Shown here: positions 1 to 64,000 of the stretch, one piece after another
Layout of the letters: the number at the start of each line of letters is the position of its first letter
How positions within the stretch are numbered: the stretch's first letter is position 1
IMG/VR virus record: IMGVR_UViG_3300036987_000310
Location: 64,001 to 128,000 of that record
Strand: one strand, 5' to 3'
Source: a virus
Taxonomy: Duplodnaviria; Caudoviricetes
DNA length: 64,000 nt
The notes under the pieces: model-generated
What the model saw: the letters and a program-made list of their open reading frames with translations, nothing else
Databases searched by the model: none
What the model was told of the DNA's origin: nothing
Program-made: the position numbers and the translations under genes

Positions 1-3000
1 GCATACTTCAAAATTGACGACGAGATTGTCAAAGTTGACAGCATTGTTCAAACCGGTCCGACTGCGTTTGTCGTCAACATCAACCGTGGAGCCTTGCAGA
101 CGGTCATCAGGGACCACAAATCTGGAACGATTGCTATTCTTGTCACGACAAGGCCCGACGGCTTGTATGCTGACCAGGTTGCGTCGACAGACATCTTGGA
201 CATGCGACACGCTGTGTCGGAGAGCTTCGATTACGGAACTGTTCTCAAAACAAACTTGACAGAGCTGTTGAAGGGGAATCTGAGGACGACGTGGAAGAGA
301 TATGGGTCCACAAACTCTGCAGGCCCTATTGTGTTTTATGGGGACAGAGTCACCGATTCTTCCGTGTTTGTTGGAGGCTTGTCGAGGTTGGACGAGCCAA
401 ATGGAAATCGGCGCGCATTTTCCGATGCTGTCGTCACTGAGCGCTATACGGCCACGGCTATCGTTCCATCAGACGCCGGAACGATATTAGATTATTTGAC
501 TGTCAACGTGGTTCCGTATGTCAATCAGGTTCAGTGGACCGGTTCAGATGCATCTCGCGTTCCCGGATCCGGACTCAGACTGAATGGCGGAATCGACTGG
601 TGGTGGAACGGCGACGAAATTACCATAAAGCTGTCCGATTTTCAGGCTGGCTTGCCGACATCGGACGCTGACCAAGTTCGATTTGTTCTTCCAAGCGAAG
701 ATGAAGACGCCGTGCTCATCCACTTCGAGGGCATGACCACTGATCCCAACGGGGGTGAGCCAACGGATCCGCCTGAGACTGCTCCCACGGCTACGATTCC
801 GACCATGGACGACGCCGGAAACGTTTACGCGCCTATTGGCAATCGCATTCTAAAGCATGGCCAGGGCATCACGGTGTCCACGAACATGTCAGGAGACCTT
901 GTCATCACGCTGAACTCTGGGACTGCAGGGTTCATGCTAGACGAGTTCACTGACGCCATGTTTGGTTTTGCGACACCCACGCAAGCTCTTGCTGTGCTCA
1001 CGACCATGCACATAGAGTTTGCGGTAGTTTACGGAGCCGGACGAGGTTTGTCGCACAAGCCGAAGCACATCCACACAGTGAACTGGCTTGGAAGCCCAAG
1101 CAACTCGTCCAAGGTCATGCTGCGGCCCGGCCTTCCTTCCATGAACCGTATGATTCCCACATACTTGGGCGAATCTCCGCTGGTTCAAACCGGGAAAAAC
1201 AGAACGCTGGCCCGAACGTCCGAGGTCATGGTGGACCCCGGGTCAAAGTCTGTGTATGTGGCTCCATATCGAAATATGCTGATTCCGAGTCTTTTGGCTC
1301 GAAGTGGATATCAACTGAACTGGTTTGGAGCTTCACCTTTCACGTTTCAGGGCCCGATGCCTGAGCTCAGTCAAGACGGGTCCACGGTGGTCCACGCCAC
1401 GACTGATCCGCTTGACTTGTTCTATAGCCATCGCTTGAACGGCGTAGTCAACTACGCTCTGACAAGATACGTCGAGATTCCAATGGAATGGCTGCCGCGT
1501 CCCGGCTTGCACCACATTCCGATCATGGCTGTCACAAACAGCGTGTTTTCTTCTGGCTTGAACCTTTTGCTCATGTCGAAGAAAGGCCCATTTGTTGGAC
1601 CAAACACGTCCGATTGGAATAGAAACCTTGTTAGCTATCCGGACAGGGCTGGATACTATATTGTGACTCCTCGTCCCTCTGAGACTTACGGGGGGTCCAG
1701 TGGCTCCTACTCGATTTTCGGGCAGAAATACACTAATTCGAAGATTTCTTTGGCGGATGGAACATACTTCAGAGGCATTCAATTCCCTCCGTTCATGGCT
1801 CCTGCTCGAATAACCGGCGTTTACTTGAGAGACCCGGCGACCTATCCGGTGGTTCCGAACCTCAGTCCCTTCGATTTAAACCGTCAATACGTTGGACTTC
1901 CGGGTTCCGATGTGAACCTGCTTCGTGACGATTGCGACGCTGCCACTGTTCTTCTTGACGTCGACACCAACGGCGATCTGACTTTCATTCTGAGCTTGGA
2001 CGCGATAGACCTAAGCAAAGCTCCGGCTGGAACCACGTTTGAAAGTTCACACTTTTTGGTTGAATGCACACTGTTTGCATTTGATCGCGGGTTCCTTCAA
2101 ACAAACGGGCGCTTGCTGGTTTGCAAAACCACTGGTGGCGGCTCGGTGTCGATTGACGTCAACGGATTCACCAACGCCACAGATGCAGCTGTCGGAATCA
2201 TCGCGCCAGCGCCGATGACCTCTGGTGCCACAAACAATGAAGTCACGATTTACTATAGTCGTGTGCCATATCAGGGGGACGTGTTCGGGACTCAAAACGC
2301 ATACTCGGACGATCCTCAGCGCGTTGGACCTCTAACTATCGGCGAAGCTCAAGCAGTGTTTCAGCACCCGCTCGGGTCTCCTGACACGTTAAGTTTGCAA
2401 AACAAGACCGGGTTTGAGATTCTGGCTTCGATGTCGTTCACTACTTCTCTTGGAACCGGCAGACTTTCCGGTTCAACCCCAATTCCTCTTCTCAGCACTG
2501 TCAGCAACCCTGATGGAGTCCCGGACTACGTCGGAACCTTGGTCGATCTTGATAGAAGGTTTTCGCTAAATCGTGTTGGGTATGAAGATTGGGCAACTCA
2601 AAAATTCCCGATTACCGCTGCATCTGTTGCCAATAGGCCGGAAATTAAAAGAGATGGCCTTTCAGAGGTTTACGATAGGGATTTGCACCCAGAGTTTGCC
2701 GGGTGTGTGAGCAATCTCCCGCTGGGAATATGGTTCAGAGACAAGGATTTCGTTGGAAAAATCCTATATCAAACCAGGTCGGCGTCTGACGCTGCTTCAA
2801 TTCCGATTGGAACTCTATCGTTTCACCCGTTCCACTCCGCTCAGACTTTATCAACTGCAGGGTTTTCGCGCTGGGAAGGCACCGAATTCGTGTGTGGAAG
2901 CGCGTCTAACGTGACTGGCGTCGGCAGCGAATCCCTGATCAAGGTTGACGGAACATCTGTGCCGACAGACGTGTACAATTTCAAGACGACAAGAGGTGGC

Positions 3001-3645
3001 GCTGCGTACTCGGTCACGACTCCTTGGGCTGGCACTGACATCGCTGCCAAGGTTACAAAGGCCAAGCCGAATGCTGAAGTTGGCTCTGTTCTAGCAGGCG
3101 TAGCCTATTTGGTCCGATCGCAGCCGGAAACGGTCGGTTCTGTTGAAGTTCATGCAGGGCACGAGCTTCAAATGTTCATCGTAACTCAAGCGTCTCCGTC
3201 ATATTTCCGGGGCACGGAGGTAGTCCACTCTGCCTCTGGAACGAATGAGGGCTTTACAGCCGTTGACAGGTTCCGGATTTGGGGAAGGCCCCTCCAAAAG
3301 CAGAGAGGCGGCGTCGACATGTCGATTGTTCCGTCTGCAAAGCCTGTATTTGTGAACGATGTGTGGGATGATCCGATCTTTTACGGATCCAGCGACCCCA
3401 GCTTGTCGTCGTACAAGCAGGAAGCTGTCACAATTTCGTCAAATGGGCAAACGCTGTTTCCGAACGCTCTCAGCGTCAGGCCGCTTGATCCGTCGACAGT
3501 TCAAGCCTATTTGAACGGAGTGAAGCTTCGATATGGAGTCGATTACATTGTTGGCGGGCCGCCTTTGAATAGAGATTTGACGTATATGGGGGCCCCTTCT
3601 CTTGTTGTTGCTGACGTTCTTGAAGTTTGGTACGCACAGCTCTAA
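1..3645 (+). CDS. Large virion structural protein (baseplate/tail-associated), 5'-truncated by window edge
   Basis: Frame is open from base 1 (AYFKIDDEIVKVDSIVQTG...) into the 1183-aa ORF. It is Gly/Ser/Thr/Pro-rich and beta-strand-like, with no enzyme motifs, and lies directly upstream of a tail-fibre-like gene. Confidence 0.6.
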   Translation, partial: AYFKIDDEIVKVDSIVQTGPTAFVVNINRGALQTVIRDHKSGTIAILVTTRPDGLYADQVASTDILDMRHAVSESFDYGTVLKTNLTELLKGNLRTTWKRYGSTNSAGPIVFYGDRVTDSSVFVGGLSRLDEPNGNRRAFSDAVVTERYTATAIVPSDAGTILDYLTVNVVPYVNQVQWTGSDASRVPGSGLRLNGGIDWWWNGDEITIKLSDFQAGLPTSDADQVRFVLPSEDEDAVLIHFEGMTTDPNGGEPTDPPETAPTATIPTMDDAGNVYAPIGNRILKHGQGITVSTNMSGDLVITLNSGTAGFMLDEFTDAMFGFATPTQALAVLTTMHIEFAVVYGAGRGLSHKPKHIHTVNWLGSPSNSSKVMLRPGLPSMNRMIPTYLGESPLVQTGKNRTLARTSEVMVDPGSKSVYVAPYRNMLIPSLLARSGYQLNWFGASPFTFQGPMPELSQDGSTVVHATTDPLDLFYSHRLNGVVNYALTRYVEIPMEWLPRPGLHHIPIMAVTNSVFSSGLNLLLMSKKGPFVGPNTSDWNRNLVSYPDRAGYYIVTPRPSETYGGSSGSYSIFGQKYTNSKISLADGTYFRGIQFPPFMAPARITGVYLRDPATYPVVPNLSPFDLNRQYVGLPGSDVNLLRDDCDAATVLLDVDTNGDLTFILSLDAIDLSKAPAGTTFESSHFLVECTLFAFDRGFLQTNGRLLVCKTTGGGSVSIDVNGFTNATDAAVGIIAPAPMTSGATNNEVTIYYSRVPYQGDVFGTQNAYSDDPQRVGPLTIGEAQAVFQHPLGSPDTLSLQNKTGFEILASMSFTTSLGTGRLSGSTPIPLLSTVSNPDGVPDYVGTLVDLDRRFSLNRVGYEDWATQKFPITAASVANRPEIKRDGLSEVYDRDLHPEFAGCVSNLPLGIWFRDKDFVGKILYQTRSASDAASIPIGTLSFHPFHSAQTLSTAGFSRWEGTEFVCGSASNVTGVGSESLIKVDGTSVPTDVYNFKTTRGGAAYSVTTPWAGTDIAAKVTKAKPNAEVGSVLAGVAYLVRSQPETVGSVEVHAGHELQMFIVTQASPSYFRGTEVVHSASGTNEGFTAVDRFRIWGRPLQKQRGGVDMSIVPSAKPVFVNDVWDDPIFYGSSDPSLSSYKQEAVTISSNGQTLFPNALSVRPLDPSTVQAYLNGVKLRYGVDYIVGGPPLNRDLTYMGAPSLVVADVLEVWYAQL

Positions 3646-3669
3646 TGACGGGTGGACTGAGGAATTAAC

Positions 3670-6600
3670 ATGACTAGGCCTCGCGCATATCAGGTAAACG
3701 ACCCCGGAACTCATCACGTCAAGTTTCAGTTGCCGACCGTTCCAACTTCGTCGACGATGAGTTTTGTTGGCGGAGACTACACTGATTTTCTAAACGCTAC
3801 TGAAACTCAAATTTATGGCGGGGCAGAAGAGCCTCTTCCCGCAAGAATTGTTGGGCCAACGCAAGAGCCTTTCACCAATATTTTTTCGGCCAACCAGCTT
3901 GGGATAGTCATGACCGGCGTAAACAGCGGTCTTGTCATGCCAGTCATTTTTCAGGCGGGAGATTTTGTGACAATCGGGGGAATTTCTTCCCTTACAGTTT
4001 CAAAATTGGCTGCAAGAATTAACGCTACGTTGGCAACATACGGTGTCACCTATGCTGCAGCAACAAATGAAAACGGATATCTGAACGTTGTTAGCGCCTT
4101 CGGGGCTGACATGTCTACCGGGGTTGGCGCTTCCGTGACTCTGACGGAAACTGGTTTCACCGCCGGGATTATTCAAAAGCTTGGTTTCGGAGCCGTTTCG
4201 TCGGTAACTGCTTCCGGGTCCGCTCCCACTCGAGGAATAATAACAGAATCCGCCGACGGGCGCGGCGGACACTTTCCTCTCAGATACACGAATGGCGAAT
4301 CTGTTTTGTCTCAAACGACAAATTTGATTGGCTGGGTTGACAGTTCTTCAAGAATCAAAGCATGGCCAAACATTGTTGGTGGCCAAACAATATACGGGCG
4401 TCTTTCCCGTACGTCCACGCCGTCGTGGAAACTATCGTTTTTTGCAAACGGATATCAACCTCCCACTGTCACGTCAATTGGCGGCAACTTCTGCGCTTTA
4501 ACGGCGGCAGACACAATTCGTTTCCAGGTTAGCGGAATTGATCCGATTGATGGGAACAGCTTCAGCATACTGACAACTGTCAATTTTAACCTCGTCATCA
4601 ACAGCGTCGTCGATGTTGTGAACGCCATCAACGCAGCTTGGTGGACTGCGTCTGGCAGTGGTCAGGGGACAATGGTGTCCTCTTTGCCTGAACCGTATGT
4701 TCTAGAGTCTACAGATTCTATATACATTCGCGTTGACGGGTCCACAGCCATAACGGTCACTTTTAGCGCTGCAGACGGTCCGATGACCGCCAAAAGCGTT
4801 GTTGACGCAATCAATGCTGCATGGACTCTAGCCGGACAACCTGGGGTTCTTGCTTATGTTCATGTCATTGGCGGTTTGAATTATGTGAAGCTTGTTTCGC
4901 AAACAGTTTCCGGCCCCACTTCCAGCGTTGAAGTTGCTGGCGCGCGCACTGCGATAAACAAAATTGGCTTTCCTTATGGGAAGGTGACGGGGTCAAATCT
5001 GGTCAGCGTCTATGGGCAATCAGAGCTCAGAGTTTTGGTCCCGATCATTGATGTGATGGACGGTGGCGGGTCCGTGTCGATGTTTATCATGAACATGCTC
5101 GGATCAGCCAAAACTCTGCTCGGGCTCGGACATGTGACGTCATGGGTGTACGCTAGCGTTCAAGAGATTGAAGCCACGCCGATAATCTATCCTGACACAT
5201 CAGGAAGCGTTGGCATAAATATGCTCATTCCCGAAGTCATGGAACTGGGGGAGGTTCCCCTGGATGAAATGACTACGCTGCAGGAGTTTGTGAACCAAGA
5301 CACTGTTCAACAAGTTAGAACATGGGCCGGAGCAACCAACGCAAACCGCCCCGTCGTATATGACCGTAACGGCCGGGTTTCAAAAAACGCCGCCGCCGGC
5401 ATGGTGTATGACGTTCTTGAAGCCAAGGGAGTTGTTCTTGGCAGCGATCAATCAAACAACTACACCCCGCGTTTGAACATTCCTTTTAGGTACGACGCCG
5501 CCGCTGTCGACGTCGTCACCGCTCTTTCCGAATCATTTGCGACTCCGTCAAACGTGGCAAGCGCGAGTCCAGTGACTCAAGCGTTCAGAAAATATGTCGT
5601 CAACAATCAGACCTTGACTCACGACTACGCGTCTTGGAATGCGAAACGGGCTGCGCAATGGGAAAAAGACATTGATGGACGCGTAGCTGCGGCCATGTCG
5701 TTCGACAGTCGAGGCAACTTTGCAATAGCTATTCGAGATGCGGCAAACAATGCTCCGTGGTCTGTTTGGGACCGCATGCCTTTTACGATTGATCTGAGCA
5801 CGCCAGACTCTCCAACGCTCTATTTGAGAGGGTCTTCTGCAACAATTTCCACGCCAGATTCCAGAATGACGCTGATCGACGCCAACATATCCGGAAACAC
5901 TGTTGGAGAAAATCACGTTTCTGCTTATTACAACGGTGGTCAATTTCTGCGCATAGCCGATCGTGACGCCACGGAGCTTGATGACGGGTACTCGTTGATG
6001 CATTCTGTCAACGCTCGCGCGTCAGTTACATGTGGCGACGGGGTTAACACTTTCGGAGACTTTAACGGAACCAATGCAATTTCTTCAGCCATAAACTTCA
6101 TAGAGACCAATGTTTCTCCTAACGCAAATGCGACAATCTATGTCAAAAAAGGCGTTTACAAAGCGAGTTCGCCGATAAACACAAGTTTAAACTTGTCGAT
6201 AATCGGGGTTGCGCAAGCTGACGACACAGCAAGCTGCACAATATACAATCCGTCATCCATAGGGGACACGCTTACAATAACGAGATCCGGAAATAACGGG
6301 TCTCTACACCTGAAAAATGTCAACCTGCTTTTTGACATCAGCGGCGTTTCTTCAAGGTACAGCCTGGTTTTGGTGGACGGAGCCACTGTAGTAGCTGAGG
6401 ACTGTTCGATTAAACAAACGAAGATTGAGAATCCAATTCCTCAATCCGAAAGTAATGAAGGAGTTTGTGGACGTCCAGCACAAGGTGTATTTAGGCGTTG
6501 CAGAATGTCCAATATTGGCTTGAATGGAAGGCCGATACTAACGTTTAACAACGTTGTTAGCGGAAACAGTTTTGTTTTTGAAAATTGCATGTTCAAGGCC

Positions 6601-8286
6601 ATAAACCCGAACACTCAATGTGTGCAAATCAGGGCTGCAAACAGCTTAACCACATTGAGCGTGTTTGATGGTTTGAGATTTGTTGGATGCGATTTTAGCT
6701 TAAGCTATGCCACGAAGACTGGAAACAATCTCACAGCAAACACTGGTTTGATAGATCTTCATCCGGGTCTAGACGCAAATCCTGGTGAAAACGATGTTAG
6801 AATTAACAAGGGTCTTTTAGTTAAAAACATTGTGTTTCGGGATTGCAAAGTCCGCGTTGGTTCTCCGTCATCCGGCATCAACGTTCTTTTGCATTTGATA
6901 CCAACAGCAAACGGAACAAATGCTAACGTTGTCGGAACGCCGTTCACATATGTGGACAACCTCGTGTTCGAAAACACCTCGTTCACCCACACGCCTCCGA
7001 CGGTTAATGGAAACCCAAACGCCTTCACTATCGCATATGGCGCCAGAAGCGTTGTGATAATAAACTGCAAATATGAGCTGACGGGGTCCGGGCTGTTGTC
7101 GGCTCATGGCATTGCAACTCACGATGTTGCTTGGGCTTTGCATGGTGGCTTGTCCAACGGGGGCGCATCTGGAGATCCGCAAAACGCGTGGGCGTCTGCG
7201 CCAGACACGCCATGGGGCACTATTGCCATCATGGCAGACGATGTTAAAATAGACAAGTTCGACGTAACTGGTCTTTTGCAGAAGTGTTCGACAATTGGAG
7301 CTAGCACGTGGTATGAAGGAGATGCATACATCCTTTACGGTCGCACTCTTTCCATAAAAGATGTCACATGCAGTTACGAAACATTCGCTGGGGCCACCAG
7401 CAGAAGCTATCCGATCCATAGATGGAGGCTTTTCAATTTGATGCACGAGTCCATGACTGGTAGCGGAGTCACATATGAGCCCTCAGGGACTGCTGATGGG
7501 CTTGTGCTCATCGGCAAACAGTCGTTGAGCACTTCGGACCCGCATTGGGCTCTTTTGAGTTTCATTAGGCTGCACGCTAAGAACATTCATCTAACAAATT
7601 CGTCAGTTACTGGCTTCAAAACTGATGGTGGAGACCCGAGCGACGGGTGCGGCGCGTTGGTTTCCATTGAAGGTAATGGGCTCTGGTACTCGCCATATAT
7701 GAATGGAATGGCGAAGATAACGAACTCAGTGTTTAGAGACACTGGTTATGGGATCCGATACGACTATTTTGAAACAGTGCATGGAGCCATGAATTTCGAC
7801 ATCTCTGGAAACACGATTACTGGATGTGAAGAGTATGGCATCAGGCTTAGAATCAGTTATTCTGGGTACGGAACTGTTTCAAAAAATTATGTTTCAAATT
7901 GTGACAAACCGGGAATGGGATTCTTTTATGACCTCGGGTACTCTAACTTGAACATTGTGGACAATATTTTTATTGATAACTACCCGACAGATGGTGAACT
8001 CAACTGCAGACAAATTCATATATACCCGTTGTACACTTCCAGTACAAGAAGCCCGAAAGTCTTTTTAGACAGGAACACTGCTTATGAAACGATTAAGGGC
8101 GGGGGCATAGGCATAACACTTTTGTCAGGCGGCTCGCCAGCCGGACTTCCAGCCACTGGTTCCATAAGCACAATTTATGGAGCAGAAACCGGTCTAAATG
8201 CATTTCCGGCTACTTACAGATGGACTCCCGCTGCACTCATGGTCAGAAACCCAGGTTACCTAGTTACGCCATCCCCTAGTATTTAA
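3670..8286 (+). CDS. Tail fibre/tailspike-like protein with C-terminal parallel beta-helix (pectin-lyase-like) region
   Basis: 1538 aa. N-terminal repeats AARINATL / VVNAINAAW / VVDAINAAW. GDFNGTNAISSAI..IYVKKGVY resembles a beta-helix entry motif and is followed by Asn/Ile-rich repeats (ISGNTITGC, VSKNYVSNC, IVDNIFIDN). SD-like GAGGA upstream. Confidence 0.65.
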   Translation: MTRPRAYQVNDPGTHHVKFQLPTVPTSSTMSFVGGDYTDFLNATETQIYGGAEEPLPARIVGPTQEPFTNIFSANQLGIVMTGVNSGLVMPVIFQAGDFVTIGGISSLTVSKLAARINATLATYGVTYAAATNENGYLNVVSAFGADMSTGVGASVTLTETGFTAGIIQKLGFGAVSSVTASGSAPTRGIITESADGRGGHFPLRYTNGESVLSQTTNLIGWVDSSSRIKAWPNIVGGQTIYGRLSRTSTPSWKLSFFANGYQPPTVTSIGGNFCALTAADTIRFQVSGIDPIDGNSFSILTTVNFNLVINSVVDVVNAINAAWWTASGSGQGTMVSSLPEPYVLESTDSIYIRVDGSTAITVTFSAADGPMTAKSVVDAINAAWTLAGQPGVLAYVHVIGGLNYVKLVSQTVSGPTSSVEVAGARTAINKIGFPYGKVTGSNLVSVYGQSELRVLVPIIDVMDGGGSVSMFIMNMLGSAKTLLGLGHVTSWVYASVQEIEATPIIYPDTSGSVGINMLIPEVMELGEVPLDEMTTLQEFVNQDTVQQVRTWAGATNANRPVVYDRNGRVSKNAAAGMVYDVLEAKGVVLGSDQSNNYTPRLNIPFRYDAAAVDVVTALSESFATPSNVASASPVTQAFRKYVVNNQTLTHDYASWNAKRAAQWEKDIDGRVAAAMSFDSRGNFAIAIRDAANNAPWSVWDRMPFTIDLSTPDSPTLYLRGSSATISTPDSRMTLIDANISGNTVGENHVSAYYNGGQFLRIADRDATELDDGYSLMHSVNARASVTCGDGVNTFGDFNGTNAISSAINFIETNVSPNANATIYVKKGVYKASSPINTSLNLSIIGVAQADDTASCTIYNPSSIGDTLTITRSGNNGSLHLKNVNLLFDISGVSSRYSLVLVDGATVVAEDCSIKQTKIENPIPQSESNEGVCGRPAQGVFRRCRMSNIGLNGRPILTFNNVVSGNSFVFENCMFKAINPNTQCVQIRAANSLTTLSVFDGLRFVGCDFSLSYATKTGNNLTANTGLIDLHPGLDANPGENDVRINKGLLVKNIVFRDCKVRVGSPSSGINVLLHLIPTANGTNANVVGTPFTYVDNLVFENTSFTHTPPTVNGNPNAFTIAYGARSVVIINCKYELTGSGLLSAHGIATHDVAWALHGGLSNGGASGDPQNAWASAPDTPWGTIAIMADDVKIDKFDVTGLLQKCSTIGASTWYEGDAYILYGRTLSIKDVTCSYETFAGATSRSYPIHRWRLFNLMHESMTGSGVTYEPSGTADGLVLIGKQSLSTSDPHWALLSFIRLHAKNIHLTNSSVTGFKTDGGDPSDGCGALVSIEGNGLWYSPYMNGMAKITNSVFRDTGYGIRYDYFETVHGAMNFDISGNTITGCEEYGIRLRISYSGYGTVSKNYVSNCDKPGMGFFYDLGYSNLNIVDNIFIDNYPTDGELNCRQIHIYPLYTSSTRSPKVFLDRNTAYETIKGGGIGITLLSGGSPAGLPATGSISTIYGAETGLNAFPATYRWTPAALMVRNPGYLVTPSPSI

Positions 8287-8771
8287 TGAAATATTTCAAG
8301 GCGTTGTCTAAAAGGTTGTACGAGCTGATGGTGGAATATCCATTGGCTGTTGCTGCCGCCGTTCTTTTGGCCGTCGGCGCCATCGCAATGGCTCTTGCTG
8401 GGCGTGATGTTCAAATAGGCGGTTTGCTGGAAAAACTCTTCGGGAAGAAAAAGACAGACCCCAATATTCGTGTCATTCCGCCGTTAGGGCGCGTAGACGC
8501 CAATGGGAACCCCATTCCTCTTGGCGAATCAGACAAAAAAGGCTACGTGCAAGCGCCAATAAGCACTAAGATCATTGCCCCCGGTGTGTTTTCAAATCCA
8601 GACACGATAGTCGTTGTCCACCCAAACAAGGGTGAGATAACGATTCCACTTCCGGTTGGGGTTAAAAACAAAGACGTGTCTGAAGTCATTGAAATTCATC
8701 CGAACGTATATGAAATTAAAAACAATGACAAGGGTGTTAACACGTCTGAGCTTGAGGAAATTTTGAAATGA
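8286..8771 (+). CDS. Single-pass membrane protein (N-terminal TM helix)
   Basis: Hydrophobic stretch LAVAAAVLLAVGAIAMALAG, then a Pro/Gly-rich soluble region. Start overlaps the upstream stop (TAATG); ATGA overlap with the next gene. Confidence 0.6.
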   Translation: MKYFKALSKRLYELMVEYPLAVAAAVLLAVGAIAMALAGRDVQIGGLLEKLFGKKKTDPNIRVIPPLGRVDANGNPIPLGESDKKGYVQAPISTKIIAPGVFSNPDTIVVVHPNKGEITIPLPVGVKNKDVSEVIEIHPNVYEIKNNDKGVNTSELEEILK

Positions 8772-9382
8772 AATTTGTCGTGTTGGCGCTTTTTGTTTTG
8801 TTGTTCAGTAATTTGGCGTCAGCACAAGACTGTGTTCCATGCGACGGTAAATGTTTAACGCCAGATCAAGTGGAAAAGCTGCGCGAAGCGGTTAAAGAGT
8901 TGAAAGACATTCACGAGTCGCCAACAACGATTGAATTTCAGGACATCATTGTCATAATTCGTGATCTGGACGGGCGAGTTTATGTTAACGGCGGGTTTAA
9001 AAAACCATTGCGTTTGAAAGTGAGGATTGGTAAACACGTCGACAGGGACGTTCTTGCGACAGTTGAAAGTCGTATCTGGTACAGGCCCGAACCTGAATCT
9101 CCGATGTTTCGTTTAAGAATTCGAGCTCAAGCTGGGATTCTGATTCCTGAAATGATAAAAACAATTTCAGGAGATGAAAAACAATTTTGGGATGGCGGAG
9201 TTGGGTGGGACTTTTTTCACATTGGGGACGTGAACCTGGCGGCGTTTACGGGAGTTCGTAGCGCTGGGATCGGACCTGGAGTCGACATAACAAAAAACTT
9301 TGGCGTTCATGCCGGATATGCTGTAGTATACGACGGTTTTTCGTCAAGTGCACTGATGACAGCATATTTTAGCTTTAACTGA
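8768..9382 (+). CDS. Exported protein with signal peptide and C-terminal amphipathic beta-strands (outer-membrane protein-like)
   Basis: MKFVVLALFVLLFSNLASA-Q is an SPase I-type signal. A short coiled coil follows, then alternating Gly/aromatic strands ending TAYFSFN. Confidence 0.55.
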   Translation: MKFVVLALFVLLFSNLASAQDCVPCDGKCLTPDQVEKLREAVKELKDIHESPTTIEFQDIIVIIRDLDGRVYVNGGFKKPLRLKVRIGKHVDRDVLATVESRIWYRPEPESPMFRLRIRAQAGILIPEMIKTISGDEKQFWDGGVGWDFFHIGDVNLAAFTGVRSAGIGPGVDITKNFGVHAGYAVVYDGFSSSALMTAYFSFN

Positions 9383-9389
9383 GGACTTC

Positions 9390-9614
9390 ATGTCAACTCA
9401 ACACACTTGGGGACAACCATCACACACTGTGCAAGAGTATGTGGTTGACGAGAAATTGGCTGAAAAATTTCCGGGACGATTCGTAGGGTCCAGTGATGTG
9501 TGGACTAAAACATGTACGAATTGTGGCTTGGAAATTGGATCTCCATCAGGAGATTTCACAAGATCAGACGTGATTTTTCCTGACTGCGAATCGTACGAAG
9601 CCGCAAAAACATAG
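9390..9614 (+). CDS. Small CxxC (Zn-ribbon-like) hypothetical protein
   Basis: 74 aa, CTNCG motif, GAGGA upstream of ATG. Confidence 0.5.
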   Translation: MSTQHTWGQPSHTVQEYVVDEKLAEKFPGRFVGSSDVWTKTCTNCGLEIGSPSGDFTRSDVIFPDCESYEAAKT

Positions 9615-9750
9615 TCATGACTGTAATCTGTGTTGATGATTTCAGTCGACTCGCAGCACATTGAAAACCCGTTAAATTCGATTGCAGCCTGGTCTCAAGT
9701 CGGAAGCTTGATTTGTACCTCATGCACTCAACTGGCCGTATGAAACACTC

Positions 9751-11871
9751 ATGATTCATACTGACTCTGGAAAGACCATGGAACAAGCTGCTTTTTTGGA
9801 AGAGCTGCGTAAAATTCGCAATATGGAGAAGATTAATCTTAAGCCTTCTCCATATCTCAAAAGTGAATTCATGGACGACGGGGGCGAAGTCAGACCGGTA
9901 GTTCTTCGCGAGTATCAAAAGAAGCATGTGTTTGAAATGCTTCAAGTGGTAAAACACATAAACGGGTCGGACACGGGGCTGGGTAAGACGCTCGAGATTT
10001 TGAGCACGATTGGATATGTTTGGCTCAAAGAGCCGGAATACGTCCCCATCGTGTTGACAAAGAAGTCAGCTCTTCATCAGTGGGCTGCAGAAGTCGACAA
10101 GTTCATGCAAAGCATGGAAGTGACCACAGTCGACGGAAAACCATATGACCGGGAGAAAACTTACATAAAATTCTTTCAGAGCGATTTAAACAAGAAGCGC
10201 TTGCTGATAATGACGTACGACGTTTTGTTGAAGGATGCGAACGGGTCCGTCGTGCGAAACTCCGATCATAAGGCGTCTTCTGCTGATCATAAGGCGCTGG
10301 TTAAAGCTCGCAAGACTTTGAAGGAAGTTCAAAAGGCTGCCAAAGCCGAGTCTGAGGTGTTCGAAACCTGGTTCAACAGCCGTCCGTACGAAATTTGGGA
10401 TCACGCAAAATCTGTCGTAGCTGTCGGTCCAGAAAAACCGCCGAGGCCCCCTGTTCCGAATAACTGGACCGAAGAGGACGAGAAGCAAACCCAAAAGTTC
10501 GAGGCGCTTGTCAACGCCGCTCAATCTTGGAAGGTTGAAGCTGATCGTTTGGACGCTATTGTGCACCCAACTGTTGTTACCCCCGGCATCATTGGGCAAA
10601 TCAAAGCCTTCATGGCATCACATCCGAACGCCAAATTCATGCTGGTGATGGACGAAGCCCACGTGGTCAAAAACCATCGCGGGAAAATACACGCAACTGT
10701 GGCTGAGCTTGCAAAGCACTGTGAGAGGGTTTACGGCCTCACCGCGACTCCGGTTAAAAATCGCTTGATGGAGTTTTTCTCTCTATTTCGGATTGTTGTT
10801 CCTGGCTTGTTTCCGAAAGTCACCCAGTTTCAGAACGAATTTTGCATCACCAAGCTCCAGCGCATCGGCGGCGGCAAGCAAGTTCCCATAATAGTAGGCT
10901 ACAAAAACCTTTCCAGGTTTGTCGACGTCATAGAACCATTTTACTTGTCGCGTCGCAAATACGATGTGGCCGCTGAGCTTCCGCGCTTGGTCACTAGGGA
11001 GCTGCAATGCGAACTGACTGACCTGCAGGAAGAGTTGTATGACATGGCCGAGGCCGGCCTGTTGGAAAAGGACTCCGACCCTGACGCGTCGAGCGCGGCT
11101 GTGCTTGGGGCCATGACATACGTGCAGGAGGCCGTCAACTCGCCGACTTTGTTGAACAACGATGATGGTGAACCATGGGAAGGAAGTTCTCCGAAAGTCG
11201 ACACGCTTTTGGAGCTTCTCGAGGACGAACTTGACGGGGTTAAAACCATCGTCTTCTCCCGGTTTGAGCGCATGGTTTCTCTAACCGAGACAGCTTTGAA
11301 GGCGAATGGTGTCAAATGTGTGCGCATTACCGGAAAAGAAAATAAGGCGTCGGACAGAGAAAAGGCCAAAACAGTTTTTCAAGATCCAAATTCGGGCGTG
11401 AACGTGATTCTGATAACAGAAGCCGGGTCTGAGTCGATCAATCTTCAAGCAGCCGAGCATTTTGTTCTACTGGACTCTCCATGGTCTTGGGGGACTTATC
11501 TTCAGCTCATCGGCCGCATGATTCGCATAGGAAGCCATCACACAATGACCGTAGCCACCCATCTCGTGGCTGTAAGGCAAGATGGACGCAAAACTATCGA
11601 CCACTACGTGATCAAGAAGCTCAAGACGAAAAAAGCTCTTGCAGACAAGGTCGCGGGGGAAGGGCTGAAGGACGGGTTGAAGTTCGTCAAGGACGACGCC
11701 ATGGAGCTCGTGTCCATGCTAAAGGAAGACACAAAAGATACTTCGAAGGGCCAGAAGGGCGCCAAAGCTGCCAAAACAAGTTTGGGCGGTTCAAGTCCTA
11801 AGAAGACCCTTTCTTGTGTCAAGAACGACCCTCCCGTTGCCGTGGTGAATGTCGACTTGTCGGAGATATGA
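9751..11871 (+). CDS. SNF2/SWI2-family (SF2) helicase/translocase
   Basis: LREYQ Q-motif, DTGLGKT Walker A, LVMDEAH Walker B, LTATPVKNRLMEFFSL motif III, IVFSRF, ITEAGSESINLQAA, QLIGRMIRIG motif VI. Confidence 0.9.
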   Translation: MIHTDSGKTMEQAAFLEELRKIRNMEKINLKPSPYLKSEFMDDGGEVRPVVLREYQKKHVFEMLQVVKHINGSDTGLGKTLEILSTIGYVWLKEPEYVPIVLTKKSALHQWAAEVDKFMQSMEVTTVDGKPYDREKTYIKFFQSDLNKKRLLIMTYDVLLKDANGSVVRNSDHKASSADHKALVKARKTLKEVQKAAKAESEVFETWFNSRPYEIWDHAKSVVAVGPEKPPRPPVPNNWTEEDEKQTQKFEALVNAAQSWKVEADRLDAIVHPTVVTPGIIGQIKAFMASHPNAKFMLVMDEAHVVKNHRGKIHATVAELAKHCERVYGLTATPVKNRLMEFFSLFRIVVPGLFPKVTQFQNEFCITKLQRIGGGKQVPIIVGYKNLSRFVDVIEPFYLSRRKYDVAAELPRLVTRELQCELTDLQEELYDMAEAGLLEKDSDPDASSAAVLGAMTYVQEAVNSPTLLNNDDGEPWEGSSPKVDTLLELLEDELDGVKTIVFSRFERMVSLTETALKANGVKCVRITGKENKASDREKAKTVFQDPNSGVNVILITEAGSESINLQAAEHFVLLDSPWSWGTYLQLIGRMIRIGSHHTMTVATHLVAVRQDGRKTIDHYVIKKLKTKKALADKVAGEGLKDGLKFVKDDAMELVSMLKEDTKDTSKGQKGAKAAKTSLGGSSPKKTLSCVKNDPPVAVVNVDLSEI

Positions 11872-12667
11872 CATGGTTGAAGGGTGCAGTTGCGGCGGAA
11901 ACGGGATTGTTGAGAAAGATGGAAAGCTGTACGAGTGCGTATGCGCTTTGTTGAGGCGGCGCGCTGCGTCCATGCCCCCTTTCATTCGGACTGCAAATTT
12001 GCAACCCGGACACACGTCGCACAGGTTGCACGATCTGACAAAGAAGTCTTTGTTCATTTTGGCCACTTGGCCGGACATGAAGGCAATCATCAAAGCTGTC
12101 ATGATCCGTCACATGAACTTGTTTGTGCGAATCACATCCGACAACGACATACTTCACGCTTACGTCGGGGCGATGTCAAAGAAGAACAAGGGCGACAACG
12201 AAGCTACTTTTGAAACTGTTGGCGACTTTGTTGGCCCTCCCGATTTGGTGATCATAAGGCTAAATGCTTTGACCAGGCCAAACAAGGCTGCTGCCGGGGC
12301 CCTGGAAGAAGCCATGGTTTGCCGCATGGACCAAGACAAGGCAACATGGTTTGTGTCGGACATGGACCGCCCATTCACCTCGTCAAGCCCAGCTCACTCG
12401 GAGACTCTTTGGGATCTCATGGAAGCATGTGCCAAAGTTCGTGTTCCTCCAGTTTTGCCTAGAAATCTTCCGACCGGAATGTTCGATTTGGAATCAGTCG
12501 AGTCCAGCATCAGTCCTGTTGCTCATAAGAGTGAGCCGAAGAAGGAGACAAAGAAGCGTTCGAAGCCGGATCCCACCCCGAACGTTGACCAAGAAGACAA
12601 CTCTGGTTTGGGAATGTACGGACAAGGTGTTGGTAAAAGCAAGAGCTTCGGTCGAGGCGGGGACTGA
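11849..12667 (+). CDS. Zn-finger protein, possible degenerate DnaC/IstB-like helicase loader
   Basis: N-terminal CSCGGNG...YECVC, central alpha/beta region (PDLVIIRL, TWFVSD) and no intact Walker A. Translationally coupled to the DnaB-like gene. Confidence 0.45.
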   Translation: MSTCRRYDMVEGCSCGGNGIVEKDGKLYECVCALLRRRAASMPPFIRTANLQPGHTSHRLHDLTKKSLFILATWPDMKAIIKAVMIRHMNLFVRITSDNDILHAYVGAMSKKNKGDNEATFETVGDFVGPPDLVIIRLNALTRPNKAAAGALEEAMVCRMDQDKATWFVSDMDRPFTSSSPAHSETLWDLMEACAKVRVPPVLPRNLPTGMFDLESVESSISPVAHKSEPKKETKKRSKPDPTPNVDQEDNSGLGMYGQGVGKSKSFGRGGD

Positions 12668-14187
12668 TGGAACGCATTTTGCGCGGTTTGATGCAGATCG
12701 GGTCGGTTCCGGAAGCCGAAGACTGCCTTCGGAATTGGAACCGGCTCCAAGAATACTCTCTCGATTTTCCGACTGTTGAAGATAAGCTTATCTTTGACTA
12801 CTTTCGAACTTTTTACAACCAGATGTCCGCTCCTCCGGACTTTGCAATAGTTCGCGAGTATTTCGAAAAAGAGGACAATATTGAAGTGGCGTCCCGCCTC
12901 GACGAAGTCAAGGCGGCTCAGCCATACATTGGGACAAACTACCTTGCCATAGTTCGCGCCGAAGAAGATAGACAACAGACTAAATCCATAGTCATGCTGT
13001 TTCGAGATGCGAGCATGATTGCTGAGCACGGGCGGAACGTAGACAGGCCTGTCAATGGAAAGAAGGTTTTGAAGGGCGTTCCTGACGCCGTGAACTACGT
13101 ATACGACAAGCTGCACGACTTCACGCGCGTAGAAGGGGGCGAGAAGCTTGAAGGAGTGGTCAGCGAGGACGCCGACGAGTTCATGGAAGAGTATGAAGTC
13201 GTCGAAAAGATGGATAAATATGCCGGGCGAAACTTGTTCGGGCTCGAGCCTGTCGACACTGTGTGTCGCGGCCACCGAATGGGGGAATATTGGATCCACA
13301 CGGCTTTCGCCGGAGAATTGAAGACGTCGCTTGCTTTGAACTATGCGTACAACAATGCATTTGTGTACGGCAAAAACATTTTCTACGCGATTTTGGAAAT
13401 GCCATACAAGCAGCTTCGGCGCCAGTTGTACGTAATCCACTCTTCTCACGGAAAATTTGTGACTGAATGGTGGAAAGAAGATCAAAAAGCTGGAATCCCT
13501 CCTGAGCACAGATACGTTGGTCTCGACTATCGCAAAGTTCGCGACGGGGAATTGTCTCCTCGCGACAAGGAGCGTCTAAAGAAAGTCGCCCAAGACTTCA
13601 AAGCAACATCCAGGGGTAGGCTCTTTGTTTGGAGGCCGTCAGACGAGGCCACGATCATGGACATCCGCCGCAAGGCCGAGATGTTTCACAACAAGTACGG
13701 GTGTGACGGCATAGTTGTTGACCATTTGGGCTTGGTCAAGCCAAAACACAGAACAAGCGACTTCGTCACAACTCAGAACGCCGTTGTTCGAGATGGACGC
13801 CTGATGGCTTTGAACTTTGCTCGAGGTCGTGGCGTTCCCGTCATGGCACTGTTTCAGATGAACAGGCAGGGAAAGCTTCGAGCTGACAAGAACGATGGTC
13901 GCTACGACATGGCAGCTATCAGCTATGCAAACGAGGTTGAGAAGAGCGCGGATGTCATCACATGGACATATTTGAACGATCAGCTTCGTAAAGAGGGCAA
14001 GTTCTATATGGGGAACTTGAAAAATCGAGACAATCCAATGTTCGATCGCATGATCGGTAAGATTTTGTGGATGTCGAAGCGCATGCGCGCAATCGAGTCG
14101 GGGCTAATTGACATGGACAACGATCGCCTGATCGTGTCTGCTGGAGAGCACATCAGTCAGCTCACGGCTGCAGACCTGATGATCTGA
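12667..14187 (+). CDS. dnaB: DnaB-like replicative helicase (SF4)
   Basis: AFAGELKTS (variant Walker A), ILEM (H1a), GIVVDHLGLV (H2), PVMALFQMNRQG (H3), EVEKSADVI (H4), LKNRD arginine finger. Confidence 0.85.
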   Translation: MERILRGLMQIGSVPEAEDCLRNWNRLQEYSLDFPTVEDKLIFDYFRTFYNQMSAPPDFAIVREYFEKEDNIEVASRLDEVKAAQPYIGTNYLAIVRAEEDRQQTKSIVMLFRDASMIAEHGRNVDRPVNGKKVLKGVPDAVNYVYDKLHDFTRVEGGEKLEGVVSEDADEFMEEYEVVEKMDKYAGRNLFGLEPVDTVCRGHRMGEYWIHTAFAGELKTSLALNYAYNNAFVYGKNIFYAILEMPYKQLRRQLYVIHSSHGKFVTEWWKEDQKAGIPPEHRYVGLDYRKVRDGELSPRDKERLKKVAQDFKATSRGRLFVWRPSDEATIMDIRRKAEMFHNKYGCDGIVVDHLGLVKPKHRTSDFVTTQNAVVRDGRLMALNFARGRGVPVMALFQMNRQGKLRADKNDGRYDMAAISYANEVEKSADVITWTYLNDQLRKEGKFYMGNLKNRDNPMFDRMIGKILWMSKRMRAIESGLIDMDNDRLIVSAGEHISQLTAADLMI

Positions 14188-14215
14188 CCATAGCGCTTTT
14201 GTGTTTCGTCGACGC

Positions 14216-14668
14216 ATGAACTTCGTCAGAATCGCCATGCGCATTGCGTTCAACGTGCGCACTGCCGACGACCACCTCAAAACTTCAGATATAAGAAAGC
14301 TTATCGGGAGCGATCCGGAGCTCACTGACGACTTCTTGTTTGCCCTCATGAAGCACGACGACTTCATGGAAACTTTATATGGCTTGGCTGGCGATCGGCT
14401 GTCAGACAGCAACATACGAAAGCTGAAGTTTTTGCACAGGGGCCTGGCGAGCGAGTTGTCTTCTTTAATGAACAAGTTGGCGGAAAGATTTCCCGGTGCG
14501 AATTTTCTGCTTTTCAAAAAAGAGGTTTCTCGAGTTGTGGGGGAAGAGGTCCTTAACCCGAACGTCATGATCAGGGAAATGAACGAATGGACTTATCAAT
14601 GGCACGATGTTTTTTCCCACATGGTGCGTGAGGCCGGTAAGCTCTTGGCTGCCGAGTCAAAATCCTGA
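14216..14668 (+). CDS. Hypothetical protein with N-terminal RIAMRIA motif
   Basis: ATG at 14216 is in frame with the 155-aa ORF; helical; fills the gap between dnaB and the protease gene. Confidence 0.6.
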   Translation: MNFVRIAMRIAFNVRTADDHLKTSDIRKLIGSDPELTDDFLFALMKHDDFMETLYGLAGDRLSDSNIRKLKFLHRGLASELSSLMNKLAERFPGANFLLFKKEVSRVVGEEVLNPNVMIREMNEWTYQWHDVFSHMVREAGKLLAAESKS

Positions 14669-14690
14669 GATTTTGTTTAGCTTTGTCCAC

Positions 14691-15308
14691 ATGTGGACAA
14701 AGCTAAAATCTTTCCTGCTGAATCGTACACTGTTTCTGATTTCGATGGGGGTCTTCACAGTTGTAGTGATTGGACTGTTGACGTACTTCCAAGCAATGGG
14801 TGTCAAAAAGATTCCCCTTGACGATCTGATGGAAGTTAAGCACTATCGAGACTCTGTCCAGTTTCCGCTACGCGTGTACTGCAGCGGATTTAATGAGCAT
14901 CAGATGGAGATGTGGGCAGAAGCGAGCGCAGCCTGGAAGCGAGCGGACGACAGGTTGGACGTCCAGTTCATCTCATGGGAACCGCCCACCCCGTTTTCCG
15001 AAGATTTTTACAAAGACTTCGAAAAACGGACGCTTTGGCAACTTGACCCGAACGACAAAGAAACAGCGTTGATGTTTCTGAAATATAGCATTCGCACAGA
15101 CGGGTTTGCCGTTGGAAATTTCATTGCCATCGTTCACGACAAAGAATTGACAGACCAGCAGAGCTTGACGATGTATGCGCACGAACTTGGCCATATGGTG
15201 GGCTTCGAGCACATCAGGGACGCGTACCCAGCCATGATGAATTTGACTGCCAAGAAGGCGATTACGAAATATGACCTTATGCAGGTCGACTACGTGTACC
15301 CTCGCTAA
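14691..15308 (+). CDS. Membrane-anchored metzincin (matrixin-like) zinc metalloprotease
   Basis: HELGHMVGFEH (HExxHxxGxxH), Met-turn PAMMN, N-terminal TM LFLISMGVFTVVVIGLLTYF. ATG chosen at 14691. Confidence 0.85.
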   Translation: MWTKLKSFLLNRTLFLISMGVFTVVVIGLLTYFQAMGVKKIPLDDLMEVKHYRDSVQFPLRVYCSGFNEHQMEMWAEASAAWKRADDRLDVQFISWEPPTPFSEDFYKDFEKRTLWQLDPNDKETALMFLKYSIRTDGFAVGNFIAIVHDKELTDQQSLTMYAHELGHMVGFEHIRDAYPAMMNLTAKKAITKYDLMQVDYVYPR

Positions 15309-15718
15309 CCCAGAACACTTAAGATTGGCTGGACGTGTTCCATCGTCAATCCGCTCGGATAAGTGCACACGTGTCTTTTTGCAACTTTTCCCATGAAAGT
15401 CATATCGTCGATGACGACGTATGACTCGGCGGGGTTCTTTTCCAGGAAAGCGAGAATTTCGTCGTCTCGACTTCCGAAAGAAGGAGTTTTTCCGACAATT
15501 TCTCCTGTGAACCCTGCTTTTTTGAATTCTTCCCTGATGTCCGGGAGAGATTTTCCGAGCCGGAACGCCGATGAAATTACGACAAGTGCCCCTGTGTGTG
15601 CGATGATGTGGTTAAGGACTGACACGTGCTCCGGCATCAAAGCCGTGCCCATGTCTAACGGGTTGTGGACGATTCCCGGGTTCATGACCCCATCAATGTC
15701 AAGAAACGCGAATTTCAT
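15305..15718 (-). CDS. HAD-superfamily phosphatase (Swiss-Army-Knife RNA-repair HAD-like)
   Basis: FAFLDIDGVMN motif I, LVVISSAFR, SRDDEI, SYVVIDD motif IV. Confidence 0.8.
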   Translation of the reverse strand: MKFAFLDIDGVMNPGIVHNPLDMGTALMPEHVSVLNHIIAHTGALVVISSAFRLGKSLPDIREEFKKAGFTGEIVGKTPSFGSRDDEILAFLEKNPAESYVVIDDMTFMGKVAKRHVCTYPSGLTMEHVQPILSVLG

Positions 15719-15789
15719 GGAAAATGATACTTGCTTTGTTTTCACACTTTCGTTTTGTAAATTCCGGGCATAAGCGAGTACCCTCAGCC

Positions 15790-16131
15790 ATGACAACCGG
15801 GCAATTTTGGTCCAGAGTATACACCACAGACTTTGACCTCTTTGAAGGAGATCTTGTTAACGGACCAATCAACACTGCGTTGAAAGCCGCTTTTGTCGAT
15901 GCATGTTTTGCGGTGGAAAGTGTCGGGGCGGGCTCGAGGCCCGGTTCCCTTGCGTCCGTGACTATTTCGATGACTGAAGACGGGGACTATCGCCTAGAGG
16001 CTGTTTCGGAAGGGAAGTCTTATGCGATTGTTACACAAAAATGTCACAAGTGTTTAGCAACAATCCATGGGGACTTGCACCCGTTCAACGGGTGTGACGA
16101 AGTCCTTTTGGAAGAAATTCATAACAGTTAG
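15790..16131 (+). CDS. Hypothetical protein with C-terminal CxxC/H/C and shared C-terminal tag (LEEIHNS)
   Basis: CHKC...H...CDEVLLEEIHNS; TACCCT-N5-ATG upstream. Confidence 0.6.
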   Translation: MTTGQFWSRVYTTDFDLFEGDLVNGPINTALKAAFVDACFAVESVGAGSRPGSLASVTISMTEDGDYRLEAVSEGKSYAIVTQKCHKCLATIHGDLHPFNGCDEVLLEEIHNS

Positions 16132-17030
16132 ACCGAAGCCAGTTTTTTGGCAATTCTGGCAAGCTTCGATGCGTTTTTCTTTTCCGCGGTCAAGGATTCG
16201 AACATGGCGGTGATGAGCTCGTGCGCATACGAACTCCATACGTTTGTTTCAGCAATGTTTGACGTCAGGTCATAAGACGCCAACGAAGACGCAGCTTTTT
16301 TAAACTTTTCGGAATCAAACCCGTCCGCGTCATGAGCCATTTCCATGATTTTCTGCGCGTTCTCCATCACGCTGTCTTTGGCAAACTTTAGCCCTTTTAG
16401 CGCAGACGAATCCGTGAGAAGGTCCATGCTGTATGCCTGAAAATCTGACTTCGCCTCCAAAGCATTCTTGAAAGCTCTTTTCATCTCCGGATCTAGACTG
16501 GAGTTGTTTATGTCAGCAACTTTTATATGGTCTCTTTTGGTCAGGTTTATTGGTGGCGGCAATGCCGCCACCCGGAAGGCGATCCTGACAAGTGTCGACA
16601 AACGCGGGCTGCCCAAGCTTTTGTCGATGACCCTATACATTTCTGATATTAGACCATGCATTTCGAAAACCCAACTGCTTGCCTCTTGAGGCAGTTCTGG
16701 CCCCATCATGAACTCATATGACGCTAGCTTGTTGAACGCGTCATTGTATCTCAGCCAGTCAGCATCTGGAACTTGAGCTTTCACTTGTTTCATCAAATGT
16801 TGGATCACGTCCAGAAGAGGTCCCTGACGCATTTTTAAGTTTCTGAAGACTTTTGCATCCGTGATGCTTTGACGACTTGGGATTGCTGCAAGAACGTCTT
16901 CTCTAGTTTTCAGCGCTTTCTTGAACGCTCTTTTCCACTCGTCCGGAATTTTAGACATTTCCAAGGCGCCAATGTACAAATGCGGGCCGGTGATGTCGAT
17001 TCTTGGCGGCTTAGACGACGTTCTGACCAT
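16128..17030 (-). CDS. Hypothetical protein with internal tandem duplication
   Basis: Two ~150-aa repeats (PPRIDIT...EWKRAFKKAL...KLASYE / PPPINLT...EMKRAFKNAL...SLASYD), each ending in an RIA motif. Confidence 0.7.
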   Translation of the reverse strand: MVRTSSKPPRIDITGPHLYIGALEMSKIPDEWKRAFKKALKTREDVLAAIPSRQSITDAKVFRNLKMRQGPLLDVIQHLMKQVKAQVPDADWLRYNDAFNKLASYEFMMGPELPQEASSWVFEMHGLISEMYRVIDKSLGSPRLSTLVRIAFRVAALPPPINLTKRDHIKVADINNSSLDPEMKRAFKNALEAKSDFQAYSMDLLTDSSALKGLKFAKDSVMENAQKIMEMAHDADGFDSEKFKKAASSLASYDLTSNIAETNVWSSYAHELITAMFESLTAEKKNASKLARIAKKLASV

Positions 17031-17065
17031 ATACAGGGGTCAACATTAGAAGTGTACTGTTCTTT

Positions 17066-17671
17066 GTGGATCGAACATCGGACCAGGAATGGGTTCAAGA
17101 GCGCATACGAGCTGTGTCAAGACAGTATGGGGCTTTTGACGCGTTGACTGAAGAAGGGATTGAGCTGGAGGATAAAAATTCGACTGTTCAAATTCCGTGT
17201 CCTCTTCCCGGTCACGGGCCTGACAACAGGCCGTCTGCCAGGTACTATGCCGCTGAAGGGTCCAATTCAGAACACTTCTTTTGTTTTAAGTGCAAAGTTA
17301 GATTGGACGGCATCGGCCTCATGGCAAAAATGCGCGGCATGGAGTTTATGCGCGCTTTGTCGGAGCTTGAGAGACGATTTGGCATAAAGACCCCGCGGCG
17401 TCCAGAGGCGGACATTGGCATACCGGCAGACAAAAGCGGGTTGTATGAATCTGAAGCGTGGGCAGACGTGCCACGCGTCTTGTCGATCCTGGAGAAAAAG
17501 CTCAAGAGACTTCGACACAGAGTTGCAATGCTCGACTATGTCAAATGGTGTAGAGTGTTGGATGCGATGCAGTGGGATTTGGATCGTGGAGCTGCTCCCA
17601 CCATCATGGTGCCCACTCTCATGAAGCTCAAAACATTGATGGACAACGCCGGGCAAGATGCAGATCTTTGA
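17066..17671 (+). CDS. Primase-type CHC2 zinc-binding domain protein (no TOPRIM)
   Basis: IPCPLPGHGPDNRPS...FFCFKC...DGIGLMAKMRGMEFMRALSEL..RFGI matches the DnaG ZBD pattern. GTG start. Confidence 0.7.
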   Translation: MDRTSDQEWVQERIRAVSRQYGAFDALTEEGIELEDKNSTVQIPCPLPGHGPDNRPSARYYAAEGSNSEHFFCFKCKVRLDGIGLMAKMRGMEFMRALSELERRFGIKTPRRPEADIGIPADKSGLYESEAWADVPRVLSILEKKLKRLRHRVAMLDYVKWCRVLDAMQWDLDRGAAPTIMVPTLMKLKTLMDNAGQDADL

Positions 17672-18116
17672 GTATTCTTTGAGCCTTTGCACTGGGGAAA
17701 CGATAAAAGTGTCTGAGATATCGATGGGGGCTCTCGATAAATTTGAGAAGGCGGCTTTCAAGGATCCAGCGGCTTTCAAGGCAATGTCCAGCGTGGTGTC
17801 TCTATGTACGAAGGCTCCTCGTCAAGCGATGGAAGACGCAAAAATCGGGCACACGAAGCCTCTCGAGAAGCTTTTGGGAACGCCTCCTGTGGGAACTCTC
17901 ATGAAAATAGACCGACCCGTGTGCATGAACGTATCGGACTGCGCAATGGCCGACAGTAAAAAATGCACCGCGCGTTTCTCAAAATTCCCTGAATGCTGGG
18001 ACTATTCCATGGATGTTGATGTCGATTTCACCGACAGCATGGCGGCGGCTCATGAGATCGTTAAAGAAATCGTGATGGCATGGCGCAACGGCAGGTATGT
18101 AATCATTTCCGAGTGA
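17658..18116 (+). CDS. Cys-rich hypothetical protein
   Basis: 152-aa ORF overlapping the upstream stop; C-x5-C-x7-C-x8-C cluster. Confidence 0.55.
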   Translation: MQIFEYSLSLCTGETIKVSEISMGALDKFEKAAFKDPAAFKAMSSVVSLCTKAPRQAMEDAKIGHTKPLEKLLGTPPVGTLMKIDRPVCMNVSDCAMADSKKCTARFSKFPECWDYSMDVDVDFTDSMAAAHEIVKEIVMAWRNGRYVIISE

Positions 18117-19011
18117 ACTCGTAAGCGAGCTCTTCCATCAAACGTGAAGCCCTGGCCGTGAACCTCGATGGTATTTCGACTTGAACTTCGATTATCAGAT
18201 CGCCTGTTCTCCCCGTTTGCGCGTTTTTCACTCCATGTCTTAGAACAGTCAGCTGGCCCCCCGGCTGGATTCCGGCTGGAACTGGAATTTCAATGTCTGA
18301 CCCGTTCAGTCCCACAATTGACGTCATACAGCCACGAATCGCGTCCAACACTCCAATTTTGACAGTTGTGGTCAAATCGTCACCGCATCTTTTGAAGCGC
18401 GGGTGGGGGATTCCGACAATTTTGATGAAAAGATTCCCTCTTAAACGGTTGTCTGCGCTTCCAAAAAAACTGATCGTCTGACCAGCCTCCACGCCCGCTG
18501 GGATATTTACTTTTACCTCAACCTCGCCTTTGGTTTTTCCTTTTCCTCGACAGCGAGGACAAGCTTGTGCGGGAATTGTTCCAGATCCTTTGCACGTGAG
18601 ACACTGGCGAGATGTGTTATTGAATCCCCATATTCCTTTTGTTTTTCCCGTGCCTAAACAGCTCACGCACGGCATCATCGGTGTTCCGGGAACAGCTCCA
18701 GCTCCAGAACACTTTTTGCATTTTACAGATTCTACTTCCACATTGACTTTTTTGACACACCCGAAAACTGTTTCTTCCATGGTGAGACACACCACGGCTT
18801 CCATATCTTCGTCTATGAACTCCGGCTCTTCTGAAAACCTCCGGGAGTCCTTCATGGTGTTGAATGCGTCAGTTATTTCCCTGAATTGTTCCGCATTTCC
18901 GCCTTTGTCAGGGTGAAACCTGGCGACAAGCTTCCTGTAAGCTTTTTTGATGTCGTCCAAGCCGGCATCTTCCGCAACGCCAAGCACTTCATATGGCTCT
19001 CTCGGCATCAT
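18103..19011 (-). CDS. dnaJ: DnaJ chaperone (J domain + four CxxCxGxG repeats + C-terminal domain)
   Basis: PYEVLGV...IKKAYRKL..RFHPDKGG; CKKCSGAG, CVSCLGTG, CLTCKGSG, CPRCRGKG; GDLIIEVQVEIP. Confidence 0.95.
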   Translation of the reverse strand: MMPREPYEVLGVAEDAGLDDIKKAYRKLVARFHPDKGGNAEQFREITDAFNTMKDSRRFSEEPEFIDEDMEAVVCLTMEETVFGCVKKVNVEVESVKCKKCSGAGAVPGTPMMPCVSCLGTGKTKGIWGFNNTSRQCLTCKGSGTIPAQACPRCRGKGKTKGEVEVKVNIPAGVEAGQTISFFGSADNRLRGNLFIKIVGIPHPRFKRCGDDLTTTVKIGVLDAIRGCMTSIVGLNGSDIEIPVPAGIQPGGQLTVLRHGVKNAQTGRTGDLIIEVQVEIPSRFTARASRLMEELAYEFTRK

Positions 19012-19047
19012 ATAACGCTACCCGCTGGTTTCGTTGTATGATCGAAC

Positions 19048-19257
19048 ATGGCAAAGTGTCACATGTGTGCCATGGAAGCCGATGTTGTCGATTTGGAGCG
19101 GGGAGTATTTTTGTGTCGTTGCAACAGCTCCATGTTCGAACGGGTTAAAGCCCGTTTCATGTACCGATGCGTCACGTTCAACGACAATTTTTCCTCGCAC
19201 CCGCGTTGGGAGCCGTCCATTTTTGAAACAATCGTCGACCTTGTCGATGACAGCTAA
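19048..19257 (+). CDS. Small Zn-ribbon hypothetical protein
   Basis: CHMC...CRC; TATGAT-N5-ATG upstream. Confidence 0.5.
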   Translation: MAKCHMCAMEADVVDLERGVFLCRCNSSMFERVKARFMYRCVTFNDNFSSHPRWEPSIFETIVDLVDDS

Positions 19258-19266
19258 GAGGTACTC

Positions 19267-22095
19267 GTGTTTTTGCAACAAGCAGACGACAAAGTCTCAA
19301 TTAGTCGCGAGTGGTTTTCTCAATACGGGTTTCACCTTGTCGACGGCATTCCCAAGCTCAAAAAGCTTGTCGACATGTGCATCAGCAGGGGTTTGTACTC
19401 CATAGACTTGGAAACCACAGGGGTCGACAATCGGATTTACAAAGACGAGTATTTCGAAGACGGAAAAGTCACAAGACATGGCATGAGAACGATCGACAGG
19501 ATCGTCGGCGTGTGCATCTCGTTTGATGGTCAGCACGGGTACTACATTCCACTGTCGCATGAGCCGGAAGACTCTGGGAACCTTCCGTGGAATGAGGCAT
19601 GGGACGAGCTTTCTAGGCTTGTCAACAGTAAAGCTCGGGCAATTTTTCACAACAAGAAGTTTGACGCAGAGTTTTTGTTCCCGGTTGTCGGGAAAGAATA
19701 TTACAAAGTAGATGAGCATGAAGACACCATGCTTTTGGCCAGAGTGATAAACCCAATCAGAAGTTCTCCTGCTGGTCTTAAGCCGCTGACGAAGATTCAT
19801 TTCGGCATTGAAATGGTAGAACTCGATGAGCTTTTCACGCCAGAGAAAAAAGAGCAGCTGCGCAAGGAGAAGAAAAAGTACAACTTTGCTCTTCTCCATC
19901 CGAGAGAAGGTCTCGAGTATGGATGTTCAGACGGGATTTTTACATACAAACTGTGGTTTTCTATGAAAGACAAAATCCACGGCCACGACTTGATGATGTA
20001 CAATCTGGAAAAGTCGTTTTGCAACGTGGTCCAGAAGATGGAGCGGAACCGCGTTCACGTGGATGTTGAACGTGTCGAACAATTGTCGGTGGAATGCGAC
20101 ACCATGTTGAAAGAGACCGGCGACACTGTCCGGAACATAATTGAGTCCAAAACAGGCAACACCGGCAAATGGCGCACTTTGAATGTCGGGTCCCCGAAAC
20201 AGCTCTCTATGGCTTTGCTTACGGACCCTGAGGGGCTGCTGCTCAAGCCAACGAAGTTCATGCTCGGCGACGATGGCGATGCGTTGTCCGACGACAACGA
20301 TGACGATGATGATGACGACGGAAGCACTGCGCAAAAGCAGTATACGCTCAAGGACGAAGCCTTGAAGTCAATGGACGCTGCTTACGGAAAGCTTTTTAAA
20401 ATCCAACGCAACGGCGTCGTTGACAAAGAAGGAAAACCGAAGCCAGAAAGCATATTTGACATTGTGCTTGAATATAGGCACTATTTGAAGATGAAGGGGT
20501 CATATATAGACAAACTCATGGCCTCGCACGACAAATATGGCGACGTTCGGCCTGTGTTTAATCAAATGGGCACGGATACAACTCGCATGTCTTCGAAAGC
20601 TGGAAAAATAGCAGACGGGTTTTCCGGCATCAACTTCCAGGGGATTCCTCGGGATTCGGACGATGACAAGCCCGAACTGTTTAAACAGATCCGCACATGC
20701 ATCATTCCGCGTCCTGGATGGTTTCTCGTGAAACTTGACTACTCTGGCGAAGAGCTTCGTGTTGTGACCAATCTGTCTGGCGACCCTGTGTGGACAAAAT
20801 CTTTTTTGCACGAAGACGGGGACGTCCATAGCATCACTTCAAAAACATTGTTCGGCAAAAGCGACGTTTCCAAAGACGAAAGAAACCGCGGCAAACGATG
20901 CAACTTTGCATTCATCTATGGCGGAGGAGCCGGAGCCATCTCTCGTAACGTCGGGTGCTCCATTGAAGACGGTAGCAGACACATGGCGAATCTTCGCGCC
21001 GCCGTGCCTGTTTTGATGGGGTATGTTGATTATCAGAAGGAGTTTGCGCGCAAACACAAATGCATATATACGGCATTTGGGCGCCGTATCCCAATCCCGA
21101 CGATAGACTCCCCGATCAGGGCGATTAGGGCTAAGGCTGAAAGATGCGCGATCAATTACACGATTCAGGCTACTAGCGCCGACGTGTTGAAATTTGCTCT
21201 ATGTCTAGTTGATAAAAAGATCCGCGAACTCAAATGGGAAGATCGCGTTCGATACGTCATGACAGTGCACGACGAAGTCGTGTATGAAGTGAAGCCGGAG
21301 TTTTTGATGGAAGTCGTCAGGAAGCTCGATGAATGGATGACGTTCCCATGGAAGCTTCCTAAGGCTCACGGCCGGGACTGGCAAGTCCCTCTCATGACTG
21401 AGCCTGGAATTGATGTCAACTGGAAGGCCAGGTATGACTATTTCAAGATGGTCGATGGCGTTCCTCCTGTTCCAAAGGACATAGTTGACGGCGTTTTTAA
21501 AGGCAAGCTGAAAAAAGACGAGTTTTTCTCAAACGGAAAAATATACCAAAAGGTACCCTCATTTCTCGATGGTTACATATACCGTTTGGAAGAGGACGCT
21601 GACTCAAGAGTACCTCAAGAGATACTCGAGCCTGATGCTGGTGTGGCTTCTTCAGGTCAAGCGCCTGAGAAAATGCCTGATGCTGGTGTGGCTTCTTCAG
21701 ATCAAGCGCCTGAGAAAATGCCTCCCGCGCCAACAGAAACGCCAACAGAGACGCTTGCGACTGACTCCCTGCCCGATATAGGCTTGGAGGTGTCGGAGCC
21801 CACTCTGGACAAAGAAAACCCCGGGAAGACAGTTATGTTGTCGGCGACTTTGACGCGAACGGGGCCTTTGGTTAAAGCGCCTGAAAATTCACCGGGACAG
21901 GTGTTCAGGTGGATTTTTGGAGCCATTCCCTCAAAATCTGCCATGAAAAAACTCCACGCCGCGTGCGTGCTTGCTGAGGGAGATGTTCCGATCCGAATTG
22001 TCAATCAAAAAGGAGACATCCTGATCAGCGAATCCGAGAAAATTCTTGTTGATGCCGCCAAATTCAAGGTGTTGGCTGAACTGTTCGGTATTTGA
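19267..22095 (+). CDS. polA: Family A DNA polymerase with 3'-5' exonuclease
   Basis: ExoI SIDLETTG, ExoII FHNKKFD, ExoIII YGCSD; polymerase motif A KLDYSGEELR, motif B RNRGKRCNFAFIYG, motif C VHDE. Confidence 0.92.
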   Translation: MFLQQADDKVSISREWFSQYGFHLVDGIPKLKKLVDMCISRGLYSIDLETTGVDNRIYKDEYFEDGKVTRHGMRTIDRIVGVCISFDGQHGYYIPLSHEPEDSGNLPWNEAWDELSRLVNSKARAIFHNKKFDAEFLFPVVGKEYYKVDEHEDTMLLARVINPIRSSPAGLKPLTKIHFGIEMVELDELFTPEKKEQLRKEKKKYNFALLHPREGLEYGCSDGIFTYKLWFSMKDKIHGHDLMMYNLEKSFCNVVQKMERNRVHVDVERVEQLSVECDTMLKETGDTVRNIIESKTGNTGKWRTLNVGSPKQLSMALLTDPEGLLLKPTKFMLGDDGDALSDDNDDDDDDDGSTAQKQYTLKDEALKSMDAAYGKLFKIQRNGVVDKEGKPKPESIFDIVLEYRHYLKMKGSYIDKLMASHDKYGDVRPVFNQMGTDTTRMSSKAGKIADGFSGINFQGIPRDSDDDKPELFKQIRTCIIPRPGWFLVKLDYSGEELRVVTNLSGDPVWTKSFLHEDGDVHSITSKTLFGKSDVSKDERNRGKRCNFAFIYGGGAGAISRNVGCSIEDGSRHMANLRAAVPVLMGYVDYQKEFARKHKCIYTAFGRRIPIPTIDSPIRAIRAKAERCAINYTIQATSADVLKFALCLVDKKIRELKWEDRVRYVMTVHDEVVYEVKPEFLMEVVRKLDEWMTFPWKLPKAHGRDWQVPLMTEPGIDVNWKARYDYFKMVDGVPPVPKDIVDGVFKGKLKKDEFFSNGKIYQKVPSFLDGYIYRLEEDADSRVPQEILEPDAGVASSGQAPEKMPDAGVASSDQAPEKMPPAPTETPTETLATDSLPDIGLEVSEPTLDKENPGKTVMLSATLTRTGPLVKAPENSPGQVFRWIFGAIPSKSAMKKLHAACVLAEGDVPIRIVNQKGDILISESEKILVDAAKFKVLAELFGI
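21631..21720 (+). repeat. 45-bp tandem duplication within polymerase C-terminal linker
   Basis: cctgatgctggtgtggcttcttcag(g/a)tcaagcgcctgagaaaatg x2, one mismatch; encodes PDAGVASS[G/D]QAPEKM. Confidence 0.95.
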
Positions 22096-22131
22096 CATCA
22101 GCGAGGGCAGACCCCGTCACCACAGAAGCGA

Positions 22132-22788
22132 GTGTCTTGGCTGGAAAGACTCATTAACATGGTTGGAATGTTCGAATATGGTGAAGTTGAGTGTACGTGC
22201 TCAGACCATCTGACTAGACAAATAGCCATAAAAGTTAGTGCCCCGTGGTGCGTTGTTCAAACAGCCATGGCGATAATGCTTGGTCATGGGTTCGTAGACG
22301 CATTGTGTCTGAAGCAGCCGCTCGTGGCCTGGGTTCCGCAGATACCGCTTGATCGCTTTCAAGCTTCGGCAATTGCCGAAGTTCCAAACATGCCTGAAAG
22401 AGTTTCGGCAGTTGTTCAGGACAGGGTTTCCTCATCTTTGCAGCTGTTTGCCGACCTTGCGCAAGTGTTGAAAAACCCAGATGACGCAATCGGATTTCTC
22501 CCGATGGGAGTGTACGTGGTTTTTCAATTCCGAAGCACGTATGAAGGGTTAGCTGAGATTGTGCAAAAACTGGAGCCGATGGGGACTCCCGGCGTGCTCG
22601 AATTTCGCTATGCTGTCGCTTCAGTTTTGGCTGAAGTTCTCATCGACGCAGGAAGCATTGACAGTATCGAATTTGACGCTAACAATATACCATTTTTGCT
22701 TGGACCCGCTGCTCTTGACAATTTTTCCGATTTGGCAGCGTCCGCCATTCCCGCACAAGGACACGATTCTTTTCGCAAGGATGGATGA
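22132..22788 (+). CDS. Hypothetical protein, weak resemblance to ThyX fold without catalytic motif
   Basis: DDAIGFLPMG...FRSTYEGL...EFRYAVASVL echoes the ThyX C-terminal EDARxxLP...EIR pattern; no RHR motif. Confidence 0.4.
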   Translation: MSWLERLINMVGMFEYGEVECTCSDHLTRQIAIKVSAPWCVVQTAMAIMLGHGFVDALCLKQPLVAWVPQIPLDRFQASAIAEVPNMPERVSAVVQDRVSSSLQLFADLAQVLKNPDDAIGFLPMGVYVVFQFRSTYEGLAEIVQKLEPMGTPGVLEFRYAVASVLAEVLIDAGSIDSIEFDANNIPFLLGPAALDNFSDLAASAIPAQGHDSFRKDG

Positions 22789-23481
22789 AAAGAGCTCAAT
22801 TCGGTGAAACGCCAGGTTTGCCGACTGTTCCATCCCAGCTGCGTTCTCCCTGCCAAACTCTATCTCATGCCACGGACCGTCCATTTGTACGAAAGACACC
22901 ACGTCTGCCAGCTTTTGTTTTGCAATTTCCACTATTTTGTCCGGGTCGGACAAATGAGCAAATGCTATTTCGTTCCCTGACAAAGCTATTAGAGCATGCT
23001 CTTTTTCTGCCTCATGGGCTGCTATGGCTAGACTTGATGTTATGCCAGGGTGCACTATGGGCCCCGCCTTGTGCAGGTCTCCATCCATGCCTCGATATTC
23101 TGGGGGATGGTAAACGTCTTTTTCCCCTATTGGCATTACAGACAGGCCGGTTTCGCAGCTGACTAGATATAAGCCAGGGGCTTTCCTTTGTTGTTCCAGC
23201 TCTTCCAGCAGCGTTCCCGCGGCTTTGTCAAGAAGATGCTCAGTTCCGGGCTTCACAAGCTCCACAGCTTTGACGAGATACGATTTCGCCTCGATGGCTT
23301 TGTCGTGAGCGGCAACCACGTCGGCAAGTTCTTGATTTTGTTGCAAAAGATTGCGCAGCTGTAGCAAATATCCAGCCACAACATCTTTTTCCACGCGCTT
23401 TGCGAGAGGAGACCCCGGAATTCGAGCCAAGACGGATCCCGGGTCGTCCCCCCATTCATAGTCATTCTTCGCCATCGTCAA
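22621..23481 (-). CDS. Hypothetical protein
   Basis: 286-aa ORF with normal composition; coupled to the upstream minus-strand gene. Confidence 0.55.
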   Translation of the reverse strand: MTMAKNDYEWGDDPGSVLARIPGSPLAKRVEKDVVAGYLLQLRNLLQQNQELADVVAAHDKAIEAKSYLVKAVELVKPGTEHLLDKAAGTLLEELEQQRKAPGLYLVSCETGLSVMPIGEKDVYHPPEYRGMDGDLHKAGPIVHPGITSSLAIAAHEAEKEHALIALSGNEIAFAHLSDPDKIVEIAKQKLADVVSFVQMDGPWHEIEFGRENAAGMEQSANLAFHRIELFSSILAKRIVSLCGNGGRCQIGKIVKSSGSKQKWYIVSVKFDTVNASCVDENFSQN

Positions 23482-23968
23482 AAACGAAGACGCAGCCAGG
23501 CCCCGCCTCCGCCTCCTCTGTTTTTAAATTGTGGCCCCCGACCATGACCGGTTGTTCAAATGGCGTGTTGGGGGCGTTGGCCTGACGCACGGGCAGTTGC
23601 TCTTCGACTGGCGTCACTGCTTCCTTTGTGTCAGCATCTGTGTCTGGAACGTCATCATATGTCATGAATTCATCGGGCGCTGGTGATGGAACTGTCTCAA
23701 ATGACGGAGTGCTGACAATTTCTGGAATTTTCCCTGAACCAATGGGTTCGAACTTTAGGTTGGCTGCGCTTGGATTGTTTGATCTCTGCACATTTTCAAA
23801 CAAAACCGATCTCCAGTTTTTGACTCGATTGTCAAAAACTGATGCGTTCCCCCAACTCCTTGCACATTCTCTATTGGAGCACAGAGTGCAAAACTCTCGA
23901 TTAAAAGCGTCAATCGGAGCTCCTTTGAACTCTGACATGCACTCGCTCAAGTAGTCGGCTTTGTCCAT
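23462..23968 (-). CDS. Hypothetical protein with Cys cluster and acidic/Pro-rich tail
   Basis: FCTLCSNRECARS; TATCGT-N6-ATG upstream. Confidence 0.6.
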   Translation of the reverse strand: MDKADYLSECMSEFKGAPIDAFNREFCTLCSNRECARSWGNASVFDNRVKNWRSVLFENVQRSNNPSAANLKFEPIGSGKIPEIVSTPSFETVPSPAPDEFMTYDDVPDTDADTKEAVTPVEEQLPVRQANAPNTPFEQPVMVGGHNLKTEEAEAGPGCVFVFDDGEE

Positions 23969-24169
23969 TAATCGACGATACCACTAAGGTGTTGCACCCT
24001 TTCGGCAAAGGTGAGTCTATCTCTGAGCTAGTCGCTTACTTGAGTAGTGAGTCAAGGTAGGACGCGAACGCATCGATCGATGAACACAGTATAATCGTAC
24101 ATGCACAAAAACATTGTGCGAAGCTTGCGTCCGTGGTATGTTTAAAGTGTTTTTCGTCGGAGGTGTCAG

Positions 24170-24841
24170 ATGAGTCTGCCCATGGGGGAACGAATAAGGG
24201 TAGTTAAGACTTCTTCCAAGCCTTCAAAAGCGCCCCCGGAAAGACTTCCGTGGCCAAGGAAAGCCTCTGACGACCTTGACGTGGAACTCGGGGTTGACGT
24301 TGAGGCCAAAATTCAGGACATCACAAAGATCGTCCACAAATACTTTCGCGTGGCAGACATCCCAATGGAAGAGCTCATGCAAGAGGTTTTTGTGACGATA
24401 GTCCACAAAAACCACACGAGATCGGCCCACGATCCGCGGAAGAGCTCATTCGGCCATTATGTCTACATGATTGCAAACAACGTTTGCATAAACCTCGTTC
24501 ATCGCAAAAAGCGTTATGATAAAGAACGGGATTCCCTCGACGCCCCAAGCGGCTCTGACGATTCCAGGAGCTTGTTGGACACGCTGGACTCTTCCTCAGT
24601 TCGTCCATGGGACGAAGACCTCCTGAGCGACCATATGAAAAATATGGAGTACATCATGCGTCGTCATGGACAGAGGGACCTGGCGAGGTACATGCGAGCG
24701 GTCCGCAGCGGCGCTAGCCCAGATGTTATTAGAGAAGCGTTGTCTTGGGGTGATAGAAAGATGTCCAATAAAACAATTCGGGATTTCAGGATTCAGATAA
24801 AGATGACGCTAGGAGCGTTGTTGGACCAATCCGCAGCCTAA
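24170..24841 (+). CDS. RNA polymerase sigma-70/ECF-like factor
   Basis: EELMQEVFVTI...HDPRKSSFGHYVYMIANNVCINLVHR resembles sigma region 2; helical C-terminus; strong SD GGAGGT. Confidence 0.7.
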   Translation: MSLPMGERIRVVKTSSKPSKAPPERLPWPRKASDDLDVELGVDVEAKIQDITKIVHKYFRVADIPMEELMQEVFVTIVHKNHTRSAHDPRKSSFGHYVYMIANNVCINLVHRKKRYDKERDSLDAPSGSDDSRSLLDTLDSSSVRPWDEDLLSDHMKNMEYIMRRHGQRDLARYMRAVRSGASPDVIREALSWGDRKMSNKTIRDFRIQIKMTLGALLDQSAA

Positions 24842-25077
24842 TTTCTGGCTTTCCAGCCGGAAATCATTTCCATATATTTGTTGATCATGCGGTCCAGCTT
24901 CATCGGCTGAACTTTTCCTTTCAAATTCATCGACAAATGGCTTCTTAGGAGTGGAAGAGCCGTTGCTGGGTTTTTTAGCAAGTCCCAACAGTTATCGCAC
25001 ACGTAAATGTCTTTTTCCAAGCCGTCTTGCTTTCCAACTCGAATTTTTCCAACAGAGTTGCAGTATTCGCACGTCAT
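24838..25077 (-). CDS. Small Zn-finger hypothetical protein
   Basis: CEYC...VCDNCW; ATGA overlap with the upstream gene. Confidence 0.55.
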   Translation of the reverse strand: MTCEYCNSVGKIRVGKQDGLEKDIYVCDNCWDLLKNPATALPLLRSHLSMNLKGKVQPMKLDRMINKYMEMISGWKARN

Positions 25078-25670
25078 GCTACGAATTCCTTAGCTATTGA
25101 AGCAATTATGTTGTCGAAATCCGGGCCTGGGTCCATGGACAGCTTCTCCGCAATCAAGAGAGCTATTGGCATCGGGGCTTTCGTTCTTAAAAAACTGTCT
25201 TTCCCAACCGCTATTTCAAATTGCTTCGCAAATGTTATATGTGCTTCCGACGATTCGTATGGCTCGTAAAAGTTGACGGACGTGGAACCCGGGCTGCAGG
25301 CTTCTGGGGGAGACTTGACGAAGTGGGCGGAACAAGTTGTGGGGCGAACTGGATAAGCGTCGCATCTGGCTTGGTTCAACACTGGACACGGAATGCCCAT
25401 TTTGAACCAAGCCAGAGGCTTCACTTTTGCCGCCATTTTTCTTTGCTCTTCTGCCGTTTTTGCCACTCTGTCCCATTTGCTGTTTTTCTTCAAAAAGTCC
25501 ACCATGACCATGGCTTCGGCCAAGCTTATAGCCACATATCTTTTACAGCAGGCGCTGCACCCTGGCTTGCATGAAACTTTCGAAGTTTTGACAACGCTAA
25601 TTGACGCCTGCTGAGTTGCTGCCTTCATCGCAGCCCTCACCGGTTCAATTATCGCCGTTTTGACGTTCAT
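25074..25670 (-). CDS. YkgJ/FliB-like Cys-cluster (Fe-S or Zn) protein
   Basis: CKPGCSACC, CPVL...CDAYPVRPTTC. Confidence 0.75.
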   Translation of the reverse strand: MNVKTAIIEPVRAAMKAATQQASISVVKTSKVSCKPGCSACCKRYVAISLAEAMVMVDFLKKNSKWDRVAKTAEEQRKMAAKVKPLAWFKMGIPCPVLNQARCDAYPVRPTTCSAHFVKSPPEACSPGSTSVNFYEPYESSEAHITFAKQFEIAVGKDSFLRTKAPMPIALLIAEKLSMDPGPDFDNIIASIAKEFVA

Positions 25671-26005
25671 TAGTTCACGATTGGGAACGCATCGTCCAAC
25701 GATCTGTTTTGTATGTCGGCTGTGACGGTTTTTAGGATGGATGCGTCTTCTGTAAGGCGCCCTATGCTTTCGATAGCTCGTCGTCTAATTTGTTCTTCTA
25801 TTTTTTCCCTGCACCATTTGCTTGTCAACAAACGCCGATGCAAAAGGTCCCTTGCTTCGAAAACGAGCTGGTTTTCCACCGCCAATACCGAGTGGCCTGT
25901 CGGACATAGATGCTCTAGTAGACATTTTCGCGCAAATCGCGTGGCGTATAGCTCAATTGGTTTCAACAAGCCCTTTTTTGAGTTGGCCACGACTTCGATT
26001 TTCAT
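25670..26005 (-). CDS. Hypothetical protein
   Basis: 111-aa ORF coupled on both sides by overlapping start/stop. Confidence 0.5.
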   Translation of the reverse strand: MKIEVVANSKKGLLKPIELYATRFARKCLLEHLCPTGHSVLAVENQLVFEARDLLHRRLLTSKWCREKIEEQIRRRAIESIGRLTEDASILKTVTADIQNRSLDDAFPIVN

Positions 26006-26661
26006 TGAACGCTGCTCACGGCCTGGCTGCTCTCCACCTGACTGATGAAGCTTTCGGCCTCGGCATCGTCAACTTTGTTATTGAACAAAGAAAACTGGTC
26101 TTCGTGTCGGGAAAACGACTTCTCGTCCTTCAACACGTTGTACAGGGACTGCCTGGACCAGTACCCCCATTTTGACGTAGCCTTTTTCCAAATGTCGGCA
26201 GCAGACATTTGGGTTTTATCTGCAAGGATTTGCTTCACCGCATCTTTGAGAAGAGGGCGCCCTTCCACAGTCTTTTTTTCGGAAGCAGAGGCTGCTTTCG
26301 CCGGCTTGGCGGGCGCGGGTTTCTTTGCCTCGGGCGCTGGCTTCTTCGCTGCCTTTGGCGCGGGTTTCTTTGCCGCGGGCTTCTTCGCCACGGGCTTCTT
26401 CGCCACGGGCTTCTTCGCTGCGGGCTTGGGTTTTGGCTCAAGTTTTTGCGCAGGCGCGGGCTTCTCCACTTTTGCCGTCTGCACGTTCGATAGGCCTCCC
26501 ATCAGGCCCTTCATCTCCTTGACAGCATCGGTCAAAACCGCCTTTTGCTTGTTGATGGCAATAACGGAGTTGTCGATTCCCTTCAGCAACGAGTTGATTC
26601 TGGCGATTGCTTGCTTCGGGGTTTTCTTTGTTTTCGGGGTTTTCTTTGTCTTCGTATCCAT
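26002..26661 (-). CDS. Histone H1/AlgP-like Lys-Ala-Pro repeat DNA-binding protein with C-terminal winged-helix-like domain
   Basis: AAKKPVAKKPVAKKPAAKKPAPK repeats (15-bp DNA repeats at about 26340-26430); LKDAVKQIL...MSAADIW...SRQSLYNVL resembles a wHTH. Confidence 0.7.
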   Translation of the reverse strand: MDTKTKKTPKTKKTPKQAIARINSLLKGIDNSVIAINKQKAVLTDAVKEMKGLMGGLSNVQTAKVEKPAPAQKLEPKPKPAAKKPVAKKPVAKKPAAKKPAPKAAKKPAPEAKKPAPAKPAKAASASEKKTVEGRPLLKDAVKQILADKTQMSAADIWKKATSKWGYWSRQSLYNVLKDEKSFSRHEDQFSLFNNKVDDAEAESFISQVESSQAVSSVQ

Positions 26662-26662
26662 G

Positions 26663-26911
26663 TCACTTGCCTTTCTTGTCGTTGGATCCGTCGATCCGAC
26701 GCTGGATTCTAGTCACGTCAGCAAAGCTGACAATGTTAAGCGTCCGGCATATTTTTTCTTTTTGGTGGCTAAAATTGTCGAGAATGGCTTTTTGTCTCGG
26801 CATGTCAGCCGCCTCAAACGCTGCTTTGGCGCTTGACCATAGGGCGTCCCAATTTATTTTTTGTTTTTTGGCAGACGCCCTTGAAACTTGTAACTTGTAT
26901 GGTTGTCCCAT
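26663..26911 (-). CDS. Basic hypothetical protein
   Basis: 82-aa ORF heading the minus-strand operon. Confidence 0.45.
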   Translation of the reverse strand: MGQPYKLQVSRASAKKQKINWDALWSSAKAAFEAADMPRQKAILDNFSHQKEKICRTLNIVSFADVTRIQRRIDGSNDKKGK

Positions 26912-26920
26912 TTGTCAGAC

Positions 26921-26950
26921 TTTACAATTTGAACAATCTTTTTGTATAGT
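26921..26950 (+). promoter_or_regulatory. Sigma70-like promoter, probably leaderless
   Basis: TTTACA (26921-26926), 18 nt, then TATAGT (26945-26950); ATG only 5 nt downstream. Confidence 0.6.
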
Positions 26951-26955
26951 AATAT

Positions 26956-27123
26956 ATGACATATGACGAATTTTCCGGCAAGCTGCGCGAGATAAAGGAA
27001 GAGTATGAGTGCGCCAAAAAGTCAAAAATGAGCACCATAAAACAGCTTGAGGACTATCTCGTTGAACGTAAGGGAAGACGTTTTTCCAAGGGTTTGAAAT
27101 CGCTAAAAGGCCTGAAAGTGTGA
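26956..27123 (+). CDS. Small basic hypothetical protein (55 aa, below ORF-track cutoff)
   Basis: MTYDEFSGKLREIKEEYECAKKSK...LKGLKV*; immediately after the promoter, 4 nt before the next gene. Confidence 0.5.
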   Translation: MTYDEFSGKLREIKEEYECAKKSKMSTIKQLEDYLVERKGRRFSKGLKSLKGLKV

Positions 27124-27127
27124 GAAC

Positions 27128-27454
27128 ATGAACGTTTCTGACGCTTGGACCGTTCTTGGTAAAGATTGGAACTCAATAGCTGAGACCCTCTCGTCTTTAC
27201 CCGACGCTGCCGCTCGTATTCAAGCCACTGAAAGCCTGCTCATTGATGCCAAGAAGCTTGCCAAGAAGTTGATGGCCGTACATCATCCGGACAAAAATCC
27301 TGGAGATTTTGACGCTGCCGCTCGATTCCAACGCGTGAAAGACGCTTTGTTGACGATAGAAGATAACACGGAATCGTTTAAAGCCAAACACGAGTCTATG
27401 AAAGCTCGCGCTGAACAGAGAGCAGCCTCGGATGGCTTCATCGTGATAAAGTAG
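27128..27454 (+). CDS. Stand-alone J-domain protein
   Basis: DAWTVLG...AKKLMAVHHPDKNPGD...RFQRVKDA. Confidence 0.75.
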   Translation: MNVSDAWTVLGKDWNSIAETLSSLPDAAARIQATESLLIDAKKLAKKLMAVHHPDKNPGDFDAAARFQRVKDALLTIEDNTESFKAKHESMKARAEQRAASDGFIVIK

Positions 27455-27476
27455 ACCTCTCATCGGGTGGTTTTTC

Positions 27477-28238
27477 GTGCCAATCCTAACAGCCATCCAG
27501 TATAAGCCCCGGTTTGCCACTTGTTCGGCAGACGTGTCTGACAACTTCAGGAGATGCGCCGACCTGGTGAATCAAGCCGCAGCGCTCGGGTCAGAAGTTG
27601 TTGTTTTTCCGGAGCTGACTTTCACAGGATATAGCTTTCTGTCGTTTGACGACGCCATACTTGTTGCAGAGCGTCGTGACGGGCCTACGTTCCAACGCAT
27701 GTCCAACATGGCGAAGATCTTGAAATGCTATGTTGTGTGGGGTTTTGTCGAAGCAGACGGGGACTTTTTATATAACTCAGCTTCCATGGCTGGTCCGAAC
27801 GGGGAGTTGCTTTTGACAAACAGGAAACTGAATCTTTGGGGAAATGATTTCCTGTGGGCCACGCCAGCAGACGACCTTCCCGGGATAGTTCAAACCGAGC
27901 TCGGGTGGCTGTCTGTTGTGGTGTGTAGAGATATTATCGATAAAGTTCCCGCAAAATCTGGAAAACCTGGAGTTTTTGTCAACAGGAAGGTTGACCTTGT
28001 AGCCGCACCCATGAACTGGGGAGGCGGGGGGTTTCCTGCAACTGATTGGATGGAGTTTTCGCAGAACAACTCGTGCGCCTTAATAGTTGCCAATAGATGG
28101 GGCGTTGAAGAAAACAGGTCTTTTCGACACGATTTCGGCCAGGGTGGGTCATTGATTGTCGGGAAAGATCTGAAGTCGCACATAGGTGGTTTGAAGTTCA
28201 ACAGCAACAGCGTGGTCGCCGCTATGGTCGACCTTTGA
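27477..28238 (+). CDS. Carbon-nitrogen hydrolase (nitrilase superfamily)
   Basis: Glu-Lys-Cys triad: VVFPELTFTGY, NRKLNL, VVVCRD; YNSA motif. Confidence 0.85.
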   Translation: MPILTAIQYKPRFATCSADVSDNFRRCADLVNQAAALGSEVVVFPELTFTGYSFLSFDDAILVAERRDGPTFQRMSNMAKILKCYVVWGFVEADGDFLYNSASMAGPNGELLLTNRKLNLWGNDFLWATPADDLPGIVQTELGWLSVVVCRDIIDKVPAKSGKPGVFVNRKVDLVAAPMNWGGGGFPATDWMEFSQNNSCALIVANRWGVEENRSFRHDFGQGGSLIVGKDLKSHIGGLKFNSNSVVAAMVDL

Positions 28239-28244
28239 GGCATT

Positions 28245-28640
28245 ATGGCAGATGACTGCAGTCAAACTCCATGCAGACGAGACCCTAATGAAGAGTATGG
28301 CCCGAACACTCGGGTCAACCCAGACGCCACAAAGTGCACATTATGCACTGGAGACAAAACGAACAACATTTTCTATGTTCCTAGGGCTGAAGGGTACCCA
28401 TGGAGATGCGTGCTGGACGAGTTAACATACGAGCAGGTGGCCTCTGTCATTCAACGCGTTCCTGGGGCCAAAGAAGACTTGATGCGGATAACGGACGATC
28501 CCATACTGCTAGCCATGGCTAGAGATTTGGAACTGGTGGAAGATCCGATTGACGAGAACGAGCGCATACGCAAAAGGCTGCATGCAAACAGCCTCCCCAT
28601 GTACACAGTCCTTAAGGGAAATATTGACGGAACCCCATAA
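28245..28640 (+). CDS. Hypothetical protein
   Basis: 131-aa ORF with GAGG upstream; CTLC motif. Confidence 0.5.
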   Translation: MADDCSQTPCRRDPNEEYGPNTRVNPDATKCTLCTGDKTNNIFYVPRAEGYPWRCVLDELTYEQVASVIQRVPGAKEDLMRITDDPILLAMARDLELVEDPIDENERIRKRLHANSLPMYTVLKGNIDGTP

Positions 28641-28643
28641 ATG

Positions 28644-29360
28644 TCAGGCATACTGCCTGAACAATGGTCCGCCATAGTAGCCTAATCTGGCTCTATCAAT
28701 TACAACATGCGCTTTTTCTGTCACTAGCTTTGTGAGATCTATGTCCATCACATATGCCAAAACAAACGCATAGATGACGACATCGGGAAGTTCAGAGAGC
28801 ACTGCTGCGCGAAGACCCTCGCTAGCGTCTCCTCCATGGCGGAACGCCTTGACCATTTTGTTTAAGAGTTCCCCGGCCTCGCCTGCAACACCAGCCGAGT
28901 AATAAAAAGCCGGGTTTTGTCCGTAGGCTTCTTTCTCACCCATTTGCTTGATGTTGCACAGTATTTTGTGTGATTCGACGATGGCTGAAAAGATGTCGTC
29001 CGGCGCTTGTTCTCGCTCTTTCTCCAATTGTTGGATACGATGCATTAGAAAGTCCCGGATTTCCACTCCGCTGTTATAGGCAGATAAGCGAATCTCGTCT
29101 TTGGCCTTGTTCAACACGGCGTTTAACTCGTTGAGCCGGGCGTCAATTTCTGATTTCGTGTGCTTCGGAATGAAGTCTGTGTTGCATGCAAAACTTGCTT
29201 CATGCAACACTAGAGACGTTCCATATACGCCAACGCACTCGCCGTCTATCTTTGGCTCAGGCTGAAGCCACACTATTCCGGTTGTGTTGTCGACATCGTG
29301 AACCGAGTGCAGCCTTCCTCGAAACACGAGTTGCATTCCTGGCTCTAGCGAATCGATCAT
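28644..29360 (-). CDS. MazG-like NTP pyrophosphohydrolase with N-terminal extension
   Basis: GVAGEAGELLNKMVK...LSELPDVVIYAFVLAYVMDIDL (ExxE...ExxD). Confidence 0.75.
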   Translation of the reverse strand: MIDSLEPGMQLVFRGRLHSVHDVDNTTGIVWLQPEPKIDGECVGVYGTSLVLHEASFACNTDFIPKHTKSEIDARLNELNAVLNKAKDEIRLSAYNSGVEIRDFLMHRIQQLEKEREQAPDDIFSAIVESHKILCNIKQMGEKEAYGQNPAFYYSAGVAGEAGELLNKMVKAFRHGGDASEGLRAAVLSELPDVVIYAFVLAYVMDIDLTKLVTEKAHVVIDRARLGYYGGPLFRQYA

Positions 29361-30097
29361 CAGACTACCTTTCTTCTGGCTTCGACTGTCACCGCGTGAA
29401 GTTTTTTCGACTCCTTCTCCAGGAACTGATAATACGGGCTCAGCTTGTTTAACGGATAAGCTTCCGTCATGTTGGAAGAATGCATGACGGAAAAATCTTC
29501 TACCATGCGATGAAGAAAATTCCTAATCTCGCAGTTTCCTCGCAAGACTTCCCGACGCATGAACTGATAAAGGCTCATAAAATCTGCAGCTTTGACAACC
29601 GCGTCCACATATGTGGCGGCACTGGCTTGGGCAGCTGTTTGATCTGCCAACCATGACACTTGTTTTACCGCTGTTGGAATCAAATTTTCAATCATGTCTT
29701 TTTCTGCTCTATCCATTTCTTTTTTCAAAGCAGATGAGCTATATTTGAACGGCCTCACCACGTCTCCCGTCACGGCTTCTCCCATGTCGTGCGTGGCAGC
29801 TTTCAACATTATTGCGAGCAGAACAGACTGTTTTCCGTACTTCTTTCTTTCGCGACTTGAGCTTTGGCGTTGAAGCTCTTGATGTATCATAACTGCATAT
29901 AAAACTACCCAAAAACTGTGGTCTGCAACGTTTTCTGGAGTTGTTATTGGGATGCTGCTATACCTCCATACGTTGGATAGCCGACGGATCTCTCCTGACG
30001 AAGCACATACAACATTGCTCCATGGGTTTAAACTTACGGAAGGATCAGGGTCGTCGATTGCTTCGTCGAGTTCCGGTTCGCGCTTAGACTTCTTCAT
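29360..30097 (-). CDS. HD-domain (YfbR-like) deoxynucleotide phosphohydrolase
   Basis: WRYS...ENVADHSF...ATHDMGEAVTGDV..PFK...VKAADFM. Confidence 0.85.
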   Translation of the reverse strand: MKKSKREPELDEAIDDPDPSVSLNPWSNVVCASSGEIRRLSNVWRYSSIPITTPENVADHSFWVVLYAVMIHQELQRQSSSRERKKYGKQSVLLAIMLKAATHDMGEAVTGDVVRPFKYSSSALKKEMDRAEKDMIENLIPTAVKQVSWLADQTAAQASAATYVDAVVKAADFMSLYQFMRREVLRGNCEIRNFLHRMVEDFSVMHSSNMTEAYPLNKLSPYYQFLEKESKKLHAVTVEARRKVV

Positions 30098-30284
30098 TTG
30101 TAGACATTACAGGAAGCATAGGCAAAGGATCTGTTTGCGGGGACAAGTCGCACACGCATCCCTGAATGCCGTTTTCAATCATTTTTCGCAACACTTCCGA
30201 AGCTTCCTCAGGCTCCAAAAAGGCGTGTTTGACAATCAGGTCGCCCTCGTGATCAGTGTATTCTATTGAATAAAATTTTTTCAT
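30084..30284 (-). CDS. Small acidic hypothetical protein
   Basis: MKKFYSIEYTDHEGDL...; internal ATG of the 121-aa ORF chosen. Confidence 0.4.
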   Translation of the reverse strand: MKKFYSIEYTDHEGDLIVKHAFLEPEEASEVLRKMIENGIQGCVCDLSPQTDPLPMLPVMSTNEEV

Positions 30285-30320
30285 TGCGTAAATCCGGCAA
30301 TATCCGAAGTAACCAGAAAC

Positions 30321-30659
30321 ATGGAGAACTCTAAAGTTTGCATTTTTGACCCCGGGGACGTGGATGAGATTGGCCCATGTTCCGGGTGTTTGAAACCGCT
30401 CCGGTTGGTAAATCACGCCTGCAAAAAATGTCGCTCGCGCTTCGGTCAAAACTGCGGAATACTTTTTCGAAGATTCCGTGAAAACCCGACTCTATGCGCC
30501 AGGTTCTATGAGGTTTTGCCGCCCGGAAAGCAAAAAGTGTTCATAGACCTTTTCGGCCTCCCTCCTGACTGTCTTGCACCCGACGAAACACCTCGGAAAG
30601 TGTTTCGTCCCCATTTGCGCGTTGTTTACTCAGCGTCGAAGCAAAATCAGGAAGACTGA
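30321..30659 (+). CDS. Cys-rich hypothetical protein
   Basis: CSGC...CKKC; 112 aa. Confidence 0.45.
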   Translation: MENSKVCIFDPGDVDEIGPCSGCLKPLRLVNHACKKCRSRFGQNCGILFRRFRENPTLCARFYEVLPPGKQKVFIDLFGLPPDCLAPDETPRKVFRPHLRVVYSASKQNQED

Positions 30660-31059
30660 GACTGCGCAAGTTCGCAGCGCTTTCAAGCATGTTCAGCACA
30701 CGAAGGGGGTCTCCCTTCACTTCCATGGCCTTTTGAACTAACTCCATGGCAAGCTTGTCCCGCCAGCGGTCAATTTCAGCTACGGAAATCGGCCGCAATT
30801 CTCCCCCTTCCACCACCACCCACTCTCCACTTCCGAGCCATAAATCGGCCTTTGAAATTGTGTGGCGGTCTTTGTCAGTACACGGTCTTTCAACGCGGTT
30901 TTTTGACATTATTTTGACGTCGTCGTTTTTGTCAATCATGACTGCATCCGGTACGGACGGATCGAATTTTGTTGGAAAAAATCCGATCACATGAATGCTT
31001 TCATGACCACTATCATAAAAAACGCCATCACTAGACATATGACCGCAACCCCCATCCAC
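30541..31059 (-). CDS. Hypothetical protein
   Basis: 172-aa ORF; the 3' end overlaps the opposite-strand ORF, so boundaries are uncertain. Confidence 0.4.
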   Translation of the reverse strand: MDGGCGHMSSDGVFYDSGHESIHVIGFFPTKFDPSVPDAVMIDKNDDVKIMSKNRVERPCTDKDRHTISKADLWLGSGEWVVVEGGELRPISVAEIDRWRDKLAMELVQKAMEVKGDPLRVLNMLESAANLRSLSLPDFASTLSKQRANGDETLSEVFRRVQDSQEGGRKGL

Positions 31060-31337
31060 TTCATCAAGTTCATGGACACCGAGAGCCAGTCCATCGACAA
31101 TTCGACAGTCTTTTGTTCTGGAGAACTATTGTGGGAAACCCTGCTGTAGGAAACCATGCTGTTCAGCTGATCCAGGGTCATATACCCAGCTTTCACCGGG
31201 ATATTTGCCGGCATGAAAGACGACGCGGGGACAATCGTCCCTGATCGCAGCAACTTGTGCGGACTATTTCCACATTGCACGCAAACAGTTGCCATGTCAT
31301 CATTTGAAAAACCGCACGTGTGACAAAGCTTCATCAC
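30987..31337 (-). CDS. Zn-ribbon protein with C-terminal TM helix
   Basis: CHTCG...CVQCG; WMGVAVICLVMAFFMIVVM. Confidence 0.55.
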   Translation of the reverse strand: MMKLCHTCGFSNDDMATVCVQCGNSPHKLLRSGTIVPASSFMPANIPVKAGYMTLDQLNSMVSYSRVSHNSSPEQKTVELSMDWLSVSMNLMKWMGVAVICLVMAFFMIVVMKAFM

Positions 31338-31987
31338 AATTTCCTGTTCAACTGCTTGATCCCTTCAGTCAACAGCGTCTGCACTGAGTCTGTTCTGTCC
31401 TGAACGGATTCCACGAATTTTTGCACATCATGCTTAGCGAAACCGAGTCCCCTTAGGCCAACGCCGAGCTGGTTCATAGTTTCACTGCACTCTACCGATG
31501 GTTCGAGCTTTTCATCGGATTCAGACCCGAGTTGTTCCCGCGATTGTTCCCACTCGTGCAGTCGCATTGCAGACTCAATCTTCATGTCAGCGTTTATTCT
31601 GTCAACTTCAGAAAGAGATTGCTGGAACAACCCGATTAAGAATGGGGAGTCCAGCCACCAATCTGAGTCCACTATGTCGATCATAAAGTCGACAAACGAC
31701 ACTGACTCCATGATCGATGATCGAATTTGAGGTCGCTGTGTGCTGACGGACACAAGTCCGCATGTGGCACTCACAGTTCCATTTTCTTGCGTGATGGCCT
31801 CGATCATGTGCACGGCGTTCCTGTTTTCGGCTTCGACCAACAGGAACCGGCTCACTGACCCACTGGGTGAAAACATCCCAAACACATACCAGGCACGGTC
31901 CAACCCAAAAGACGGGTGTCCGGGTCCAGCCACGACAACATCTTTTACCCGAATGTTTCCCATGCCTTGGATACGTTGTCCAGGCAT
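31334..31987 (-). CDS. Hypothetical protein with C-terminal RuvA domain III-like helices
   Basis: LGVGLRGLGFAKHDVQKFVESV...SVQTLLTEGIKQL resembles the RuvA CTD (ALxxLGY/F...VEELIxxALK). Confidence 0.55.
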   Translation of the reverse strand: MPGQRIQGMGNIRVKDVVVAGPGHPSFGLDRAWYVFGMFSPSGSVSRFLLVEAENRNAVHMIEAITQENGTVSATCGLVSVSTQRPQIRSSIMESVSFVDFMIDIVDSDWWLDSPFLIGLFQQSLSEVDRINADMKIESAMRLHEWEQSREQLGSESDEKLEPSVECSETMNQLGVGLRGLGFAKHDVQKFVESVQDRTDSVQTLLTEGIKQLNRKL

Positions 31988-32002
31988 GAATTTTCGCTAT
32001 AT

Positions 32003-33310
32003 TTAGGAATGTGTGTGAATATGGTCTTGTGTAATCAAAGGTCTACTGCACGTAGGACAACTCGGAATTTTTTCCAGCTCTTTCAGAACACTATTCAGAT
32101 CTTTAGTGGCTTGCGCAAACTCGGCATCAAGCCGATTTATTTCAATTGTCGCACTGTTTATCTCAACAAACGTTTTCTTAGCTGTACCGACTTTTTCCAA
32201 ATCCTCCAACATGTTCAAACTGTCCGGGACTTGGGTATCAAGCTCCAAGGCGTTTACTGACCCTTGAAGTCTTTCAATATTTGACTGCATCTTTTCGGCC
32301 AAAGCTGCCCTGTCAACTTCCGACTTGTCAGGAAGATTCGGCACTGTCAAAGATCCAACCGGCTCCAGTTTTTCGGCGGACTTTTTCAGATCGTCTATTC
32401 CGTCATACTTTCTAATTCTTGCCCAATCGCCATAATGTTTTGTTGGTGCTTCTGGCACACCAATGTTTTTTCCTCGAAGAGCGATTACTGCTTTTGCGGC
32501 GACTTCAAGCTGAATCCACAGCCTATTCATGTTGACCGTGCGCTTTATGTCGTCGCCAAACGCCTCAAACGGAACTTGTATTTCATCAAACCCATCCAAC
32601 AGCATGACTGCGGAATGCGCGCTGCTTATCCCCAGATGAAACTTTTTGCACTTCTCCACTCTGGTTTCATACTGGACAATTGATTCTGCTTGGTTTTCCA
32701 GTTCTTCCACAATCTCAGCCAAGTTATCCAGCTTGTCCACTTTGCTCAGGTTTTGTTTAAACCTGACAGCTTCGATTGCTGCTGTTTTACTTTCTTCGAC
32801 AAGTTTTTTCTTGCTTTTAAGCCCGAGGGTTATCGCGTTTTGCAACACGTCTAGACCCGATATTTCAGATATGAACTGTGTGACAGTGGGACCCCCTTCG
32901 TCCAAAAGGAACACGGGGGCCCACTGGGACGCATACCACGGGTACAGGTCTCTGTCTCCTACTCTGACGCTTCCAAATCCCATTGCAGCCACCGGTTCTG
33001 GCTGCCTCTGTCCTACGTTTTCTAGCTTTTCAGACTTGCCGTCAATAGTGTATCTGTTGAGGCCTCGTTCAGCTTTTTCCCACAGCAGGCCCCATTGTTC
33101 GGACGACAAGCGAACGGAACACGATTTGGCTCCCGTTCGAATAAGATTCGTGACGGGCTTGTTGAGAAGAGCTCCTGAGATGGAGCGCATGATTGCACTT
33201 TTTCCGATGTTGGTTTTGCCGGTCACGCATGTAAACCCGGCGACTTCCAATTCAAGCTCTTCGATTGATTGGTAGTTTTTTATCGAAATGCGCACTGGTT
33301 TAAGACTCAT
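32003..33310 (-). CDS. SbcC/Rad50/gp46-like ATPase, N-terminal half ending at Zn hook
   Basis: ISIKNYQSI, Walker A GKTNIGKS, Q-loop ASQ, long coiled coil, terminal CPTC. No ABC signature or Walker B. Confidence 0.75.
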   Translation of the reverse strand: MSLKPVRISIKNYQSIEELELEVAGFTCVTGKTNIGKSAIMRSISGALLNKPVTNLIRTGAKSCSVRLSSEQWGLLWEKAERGLNRYTIDGKSEKLENVGQRQPEPVAAMGFGSVRVGDRDLYPWYASQWAPVFLLDEGGPTVTQFISEISGLDVLQNAITLGLKSKKKLVEESKTAAIEAVRFKQNLSKVDKLDNLAEIVEELENQAESIVQYETRVEKCKKFHLGISSAHSAVMLLDGFDEIQVPFEAFGDDIKRTVNMNRLWIQLEVAAKAVIALRGKNIGVPEAPTKHYGDWARIRKYDGIDDLKKSAEKLEPVGSLTVPNLPDKSEVDRAALAEKMQSNIERLQGSVNALELDTQVPDSLNMLEDLEKVGTAKKTFVEINSATIEINRLDAEFAQATKDLNSVLKELEKIPSCPTCSRPLITQDHIHTHS

Positions 33311-33318
33311 GGCGCACC

Positions 33319-34788
33319 TCAGTCAATCATGTCATCTGTTATTTCTGGCACAGATGCAGCTTCCCCGTCTTCCCCGTCTTCCTCAATAATTTCCCCATCC
33401 TCGTCCACGGACACCCCGTTCACCGTAATGACCTCAGGTCCCTCGTCCGACTCGTAGTCATCGTCGTCCGCTTCGCGCTTTGTCACCGCGTCTTCGGCTA
33501 GTTTGGCGAGCTGTTCATCGTCTAGCACTCTGAACCCCTGAAGAATGTTTTCAGTGCATTGGTGAACCAATTCGTCAACGAGTTGGTTTGCTGCTAGTTC
33601 CATTCTGAAGCGTTCAATGCCCACTGCTTCAACTGTTCGACCGCTTCCTGTGGCGTACTTGAAAACATCTTGTCTTTGCTTGTTTTTGCCAACCGAAATA
33701 ACCTTGTATGCTTGAGCCACGTTCAACATCGTTCGAAGTTCGTCTATGCCGACGCCATATCGAATCGTTATGAGACCAGAGTGCCCCTGCGTGGCGTCAA
33801 TCTTGTTTTTGATCATCTTAATTTCGACGTCTGTCGAAATCTGTATGTCTTCGCGCTTTCTCGTGAGAGGGTTCCACAGCTTTGCTTTGGCCGACATCTT
33901 TGGCTTCAACATCATTCTGAGCGTCGCCCAAAATTTGAGCGCGTTTCCGCCAGTGGTGGTCTTTAGAGATTCTTCGCTCCTGGCCATCTTGGAAGCACCG
34001 ATTTTGTCGCGCGTTTGATTCAGGAACATGACATGCGTTCCCGTTCTAGCTATCACGCTCTGGAGCTTTGGCATCCACTGAGACATGAGCCGCGGGATTT
34101 CTGCCACGCCAAGCTTCTGATCTTCATCGGACGTGTCCCGTTTAATTTCTCGAGACGACACCAATCCAGCGACGGAGTCTATGACGATGAAGTCTACCCC
34201 CTGTAACGCCGCTGTCATAGTCAGAGCTTCGGTTTCCTCGAATGTGTGTGGTTGCACACGAATGGCGCGTCCATCGCCCCCGACCTCTGGAGGTCGAAAG
34301 TCTACGCCGAGCTTCATGGCATAATGGTCTCGAACCGCACATTCCAAGTCCACGTATAAGCCGCACCCGTTTCCGTTGTCTCTCATCAAGGCGTGAGCCA
34401 TGCCTGTCATGGCGATAGTGGACTTTCCGGAGCTTTCTCTGCCGAAAACCTCCGATATCGTCCCTCTCGGCCACCCCGGGCATACAAAAGTGCCGTCAGG
34501 AAGACGAGACCCTCCAATGAGGAGGTTCATGATGGTACTGCCTGTCGGAGTATAGTCCTGTTGAAATTTCGGGGTGACAAAAACCCCTTTGATCTTGGTT
34601 CTTTTTTCAATCGAGTCCTGAAATTTTCTGAGTTTCGGATGCAACTTGACCATAGATTTCGACATTGTTCCTCCAGAGTCTAGAAACTCAGAATACACCC
34701 GTTCAGTCATACGTCCGAGAAATTTTCCTGGGGCAGCCTTCTGTTGGACAGGAATGGCCGTTCCAGTTTCCAAATAGTCGTTTTGCAA
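33319..34788 (-). CDS. recA: RecA/UvsX-like recombinase
   Basis: EVFGRESSGKST Walker A, LYVDLE, IVIDSVAGL Walker B, MFLNQTR, TTGGNALKF, IKNKI; acidic tail. Confidence 0.92.
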   Translation of the reverse strand: MQNDYLETGTAIPVQQKAAPGKFLGRMTERVYSEFLDSGGTMSKSMVKLHPKLRKFQDSIEKRTKIKGVFVTPKFQQDYTPTGSTIMNLLIGGSRLPDGTFVCPGWPRGTISEVFGRESSGKSTIAMTGMAHALMRDNGNGCGLYVDLECAVRDHYAMKLGVDFRPPEVGGDGRAIRVQPHTFEETEALTMTAALQGVDFIVIDSVAGLVSSREIKRDTSDEDQKLGVAEIPRLMSQWMPKLQSVIARTGTHVMFLNQTRDKIGASKMARSEESLKTTTGGNALKFWATLRMMLKPKMSAKAKLWNPLTRKREDIQISTDVEIKMIKNKIDATQGHSGLITIRYGVGIDELRTMLNVAQAYKVISVGKNKQRQDVFKYATGSGRTVEAVGIERFRMELAANQLVDELVHQCTENILQGFRVLDDEQLAKLAEDAVTKREADDDDYESDEGPEVITVNGVSVDEDGEIIEEDGEDGEAASVPEITDDMID

Positions 34789-34833
34789 CGACTTCCTTTA
34801 CTGCTGGAACTGACGTCATGCTAACAGAGGTTT

Positions 34834-35535
34834 TCACAGAGATTCCAAATAAGTGAGCAAATTCGGGTCGATGCTCGACTTCATTGGCAGGTCAACTGAA
34901 CCAGTCGGAATTTTCGAGAATTGAAACCACCTTGAATTTTCGCGAAAAGCGTGTGCCACTTGTTTGACACTAATGGAACCGTCGTTCTTCTTGCGTTTAC
35001 GTTGTCGTGTTAAGAATACCCTAGCCTCGTGTGCCATGAGTTTGTCCGGGGATAACTCCCCCCGCATGCATTGGATGAAGCGCGCTGCCGCACGAGCAAT
35101 GCAATATGCGTCCGCTTCGTTGTTGTCCAAAATTTTTGACTGCATGGTGTCCAATTGAACAAATCGTTGCATGTCGGATTTGTCTGCGTTTCCTTTGCCG
35201 GTCACAGCCAATTTTAGAGTCATAGGGTCAAAAAGCACGCAATCGCAGCGACGTTCAAAGATTGGCTCTAACGAAAACATCATGAGCGCGTAATGGGCTG
35301 ATGCATTCACCGATTCAAACGCTGGCGATTCTATGCCTACAGCTTGCACCTCATAGCGTCTCAACAAGTCTGCCACGAGAGACCTGAACTGCATGAAGCG
35401 AGCGACCGGAACAGTCAAAGGGAGGGTGCCAACGTGTCCTGACGCAATCAGATGTTGGCGTGGAGTTTTTGCATGGCTGTCATAGACGCACCAACCATAA
35501 GCTCTTAAACTCGGATCTAAACCCAGAGTTAACAT
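34834..35535 (-). CDS. ruvC: RuvC-like Holliday junction resolvase
   Basis: TLGLDPSLRAYGW, VGIESP, GKGNADKSDM, DNNEADA acidic catalytic set. Confidence 0.75.
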   Translation of the reverse strand: MLTLGLDPSLRAYGWCVYDSHAKTPRQHLIASGHVGTLPLTVPVARFMQFRSLVADLLRRYEVQAVGIESPAFESVNASAHYALMMFSLEPIFERRCDCVLFDPMTLKLAVTGKGNADKSDMQRFVQLDTMQSKILDNNEADAYCIARAAARFIQCMRGELSPDKLMAHEARVFLTRQRKRKKNDGSISVKQVAHAFRENSRWFQFSKIPTGSVDLPMKSSIDPNLLTYLESL

Positions 35536-35632
35536 CTTGGCTGAGCATAGTCCATGATAATGTTAAATCGTGGAGCTGACTGGCTTGGAAGAGTTCACGG
35601 ATGAACTCTTCCAAGCGGCAGTACTGGTCAGG

Positions 35633-36523
35633 TCACGAGATCAAATCGTCATATGACGTAATCAGTTTTGGCGTTTCTGCCTGTGCACCGGAGGAAATCT
35701 GAGCAGAGCCGGAGCCAGAGCCGGAGGCCCCCAGTTTTTCCATGAGCTTGTCTAGCTTCATTTCGAAGCCCAGATTGTTTGAGACGTGCTTGTATGCGCG
35801 AAGTCCTTGATCGAGAATCCAAGCTCGAACTTCCGGGTCGCAGTCCTCTCGAGCCCAGAAAGCTGTCGAAGCTGCTTCGATTTGCTGCTTCTGGAACTTC
35901 GGATCGCCATCAAGAGTGACGCGGAGGTCGATGACCTCGCGCTTGTCATTCTTTGCATCTGTGTAAGCCGCTTCAAGCTTCTTGAACTTTTTGGCTGGCA
36001 AAACCCAGATGTAGAAGTTGGTGTATTTGCGCATTTTGAGCAAGTCTCCGTCCACTTGCCCTTTGTCGTCGATCGGATAGGTCATGATAACCGTGCCAAC
36101 CTTTTGGTCAGCATCTCCGAACCTGTTGCAACATTCTTCAGGCTTAACCATGGTTGAGCCTTCATATTTGCTGAGACAACGAATCGTGCCAACGCCTTCT
36201 CCGTAGTGGGTGAAAGCGACTGAAAACCGCGGCTTCTTGATGTCGAGACGATCGACTTCGGTCAGTTGTTCGACGGGCTTGCTCAGCTGTTCGGCGATTT
36301 TCTGGTCGATTTTCACGAGCAGCTGTGCTTTTTCCTCATCGGAAAGAGGTGCGCCCTTTTCGCGGGCTTTTCTCGTCAAGATGTCATCGTGGATTTTCTT
36401 GAACGCAATCACGCTGACACGATGCTTTTCTCCGGGACGGTTTTGCTTGAAGGTTTCTACCCCGACGGTTTTGATGATCTTTGCATCATCGAAGCCAAAT
36501 TCCATCACATTTGAATCGCCCAT
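35633..36523 (-). CDS. Putative single-stranded DNA-binding protein (gp32-like)
   Basis: Sits in the recA/ruvC cluster; aromatic-rich core, Gly/Ser linker and acidic end YDDLIS. Function inferred from context. Confidence 0.45.
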   Translation of the reverse strand: MGDSNVMEFGFDDAKIIKTVGVETFKQNRPGEKHRVSVIAFKKIHDDILTRKAREKGAPLSDEEKAQLLVKIDQKIAEQLSKPVEQLTEVDRLDIKKPRFSVAFTHYGEGVGTIRCLSKYEGSTMVKPEECCNRFGDADQKVGTVIMTYPIDDKGQVDGDLLKMRKYTNFYIWVLPAKKFKKLEAAYTDAKNDKREVIDLRVTLDGDPKFQKQQIEAASTAFWAREDCDPEVRAWILDQGLRAYKHVSNNLGFEMKLDKLMEKLGASGSGSGSAQISSGAQAETPKLITSYDDLIS

Positions 36524-36532
36524 CTTTGCCTC

Positions 36533-36580
36533 TTGAACGGTTGAACGGTTGAACGGTTGAACGGTTGAACGGTTGAACGG
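36533..36580. repeat. Perfect tandem octamer (TTGAACGG)x6
   Basis: Six exact copies in the 5' leader of the 35633-36523 gene, ending just before its RBS (AAGAGG). Confidence 0.97.
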
Positions 36581-36633
36581 TTGGCTATCTGCCGTTGTTG
36601 TTTATATTACACTCAAACAAATCACTTAAAAAG

Positions 36634-37482
36634 TCACAAATCGCTGAACACCACATCCACAATAGATGCTTTTACGCCGTCGTCGTCCCATTCGACAAGG
36701 GCTCTCGGAGAACTTTCCTTGTCATTTTCTTCGGCCATTTTGTTTTCCTCAGCAGGCTCCAAGTCTAGAGATGACTCTGAACCTAGATCGACAGGGTTGT
36801 TGTTCAGTGGCCCTAAGCTACTGAAAAAATCGGCCATTTGTTGTGCGTGCATTTCGTCGACAGGCTCGGGAAGGTCTTCCGGCCGTTTGCTCGGGTCAAG
36901 CAGGTCTTTCGGGTCGATTTTTCCTTGCACGACGGGAGGGGGCATTCCATCGGACACGGTCCGGTCTTGGTTGGCCTGCGGTTTCGCATACCCATCCCCT
37001 CCACCGAGTCGTGTGTCGGCATCATCTTTCACGAGCTGACGTTGGGACTTAATGTCGGCGTTTGTGCGGACCAAGTCCTGGTGTTTCATTTTGATAATTT
37101 TCAGCGTCTCGACGACGTCTAGCATGCCGACCTTCAACGATGCAAGGTTGTCGTGCTCCTCTTTCAACATGCTGGACACCACAGCTTTGCGGTCCTCTAT
37201 CGATGGCTGCTTTTTCACGATCGGGTCATCGGCCAGCTTCTGCGCTGTTTTCAACTCCAGGTCGAGCTCCATTTGCCGAACTTCGACCGACAAGTTTTTG
37301 GCTTGTTTGCCGACCGTTTGCAAGTAGTATATGACTCGGTTCAAATACTTTCGACACAGAGCTATGCGCCCATTCAGGTATTTTGACCCAAGAGATGGGA
37401 GGGTTGGGTCCTCAGCCAACTCCACCTCGAATTCAGATATTTCGTCAAGAATTGACGATAATTGTTCTGACGTATATCTCAT
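36634..37482 (-). CDS. Coiled-coil hypothetical protein (possible recombination mediator)
   Basis: Heptad-rich N-terminal 170 aa, acidic/Pro tail; TAATCT-N6-ATG upstream. Confidence 0.6.
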   Translation of the reverse strand: MRYTSEQLSSILDEISEFEVELAEDPTLPSLGSKYLNGRIALCRKYLNRVIYYLQTVGKQAKNLSVEVRQMELDLELKTAQKLADDPIVKKQPSIEDRKAVVSSMLKEEHDNLASLKVGMLDVVETLKIIKMKHQDLVRTNADIKSQRQLVKDDADTRLGGGDGYAKPQANQDRTVSDGMPPPVVQGKIDPKDLLDPSKRPEDLPEPVDEMHAQQMADFFSSLGPLNNNPVDLGSESSLDLEPAEENKMAEENDKESSPRALVEWDDDGVKASIVDVVFSDL

Positions 37483-37497
37483 TGGCGGAGATTACAG

Positions 37498-37878
37498 TTA
37501 GTTTGGGCGCGGCTCTTCCCCTGGCTGTCTTTTGCGTGCTTCCGCACTAGCCGCTTGAGCGATTATTCTGAAATCTTCCCACAACGGCCCGTATTTTTGA
37601 GCTGTTTTCTCGCCCTCAGACTCAAATGTTAAAAACTCGACTACCTGGTCCACTCCTCGCCAGTCCCCTTGAATCACTGCTTCGATTGCTGACTCCCCGA
37701 GTACGGAAGAGAAGCGATCTACGGATCGAACCTTCTCAAGCTCAACTGACAGAGCTACGACAGTTCTGAGACGATGCTTTCTTTCCCATTTGTCGACAAT
37801 GCACCACGCTCTGGAAATTGTCTCCAGCCGGTGTTCCCCGAATTTTTCCAGAATTTTGTCTAGAAGTTTACTGGCCAT
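37498..37878 (-). CDS. Hypothetical protein
   Basis: 126-aa ORF in a coupled minus-strand run. Confidence 0.5.
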   Translation of the reverse strand: MASKLLDKILEKFGEHRLETISRAWCIVDKWERKHRLRTVVALSVELEKVRSVDRFSSVLGESAIEAVIQGDWRGVDQVVEFLTFESEGEKTAQKYGPLWEDFRIIAQAASAEARKRQPGEEPRPN

Positions 37879-38083
37879 CTTTCATGGCTGCTTTCGACTC
37901 TTCAGACAGTTTAAATCCGCCAACTGTTTTGTTTGTGGCATCGACATCCGCCCCGGTCCTCTTGTCGTATCTTCCGAACTCGGTCACAACCAGCGTTTTG
38001 GTGACGCGAACAACTTTTTCTTTTCTGTTTTTATGGTTTTTGAACAATCCGTGCCCGATGGTTTCAACCCATTCAAGAGCCAT
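37868..38083 (-). CDS. Small basic hypothetical protein
   Basis: 71-aa ORF overlapping its neighbours by about 11 nt. Confidence 0.45.
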   Translation of the reverse strand: MALEWVETIGHGLFKNHKNRKEKVVRVTKTLVVTEFGRYDKRTGADVDATNKTVGGFKLSEESKAAMKDGQ

Positions 38084-38642
38084 TTCTTTCCCCTTTGATC
38101 ATGAGGCTTAGCACGGCGTCCACAAGCCTGATTCGTTCTTGCATGGAAGGCGTGTTTATCTGAAAATATTTGAGTCCCCACATTTCGAGCATGAATTTTA
38201 TTACAGCGTCTATACGGATCAGATCGTCCCATTCAACTTTTTCGCGAACTCCGTCATTACATATTAACTGTTTGGATGGGCGGATAAAAAATATCGCGAC
38301 GTTGTCTTCTCGAAGTCTATCCACATACTCTTCGAGGGCATGGTCTCTGATGACTCCTCGCAACACTGTCGTGTGCATGGCGGCATACGCCAAATTGTCG
38401 AAGCTTCTATCGGAAACAAAATGCTCTTTTTTTGACTCTTCTGTTATCTGTCTTTCCAACACGCTTCTTTGGTATGCGTTGACAGCCTGAATGTCGGACC
38501 TCAACGCTTCCAAAGTGATTTCTTTTTCAGCCAGAAGCAACCGAGCCACTTCTGTCAAAAGAGAAAGCCCATGTTGTTGCGCCGTATATCGCGCCATGGT
38601 TGTTTTGCCAGTGCTGTGCGATCCGACGAAATATACTCTCAT
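38073..38642 (-). CDS. P-loop NTPase/kinase (AAA_28/NadR-like)
   Basis: VYFVGSHSTGKTT, LLTEVAR, FVSDRSFDNLAY. Confidence 0.75.
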   Translation of the reverse strand: MRVYFVGSHSTGKTTMARYTAQQHGLSLLTEVARLLLAEKEITLEALRSDIQAVNAYQRSVLERQITEESKKEHFVSDRSFDNLAYAAMHTTVLRGVIRDHALEEYVDRLREDNVAIFFIRPSKQLICNDGVREKVEWDDLIRIDAVIKFMLEMWGLKYFQINTPSMQERIRLVDAVLSLMIKGERNGS

Positions 38643-38651
38643 CTTGCATAT

Positions 38652-39143
38652 TTAGGAAGACGTTATCGATTCTAAAAACCTTACGAACAAAGGATTTCTT
38701 AGAGCGTGCTGTCCTCGAGCGTCCCGCACGAGCCGTATGGCGTCGTTTCTTGACATTTTCTCCGGCCCAAAACACAGGGCCAATGCGCACACGAGGCCTG
38801 ACCTGTTTCTTCCAGCCAGGCAGGTGACGAGAACCTCATTGCCTTCTGAAATTCTTTTTATGACGTTTCTGGCTGCCCGCGTTGCAGTCCTAGCACACTC
38901 TTTGGCCATGAATTCGAAATTGTCGTCCATCGGGGCGTGCAAGACTTCTTGGCCCCCAAACAGCCCCGCTTCTGGCTGATATTCTCTTGCGCACAAGACA
39001 ATGGTGTCAAAATCTGCTAGCGCTTGTGAACTTGTTCCGCGTTCGTGGGCGGACAAAATCGGTGGGGCGTTTCCTATCCAAAGGCCGCCGTGAACATTGT
39101 GGGCAAATGACGGGCTCCCCTCTATGGTCAGGATTCGGCTCAT
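38652..39143 (-). CDS. Dual-specificity (Cys-based) phosphatase
   Basis: GLWIGN, MDD acid loop, VTCLAGRNRSG (CX5R), AIRLVRDAR. Confidence 0.85.
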   Translation of the reverse strand: MSRILTIEGSPSFAHNVHGGLWIGNAPPILSAHERGTSSQALADFDTIVLCAREYQPEAGLFGGQEVLHAPMDDNFEFMAKECARTATRAARNVIKRISEGNEVLVTCLAGRNRSGLVCALALCFGPEKMSRNDAIRLVRDARGQHALRNPLFVRFLESITSS

Positions 39144-39940
39144 TGTTCGTGCACGCCATCTAAGGTTGCGGACTCTGGGTGTCTGAAAACAGTTAGCGGC
39201 CCTTCATAACTGACAAGTCCGCACAACTCCGGGTCTAAAGCCACATCGCAAAAGGACATCATTTTGCCATCCACGACAAGCTCCGTGTTCATGAGCCTCA
39301 CAACTTGCGAATAATCGACATGCTTCGTGTTGTGGGCGGTGCCAAGAGTTTGCCATATGGCGCCTCCCCCGGGGCATGCAAACGGACCGTTCTTTCGCAC
39401 TTTTGCCTTTGTGTGCCACCCATAGTTGGTAGCCACGTCTTTTTTTCCCGCCAATTTGTTCGACAAAACCCAATCTTTTCCAACGTCTGCCACCAGCCCA
39501 ATCGATCCGTCAGCTATTTCTTGAATTGATGCGTTTGTTGATCGAACGATCGCTTCCGTAACTGCTGCGCTATGCTTCGCCATTCGCGACGTATACGCCA
39601 TTTTTGAATCCGGAGTTTGTGTATTTGGCTCTAGTTTGACTTTGGCGCTAGCATATATCAAGTCTGCAATCTTTGGGGTTAGCATGGACATCAAAAGCAT
39701 GTCCGCAATTCTTTGTTCACCATCCATGGTTGCATTGATTCTCAAAAAATCATTTGGCTCCCCCACCATCAGTGCATCCGACATCACGCTTACTATCGCA
39801 ACGTGCTCTTTCCACTTGGACTCTATGTTCACTATTCTTGGCTGGAGATAGTGTCCTGTCCCGATGATGTTGATAATCTTCTGCTCCCTGTCTGAAGTGT
39901 TTTCTTCCGGAAGTTCTTTAACTATTTCGGAAGCTTTCAT
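39140..39940 (-). CDS. Hypothetical protein adjacent to endolysin
   Basis: 266 aa with NYGWH and HNTKHVDYSQ motifs that look enzyme-like; ends LDGVHEQ. Confidence 0.6.
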   Translation of the reverse strand: MKASEIVKELPEENTSDREQKIINIIGTGHYLQPRIVNIESKWKEHVAIVSVMSDALMVGEPNDFLRINATMDGEQRIADMLLMSMLTPKIADLIYASAKVKLEPNTQTPDSKMAYTSRMAKHSAAVTEAIVRSTNASIQEIADGSIGLVADVGKDWVLSNKLAGKKDVATNYGWHTKAKVRKNGPFACPGGGAIWQTLGTAHNTKHVDYSQVVRLMNTELVVDGKMMSFCDVALDPELCGLVSYEGPLTVFRHPESATLDGVHEQ

Positions 39941-39986
39941 TGATGAAGCCTTTCATCAACTTCTGTGAAACTCTTTGAATGGCCGT

Positions 39987-40742
39987 TCATTGTTCCCCCA
40001 GTTCAAAATGCATTCCGTCAGGTCTTTTCGGAAAATTTCCTCCCCAAAAGAACCCGAGCTCACTTGCTGCCGGAACTAAATCCCTTACTGACCCATGTGC
40101 CCCGGAAGCAGGTGGGGGAACACCCAACGGGTTCCATTGAGCATTGATGTCAAAAGCTGTGGCAAATGCGTGGGAGCTTAAGTATGTTTTGCTCCCACGC
40201 ACAAACCTCGGAGCCCACGCCCCACTCCAGGACAAAACAAAATGTAGAAGATCGTTGTCTTCCCACTTTTTCCACAACTGCACTAGTTTGTCTGCACCTT
40301 TTTCGTGAAATAAAACTGTGCAGTCTTTTGGCGCCCCGATCACACCAGCCAACTGAGGGATTTCCACCTTCTTGAGCTTTTTGGCCCACGAGTTGGTGAT
40401 TTTTATTGTTTCAGGGTTATCTGACGATGAAGCAGCAACATAAGTCAGCGGTCCAAAAAGGCGCTGCTTGTCCATGTACGTTAGCGCTTTGACAAATCCG
40501 CCAGACTGCAGGACGTTGGCTTTCCCGTACCCCAGTTTCGCCGCTTCTTGCAAAGTCTTCGGCCCGACAACTCCGTCGTTATCCAAGCCATGTTTTTTCT
40601 GGAATTCGATTGTTGCGTCGCGGGTTTTAGGGCCGAACGATCCATCAACTACCCCGGGGGCCAACCCTTGCCCGACCAGAAACAGCTGCCATTGTCTCAC
40701 ATCTTGTCCAAACTTGCTAATCTCGAGCATTCGTCCCTCCAA
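39987..40742 (-). CDS. Endolysin: peptidoglycan-binding domain + M15 family peptidase
   Basis: DVRQWQLFL...DGSFGPKTRDATIEFQKKHGL..DGVVGPKT (PG_binding_1); LSSHAFATAFDIN (SxHxxxxAxD) and DGMHFE. Confidence 0.85.
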   Translation of the reverse strand: MEGRMLEISKFGQDVRQWQLFLVGQGLAPGVVDGSFGPKTRDATIEFQKKHGLDNDGVVGPKTLQEAAKLGYGKANVLQSGGFVKALTYMDKQRLFGPLTYVAASSSDNPETIKITNSWAKKLKKVEIPQLAGVIGAPKDCTVLFHEKGADKLVQLWKKWEDNDLLHFVLSWSGAWAPRFVRGSKTYLSSHAFATAFDINAQWNPLGVPPPASGAHGSVRDLVPAASELGFFWGGNFPKRPDGMHFELGEQ

Positions 40743-40774
40743 CGGAGGGACGTTACCGCAAGTTTAATCCTCTG

Positions 40775-41014
40775 TCACACCGGGGTCCCTTGACATGCGT
40801 GGGCCACCATCCCGACCAAGGCCCCCACGGCCACAATTAGGGCCACGAGATAGAAGCCAAAATCGTCTTCCTCGCTTTCAAGACGCCCTTTAGGAGGCCC
40901 GGCACTCTGGTGCACGGGCCTTGGGTCCTCTAGATCATGTGGCTTGTTCTTGAGGTCAAACTTCGCTGGCATCATTCCCATGGTCCTTTCACGCGGCCAC
41001 GAGGACATGGACAC
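40775..41014 (-). CDS. Small membrane protein (C-terminal TM) upstream of endolysin
   Basis: FYLVALIVAVGALVGMVA; start uncertain. Confidence 0.45.
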   Translation of the reverse strand: MSMSSWPRERTMGMMPAKFDLKNKPHDLEDPRPVHQSAGPPKGRLESEEDDFGFYLVALIVAVGALVGMVAHACQGTPV

Positions 41015-41080
41015 GTTTTGCAGATAGTGATTACCATGGACATGAAAACTTTCAACTTGTCGACTGGCAATGGGCTTGGT

Positions 41081-41896
41081 TCAACCCTTGGTTCGACGCC
41101 AAATTGTCAACATGTCGTTGGTGCTAGGCCATTGAGGAATGGACACTGTCGCTTCAAGAGCAAAGTCCCTGCACAAGATTTTCCGGAACCTTTCATCGGC
41201 AGTCGTGTCGGAAAACTCGCCAACATACGCCAGGCGCTCTCCTCTCCAATGTTTCAAACATTGGGAGGCCATGTCTCCCCTTGGGGGCCAGCATAGCAAG
41301 AGAGTCTTGTCAGCGTGATCCTTTAGAATTTCCGGGGTTCCGTGCGCAACCTTCATGTGCTGCTTCGATCCGACGTGCCATGGGTTGCAGGCAGACACTA
41401 GCGACTTTAGAGACCCGGGCGGGGCTCGATCGTACGCGTGCACGCTCGCTCCCATTTTTCGCAAAAGAAAGGCCCAGTATCCGGTGCCTGCCCCCATTTC
41501 AACAATTGGCGACAACGCGGCTATATGTCTGAGAGCTTCTTCGGTCGGAACGGCCCACGAATATCGAGACACGAGATTATCTCGAAGCTCAACCACATCA
41601 GAAGCTTCAAGCCCTCGAGACCGGGCCTCCAAGAATGTTTTCAGAAGAGGATTGGAATCTTGAACCAACGTTTCTTTCCTCTTTTTTGAAAGTTTTTTGA
41701 TTTTGGCCTCGAGCTTCAGGGCGGCAGAAACGTCTGCAACTCTGGTATGCCACGCCACAGTCAAAAACCCGCGGCCACGGGTGAACTTAGCGCCTTTCCC
41801 GCTTCGGTGCTGCTCAAGGCGCCTCATTAGGTTGTCAGTCGCCCCTGTGTACAAGGACCCGTCTCCGCATCGAATCATGTAGACGACCCAAGGCAT
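41081..41896 (-). CDS. GIY-YIG nuclease domain fused to class I SAM-dependent methyltransferase
   Basis: VYMIRCGDGSLYTGATDNLMRRLEQH.SGKGAKFTRGR (UPF0213-type GIY-YIG), then VEMGAGTGYWA and LLLCWPP in a single ORF. Confidence 0.8.
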   Translation of the reverse strand: MPWVVYMIRCGDGSLYTGATDNLMRRLEQHRSGKGAKFTRGRGFLTVAWHTRVADVSAALKLEAKIKKLSKKRKETLVQDSNPLLKTFLEARSRGLEASDVVELRDNLVSRYSWAVPTEEALRHIAALSPIVEMGAGTGYWAFLLRKMGASVHAYDRAPPGSLKSLVSACNPWHVGSKQHMKVAHGTPEILKDHADKTLLLCWPPRGDMASQCLKHWRGERLAYVGEFSDTTADERFRKILCRDFALEATVSIPQWPSTNDMLTIWRRTKG

Positions 41897-41934
41897 TTTA
41901 CCCTCCCTGACGGATACTGCGCGAGTGGTCAGAT

Positions 41935-42765
41935 TTACGCTGCGTCCGCGTTGTCTACGAGAATTTCAGGCACGGATTTTCTTCTGTCTGGATCTGCCAT
42001 GCTGCACGGGTTTACAACAGTTTCCATGTTAAACCCGAAAAACAGGCCCGGAATGTTCACATTGGCAGAGTTGGACAAAGCTTGGACAACCCCGCGATCG
42101 TCCAATTTCCGAAAGAGCGTGGCTAAACGAACATGATCATCATATGAAAAACCGTTTGGCGTGTATTGGGTGAACTTTGAAGTCTTTGACGTGGGCATGT
42201 AGGGAGGGTCGAAGTATGCCGCGTCTCCAGGCCCAGCGTCGGTGCACATGTCCTCGAAATCTGTTTCCGCAAGCTCTGCCATGTTTAGCGCTGCGGAACA
42301 AGCTCGAAGATTTTCTTCGACGAAGATTTTTGGGTTCACATATTTGCCAAACGGAGTGTTGAACCCACCGTTTCTGTTGACTCTATACAAGCCGTTAAAG
42401 CATGTGTGGTTTAGGTAGATAATCCTCGCAGCTCTTTCAGTTTGGCTCATGCAGCTCGGGTCCATGCTGCGAATGTTGAGGTATGACTGTCTGTCATACA
42501 CGAATTGAGGTTGTTTCAATAAGTCAATCAAACCGTCAATGTCGTCTCGCACGGCTTGATATGCATCCATCAAATCCGGGCATTTGTCTCCAATGACAGC
42601 CCGGTCAAATCGCTTTTGACGAGCAAGCTCAAAAAAGACGATGCCGCCGCCCAAGAAAGGCTCGTAGTATGTTCCGATTTTCTTAGGTAGCTTATCGAGA
42701 ATTTTGGAGAGCATGCGGCTCTTGCCGCCCGCCCACTTCATGAATGGTCTCGGGATGGTTGACAT
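41935..42765 (-). CDS. dam: DNA adenine methyltransferase (Dam/D12 class)
   Basis: PFMKWAGGKSR, YYEPFLGGG, YLNHTCFNGLYRVNR.GGFNTPFG, YFDPPY, LSNS. Confidence 0.92.
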   Translation of the reverse strand: MSTIPRPFMKWAGGKSRMLSKILDKLPKKIGTYYEPFLGGGIVFFELARQKRFDRAVIGDKCPDLMDAYQAVRDDIDGLIDLLKQPQFVYDRQSYLNIRSMDPSCMSQTERAARIIYLNHTCFNGLYRVNRNGGFNTPFGKYVNPKIFVEENLRACSAALNMAELAETDFEDMCTDAGPGDAAYFDPPYMPTSKTSKFTQYTPNGFSYDDHVRLATLFRKLDDRGVVQALSNSANVNIPGLFFGFNMETVVNPCSMADPDRRKSVPEILVDNADAA

Positions 42766-42786
42766 CGTGTTCAACCTTACGCCCGA

Positions 42787-43128
42787 TCAAGAGTTCATCA
42801 CAAACACCATCGACACGGCGTGTTCCCAAGCCACAGCCGAGTCACAATCTTTTGCCAAAACCGCATGGATGTCAAACTCTTTTGTGGCTCCGAAAAGTTT
42901 GCAAAGCTGTTCATACTCGATGGTGTTGTTTTCGAGATGAAGTCTTTCTTTGGAGACTTCATTGATGAACGTCATTATTTCAACGAGTCTTCTTTGAAAG
43001 GCGTTAAAGCCGTCTGGCACAAACATGCGGTGTTTGCACCCCGAGCACTCGTGCCATGTTCCTTTTTGAGACTTTCCATCCATGAGACGAAAGCCAGGCT
43101 CTTCTGGGATCCAATTGTGAGGTCTCAT
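42787..43128 (-). CDS. Zn-ribbon hypothetical protein with shared C-terminal tag-like end (MVFVMNS)
   Basis: WHECSGC; DCDSAVAWEHAVSMVFVMNS. Confidence 0.55.
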   Translation of the reverse strand: MRPHNWIPEEPGFRLMDGKSQKGTWHECSGCKHRMFVPDGFNAFQRRLVEIMTFINEVSKERLHLENNTIEYEQLCKLFGATKEFDIHAVLAKDCDSAVAWEHAVSMVFVMNS

Positions 43129-43428
43129 TTATGCCGAGAAAATCTCGAGACATTCAGCCTCGGAGCGAGAGATTTCACAGTCTCTGATAGGTTTGAACTG
43201 CCAAGTTCCGCCTTTCACCGACTCCCAGCACGCAGAGCAAATAGCGATCGGGGTGCCGTCAGGAAATGCCGCCCAGCGGGACGGAGGACTGTGCTTGCCG
43301 TCGTCCCATTCGCAACAGTCGAGAGAGCGGTCCGGACGAATCGATCTGTAGATGCGCAGCCCGAACTGAAACTTGTCGGCGACCTTCGGCATGGGACAGT
43401 GTACAGTCGGGGCGGCGTAGGGCGCCAT
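43129..43428 (-). CDS. Cys-rich hypothetical protein
   Basis: ICSACW; abuts the next gene. Confidence 0.45.
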   Translation of the reverse strand: MAPYAAPTVHCPMPKVADKFQFGLRIYRSIRPDRSLDCCEWDDGKHSPPSRWAAFPDGTPIAICSACWESVKGGTWQFKPIRDCEISRSEAECLEIFSA

Positions 43429-43656
43429 GCGTCGGGCAGAATGGATCTGCCCGATCTACAAAAAAAACGCGGGGTGGAGTTTCAAAGGACAACAAATGCT
43501 GCATGCTGACTTTTCAACGCTCAATGTTCACGGCTTAGCTCTGATGGAAAGGACAAATGCTGAAAGCTGCCCAAGGGTTCATCGCCGGAGCCAAAGTCGT
43601 TGTAATGAAAGCATTTAGCTTTCATTGTTCCTTCTACTCCTCCAATCCCGCTCCCG

Positions 43657-44199
43657 TCACATTGAAGCGTCGGGCAAGCCCTCGACTTCAACGATCAGAG
43701 TCTTATGGTTTACAGTCTCGACCGCATTGTTTAGCTTGACATACTTCTCTCGCAAAGACTCAAGAAGTTCAACCTGTTCCGCGGTGGACATGTCAGAAGT
43801 CCATGGGCGCGACGTTTTTTCCACATAACGTCTTCCGTTATCGTCATAGCTGACGTCTTGCAGCGTGTCGACCCCCTCTTTTGAGGTTCGAACAGGCAGC
43901 TCTTCCAAGCGCTTGATCGTCCCCTTTAGCTCAGATAAAGTTCTCACCGCCATGGCGAGAGACACCGTTCGGCTTCCCCATTCAAAGCTAGTCGACGCGT
44001 TTGCTATCGCTATGGCAGTTTGCAGCTCCACCAGTCGCTTGATAAGCTCATTGAGCTTTTCGCGTGATTTGTCAAATTTGAAAGCAGGAGGATCGTCGTC
44101 ACGGTAAAACACACCTTGGAGACGACCTGACCATTCCTTGACTTTGCCCTTGATTTGAGCCACTTCCCGAATCGCCTCGGCAATTGATATTCGTGTCAT
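43657..44199 (-). CDS. Coiled-coil hypothetical protein (DIP1984-like pattern)
   Basis: ISIAEAI...LQTAIAIANAST...KLNNAVETVNHKT; TAAACT-N6-ATG upstream. Confidence 0.6.
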   Translation of the reverse strand: MTRISIAEAIREVAQIKGKVKEWSGRLQGVFYRDDDPPAFKFDKSREKLNELIKRLVELQTAIAIANASTSFEWGSRTVSLAMAVRTLSELKGTIKRLEELPVRTSKEGVDTLQDVSYDDNGRRYVEKTSRPWTSDMSTAEQVELLESLREKYVKLNNAVETVNHKTLIVEVEGLPDASM

Positions 44200-44407
44200 G
44201 GGCGCAGTTTACACTTGATCTAGTCACATCGTTTGAATTCGTTGAGAATGGCGCGATAAAATGGGCTGAGGACGCGCAACACTGCACCCTTCGTGATGAC
44301 AAACCTTGCCTGGGTTGTCATGTCAGCTGGGGCGATCTTCCGCTACTCCTCGTTTCGCAGTCGTCCCTCAAGCAGGGCAGTCAACTGCGCTATGACCCGT
44401 TCGGCTC

Positions 44408-44656
44408 TCAGATGTCCTCCCTTGGTAGGACAGCCAAGGTGACGTAGACGTCCGGGTGTTCGGTCGTGTCCTCGGGAGCATCAGACACCCGGACATGCCT
44501 GTTGTCGATCACCCAACAGCCCTTGATGCTCGGCAGAACAACACGGTCCCCAGGGTGCAAGGCGAGAGCCACTTGTGCATTCATCTCCGTTCTGCCGATA
44601 GTATCTCCATCCAGAAGAGCCCTTCGCAATTCAACACTCGCACGCATTGGCTTCAT
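44408..44656 (-). CDS. Hypothetical protein
   Basis: 82 aa, ATGA overlap with the deaminase gene. Confidence 0.45.
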   Translation of the reverse strand: MKPMRASVELRRALLDGDTIGRTEMNAQVALALHPGDRVVLPSIKGCWVIDNRHVRVSDAPEDTTEHPDVYVTLAVLPREDI

Positions 44657-45138
44657 GTCGACCCATTGTTTCGCATGTTGGTTTCGACCACTTCCTTGAC
44701 ACTGAAGATCTCAGGGCGGGGCTCAACCCGTCTAAAGTCTATGTCGCATTTGGAAATCAAATCCGGATCGAGAGGGATGCGGTATTGCTCATCAAACACA
44801 ATGGAGCGCACGCCAGAATTTATGAGCATCTTGAAACAGTTATAGCAAGGCGACAACGTCACATATGCCGTCGCCCCGTCAATGCAGGTTCCATGCTTCG
44901 CTGCTTGAGCCACAGCGTTAACTTCTGCGTGAATAGTTCTTATACACCCTCCGTCAGGGCCGATTTCACACCCGACGTCAGTGCAATGTGGCTGTCCGCG
45001 TATGGACCCGCCATAACCGGTCGACAAGATTGCTCTGTCGCGAACTATCACACATCCAACTTGTTTTCTGTTGCAGGTTGACCGCTCAGCGACTTCACGA
45101 GCTATCGACAGGAAATACTCGTCCCAGCTTTTTCGCAT
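44653..45138 (-). CDS. dCMP deaminase
   Basis: WDEYFLSIA..VAERSTC.RKQVGCVIV, STGYGG, HAEVNA, SPCYNC. Confidence 0.92.
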   Translation of the reverse strand: MRKSWDEYFLSIAREVAERSTCNRKQVGCVIVRDRAILSTGYGGSIRGQPHCTDVGCEIGPDGGCIRTIHAEVNAVAQAAKHGTCIDGATAYVTLSPCYNCFKMLINSGVRSIVFDEQYRIPLDPDLISKCDIDFRRVEPRPEIFSVKEVVETNMRNNGST

Positions 45139-45172
45139 GAGACGAATTACACTCCTGCAGTGTCAGCATTTG

Positions 45173-45299
45173 TGGCGGGTGAAGGAATCGAACCTTCCTG
45201 GCGTGTGGGCACAAACGGCGTCTCCCTTTCGGGAGAGAGTGGAAAATGCCGGATTGTCTTCCTTTTGGTAGAAGCGGGATCCCAGATCCCTAACCCGCC
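45173..45299 (-). ncRNA. tRNA-like RNA 1 with module inserted in variable region (anticodon arm ambiguous)
   Basis: Acceptor GGCGGGT/ACCCGCC; D hairpin GGGATC-TGG-GATCCC; T arm GAAGG-TTCGATT-CCTTC; insert GGCAT..CCACTC-TCTCCC(GAAA)GGGAGA..GTGCC-CACACG. Confidence 0.75.
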
Positions 45300-45305
45300 T
45301 AATTG

Positions 45306-45434
45306 AAAACGCTCGAGTGTCGATGCCGGTTTTGGTGCACGAGGCAGGACTTGAACCTGCAACTTCCTGTTTCGTAGACAGACGCTCTACCTTTGAGCAA
45401 CTTGCGCTTGTTGGAACCGATGATTGAGCGTTTT
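45306..45434 (-). ncRNA. Module wrapped around tRNA-Arg(ACG)
   Basis: Terminal 9-bp stem AAAACGCTC/GAGCGTTTT; CGGTT/AACCG inner stem; CCAACAAG before and ACACTC after the tRNA. Confidence 0.7.
45333..45407 (-). tRNA. tRNA-Arg(ACG)
   Basis: GCGCAAG TT GCTC AAAGGTA GAGC G TCTGT CT-ACG-AA ACAGG AAGTT GCAGG TTCAAGT CCTGC CTCGTGC A CCA. Confidence 0.9.
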
Positions 45435-45435
45435 C

Positions 45436-45572
45436 GGAGCGGGACCCGGGAGTCGAACCCGGAAACTTGTGAGCAAGATTTGCGGCTTCCTTGCGAAAGC
45501 GAGGGGGCTTGCTGGTTGAGCATTGGCTCCACTGTGGAAAAGTGGTGAGGAACCGATCCTCTGTAGTCCCGC
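45436..45572 (-). ncRNA. tRNA-Gly(TCC)-like RNA 2 with ~65-nt variable-loop module
   Basis: Acceptor GCGGGAC/GTCCCGC + U discriminator (Gly-like); anticodon arm CCACT-TTTCCAC-AGTGG; insert AGCAAG-CCCCCTC-GCTTTC(GCAA)GGAAGC..CTTGCT-CACAAG; T arm CCGGG-TTCGACT-CCCGG. Confidence 0.82.
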
Positions 45573-45580
45573 GAAAGTTT

Positions 45581-45707
45581 GGACGTTCGAGTGGCGACGC
45601 TGATTTTTGGCTTGCAAAGCGGGACTTGAACCCACTACACCCAGCTTTTAAGGCTGATGCTCTACCCAATGAGCTATTTGCTTGTTAGAGCCGCTGTTTG
45701 AACGTCC
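45581..45707 (-). ncRNA. Module wrapped around a tRNA-like core with UAA anticodon
   Basis: Terminal 8-bp stem GGACGTTC/GAACGTCC; CTAACAAGC before and CCACTC after the core. Confidence 0.72.
45608..45683 (-). tRNA. Atypical tRNA, anticodon TAA (Leu) on a short-variable-loop body with 5-bp acceptor
   Basis: AAGCAAA TA GCTC ATTGGGTA GAGC A TCAGC CT-TAA-AA GCTGG GTGTA GTGGG TTCAAGT CCCGC TTTGCAA G CCA; pairs 1 and 2 of the acceptor are A-A mismatches. Confidence 0.65.
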
Positions 45708-45844
45708 TGGTGCAGGGCGAAGGAGTCGAACCTTCTTAGCTTGTGAGCACTTCGAATGCTCCTGGTGAGGGAGCGAGTGGAAACGCTGGAGACTTTTGTC
45801 GTCGTGTCCAAATCACGATGGGTGACCGTCACCCTGTGCCCTGC
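45708..45844 (-). ncRNA. tRNA(TTG, Gln)-like RNA 3 with variable-loop module
   Basis: Acceptor GCAGGGC/GCCCTGC-A-CCA; D hairpin GGGTGA-CGG-TCACCC; anticodon arm TCGTG-ATTTGGA-CACGA; insert CCACTC-GCTCC..GGAGC..GTGCT-CACAAG. Confidence 0.82.
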
Positions 45845-45852
45845 ATATTAAC

Positions 45853-46012
45853 CGCGTCCGAGTGGCAAATCTGTTTTACGCTTTTGACGATTTTCCTGTC
45901 GTTGCCTTTACCAGTTTGGCTACTCCCCCTAGTTTTTCCGTGGTGGGGGAGGCGGGAATCGAACCCGCATTGTGCTTTCGCACTTGCTTGTTAGATCAAC
46001 CGTATGGACGCG
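45853..46012 (-). ncRNA. Circularly permuted tRNA mimic with terminal module (YrlA/Y-RNA-like topology)
   Basis: 5'-CGCGTCC..CTAACAAGC, GTGC(GAAA)GCAC, T arm GCGGG-TTCGATT-CCCGC, CTCCCCC-ACCA, 11-nt linker, GGGGGAG, D arm GCC-AAACTGGTAA-AGGC, ..CCACTC-GGACGCG-3'. Confidence 0.78.
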
Positions 46013-46014
46013 AT

Positions 46015-46143
46015 TGGCGCCGGACCTTGGATTCGAACCAAGTTGCTTGTGAGCAGGACTTGAAGCTCCCTTGCGGGGGCGAGTTGGCCAGCTGGGCTTA
46101 GATCAGCTTAAGAGGCTGGTGGGGACCATCCCCAGTGTCCGGC
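46015..46143 (-). ncRNA. tRNA-Lys(CTT)-like RNA 5 with variable-loop module
   Basis: Acceptor GCCGGAC/GTCCGGC-G-CCA; D hairpin GGGGA-TGG-TCCCC; anticodon CAGC-CTCTTAA-GCTG; insert CAACTC-GCCCCC(GCAA)GGGAGC..CTGCT-CACAAG; T arm CTTGG-TTCGAAT-CCAAG. Confidence 0.82.
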
Positions 46144-46144
46144 A

Positions 46145-46221
46145 TGGTAACGGGGGCAGGATTTGAACCTGCGACCTTGAGGTTATGGGCCTCACGAGCT
46201 ACCAGACTGCTCTACCCCGCA
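46145..46221 (-). tRNA. tRNA-Met(CAT), initiator-like
   Basis: TGCGGGG..CCCCGTT-A-CCA with 1:72 mismatch; D stem GAGC/GCTC; anticodon TGAGG-CC-CAT-AA-CCTCA (C33, only two G-C pairs at the loop-proximal end). Confidence 0.9.
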
Positions 46222-46254
46222 TCGATGACGACATGAACTTTCAAAGAACGAGAA

Positions 46255-46390
46255 TGGGGGAGGGCGAAGGAGTCGAACCTTCTATGCTTGTTAGAATCGC
46301 TTGATGCTTTCGCACGGAAAGCGAGGGGCGAATCTGGAACGCAGTTGCGTCGGATTTACCGTCCGATTGGGCGCCGTGCCCAAGCCCTCC
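46255..46390 (-). ncRNA. tRNA-Tyr(GTA)-like RNA 6 with variable-loop module
   Basis: Acceptor GGAGGGC/GCCCTCC-C-CCA; anticodon TCGGA-CGGTAAA-TCCGA; insert GATTCGC-CCCTC-GCTTTC..GAAAGC-ATCAA-GCGATTC-TAACAAGC; T arm GAAGG-TTCGACT-CCTTC. Confidence 0.82.
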
Positions 46391-46398
46391 AAAACAAA

Positions 46399-46481
46399 AC
46401 GCTCGAGGTGAGATGCTTGGATTGACCCGCGCGCTTGGCGGGTCGAGCCTTCCAGCTTGTCAGCATCTCTGGATGAACGCT
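46399..46481 (-). ncRNA. Stand-alone module RNA (no tRNA parts)
   Basis: GCGTTC/GAGCGT outer stem; AGATGCT/AGCATCT inner stem; GACAAG, CACCTC; apical hairpin GACCCGC-CAAGC-GCGGGTC. Confidence 0.6.
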
Positions 46482-46484
46482 CAC

Positions 46485-46736
46485 TCATATTTTACATTTG
46501 AGACCACTGTCTGTCAATATCTGGCAAACATCTTCAACAAATCGACTACACGGCGTCAAAGCCACGGGCCCTGACACGATTTCAACGCTGCCGTCCGAGT
46601 GAACGGTCACATCCTCTAGATAACCTGGCAGTTTTTCCCACTTTTCACATCGAAGAGCGTCTCTCAAGCTGTCAGAACACTCCCAATCGCGTATTTGACT
46701 GTTGAGTGCCAAAATGACGAAAAGCACAACTTTCAT
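46485..46736 (-). CDS. Small hypothetical protein (possible signal peptide)
   Basis: MKVVLFVILAL...; ATGA-coupled. Confidence 0.45.
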   Translation of the reverse strand: MKVVLFVILALNSQIRDWECSDSLRDALRCEKWEKLPGYLEDVTVHSDGSVEIVSGPVALTPCSRFVEDVCQILTDSGLKCKI

Positions 46737-46984
46737 GAGTCTTGAACGTCCGAAATGTCAAGCAAAATTTTGGCGTTGTCCCTGAAATACTCTATGTCAG
46801 CCATCCTGGCTTCCAGCTCCCTCAACTGCCCCTCAATGGTGTCCACTTTTGCTCTCAGGACTTCAACCTCAGTGGTGTCAAATTTCGCCTCCATGGTTTC
46901 AAGAACTGGCGCAACAGATCTTTTAAACAATTTTATGGAACTGCGCGCTTGTTTGGAAGATGTTCGCTTCAACCGTTTCATCAC
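46733..46984 (-). CDS. Small coiled-coil protein
   Basis: VEVLRAKVDTIEGQLRELEARMADIE; coupled to the ThiF gene. Confidence 0.5.
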   Translation of the reverse strand: MMKRLKRTSSKQARSSIKLFKRSVAPVLETMEAKFDTTEVEVLRAKVDTIEGQLRELEARMADIEYFRDNAKILLDISDVQDS

Positions 46985-47553
46985 ACCCTCATGGCACCAG
47001 TGGGCGTGATTTGGAACCCGTGTTTTTCCCCGGAGTTTAGGAATTTTTGGGCTGCCGTGGCTATGTACGAAGCCACGGTTGCTATGAACGGAAGAAAGTC
47101 ACCATTCTCGCATGTTGCCCCTCCGGCTCCGTCTTCATCATCGATGACGAAATTTTCGCTCCAAATGACTCGCCCAAATTGTCCCCCGGCCGCCAACGTT
47201 CCGTGCAAACATGGAACGTTGGACTTGGAGAAGTTTTGAACGATTCTTCTGGCCTCTCCGTTGTCCAAACAGTCGATGATCAAGTCAGCGCCAGCCAACA
47301 GCTGGTCGTCGTTTTCCGACGACAGCTTGTGCGGAATGGACCCGATTTTGATTGCAAACAGAAACTGCATGAGCTGTTGAAGCGCAACAGTCTTGTTCTT
47401 CCCCACGGCATTTTGCGCATGGAACTGGGATGCTACGTTCTTGCGCTCGATTCTGTCGAAATCGATGACGTTGATTGTCGCTTCGCAGTTTCGGAGAAAA
47501 AGGGCCACGTGAGACCCGAGCGCTCCTACTCCGACGATTGTCACCTTCTTCAT
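46981..47553 (-). CDS. E1-like ThiF/MoeB adenylyltransferase
   Basis: VTIVGVGALGS, IDFDRIERKNVASQ, GKNK, IIDCLDNGEAR; candidate catalytic Cys in GGATCE; no CxxC Zn motifs. Confidence 0.9.
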   Translation of the reverse strand: MKKVTIVGVGALGSHVALFLRNCEATINVIDFDRIERKNVASQFHAQNAVGKNKTVALQQLMQFLFAIKIGSIPHKLSSENDDQLLAGADLIIDCLDNGEARRIVQNFSKSNVPCLHGTLAAGGQFGRVIWSENFVIDDEDGAGGATCENGDFLPFIATVASYIATAAQKFLNSGEKHGFQITPTGAMRV

Positions 47554-47561
47554 GTCATCCG

Positions 47562-47906
47562 TTACTTTTCGAGTTTGTCCATTTCCGCAGCATTCAAGAA
47601 GTCTTCGACGTCAGAAACCCCGTATTTGTCCTGCAAGACCGAGAGAATCCCAGCGTGCCGCATCTTTGCCTGTTCGAGCCGATCGTTTGCCGTGTCTTTT
47701 GTGATGAGCCCTGATGCCAAAGCATTGAATATGATAGACTTTTCGACCGTTTCATGCGCCTCAAGCTGTTGAAGAACAGCCTGTTCCGGCGTCAGGCTTG
47801 TGTCGGACTCGAACTTCATGCTCAAGAACTCGGATTGTTTTTCTCCGTTTCTGTTGACTTCCATGATTTTTGAAATTGAGAAGCTTTTAACAACTAGGGC
47901 CATCAC
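47562..47906 (-). CDS. Hypothetical protein
   Basis: 114 aa with strong SD GGAGGAG. Confidence 0.55.
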   Translation of the reverse strand: MMALVVKSFSISKIMEVNRNGEKQSEFLSMKFESDTSLTPEQAVLQQLEAHETVEKSIIFNALASGLITKDTANDRLEQAKMRHAGILSVLQDKYGVSDVEDFLNAAEMDKLEK

Positions 47907-48030
47907 TCCTCCTGAATTCCATGCCGCCCGTTTCTTCCCGTCTCAGAAAAACGTTCTCTAGAATTACATCTAGAATGTAGCGTGGTAGATCGTCAGTTAG
48001 TGGAGTTTGCAACTATCAAGCTTTGACCAG

Positions 48031-48246
48031 TTATTCTCCATGAACGGACTCCACGATTCTTGCAGTGGCTTCAGCAGCTTGGCCGTCGCTCCACCAGCCG
48101 TGACCATCAAAGTGCATGCCGCAATGATCGCGCTTCATCACGCACTTTCCACAGCCTTCCCACGGACCACAAACCTCACACCGTTCTTTTATTGGCAAAC
48201 ATGGAGTCGGGTCTGACGGGCGGTTTATCAAGTCCATCGTGGACAT
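48031..48246 (-). CDS. Small Cys/His-rich protein with tag-like C-terminus (VESVHGE)
   Basis: CEVCG...CGKC...HCGMH. Confidence 0.5.
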   Translation of the reverse strand: MSTMDLINRPSDPTPCLPIKERCEVCGPWEGCGKCVMKRDHCGMHFDGHGWWSDGQAAEATARIVESVHGE

Positions 48247-48255
48247 GCGACATGA

Positions 48256-48531
48256 TCACAAAATGCCGAATGGTGTCTTGGGGCGGCACTGTATGAGAGC
48301 CCAAGGACGCGTTTCATTGGGCTCAAACCTGTCCACTACGAAGTCTGTGAAATCCGCGCCCGGATCGGCAGAGATTCCCGGGACAGTTCCTGTTCGAACA
48401 GCTTCAGTAACCCATCGTTTGATGTCGACGTCCGCCGCATCCCGATTCACCGTGTCAGACAAGTCTCCATTCTGACCATTCCAAGTAACATTTACGCGTG
48501 CTTCTCCGATTTGAACGATTTCGTCTGCCAT
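48256..48531 (-). CDS. Ubiquitin-like (beta-grasp) protein with C-terminal PFG-IL
   Basis: Strand-strand-helix-strand-strand pattern (RVNVTW, QNGDL, DIKRWVTEAV, FVVDRF, LIQCRPK); DNA reads CCA TTC GGC ATT TTG TGA; lies between the E1 and JAB genes. Confidence 0.7.
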   Translation of the reverse strand: MADEIVQIGEARVNVTWNGQNGDLSDTVNRDAADVDIKRWVTEAVRTGTVPGISADPGADFTDFVVDRFEPNETRPWALIQCRPKTPFGIL

Positions 48532-48545
48532 TTGCGTCTCCTAAT

Positions 48546-48881
48546 TCAGGTTCTTTTGTTCTTGAACATCACCACTACTTCTTGAGCAAATCTTTCAGAG
48601 CTGAAGTCCGACAGCACTTCGCTCAATGCACGAAGAAATGCGACAATGTTGCGTTTTTCTTCCAAATCTCGTCTGGCGCGCTCTACTTTTTCAGCCCTGG
48701 TGTCGTTCAGGGTTCGGTAGTCGAAGAAAACTTCTTTGGCGAAGTGTTCGTGCCTAAGAATCTCATTTTCGGTATCCTTGACGGAGTTTTGAAAATGATC
48801 TAGCGCTGCGTTGACTATCCACTGAAAATGATGGTCTTGAAGTTTTGCCGCGATGCTTTTCAGATTTCCGAACTTATCCAT
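48546..48881 (-). CDS. Helical hypothetical protein
   Basis: 111 aa; TAAACT-N5-ATG upstream. Confidence 0.55.
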   Translation of the reverse strand: MDKFGNLKSIAAKLQDHHFQWIVNAALDHFQNSVKDTENEILRHEHFAKEVFFDYRTLNDTRAEKVERARRDLEEKRNIVAFLRALSEVLSDFSSERFAQEVVVMFKNKRT

Positions 48882-48889
48882 GCAACAGT

Positions 48890-49282
48890 TTACACGCGGG
48901 GCGGCCGAATTTCCGACAGCTCTCGAAGCTTATTGACCCAGTCAAACCCGAGGTTTGTCTTTTCTGCCGCCCCTTTATAGTCAAGCTTTTCCGGACCAGT
49001 CCACACTATGGTTGCCGCCATGTCGCTGGTGAAAATCCACCACACCAGTCTCTTCCCTAAAGCCGCTTCGATCGCGGCGAACGTGGTCAAATCAGTGTGA
49101 GACGGTTGTGGGACTCCAGAGCCCGGGTGGGTGTGTGCGAATCCAGCGACGGCGTCGCGGTTTCCCCAGATGACGTCCCACAAGCTTCTGCTGTCTGGCA
49201 AAGCGCCAACGTTCCTGTCGTTCGGAGCATGCCAGTACATGACTTTCCCGTCGTTGTTTACGACAGCCCCCGCTTCTTTCAT
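48890..49282 (-). CDS. JAB/MPN+ metallo-isopeptidase
   Basis: KEAGAVV (N-terminal Glu), GFAHTHPGSGVPQPSHTDL = HxH-x7-S-x2-D. Confidence 0.85.
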   Translation of the reverse strand: MKEAGAVVNNDGKVMYWHAPNDRNVGALPDSRSLWDVIWGNRDAVAGFAHTHPGSGVPQPSHTDLTTFAAIEAALGKRLVWWIFTSDMAATIVWTGPEKLDYKGAAEKTNLGFDWVNKLRELSEIRPPRV

Positions 49283-49701
49283 GACATCTCCATTCGCACT
49301 TGCATCAACAACTTCCCAAGCATGTTTTTTCCTTTGCCTGTCTTGGAGTCAACCCCCCAAAATTTGTCCCCCCATGAGTTTCCTTCAACAAGCTCGACGT
49401 CGCCTGTGTCAAGAAGCTGCTGACGAAGACCAGGGTCTGAGAATTTTTCTCGCAAAAGATCCAACATGACTCTGATTTTTACGTTCTCCCAATCTTTCCT
49501 GAGAGTCGCTCCTCGTCCGAGTTTTTTAGCTTCGCCTGCCGTTTTAGCCATCCTGATCTTTGACCGTTCGACAGGGCTGAGCGTTTTTGCTGCTTGGTAT
49601 GCATGCTCCACAGTTCGAAATGAGACGCCATCGTAAAAAACTCGACTGTCGTAAAAATTTGACAAAAACGCATGCTCGTTGAAAAACTTGTCGATTTTCA
49701 T
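49279..49701 (-). CDS. NADAR (YbiA-like) hydrolase
   Basis: FLSNFY, TVEHAYQAAK, AKKLGR, DWENVKIRVM...KF, LVEGNSWGDKFWG, GKNMLGKLLMQVR. Confidence 0.92.
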   Translation of the reverse strand: MKIDKFFNEHAFLSNFYDSRVFYDGVSFRTVEHAYQAAKTLSPVERSKIRMAKTAGEAKKLGRGATLRKDWENVKIRVMLDLLREKFSDPGLRQQLLDTGDVELVEGNSWGDKFWGVDSKTGKGKNMLGKLLMQVRMEMS

Positions 49702-49889
49702 TGGCTCATGACTTCCATGACTGGATGACGACTAATGCACACCCAACAAACGCGTTGCCCATCAATATTTCCGCTCTGGACTCTTCCAGAGTGCATATGA
49801 CTTTTCGGAAGCCACCACATGCGAATCTTCTTACACCTAGGGCATCTTTTGTGCCTCGGACGCTTTCTGTTCTTCGCTCGCTTCTTCAT
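49698..49889 (-). CDS. Basic Zn-finger protein with C-terminal tag (VMEVMSQ)
   Basis: CPRC...CWVC. Confidence 0.55.
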   Translation of the reverse strand: MKKRAKNRKRPRHKRCPRCKKIRMWWLPKSHMHSGRVQSGNIDGQRVCWVCISRHPVMEVMSQ

Positions 49890-49895
49890 CTGCGC

Positions 49896-50168
49896 TTACT
49901 TATCTTCTGGTTCATTCATGGGCACATATGGCTCGTATCCTTCTCGCCTGTTGTGCTCCTGCATGGCTTCCACCCAAGAGCCTGCCTCAAATTCATATAG
50001 CAGTTCTGACTCCGGACTCATGAAGCCCTGTTCAATCATCTTTTTAGCGTTTTCCTCGGTCGTGAGCTGGACGCCGCCTTCCTCCCCGTCCAAAGCATAG
50101 ATAAAGTTGTGGCAGACGAACTTGACTAGCCCTTTGGCGTTGTGCGGCCAGTATGGGACGTCGGACAT
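49896..50168 (-). CDS. Acidic hypothetical protein
   Basis: 90-aa ORF in a coupled run. Confidence 0.5.
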   Translation of the reverse strand: MSDVPYWPHNAKGLVKFVCHNFIYALDGEEGGVQLTTEENAKKMIEQGFMSPESELLYEFEAGSWVEAMQEHNRREGYEPYVPMNEPEDK

Positions 50169-50234
50169 TGCTTTAGCTTTCTTTACATGTCGACATGTTC
50201 ATTTCGCCGACGCTACAAACATCGTTAAGTTGGT

Positions 50235-50540
50235 TCATGACGACTGCACCTCGTCGACTACAATTAGATTCATGGCGTCTTTAACCGACACCTCGACAAG
50301 AGCTTTCCAGATTGTTGCATTAATCACCACGCGTGTTTTATGCTCTTCGCACCGAAACACGGTTAGCGTGCCTCCGGGGCGAAGAAAAGCACGCGTTGCT
50401 GGTTTTCCGCACTTAACGCCAGCGCGCGATCCGCTTTTTTTGTGCGGAAAATGGCCACAAACCGGCAATTTCACCGCCCTATGACTTTTACGACCTGTCA
50501 CTCGACTTCCTCGAATGCTCCTAAAGCGTTCCTTTTCCAT
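50235..50540 (-). CDS. Cys/His protein with C-terminal tag (VDEVQSS)
   Basis: VCGH...KCGKPA...RCEEH. Confidence 0.5.
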   Translation of the reverse strand: MEKERFRSIRGSRVTGRKSHRAVKLPVCGHFPHKKSGSRAGVKCGKPATRAFLRPGGTLTVFRCEEHKTRVVINATIWKALVEVSVKDAMNLIVVDEVQSS

Positions 50541-50725
50541 TCGCGGCCTAAATCTTTAGATACGATTCTCACTATATCTTTGTGGTCGTGTTCTATATCC
50601 GAAAGCCAAACATCAACCTGGTATTCGGAATCGACGCGAACGCTTCCGGCGTGGGTGGGGCCGCCCGGCCCGTGCTTTTCGCCTGGCCCGGCCGGGGTGT
50701 CGTCATGGAGCTCAAGTTCGATCAT
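50498..50725 (-). CDS. Small acidic hypothetical protein
   Basis: 75-aa ORF. Confidence 0.4.
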   Translation of the reverse strand: MIELELHDDTPAGPGEKHGPGGPTHAGSVRVDSEYQVDVWLSDIEHDHKDIVRIVSKDLGREWKRNALGAFEEVE

Positions 50726-50918
50726 TGGATTTCGCTTTCAACCAACTTTCAGCTTCGTCGCCGATTCCTTGTTTTCTCGCCCATTCTTTTAAACTTTGAT
50801 CGGTTCCAGACTTCTTCCAACGTCGAACCATGCTGCGCCGCGCCTTTTTCCCGATGCCCTTATACCCTTCATTCATTGCGCCCTCACACGGGTGGTTGCC
50901 AGCAAAAGTGCTGGCCGA

Positions 50919-51167
50919 TCATGACCTCGAAGAGTGTGGACCGTGAACTGCGGAGTTCACGACTTCACCTCCGCTGCTGAATGGCGTCGAGTTATACCTG
51001 ACAACGCCGTTTGCATCTGAGAATTTGTGAACGGTGAACGAGCTCGTGTTTTCCAGAGCTTCTTTCACCTTGTCCACTGTGGACCCGATTTCGCCGGATA
51101 TCTCTTCAAGAGTCCCAGCGCCGTGGAAACAAAAATGTTTGCGCAGTTTAATTTCCAAGTCTTTCAT
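50919..51167 (-). CDS. Small HTH-like protein
   Basis: GTLEEISGEIGSTVDKVKEALE resembles an HTH. Confidence 0.45.
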   Translation of the reverse strand: MKDLEIKLRKHFCFHGAGTLEEISGEIGSTVDKVKEALENTSSFTVHKFSDANGVVRYNSTPFSSGGEVVNSAVHGPHSSRS

Positions 51168-51168
51168 T

Positions 51169-51471
51169 TCAACAGTCCTTTGGAAGCCTGTTTAAAATCT
51201 CATCCAGAGAGCGGTTTAGCTCTTGGACCCTGTCTTCCAAGGTCTCGTTCAAAAGATGTTGCTCAATCGCCCCAGCCACAGCTGGCTTTTCACATATTTT
51301 TTCAAATCTTTCAAAGTCTGCAATAATGTTTTTGAAAAGATTTGAAACTGCAGTGTTTCGGGCTTTCCCTTGCAACTTTTTCAGACCTTCAAATTCGGAT
51401 CGATACTGACTAGAATTTTTCCAAGTTATGCTTTCGTTGACGTCTTTAATCCACATGGCGATACACCACAA
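51169..51471 (-). CDS. Coiled-coil hypothetical protein
   Basis: 100 aa; LEDRVQELNRSLDEIL. Confidence 0.45.
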   Translation of the reverse strand: MWCIAMWIKDVNESITWKNSSQYRSEFEGLKKLQGKARNTAVSNLFKNIIADFERFEKICEKPAVAGAIEQHLLNETLEDRVQELNRSLDEILNRLPKDC

Positions 51472-52387
51472 GCTTTCCGAGCTTCTCAGCTTCTCGAATC
51501 ACAGCCGGCAAAGACTCTAGCGTGAAGTACGTGTCCCCTCGCTCGTTAGTGTCATGATCTGTTAAGCAAATGCCGGCATCGACTATTTGCAAAGTCATGG
51601 CATCGCAGGTGCACTCAAATCGACGCCGATCCAAGCGAAACTTCACTACCATTTCAGCTCGGTGAATCGCCCGCCTATGATCAAGGTATATAGCACCACC
51701 AACGGCCAGAGCGGCTCTTGCCGCCTCTCCGAAATCGTGCTGGGCCATTTGGCGCCTTCCAACCCCATCCCCGAGTTTTTCGATGAGCTGCAATCGGCGT
51801 TCTTCCAAACGTCGACGCTCTTCTTCTTCCAAACGCCTACGCTCTGCCTCAACCCGCCTACGCTCTGCCTCAACCCGCTGCCACGTTTCCATTCGAAACG
51901 CTGCGTCTAAAGCAGGAGCCACGCCCGGAACGTCATCGACTGACAACTTCTCGTCCAGGTATGCTTGGAGCACGTCGTCCTCGGGTCCGAGGGGCATCTC
52001 CTGACACTTGTACACCAGAGGCCCGCCCTCATGGGTTCGACCTGACGAAATGCGAACGAAGCGGTCAAGGCCTGGCTCTATGAGCCAGACGCGCTCCGAG
52101 TGACTAGTTATTTTGGCCGGGTCGGAATCGACTCTCGCGTCATCTGCCACAAGCCGGTCTCCAACCAGATACCCGCAAACAAGATATTTCAGAAGATCCG
52201 GAACCGGATCTGTTTGCGCAAACAGCTTAGCTTTCCTTCCAGAAATCGAAAAAATGTTCCACCCGTGCTCTTCCGGAAGCTTCCCGTCCAGGGACCAAGC
52301 TCGAGGCCCTGATCGCAGAGACCTACCTCCAATCCAAGGGAGTGTTATGGTTTCATCTCCTGACTGAAGAAGGTCGCGCCAGCCCAT
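51446..52387 (-). CDS. Putative E2 (UBC-like) domain protein with N-terminal domain and charged coiled-coil linker
   Basis: C-terminal strands then LQIVDAGICLT (cf. E2 active site GxICL) then helix FTLESLPAVIREA; ERR-rich linker with a 21-bp tandem duplication at 51834-51875. Confidence 0.5.
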   Translation of the reverse strand: MGWRDLLQSGDETITLPWIGGRSLRSGPRAWSLDGKLPEEHGWNIFSISGRKAKLFAQTDPVPDLLKYLVCGYLVGDRLVADDARVDSDPAKITSHSERVWLIEPGLDRFVRISSGRTHEGGPLVYKCQEMPLGPEDDVLQAYLDEKLSVDDVPGVAPALDAAFRMETWQRVEAERRRVEAERRRLEEEERRRLEERRLQLIEKLGDGVGRRQMAQHDFGEAARAALAVGGAIYLDHRRAIHRAEMVVKFRLDRRRFECTCDAMTLQIVDAGICLTDHDTNERGDTYFTLESLPAVIREAEKLGKLVVYRHVD

Positions 52388-52422
52388 GTTGTTGGTTACA
52401 TCAACAACATAGCGATTTACGG

Positions 52423-52902
52423 CTATGAGTTCATTATGTCCGGGACAAGCTTTTCTCGTTCAATTAACCCCTCGCATCTGTTTGCTGGATCGGGAAACAG
52501 CGGAGTACACCCGAGCCCTGTGTACTCATGGAAGCAAACCATGACTTTCGGCAATGCGGAGTACGTAACTTTCAAACCGTTTCCACCGTTTGCTTTTAAG
52601 TTTGGATGAGTGCACTGAGTCCCTTCGCGATTCATGCAGTTTCCGCACAAAAGCATGAATTTCCCGGGGCCGCCGCGCCCCCACGGGATTTCTCTGTACA
52701 ATCTCTCATGATCGTTTATGACTTTCTCACATGCCTTGCTTCTGCAGGTCACGAGAATCTTTTCGGGGTCGATGCTGTCATCTTCTCTGCATTCCCACCA
52801 CATAGTGAACTCGCAAATGTCATCTTTTTCAAATCCGCACAGCTGACATCGTTTAAAAACGCTTAGCGGAAGCGCGCCATCGGACAGACTTTCCATCACC
52901 AC
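52423..52902 (-). CDS. Cys-rich protein with C-terminal tag (VPDIMNS)
   Basis: CQLCG, CRSKAC, LCGNC, CTH. Confidence 0.6.
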   Translation of the reverse strand: MVMESLSDGALPLSVFKRCQLCGFEKDDICEFTMWWECREDDSIDPEKILVTCRSKACEKVINDHERLYREIPWGRGGPGKFMLLCGNCMNREGTQCTHPNLKANGGNGLKVTYSALPKVMVCFHEYTGLGCTPLFPDPANRCEGLIEREKLVPDIMNS

Positions 52903-52948
52903 TCCTTTTCACATATCCGTCGAGCAATGACATTGGCGAACCTTCGGG

Positions 52949-53401
52949 TCATTTGTGGCAACAAAAACCTTTATCGTCGCCATAGTGCCCACAATGCCGC
53001 AAAGTTGTGCACACTACCCACACCTGACGAACAACCTGATACTTCTTGTTCGTCACATCGATCAAACACGGAACTTCGTCAGCCGTTAAGTTACCGCGGC
53101 AGTCCACATTCGCTCCGTAGATATGCCCTTCGTTGCCGCTGGCCATCCACAGCACTCGGTGCGCGTAATCGTAAGCATTGTCGACGCTCCAATACATGCA
53201 CACGGGATCGCCAGGAGCCCATCGGGTCATTCTATCGAGGCGCTCACCTTGACTGTTTAGACCGACTCCGCACGACATCGGGTCGACAATCGTGGACACG
53301 GCGTCCATCAGTTGGTCTTGGTTTTCTCCAAACCCGAACAAAATCAAGACGGATGCCCAAAACATCACGCTCGCCCCCGATTTTCTTCTGATTCTAACCA
53401 T
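52949..53401 (-). CDS. Exported/membrane Cys-rich hypothetical protein
   Basis: N-terminal hydrophobic segment VMFWASVLILFGF; 150 aa. Confidence 0.4.
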   Translation of the reverse strand: MVRIRRKSGASVMFWASVLILFGFGENQDQLMDAVSTIVDPMSCGVGLNSQGERLDRMTRWAPGDPVCMYWSVDNAYDYAHRVLWMASGNEGHIYGANVDCRGNLTADEVPCLIDVTNKKYQVVRQVWVVCTTLRHCGHYGDDKGFCCHK

Positions 53402-54330
53402 TCTTCAGAGCTTGCCTGTCGGGAATCGTCGTCCACAGCTTTCAAAACTTCCATCGGGTCTATCTCGTCCAGCATCTTCACCCGAACTTTTTTCCTCGTC
53501 TCGTTCAAAACTTTGGTGGACGGGCAAAAGCAATCGTCGAGCTTTTTCTTAGCCGAGACAATTGCTTGAACGCTTTCCGACATTTCTGTCGTCGATTTGG
53601 CAGTCGGAACCACAGCCATTCTCACCCGCCTTGCGTCGTCTGTTAGCTTGAGATAGTCGGAGCTCACTTTTTCCATACTCCGGTTTTCTTCGGTGAGAAA
53701 ATCTCTCGTGTTTACATAAACTATCGAGAACCATGCGGCGATGATGACAATGGATGCCAAAACTCCCCAAAAGAACATGGAGCCATGGCTCCATCCGATG
53801 GACAAAAGATACAAAGCTGTTGGCAATAAGCCCAACCACGAGATTGTCATGATGCCGCCTCTGGCATACTTGTTTATCGAGCGTCGATCTTTGAGCTTGT
53901 CGCTAAGCTCTGACGCGGTTTCCGCCAGAGCTCCAGTTTCGGACTCCAACTCTCTCAGATATGCGACGTATGCCAGTTTGCGCTCTCTGTTGGGCTTTTC
54001 AGCGTTCAATTTTTCCAATGCTTCCGCCTGGCATTTTTTGCCGAGCTCTTCTTCCACCTCTTTCCTTATTTGCGGTTTTAGTTCTTTTCTTACCTCTGGG
54101 ATAACTTCTTCCTTAACAGAAGCTTTCAACCCTTCGGAAACGATTGCAAGAAACCTCTTGTCTTCCCTTAGGTTTTTTTCGATCACAGCCCTCAAACGGT
54201 TTTGTTCTACGAGGCTGCTTCTGAGCTGAACATAGTCGCTGCGAGTCAGCTTATACTTTTTAGCTTCTTCAAGTTCACGAACAGTGAGCTGCTGGATTTC
54301 GTTATTGATTTGCGATCCGTTCAGTGCCAT
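53365..54330 (-). CDS. Two-TM membrane protein with N-terminal coiled coil
   Basis: TM1 GIMTISWLGLLPTALYLLSI, TM2 FFWGVLASIVIIAAWFSIVYV, followed by a helical cytoplasmic tail. Confidence 0.65.
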   Translation of the reverse strand: MALNGSQINNEIQQLTVRELEEAKKYKLTRSDYVQLRSSLVEQNRLRAVIEKNLREDKRFLAIVSEGLKASVKEEVIPEVRKELKPQIRKEVEEELGKKCQAEALEKLNAEKPNRERKLAYVAYLRELESETGALAETASELSDKLKDRRSINKYARGGIMTISWLGLLPTALYLLSIGWSHGSMFFWGVLASIVIIAAWFSIVYVNTRDFLTEENRSMEKVSSDYLKLTDDARRVRMAVVPTAKSTTEMSESVQAIVSAKKKLDDCFCPSTKVLNETRKKVRVKMLDEIDPMEVLKAVDDDSRQASSEEWLESEENRGRA

Positions 54331-54334
54331 GGCT

Positions 54335-54667
54335 TCACAACCTGTGACCGAATGTTTTTTCCGTCATTAAATTTGTTACCAGCGCAGCATTGCAGTCTTC
54401 GGGCGTTCCAGAGTTTTCAAGGTCCCCGCGTTCCGGGGTTTTGCATACGTGGTTGCCGGTGCGACTGCAGATGGTCCACGTTTCGCTACCGCATACTGAG
54501 CACTGCCACAACTTCGTGTCGTTATGCAAAACTTTGACGAAACGCCAATCGTGTTTTGTTTTGATTTCTTCGTAAGAAATGGGAACGACGACCTCTTGAG
54601 CCTCTCCGTCCTGTTCAAAGTTCAGGAGAGCATCATATCTGTTCAAGAGGTCGTCGTGTTTGGTCAT
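54335..54667 (-). CDS. Zn-ribbon protein
   Basis: WQCSVCG...ICSRTGNHVC...DCNAALVTNLMTE; ATGA overlap with the vWA gene stop. Confidence 0.55.
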   Translation of the reverse strand: MTKHDDLLNRYDALLNFEQDGEAQEVVVPISYEEIKTKHDWRFVKVLHNDTKLWQCSVCGSETWTICSRTGNHVCKTPERGDLENSGTPEDCNAALVTNLMTEKTFGHRL

Positions 54668-56550
54668 GCGGCCCAAGTGGGTTTGCAGAGAAGATCTTGC
54701 TTCAATATGGTATCAACGAGCGTGACGCGCGGAACCGCGACAGCCCGAGCCGTCGCGCCGACTGGAGTTGCTGCGACGAGCGCACGAATCGTACGAGGAA
54801 TCGCGTACGGATCTGCGAATGTTGCTTCGTCAATCATGAAGCATGGAATCCCGAGTCGGGCCGCGGTGTCGCGAACTGCGGACCCATACCCTCCTAAGTT
54901 GACGACTCCGTACATCATGCCTCCTCCAACCTTCACAAAGCCGAAAGCCATGGGGCGAAGTTCGGACGTGTTGACGTCATTCTCAAACGACGACGCTTGT
55001 TCATCTCCAACAAAGATGAACAAGCTGTCTTCGTCGTCGCCAGGCTTGTGGGCCTTCAAGGCGCGGATCCCGGCTCCATAGTCGGTTCCGCCTCCAGCGC
55101 GAATGCCCTTGAAGGCGTTCTCCACTCCAGCTGCAGAGGGGTGGCGGATCTGAAGCTCGCGCCCCTGCGTGTTGAAAATGGACACGTGCACTTTGTCCGG
55201 CGGGAACCCCTGAAGGAATTTTGCGACGTGAGATTTGGCAGCCTCAATCGCATTTTCCATCGACCCAGAGACGTCCACCATGAAGTACACGCGCATGCCC
55301 TTCATAGTTTCTTCGACCGCCTTTTGCAGAGCCCCGTCGGCTGCTTCTTGCAGCTTTTCCTGAGTCTCCTTAGACTTGACGCGGTTGGCGATGTTGGCCG
55401 CCCGCATGTCTTCAGCGTTTTTGACAGCTTTGTTCCACCTGTCTTTGACGTCTTGGACCTCTAGCAGCCCAAGCTCCTCGAGAGTCGGCGTGTAGATGAT
55501 CAAGTCCTTGTCGGACAGAGACTTGGCTTCAATTGCTGCGGCCATGACGGCGCGCGTGACCCCGACCTCTTTCGGAAGAAGTCCGACGACCCGCTTGAAA
55601 TTCGGCTTTTCACGAACGATCTTTTCGCAGATCTGTTCTTCCGTCATTCCTTCCCAAGTTTCGGCTGCAGCCATTTCCTGACCGATTGCGAGCTGGCGCC
55701 TGCCGTCTTTTGCCTGCGCCTGCTTCCAGCGCAGAATCTCAAAGAATTTCGTCGTTTCAGGCTTATATCCGACGCAACGCGAAAGCTCCATGACAGTGGA
55801 TCGGAAGCCTGCTTTCACGAGGCCTTCGAGAAGCTTCGTGTTCTGCTCTCGATGTCTCAGCCACTTCTCCACGGCCTTGTCCCATCGGCCGTAAAATGGC
55901 CGACGAGCTGACCTCCCAAATCCAAGCTCGCGATTGACAGCCGCCACCCCTGGAAGGGAAAGCAGATCGTGGACGCGCAAGAGAAGCTTCGGATTGAAGT
56001 CCTTTCCGTCCTTGCGAGAAAGAAGAAGCATGGCCTCGCCAACGTCACGATAGTCTTCATCGTAAAATGCGACTTTTCCGCCGTCGACAACCGAGTCCCC
56101 CTTGCGGGACTGGCACAGCATGAACGCAGCCAGAACAACTTTCAAGTCGCGATGCTCCTGACCGAAAGCATACGACGCCCACCGAGCTGCGAATTCGTTG
56201 TCGAGCTTCCAGACTTCGGCGACTTGCGTGTACATCCAAACTGCCACTTCCGGAAACAGGCCGGCCGGCCTATACTCCCCAACGATGTTCGCGCCTTCTT
56301 TCACTTTCCCATCATCTTGAAGAACGCCTAGACGAGTGCGCACAGACTTCTTTCCCTGCTTGGAAAGCTTGTACACAATTTTTTGCTTCGGATCGCCTTC
56401 TTCTTTGTGGGTGACAGGTTCCCATCTGACGCCGACGTTGAAACGGTTATCGGCGACTACGATGCCAGGGCGGTTGTGGACCGCGTGGTCCGTGTAGCCG
56501 AGAAGCGTTTGAATAATTCTCTCTGCCGGTCCTAGATTTTCTTTGTCCAT
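54664..56550 (-). CDS. Ro60/TROVE-like protein: helical N-terminal region + C-terminal vWA domain
   Basis: MIDAS VDVSGSM...GGTDY...VGDE; about 400-aa basic helical N-terminal region as in the TROVE+vWA architecture; lies between rtcB and the Y-like RNA array. The vWA call is firm; TROVE is inferred. Confidence 0.65.
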   Translation of the reverse strand: MDKENLGPAERIIQTLLGYTDHAVHNRPGIVVADNRFNVGVRWEPVTHKEEGDPKQKIVYKLSKQGKKSVRTRLGVLQDDGKVKEGANIVGEYRPAGLFPEVAVWMYTQVAEVWKLDNEFAARWASYAFGQEHRDLKVVLAAFMLCQSRKGDSVVDGGKVAFYDEDYRDVGEAMLLLSRKDGKDFNPKLLLRVHDLLSLPGVAAVNRELGFGRSARRPFYGRWDKAVEKWLRHREQNTKLLEGLVKAGFRSTVMELSRCVGYKPETTKFFEILRWKQAQAKDGRRQLAIGQEMAAAETWEGMTEEQICEKIVREKPNFKRVVGLLPKEVGVTRAVMAAAIEAKSLSDKDLIIYTPTLEELGLLEVQDVKDRWNKAVKNAEDMRAANIANRVKSKETQEKLQEAADGALQKAVEETMKGMRVYFMVDVSGSMENAIEAAKSHVAKFLQGFPPDKVHVSIFNTQGRELQIRHPSAAGVENAFKGIRAGGGTDYGAGIRALKAHKPGDDEDSLFIFVGDEQASSFENDVNTSELRPMAFGFVKVGGGMMYGVVNLGGYGSAVRDTAARLGIPCFMIDEATFADPYAIPRTIRALVAATPVGATARAVAVPRVTLVDTILKQDLLCKPTWAA

Positions 56551-56566
56551 AGTCTTCGTCTCCCAA

Positions 56567-56583
56567 GCCCGCGCTGGGCGGGC
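56567..56583 (-). promoter_or_regulatory. Hairpin in 5' leader of the vWA/Ro-like gene
   Basis: GACTC-GCCCGC-CCAGC-GCGGGC, just before the SD GGGAG. Confidence 0.55.
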
Positions 56584-56649
56584 GAGTCATGCCGGGTTTA
56601 CACTCGGCAGGTTTGAATTTCCGCTAAACGTTTTTTGTCAAAGATTTGC

Positions 56650-56973
56650 ATGGCCCCAGATCAACTCGCCGCTGCCCTGCGCGCTGTTGCCGCAAAGATT
56701 GACAACTCCAAAGAGCCTTCAAAGGAGCTCGTGGCGGATGCCATAAAGCATTTGATCGCAGGGGTGGAAAAAGTGGACATCGCCCCGCCTTTTGTCACGC
56801 CCGCAGAAGATGCCGGGGTTGTCACGAATCCCGAAACGAGGGTTAACAATCCCGTAAACCCACCATCTCCAATTAAGCGGCAAGAGCCTTGCGACCATTA
56901 TCGCTTGGTCAGGGAAGGTGGTCGGTGTCCTAACTGTGGAGAATACTTCAAACCGAATTTCGGCAATTTCTGA
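56650..56973 (+). CDS. Hypothetical protein, N-terminal paralog of 62844-63269, C-terminal Zn ribbon
   Basis: MAPDQLAAALRAVAAKIDNSKEPSKELVADAI; CPNCG. Confidence 0.65.
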   Translation: MAPDQLAAALRAVAAKIDNSKEPSKELVADAIKHLIAGVEKVDIAPPFVTPAEDAGVVTNPETRVNNPVNPPSPIKRQEPCDHYRLVREGGRCPNCGEYFKPNFGNF

Positions 56974-57077
56974 TCATGAGTTTGGCTGGCGAATGGAGAC
57001 GCCAGATTCGAACTGGAGCCGGATTTGCTACCTGTGCCTCGCCGTGTCGAGGACTCGTCTTCATTCGCCAGCCAAAC

Positions 57078-57422
57078 TCACATCTCCATCATTTCTTCAA
57101 ACTTGAGAATGTTGTCAAGCTCCGCTTCGAAAAAGCAGAATTTGAACGCTATCGCATGAAGCCCGGAGGAACTGGGGAAGTTGCATCTTTCCACAAGCCT
57201 CTTTCTCAAGTGGTCGGGGACATCTTTCCCAACATTGATGAATGACATCATCCCGACTATTTGAAATGACAGCCATGCTTTATCTCCCACAGCTGGGGAC
57301 CCGTCGCTGTTTGTTTTTTCGGGGGGATCGTGGGGCCACCTGAATGAGTGCCCGCACCGGGAACATGCCCACGTGTCTCCTTCAAGCTCCCAATTGTGAT
57401 CTGATTCTTTCAACACATCCAC
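57078..57422 (-). CDS. Zn-ribbon protein with C-terminal tag (FEEMMEM)
   Basis: GTG start after TATAAT-N4; WACSRCG. Confidence 0.55.
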   Translation of the reverse strand: MDVLKESDHNWELEGDTWACSRCGHSFRWPHDPPEKTNSDGSPAVGDKAWLSFQIVGMMSFINVGKDVPDHLRKRLVERCNFPSSSGLHAIAFKFCFFEAELDNILKFEEMMEM

Positions 57423-57427
57423 GGTGA

Positions 57428-57832
57428 TTATACCTGAAACCAAACATATGGCACGGACCCAGGAAGCGCGAACCACGCGTCCCGCGGAAGGCAGTATCCG
57501 GCAAGGCCCAAGCCGATTGCCAAGCACATGAAGGCTTCCACCGACCTGTGCTCGCCCCATTGGCTTCCATTTCTGTCGTAGCACAGTTCCAGGAACGAGG
57601 CCCCATCGCCTTTGCCCCTCATGAACTTGTCTGAAACAATTTCCATCATCAACGCGACGACCGGTTTTCTCAGGGCCTCAAGACGCCCGGGATGCAACGC
57701 GAATGTTCTCACGACGCCTTGCACGATAACGGCGTCTTTCGGAGGCTTCCCGTCAACAACTTCGCTTTCCCGGAACAGGACCCCGTGCTCGTCGTTCACA
57801 TACATGTCTTCCACTCTTTCAGAAAGCTCCAT
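57428..57832 (-). CDS. Hypothetical protein
   Basis: 134 aa; FLELCYDRNGSQWGEH; SD GGAGGA. Confidence 0.6.
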   Translation of the reverse strand: MELSERVEDMYVNDEHGVLFRESEVVDGKPPKDAVIVQGVVRTFALHPGRLEALRKPVVALMMEIVSDKFMRGKGDGASFLELCYDRNGSQWGEHRSVEAFMCLAIGLGLAGYCLPRDAWFALPGSVPYVWFQV

Positions 57833-58291
57833 TCAGTCCTCCATCGTCACAACGACCAGTCGCATGTTGACCAACGCTGTGATTTGATCTATCGTCATTC
57901 CTGAATCGAATGCTTCGTCAATGGATTTTGTCAACGTTGACAAAATTTGTTGCTGAGTTTTCGGAGCAAATGCGAAAACTGGGTTGTTATCGATTCCCAT
58001 AATCCACGAGTGTTGTGACAACACATCTTCTCGTATCCTTGCATCCGTCAAAGGCTCAATTTTCCACCAAGCTCCGTGGAGCTTTACGGATTCGCCATGG
58101 GGGCGCATCCCAGTGTGATGCGACGTCATGGGCGCCGCAATCCATAGGACCGTCGGCCCTTCGTTCATCACCGTCGCATTCCAGTCACGGAACTCCACTG
58201 GATCGAGGTCAGCAACTTCGTAGTTTTCTTCCCACCATTTTGGAATGGATTGGGATGGCAAACTGTGCAAGAAGCGTTGGGAGCTGCTCAT
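57833..58291 (-). CDS. Hypothetical protein
   Basis: 152 aa, ATGA-coupled; ends VVVTMED. Confidence 0.55.
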   Translation of the reverse strand: MSSSQRFLHSLPSQSIPKWWEENYEVADLDPVEFRDWNATVMNEGPTVLWIAAPMTSHHTGMRPHGESVKLHGAWWKIEPLTDARIREDVLSQHSWIMGIDNNPVFAFAPKTQQQILSTLTKSIDEAFDSGMTIDQITALVNMRLVVVTMED

Positions 58292-59079
58292 TGCACGACC
58301 TCTTTTAGTTTTGAATACAGAACCTTTGGGTCAGTGCGGGATAGACCAGACATTTGCCCATCGTTCAGTTCAATCACGATCCATTTGCCAGACTGTGTTC
58401 TGGCAACATCCACAACGTAAAACCTGGCAGAGTCCCCAATCCTAGTGATGACTTCTTGAAGAAACGAGGCCGGAACCGAGCTCGGGTCAGGACAACCGCC
58501 CGGGATGTCGTCTTCATAATTTGACCAGTAAAACCCGCCACACAAAACTTGTTTGTCGCAAACGAAAAACCTATATTCTTCAGCCACAGGCATTCCTTGA
58601 AGCCCATCCATCAATTTAACAAGCGGAACATACTCGCGTGCATAAATGTGTTGATCGCATATAAGGCCGTCGTCCATGAGGCGGCATGCAACTTCAACAG
58701 CGTCCCGCTTGCTTTGCGCAAACATGTGGGTTTTCCATTGGAACTTTTTCGAATTCGTGGCACCTTTGACAACAAACGGACCCGCGTTGTCAGGAATGTC
58801 CTGAAGCCGCCTCCAAGTGCGGGGCGTCAAATCGCCCAAATCGTCCACCCAGTTCCCCAAGTCAGCAATATATGAATGTTGTCGAAAGCTGTTGATGAGC
58901 TTGGATCCGAAGTCATCCAGCTCTTGCTCCAGCTCGCGGTAAAATGGCAAAACGCTGTACCTTCCAATCACCAACGATTCTCGGGGAATGCGAGACCGCA
59001 GTTCCACAAGTTTGAAGTGGGGCGCAACTGCGGCCGTTTCTTCAGGGCACATGCCCCGAGCAAGCACTATCGATTGCAT
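58288..59079 (-). CDS. ATP-grasp protein (R2K-clade-like)
   Basis: LVIGRYSVLPFY, FVVKGATNSKK, YAREYV, EEYRFFV, FYVVDVA...WIVIELNDGQMSG (E-x-N). Start re-assigned to ATG 59079. Confidence 0.8.
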   Translation of the reverse strand: MQSIVLARGMCPEETAAVAPHFKLVELRSRIPRESLVIGRYSVLPFYRELEQELDDFGSKLINSFRQHSYIADLGNWVDDLGDLTPRTWRRLQDIPDNAGPFVVKGATNSKKFQWKTHMFAQSKRDAVEVACRLMDDGLICDQHIYAREYVPLVKLMDGLQGMPVAEEYRFFVCDKQVLCGGFYWSNYEDDIPGGCPDPSSVPASFLQEVITRIGDSARFYVVDVARTQSGKWIVIELNDGQMSGLSRTDPKVLYSKLKEVVQ

Positions 59080-59153
59080 AACAACAATTACAGCAAAGAC
59101 AGCTACCACCGATATGCGTCGCTGGTCGGCGAGGGCAACTCTAATCAGCCCCT

Positions 59154-59405
59154 TCAAATCATTCCAGGCTCGTGCCACCGGTCGTTTTCGTTGTCCCAAT
59201 GCCGGACGTCATATAAATTGATGTCGAACATCAGGTATGCTACCTGCCACGACAGATCGATGCCCGCATGGTCGCCCTTGGTGGAAGCGCGAAACCGGAG
59301 GTATAGGTCCGGTGCGTGCTCCGGCCACCAGCTGAGTTGTGCTGACAAGGATTTGTGCCTCGTCAACTCCAAGTCGAGACACAGGTCGCGATTCTTGCGC
59401 AGCAT
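59154..59405 (-). CDS. Hypothetical protein
   Basis: 83 aa; DHAGIDL...NLYDVRHWD. Confidence 0.55.
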   Translation of the reverse strand: MLRKNRDLCLDLELTRHKSLSAQLSWWPEHAPDLYLRFRASTKGDHAGIDLSWQVAYLMFDINLYDVRHWDNENDRWHEPGMI

Positions 59406-59406
59406 C

Positions 59407-60816
59407 TCAGTCGGATCCCTTTATGCTGGCCAAGGGGTAGAGCCGCCGCTCGACGCGCGCCACTCCGGCCTTTTGCAACACCGCGAGCACTGCGTCGAGG
59501 CTCTTGTACACGTGGGCGCATTCGTCCAACGGCACGTGCTTGGTGTTGCCGACAATGCCTTCCACTGCCACGGAGCCAAACTGGCGCTTGACTTGGCGCA
59601 TCTCGTCGTCTATGCGCAGTTGCTTGTGCTCGAACTTGCGCTTGGCCGCGCCCCGAGCCAAAATGCGCCCCGATCCGTGGTTGACCGAGCATGCCCAGGC
59701 ATGCGCGCCGTCCAGAGGCGTCAGCACCGCTGCGCCTTCGAACATGCTGCCGGGAACGATGATTGGGTGCCCCACAGCCGCCCATCTCAGCTGGTTCGCG
59801 ATGTCCGGATGGCCCGCCGGCATGGCGCGCGTCGCGCCCTTCCGGTGCACTAGACCGCGCTTTGTCGTCCCGTCTGGCAGCACCAGCGTCTCCTCCTGGA
59901 TTAGATTGTGCGAGATTTCGTAGTAGACTTCGGCATCAACTCCAAACTGCTCCTGGAACGCGCGGCGCACGGAGGCGGCCATGGCATGGCGGTTGGCAAT
60001 CGCGTAATTGGCTGCCGAGTTGTGATGCGCCCAGTATTGCTTGCCCGTTGGCTCTTCAATGGATAGCCACGCTTCGCCGCGGCGTTTTGACGACCAGCCT
60101 CGGACCCTGGCTGCTTCGTAGAAGAAGTGCTCTGCGGTCTGGTATCCGTAGCCGCGCGAGCCTGAGTGGATCATGACCCACAGCGAGCCGTCGGCCTCGT
60201 CGCCTTGCAGTTCGATGAAGTGGTTTCCGCCGCCGAGCGATCCGAGCTGAGCCGCGGCCTTGCTCCAGGCACGCTCGATCAGCTTGAAGTTGGTGCCGTC
60301 CGCCACGGGGAGCTTCACTCGCTCGCACGAGTTCGGCAGCACGTCCAAGGGCTCTCCGCCGTTCTGCATGATTTCGAGCAGGGTTTCCTCGCTGAATTCG
60401 GGCATGAGCTTCGGCCTGTTCATTCCGATCCCGACGGCGACGCGCTTCTCGACTTCCGAAATCCAGCGCTCGCGCGGGTACCGATTCTTGAAGTGCCCGG
60501 CAGTCAGACCATCCACCCGCATCAGCAGCATACCGCAGCTGATGTCGTACCCGCTTGCTGCCATCACGAGCGTGCCGTCGGTGACGAGCACGCATCCAAC
60601 AGGAACCGAGTATCCTGAGTGCGAGTCGGGCATGAGGTATGCGCCGGTCACGCCTTCGTACGAGGCGGCGTACATCAGCTGATTCCACACCTCCTCTTCG
60701 GAGGCCGCATACAGCTCGTCCGACAAGAACGCGTGGCCGTCCACCTTCATTGTCTTGGTTTTCGCCAAAACGTAATGACCGTCGTCGAGACGTTGTGCTG
60801 CATATTTGAGCGACAT
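59407..60816 (-). CDS. rtcB: RNA ligase RtcB
   Basis: MPDSHSGY..PVG, GYDISCGM, GSLGGGNHFIE, HSGSRGYG, HNLI, HRKGAT, PGSM, HGSGR, LDECAHVYK. Confidence 0.96.
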   Translation of the reverse strand: MSLKYAAQRLDDGHYVLAKTKTMKVDGHAFLSDELYAASEEEVWNQLMYAASYEGVTGAYLMPDSHSGYSVPVGCVLVTDGTLVMAASGYDISCGMLLMRVDGLTAGHFKNRYPRERWISEVEKRVAVGIGMNRPKLMPEFSEETLLEIMQNGGEPLDVLPNSCERVKLPVADGTNFKLIERAWSKAAAQLGSLGGGNHFIELQGDEADGSLWVMIHSGSRGYGYQTAEHFFYEAARVRGWSSKRRGEAWLSIEEPTGKQYWAHHNSAANYAIANRHAMAASVRRAFQEQFGVDAEVYYEISHNLIQEETLVLPDGTTKRGLVHRKGATRAMPAGHPDIANQLRWAAVGHPIIVPGSMFEGAAVLTPLDGAHAWACSVNHGSGRILARGAAKRKFEHKQLRIDDEMRQVKRQFGSVAVEGIVGNTKHVPLDECAHVYKSLDAVLAVLQKAGVARVERRLYPLASIKGSD

Positions 60817-60918
60817 GTTATTTTCTTTCAAGAGCTCGTTCAAGTAGCTGTCGGATCAGAGTTGGTCAATTACACCTCGTAAAAGTATGAAACTCACACG
60901 AACGATGTAAACTTCGGC

Positions 60919-61329
60919 ATGAGACTCCTGCTTGTAGACAAAGATGGAAAGCTTCAAGCCGAGCTGGACGCACCTTCTGTGCCTTCCGCGGTGATTCACC
61001 GTTGTCGGGCGTGGATGAGGGACGAGACCCGTCCAGACAACGTATATCAGGAAGTAACCACCTGGCCACTTCCTCCTGAGGAAAGATATGGCCCTTATCC
61101 CCAGCAAACCAGATGGTTTGAACTTCGGGAGAAGTTCGGGGAAAAGGGTGCGTACAAAGAGCTCGCCCGAAGGATGCGGCAAGTGGCCGACCATTTAGAC
61201 AAACTCTCCGAGAAGGGAGGATGGCCGGACGTCTTCGGATGCGAATACCCGGCCGCTGAGCCTATGTGCTCAGACGGCCATTTCATCGACGGGATCGGAG
61301 TGACGCTGTCGTTTCCGTGGCCGGGGTGA
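60919..61329 (+). CDS. Hypothetical protein
   Basis: 136 aa; TG-TAAACT-N5-ATG upstream. Confidence 0.55.
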   Translation: MRLLLVDKDGKLQAELDAPSVPSAVIHRCRAWMRDETRPDNVYQEVTTWPLPPEERYGPYPQQTRWFELREKFGEKGAYKELARRMRQVADHLDKLSEKGGWPDVFGCEYPAAEPMCSDGHFIDGIGVTLSFPWPG

Positions 61330-61416
61330 TGGCGGAAGTCAGCCGAGTCGAACGGCATGGTGTGACCCACGCACCGGTTAGCAGCCGGGCCTCGCGCCGC
61401 CGCGAGATTGACTTCC
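61330..61416 (-). tRNA. tRNA-Ser(GCT)
   Basis: GGAAGTC/GACTTCC-G-CCA; anticodon CCGG-CT-GCT-AA-CCGG; long variable arm; T loop TTCGACT. Confidence 0.85.
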
Positions 61417-61417
61417 A

Positions 61418-61502
61418 TGGCGGAGAATAGTCGAATCGAACGACCAGCCTTGCGGCTGCTCCGGTGTTCGGGACCGGTTGCCCACCTTGAGCAGTATCCT
61501 CC
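61418..61502 (-). tRNA. tRNA-Ser(CGA)
   Basis: GGAGGAT/ATTCTCC-G-CCA; anticodon CCGGT-CC-CGA-AC-ACCGG (C33); variable arm CAGCC(GCAA)GGCTG. Confidence 0.85.
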
Positions 61503-61759
61503 TAACGAGATTTATGGGCTTCACAAACCCAGCGAACTCTTCCGCGATTGTTTACGCCCCAATTCCTGCCGGTGGCAGTTTCACGACAAGAACGGGCAGA
61601 GCACAAAAGAATTTGCACGTTAGAGAAACCGCGGTCCCTGCCCGTGAAGCCGTTCAGCCTCGCTAACCCTATGCTTTTGCACAATCGACACTGCTTATAC
61701 CTGGTTGGATCTACTCCCCCAGGCAAATCGGTGAACGGTTCCCATTCATGATTACACAT
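61502..61759 (-). CDS. Small Cys/His-rich protein
   Basis: CNH...CRLC...CSARSC...VCEAH. Confidence 0.5.
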   Translation of the reverse strand: MCNHEWEPFTDLPGGVDPTRYKQCRLCKSIGLARLNGFTGRDRGFSNVQILLCSARSCRETATGRNWGVNNRGRVRWVCEAHKSR

Positions 61760-61762
61760 CCT

Positions 61763-61972
61763 TCAGCTGTTCCTTTTCGGAAACCCGAGCGCGTTTTTCT
61801 TGCCACGTTTGGAAGTTAAAGCAGCCTTTTGCTGCTTGATGCTTCCAACACTTGCACAAGAGACACCCGGCCCGATTACCCTTCGGTCGCCTGCGCTTAT
61901 GGTTTGCCATTGTGACCTCCTTGCCGCCACCAGCGGCGCGGCTATGGTCACAATTTCGTTCGCTCTACACAT
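61763..61972 (-). CDS. Small hypothetical protein
   Basis: 69-aa ORF overlapping the upstream stop. Confidence 0.35.
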   Translation of the reverse strand: MCRANEIVTIAAPLVAARRSQWQTISAGDRRVIGPGVSCASVGSIKQQKAALTSKRGKKNALGFPKRNS

Positions 61973-62330
61973 CGTGTATTTCTTGAATTATGCAAGATTT
62001 TGTTTCACAAAAATCTTCGATGTGCTCCCCACATCGAAGACAGAATGAATGGATTGCGCCGACGCGATCTTCTATGCGCATAATGCCAATGCGCTCCGGG
62101 ACTGGGTTTTTCTTGGTGTTGACGTACACCGGCAGGCCGAAAAGCGTTCCCATCATTCCTATGCGCAAGAGCTCCCCGTGTGTTTCGATATCCAGGTGTT
62201 TTCTGCCAAACTTTCTGATGTGCGCATAGTCTGCGATGTGCATTCTAATTATCGCCGGGAAGACTTTTTTGTCTTCGAGCTTTTCCAGAACGTCGCAAAC
62301 AAACTCCAACGACAAAACATACTCAGACAT
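61965..62330 (-). CDS. Protein resembling a capsid P-domain fragment + Zn ribbon + C-terminal tag (IQEIHDV)
   Basis: IRMHIADYAHIRK...ELLRIGMMGTLFGLPVYV; CLRCG...C...C. Start moved to ATG 62330 because 62335-62417 is a tRNA. Confidence 0.55.
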   Translation of the reverse strand: MSEYVLSLEFVCDVLEKLEDKKVFPAIIRMHIADYAHIRKFGRKHLDIETHGELLRIGMMGTLFGLPVYVNTKKNPVPERIGIMRIEDRVGAIHSFCLRCGEHIEDFCETKSCIIQEIHDV

Positions 62331-62334
62331 GTAG

Positions 62335-62417
62335 CAGAGGGATGAGGACTCGAACCCCAGCGGTTTCCCGCCCATCTGTTTTCAAGACAGCGCCGGTCCC
62401 TGACCGGTTACCCCTCT
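62335..62417 (-). tRNA. tRNA-Ser(TGA)
   Basis: AGAGGGG/TCCCTCT-G; D hairpin CCGGTC-AGG-GACCGG; CTGT-CT-TGA-AA-ACAG; variable arm GCGG(GAAA)CCGC; no encoded CCA. Confidence 0.85.
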
Positions 62418-62420
62418 AAG

Positions 62421-62558
62421 TCAAGACTCCATCAAGTCCTTCACCATTTGGATTCGCATCCGGATGCGTGATAATTTCTTGTTTGCACCGCATGCAAATC
62501 CAATCGGTCCACTGCCCGCCATATTTGGACATGGACGCGACAAGAATTCATGGACCAT
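62421..62558 (-). CDS. 45-aa protein with C-terminal tag (VKDLMES)
   Basis: MVHEFLSRPCPNMAGSGPIGFACG...QMVKDLMES*. Confidence 0.45.
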   Translation of the reverse strand: MVHEFLSRPCPNMAGSGPIGFACGANKKLSRIRMRIQMVKDLMES

Positions 62559-62566
62559 GTTTGCAA

Positions 62567-62779
62567 TCAGGCGTCCATGACTTCTTCGACAGAGGCCGGA
62601 ACCTGGAGCGGACTCCCGTGCTTGTTGAACCACCTGGACCTCTTTTTCATACAACTCCCACACAGTACTACGCGACGGCCATCCGGAACCAGCGGACCCC
62701 AATGAACTAGCGTAGCGTGTTCTTCGCCACAGTTGTCTTCACACTTCCCGAAGTCTCTTCCGCCAATTGTGTCTGCCAT
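62567..62779 (-). CDS. Small Cys/His protein with C-terminal tag (VEEVMDA)
   Basis: CEDNCG..H...LCGSC. Confidence 0.55.
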   Translation of the reverse strand: MADTIGGRDFGKCEDNCGEEHATLVHWGPLVPDGRRVVLCGSCMKKRSRWFNKHGSPLQVPASVEEVMDA

Positions 62780-62843
62780 AGCCCCTTTTTACGCTCGAAA
62801 TTTTTGAATTTTCGTCATAAGACTTGAATGAAGGTGTTCAGAT

Positions 62844-63269
62844 ATGGATCCAAAAGAGTTGTCGTCCCATCTCAACGGAATTGCTGACAAGATCGATGCT
62901 TCAAAGCAGCCGAGCCGAGAGCTGGTTGCGGCAGCTCTTCGCGACACCATCGCGGCCGTGGAGCGAAACAAAGACCTGGCTAAGAAGAAGGACAAAAGCA
63001 AAGGCAAGATCAACAAAAAGGATGTTGACGCGTCGACGGCTTCTTCCATGCACATGGGGCTACTTGAAAAGTACAAGGACTTCCATGACACCGGGGCGAA
63101 CCTTATGGGGTTTCGAAACGTGGTCGTCGACGGAATTCCGGAAGACTCCCCTAACGACGTCATGGCCGCTCGGAAAGAATGTGCTGCGGCGTTTGATGCC
63201 CTCGACCAAGCCTTGAAGAACGCGCGGGCATGTTACAGCAGACTTATGGCGTCGTTGGCAGGCATATAG
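62844..63269 (+). CDS. Hypothetical protein, N-terminal paralog of 56650-56973
   Basis: MDPKELSSHLNGIADKIDASKQPSRELVAAAL; SD GAAGGT. Confidence 0.65.
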   Translation: MDPKELSSHLNGIADKIDASKQPSRELVAAALRDTIAAVERNKDLAKKKDKSKGKINKKDVDASTASSMHMGLLEKYKDFHDTGANLMGFRNVVVDGIPEDSPNDVMAARKECAAAFDALDQALKNARACYSRLMASLAGI

Positions 63270-63293
63270 CCCTCTTATGGATTGGGTTCCTTC

Positions 63294-64000
63294 ATGGAAC
63301 CCAAGTTCACCATTTACTGCCATACCCATATCGAATCAGGCCGGCGCTACATTGGGCTCACTAAGCACACGATGTTGCACCGCTGGAACCAGCACTGCGC
63401 CCAAGCCAAATATTCAAAAGGTGGGCGGTGGCATTTCCCTAATGCCATTCGCAAGTATGGGAAAGACGCTTTCTCTCATGAAGTGTTGGAAACTTGTTTA
63501 ACGCTTGAGGAGGCGAACGCCGCAGAGCAGAAGTGGATCGAGCACTTCAAGACGCGGGATCCTCAGTTCGGTTTCAATCTGGCAGAAGGAGGGTCTCACA
63601 CCCCACATCCCGCAAAGAATCCGTGGGACGATCCTGAATATCGCGCCAAAGTGGCGCCCATTCTGAAAAAATTCATCGCTGCCGGCCACACGCCCGAAGC
63701 TTTTGCTAAAATGACCGCCACCCATCGCACGCCCGAGTTCCGGGCCAAGCGATCTGAAATTTCCAAACAATTTCAGGCAGACCCCGGATATCGAGCCAAG
63801 ATGTCGCTAATTGAACAACGTTCTCATGCTAGACCGGAAGTCAAGGCAAAAATCTCACTGGCGTCGCGCAGCATTGTGAAACAGCCTGTTGACGATGCGA
63901 CTCGAACCAAACTGAGCCGCGCCGGTAAGGGCCGGCAGCTAAGCGATTCCACGAAAGCGAAGATCAGCGCTACAATGACAGGCAAGAAATATGCGATCGA
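63294..64000 (+). mobile_element. GIY-YIG homing endonuclease with NUMOD3-like repeats, 3'-truncated (not in ORF track)
   Basis: MEPKFTIYCHTHIESGRRYIGLT...RWNQH...AIRKYGKDAF..EVLE...E..WI...GFNLAEGG, then PEYRAK / PEVKAKIS / DSTKAKIS repeats; frame open to the window end. Confidence 0.88.

Follow-up and report, generated by a model that had tools for sequence, protein, structure and literature searches.

A conserved gene cassette of environmental jumbo phages that looks like an undescribed ubiquitin-like system

The stretch of DNA considered here (the window, 64,000 nucleotides) belongs to a virus genome of 376,674 bp with direct terminal repeats, in agreement with the phage origin assumed in a first, sequence-only reading. 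That reading had described four genes, all on the minus strand and within about 5.4 kb, as a ubiquitin-like conjugation set, and the four open reading frames and their motifs were confirmed at the proposed positions when the codons were checked. They encode an E1-like adenylating enzyme of the ThiF/MoeB class (190 aa, positions 46981-47553), a ubiquitin-like protein of 91 aa with the C-terminus PKTPFG-IL (Ubl, 48256-48531), a JAB/MPN+ metalloprotease of 130 aa with an HTH-x7-S-x2-D motif (48890-49282) and a 313-aa protein with a DAGICL motif (51446-52387). A further minus-strand gene, at 54664-56550, encodes a 628-aa protein composed of a helical N-terminal domain and a vWA domain. tRNA genes lie just downstream of the cassette (45333-46221), and RtcB is encoded 3 kb upstream of it. 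Several other ORFs, also on the minus strand, separate these genes: ORFs of 114 and 71 aa (the latter Cys-rich) between E1 and Ubl (47562-48246), a 111-aa ORF between Ubl and JAB (48546-48881), a NADAR gene (49279-49701, Pfam 100.5 bits) with some seven small ORFs in the interval from JAB to the 313-aa gene (49279-51471), and ORFs of 159, 321 and 113 aa between the latter and the vWA gene (52423-54676).

Key information about the composition of the cassette came from 68 related loci, all from a single phage clade, in which the proteins share 38-70% identity. The genes follow a fixed order (vWA protein, 313-aa protein, JAB, Ubl, E1), which is kept in 47/47 viral loci and in 21/21 loci from MAGs, except where a contig end cut genes off or divergence put them beyond the reach of tblastn, and apart from the JAB losses described below and one transposed JAB (locus L078). 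The same set is found in diverged members of the clade; in one locus (L054) they form an uninterrupted run of five overlapping genes within 4.1 kb, and the 313-aa and vWA genes abut in most relatives. Judging from this conservation, the 628-aa vWA protein is a fifth member of the cassette, overlooked when the set was described as one of four genes; those four did prove to be conserved together, but the span of 5.4 kb was too narrow. In contrast with the core, which keeps its order and strand, the intervening genes differ from locus to locus. The 114- and 71-aa ORFs had no tblastn match in the 68 loci and no family match, the 111-aa ORF was likewise unmatched in these loci, and the genes at 49279-51471 are absent from nearly all of them, only the 54- and 63-aa ORFs recurring, in a few loci. 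On this comparison, NADAR and the other intervening ORFs are variable inserts. The gene set itself is far beyond chance, since the Ubl has 113 homologues, the family of the 313-aa protein more than 1,179, and a single order is maintained throughout the loci. We propose that the conserved core consists of four genes (vWA, 313-aa protein, Ubl and E1) accompanied by an accessory JAB, the linkage of the vWA and 313-aa proteins to Ubl and E1 being one of synteny within a single phage clade. This set is common to a clade of environmental jumbo phages and usually lies inside same-strand tRNA gene arrays, with 16 of the 68 loci having no tRNA within 10 kb.

The proposal of a ThiF-type E1 with a candidate catalytic Cys was well founded. 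The 190-aa protein matches Pfam ThiF with 87.4 bits (cut-off 28.1), and it contains a GxGxxG motif (residues 8-13) and a DCLDN motif (residues 94-98). The Cys of its GGATCE sequence is residue 148 (codon 47110-47112), and T147-C148-E149 is invariant among 29 homologues. The best solved match of the E1 profile was MoeB (1JW9, E 1.5e-16), in which Cys187, the crossover-loop Cys equivalent to ThiF Cys184, aligns with Cys148. The CYRC zinc motif of MoeB aligns with non-Cys residues, and zinc CxxC motifs, a UFD and a separate Cys domain are all absent from the phage protein. The profile is nearest to the sulfur-carrier E1s MoeB, Uba4 and ThiF; TcdA (E 4e-11) and Cap2 (7TSX, E 5e-7) were also matched, and the PADLOC CBASS E1-E2 models matched the protein (E 2e-12), but no further than its Rossmann domain. 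By these sequence criteria, it qualifies as a minimal E1 of the ThiF/MoeB class.

The structure model of the 91-aa protein is a beta-grasp, as had been anticipated, and resembles BilA_UBL_2 clusters (TM 0.49); in sequence, the protein represents a new family, for which this fold is predicted. Throughout the family, the RPKTPFG end is invariant, whereas the tail beyond it varies and measures from 0 to about 73 residues; in some members it forms zinc-ribbon-like fusions. Gly89 (codon 48265-48267) is the predicted last residue of the mature protein, preceded by Phe in a Pro-Phe-Gly end, with Ile90-Leu91 as a removable tail.

For the JAB protease, the Pfam Prok-JAB match (E 1.6e-4) scored 22 bits, below the cut-off of 25. 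Glu3, His50, His52, Ser61 and Asp64 are intact and invariant in 37 homologues, which sustains the original call; the tail JAB family phrog_5556 was also matched, though weakly (E 1e-3). A crucial clue was derived from the nine of the 68 loci that lack JAB, which correspond to losses at no fewer than five separate places on the tree of the vWA protein. The Ubl ends exactly at Gly in all nine, compared with 10 of the 59 JAB-bearing loci (Fisher p 1.9e-6), and JAB was not found anywhere in five JAB-less MAGs, whereas all five control MAGs were matched. Since no locus with a Ubl extending beyond Gly lacks JAB, this protease is most likely the enzyme that trims the Ubl tail, with a predicted cut after Gly89, and the comparative evidence argues strongly for the earlier proposal that JAB removes a C-terminal extension to expose Gly.

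The fate of the proposed E2 was different. In the 313-aa protein, tandem OB-like barrels (about residues 9-140), resembling those of RNase II/R and Mpa/ARC, are followed by a long charged helix (a coiled coil, 158-206) and an alpha/beta Cys domain (213-307), in which the G-I-C-L Cys is Cys274 (codon 51566-51568). This Cys is invariant in 128/128 cluster representatives, and in the most diverged locus (L082) it is kept while two adjacent Cys are lost. The motif is therefore conserved as a Cys motif, but homology to E2s did not hold: Pfam and PDB profile searches gave no E2/UBC, Prok-E2, RWD or UEV match, and none of five fold searches placed E2s on top, so that the suggested UBC fold of the C-terminal part was not recovered. 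An E2-like role would fit only the invariant Cys, the order of secondary-structure elements and synteny, and the protein is best considered a candidate Cys carrier (putatively E2-like) or a client of the Ubl.

The 628-aa protein matches VWA_2 with 35 bits, contains the MIDAS D426-x-S428-x-S430 in its C-terminal vWA domain, and retains this domain in 25/25 homologues. The TROVE profile matched none of these 25. Nevertheless, comparison with three TROVE+vWA proteins (hhalign) found residues 226-520 collinear with them, at a probability of 81.5% (E 1.1e-5), and an Atlas feature search pointed to TROVE/DUF2828 at 0.86, which we take as a lead only. The protein is possibly a diverged Ro60/TROVE-like RNA-binding protein.

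These observations could be integrated in a model in which the cassette is a phage-borne system for maturation, activation and transfer of the Ubl, a reading that we prefer and to which we would give slightly less than an even chance. In this model, JAB would strip the residues beyond Gly89, here Ile-Leu. E1, judging from its family and alignment, would then bind ATP and adenylate Gly89, and may hold the Ubl on Cys148. The activated Ubl might be passed to Cys274 of the 313-aa protein, which would then serve as a carrier or ligase of an unusual, E2-like kind; finally, the Ubl would be attached to a target bound by, or including, the 313-aa and vWA/Ro60-like proteins, probably a ribonucleoprotein serving the phage tRNA or tRNA-like RNA genes.

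Several known systems share parts of this arrangement. Archaeal SAMP/UbaA/HvJAMM1, Thermus TtuB/TtuC and yeast Urm1/Uba4 likewise combine a small beta-grasp protein ending in Gly with a MoeB-class E1, the SAMP and Thermus systems have a JAMM/JAB protease, and all are tied to tRNA biology, as is the setting of the cassette, and also carry sulfur. However, the phage Ubl belongs to an unrelated sequence family and ends in Pro-Phe-Gly instead of Gly-Gly, its short E1 has no zinc motif or rhodanese domain, and the phage-encoded cassette has two obligatory extra partners. Bil (BilABCD), a bacterial antiphage system that resembles ubiquitination, is a set of Ubl, E1, JAB and Cys carrier in which JAB exposes the C-terminal Gly of the Ubl. 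The phage genes form a similar set with a Ubl model near BilA_UBL_2 clusters, but a BilB-type E2 is not recognisable, the phage E1 is not half as large as that of Bil, and the set is borne by a phage, in a tRNA-array setting and with vWA and OB-fold partners, and not in a host defence island. Type II CBASS shares the E1 Rossmann domain and a JAB partner; however, Cap2 conjugates the cGAS-like enzyme itself, with no free Ubl and with a fused, recognisable E2 domain. The Ro60/Y RNA/RtcB modules resemble the vWA end of the cassette in the helical N-domain and MIDAS vWA collinear with TROVE, the tRNA-like RNAs downstream and the nearby RtcB, but differ in that the TROVE profile finds no match here and that just 4/68 loci have RtcB at a distance of 10 kb or less. 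ROT/TROVE proteins were reported in some jumbo phages (PMC7824862), and our literature search found no Ro60 module reported with Ubl, E1 or JAB. The Bub report (Ye et al. 2024, PMC11601596) describes diverged E1, E2 and Ubl, a protease that makes the Ubl functional, an E1 without canonical features, oxyester intermediates and a Ser-His protease. Against that description, both candidate carriers here have an invariant Cys and the protease is a JAB; the sequence relationship is limited to the E1 fold. Finally, a phage-encoded Ubl and JAB had been described before in lambda/T1 tail assembly, namely TAPI and TAPK (Iyer et al. 2006, PMC1779556); the C-terminal Gly is conserved there, and cleavage by JAB was predicted. 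However, these two are encoded in clusters of tail genes, without an E1, and TAPK is fused to NlpC/P60, whereas the present cassette has an E1 and no structural-gene context.

Transfer by an E2 is open to objection. Canonical E1s load E2 through UFD and Cys domains, which the phage E1 lacks, and the MoeB-class systems SAMP, Urm1 and TtuB conjugate without E2. E1 alone could thus activate the Ubl for direct conjugation, leaving the 313-aa and vWA proteins with non-enzymatic roles, as substrates, receptors or clients that bind RNA; the MIDAS, for example, might bind the Ubl, and Cys274 might be regulatory or carry a modification. The nearness of E1 to MoeB, Uba4 and ThiF, the missing E2 signature, the OB barrels and the collinearity with TROVE+vWA proteins all agree with this, but an invariant Cys274 with varying Cys neighbours would be more expected of a catalytic residue than of a substrate site, and the 313-aa protein, contrary to JAB, is never lost. 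We regard this explanation as possible, if on the unlikely side. The same minimal E1, with its ThiF-Cys184/MoeB-Cys187 equivalent, and the lack of a recognisable E2 would also suit a sulfur relay, in which E1 adenylates a Ubl acting as sulfur carrier and the Ubl, turned into a thiocarboxylate by a persulfide of host origin or bound to Cys274, serves to thiolate phage tRNAs or another metabolite. The role of JAB would then be limited to precursor maturation, as JAB enzymes trim sulfur carriers in QbsE/QbsD and CysO/Mec, and the position inside tRNA arrays in most relatives would agree with it. Yet a Gly-Gly end is common to such known sulfur carriers as ThiS, MoaD, Urm1, SAMPs, TtuB, CysO and QbsE, unlike Pro-Phe-Gly, and neither a PP-loop thiolase (PF01171) nor a cysteine desulfurase (PF00266) was found in the 377-kb genome, two points in favor of conjugation. 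The long fused tails after Gly resemble ubiquitin precursors, and the loci devoid of nearby tRNAs also fit poorly, which makes the relay rather unlikely.

Two further explanations deserve less credit. Given the phage origin, the CBASS-like Rossmann match and the BilA-like Ubl model, the phage E1, JAB or Ubl might disturb host Ubl immunity (CBASS Cap2/Cap3, Bil or Bub), for instance by deconjugation or as a decoy. However, JAB was lost repeatedly and only when the phage Ubl needs no trimming, which suggests that it matures the Ubl of the phage itself and speaks against the deconjugation of host defence conjugates as its main activity; the vWA and 313-aa partners and the tRNA context, moreover, have no counterpart in CBASS, Bil or Bub. 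Counter-defence is, in our opinion, improbable. Even less probable is that the genes merely inherited their synteny, the vWA and 313-aa proteins forming an RNA-repair module beside unrelated Ubl, E1 and JAB genes, or E1 acting on tRNA like TcdA. The restriction of the loci to one clade and the TcdA match would allow it, but all other genes in and around the cassette have been replaced while the core persists even in the most diverged loci, core genes overlap in an operon-like manner in compact loci, and the invariant Gly end of the Ubl calls for an adenylating partner.

The viral record is 376,674 bp long and carries direct terminal repeats, which indicates a complete jumbo phage; the window spans its bases 64001-128000, and all the genes treated here lie on the minus strand of the window. 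A reading made from the sequence alone had proposed that four of them constitute a ubiquitin-like conjugation set, and these ORFs are indeed present, with their motifs verified codon by codon: an E1 of 190 aa (46981-47553), a ubiquitin-like protein (Ubl) of 91 aa (48256-48531), a JAB/MPN+ metalloprotease of 130 aa (48890-49282) and a 313-aa protein regarded as a putative E2 (51446-52387). The actual unit is larger, a cassette of five genes that includes one encoding a 628-aa vWA protein (54664-56550).

The evidence for such a unit came from related loci, collected from IMG/VR by searches with the E1 and with an alignment of the Ubl and from species-representative genomes with the same Ubl alignment, against which all the proteins of the window were run by tblastn (47 viral and 21 MAG loci). 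The vWA, 313-aa, JAB, Ubl and E1 genes follow one another in this order, on a single strand, in all of them, barring losses at contig ends, losses of JAB, a locus in which JAB comes after the Ubl (L078) and L082, which diverges the most (about 40% identity) and has a 313-aa homologue too diverged for tblastn. This last locus keeps the cassette set, as do two further diverged members of the family that were fetched independently, and in locus L054 the five genes are contiguous, partly overlapping, and occupy 4.1 kb in total. Other ORFs of the window do not recur in the 68 loci, save for a 54-aa and a 63-aa ORF found in a few. By tblastn, the non-recurrent set comprises, all on the minus strand, ORFs of 114, 71 and 111 aa, small ORFs at 49698-51471, genes at 52423-54676 and a NADAR gene (49279-49701; Pfam 100.5 bits, phrog_1017) placed between JAB and the 313-aa gene. 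Since the NADAR gene is absent from the related cassettes, it is considered an insert that lies outside the system.

The Ubl had been described as beta-grasp-like, with a C-terminus reading PKTPFG-IL. This end is present, and the AF2 model of the protein (pLDDT 88.6) shows the beta-beta-alpha-beta-beta order of elements seen in the beta-grasp; the predicted fold is accepted, in a family that is new at the sequence level. No match to the Ubl was obtained in Pfam, NCBIfam, PHROGs, PADLOC or the PDB sequences, nor any sequence-profile tie to a known Ubl family. Its close homologues, 113 in number and all encoded on metagenomic or phage contigs, share without exception the RPKTPFG end, F88 and G89 being invariant. 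Some of them stop at Gly89, whereas others continue with a single unrelated residue, with a few, or with tails of up to about 73 residues, and many of the long tails are CxxC-rich and zinc-ribbon-like. These fusions after the Gly recall the ubiquitin-ribosomal protein fusion precursors. Many homologues (among them P0008, P0031, P0055, P0059, P0073, P0110 and P0113) carry such tails, of 12-73 residues, which are Cys-rich, zinc-ribbon-like or acidic. A separate Cys-rich ORF of 71 aa (48031-48246, minus strand) lies directly downstream of the Ubl in the window; the idea that it might be a homologue of the zinc-ribbon tails was not supported (best E 0.013).

The assignment of the JAB protein, for which an HTH-x7-S-x2-D signature had been noticed, is supported by the conservation of the full E...HxH-x7-S-xx-D motif, whose residues Glu3, His50, His52, Ser61 and Asp64 show no variation across 37 homologues. 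Its match to Prok-JAB (22 bits, E 1.6e-4) falls just below the cut-off of 25, and a relative carries a precomputed weak match to the same family. JAB is missing from nine loci, all of them from MAGs, and every one of these has a Ubl gene that terminates directly behind the Gly codon, compared with only 10 of the 59 JAB-bearing loci (Fisher p 1.9e-6; in the per-locus tally of Ubl ends, entries marked NA were scored by eye). In a quick maximum-likelihood tree built from the vWA protein, the loci without JAB are scattered over five or more positions, each with its own support and each beside JAB-bearing relatives. A search with the JAB protein through five whole JAB-less MAGs gave no match anywhere in them; the same search in five JAB-bearing MAGs, used as a control, gave in each one match, at the cassette. 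Repeated loss of JAB only where trimming is unneeded is the pattern predicted for a maturation protease, and it lends strong comparative support to a role of JAB as the trimmer of the Ubl tail. Concerning the earlier proposal that JAB exposes the C-terminal Gly, it is this comparative pattern that speaks in its favor. The same pattern of loss argues against the notion that JAB would mainly serve to deconjugate host proteins.

The E1 likewise proved to be of the ThiF type, as had been proposed together with a candidate catalytic Cys within GGATCE. It matches Pfam ThiF (PF00899) with 87.4 bits (cut-off 28.1) and, additionally, the NCBIfam ThiF/MoeB models, which places it in the ThiF/MoeB class of adenylating enzymes. 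In an alignment of 29 sequences, G8, G10 and G13 (GxGxxG), D94, C95, D97, R102 and T147-C148-E149 are invariant, and N98, within the DxxDN acidic motif, is nearly so (at least 90% of the sequences). Single-sequence phmmer against PDB at E 1e-8 gave no match and was insufficient; the relatives in PDB were found with a profile of homologues, the best being E. coli MoeB (1JW9, E 1.5e-16), followed by Uba4, ThiF, TcdA, SUMO E1, UBA5 and Cap2. The profile alignment pairs T147-C148 of the phage E1 with T186-C187 of MoeB, and the Cys column is the one that Cys184 occupies in ThiF, within the crossover loop. This loop is where the catalytic cysteines of E1 enzymes sit. The structural zinc site of MoeB and ThiF (CxxC...CxxC) is not a defining feature of the ThiF/MoeB/E1 superfamily. 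In the phage protein, the MoeB CYRC aligns to residues other than Cys, and the sequence stops before the second motif. As the zinc motif has no counterpart in it, the phage E1, the smallest among those compared in this analysis, is, by its alignment, a stripped-down adenylation domain with a single conserved loop Cys.

The picture is different for the 313-aa protein, which had been taken as E2-like on account of a DAGICL motif. Its Cys is constant: Cys274 is found in 128 of 128 representatives, after the fourth strand of the C-terminal domain, within a G-[IV]-C-L motif. Two cysteines close to it are kept in 124 and 67 of the 128, respectively, and both are missing in the diverged locus L082. 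That Cys274 is always kept while its neighbors vary speaks for one Cys with a function of its own and against a zinc site. However, no E2 was recovered by profile or by fold. The protein matches no Pfam family at E up to 1, nor do 36 isolated C-terminal domains of its family at E up to 10; the PDB profile search gave no E2, and none is among the matches listed by the Atlas, queried by features and by shape; and the HPN motif that precedes the catalytic Cys of eukaryotic E2s is absent from the alignment upstream of Cys274. The matches listed by Foldseek, run against PDB, AFDB clusters and Swiss-Prot, likewise include no E2.

The AF2 model of this protein (pLDDT 83.7) displays two small beta-barrels (about residues 9-140), a highly charged helix of 50 residues and a C-terminal domain made of a helix, four strands, the loop with Cys274 and a further helix. 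With more than 1,179 proteins, the family is a large one, and a profile built on the C-terminal domain picks up 393 cluster representatives at 50% identity. Three unnamed proteins in AFDB clusters, the distant relatives A0A455T162, A0A6M3LCW8 and A0A497SA29, share the full-length architecture (E 5e-13 to 8e-8). When the 313-aa protein was modelled in complex with Ubl(1-89), the prediction scored 0.46, versus 0.50 for the control, which weighs neither for nor against an interaction. An E2-like role thus derives from the invariant Cys, a permissive topology and synteny, not from homology, and the 313-aa protein might tentatively be viewed as a candidate E2-like carrier.

As for the fifth member, a C-terminal vWA domain (VWA_2) with a MIDAS is found in 25 of 25 homologues of the 628-aa protein, with D426, S428 and S430 invariant. 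The Pfam TROVE profile has no match in this protein, in its 24 relatives or in the whole phage genome, and phmmer of the protein against PDB gave nothing. An hhalign comparison of the family with three bacterial TROVE+vWA proteins yielded a probability of 81.5% (E 1.1e-5), in an alignment that is collinear over residues 226-520 and includes the vWA part. A feature search in the Atlas pointed to TROVE/DUF2828 at 0.86, which is a lead only. It is plausible, from these profile comparisons, that the protein is a diverged Ro60-like protein.

Genes for tRNAs lie within 10 kb of the cassette in 52 of the 68 loci (none are nearby in the other 16) and at 1 kb or less from its ends in 39; 614 of 638 nearby tRNAs share its strand, and essentially none falls inside it. 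At 45173-46481 of the window (minus strand), ARAGORN and Rfam detect three tRNAs only, and Rfam gives a weak match of the permuted-tmRNA/tRNA-like type at 45921-45968 (31 bits, below threshold); no Y RNA was found by Rfam between 43 and 64 kb. In a related phage, a predicted tmRNA gene (L039:16148-16508) stands at the end of the tRNA array that follows the cassette. Upstream of the vWA gene, the window contains an RtcB RNA ligase (276 bits) and a gene of the R2K-clade ATP-grasp group (58288-60843, minus strand); RtcB was rejected as a linked partner, being within 10 kb in only 4 of the 68 loci.

Bacterial systems made of Ubl, E1, E2 and JAB components are currently known either from the antiphage defences of their hosts (CBASS, Bil, Bub) or from sulfur relays. 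Among the PADLOC models (Bil, Bub, CBASS Cap2/Cap3), those for JAB match at E 0.008 or weaker, neither the 313-aa protein nor the Ubl has any match, and the CBASS E1-E2 models align to residues 2-130 of the phage E1 only, so that the likeness is confined to its Rossmann domain, with no E2 part matched. A 2006 survey (PMC1779556) describes the tail-assembly Ubl/JAB pair only, without an E1, unlike the present cassette, which has one. A survey of jumbo phages (PMC7824862) mentions ROT/TROVE proteins and does not mention E1, JAB or Ubl. In the full-text literature, subscription journals falling outside this scope, no phage Ubl/E1/JAB set was found described, nor one tied to vWA/TROVE proteins or tRNA arrays, and no precedent was found there for Ro60-like vWA and OB/coiled-coil/Cys partners in a Ubl pathway. 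What is new is the Ubl sequence family, together with its obligatory vWA and 313-aa partners, within an otherwise known kind of Ubl activation system. With this cassette, Ubl activation would be encoded by the virus itself, from a site that is recurrently inside tRNA arrays.

The model favored here is one in which the cassette would encode a system for the maturation, activation and transfer of the Ubl. JAB would expose Gly89, a step with strong comparative support; the E1, judging from its family and alignment, would adenylate this Gly and perhaps retain the Ubl on its Cys148; the Ubl might then be handed to Cys274 of the 313-aa protein, a step put forward tentatively; and, more speculatively, it could be joined to a target with which the 313-aa and vWA proteins are associated, probably a ribonucleoprotein connected with the phage tRNA genes. 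Two main alternatives compete with this model. In one, conjugation would be E2-independent, of the SAMP/Urm1 type, and the vWA and 313-aa proteins would be its clients. In the other, the Ubl would act in a sulfur relay, as the MoeB class of the E1 and the tRNA context of the cassette would suggest. This relay is weakened, however, by several features: the Ubl ends in Pro-Phe-Gly and lacks the C-terminal Gly-Gly of the sulfur carriers (ThiS, MoaD, Urm1, SAMP, TtuB), its precursors are of the fusion type, and neither a PP-loop thiolase (PF01171) nor a cysteine desulfurase (PF00266) was found in the 377-kb phage genome, although enzymes of the host might provide these activities.

A further reading can be contemplated, although we judge it improbable. 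The activated Ubl would not be a general protein tag and would instead be coupled to an RNA-surveillance particle, in which tRNA-like RNAs of phage or host would be caught by a Ro60-like vWA ring acting with the Cys protein and its tandem OB domains, the Ubl becoming attached to a component of the particle or to the RNA itself. In chemical terms, Ubl-Gly-AMP is an aminoacyl-adenylate. If this reading were true, the biology of tRNAs or Y RNAs in phage-infected cells would involve a ubiquitin-like mark. The cassette also bears on whether phages apply Ubl chemistry to the translation or RNA-repair apparatus and on whether an E2 function can arise on a non-UBC scaffold, and such a compact system of four to five proteins offers a way to ask how minimal E1s hand on their Ubl.

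With regard to distribution, the only relative in GenBank is Virus Rctr197k, where the cassette is flanked by two tRNA arrays; in this record (L014, KX853510.1 183293-186183) an opposite-strand ORF is annotated in place of the 313-aa gene, and the vWA gene is recorded as a misc_feature only. Most of the MAG contigs bearing the cassette (L062-L082) have a Myxococcota label (Polyangia, Sandaracinaceae, Kofleriaceae, Sorangium), a bias that may reflect either the hosts used by this phage clade or mis-binning. Past its RNA array, the window has a dCMP/cytidine-deaminase-like ORF (44653-45138, minus strand), and in several relatives (L022, L033 and L034) its homologue is placed between the Ubl and the E1. 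Finally, the cassette is widespread: its region, which no RNA run was found to contain, recurs in near-identical form in metagenomes that several studies obtained from groundwater, coal, soil and wetland.
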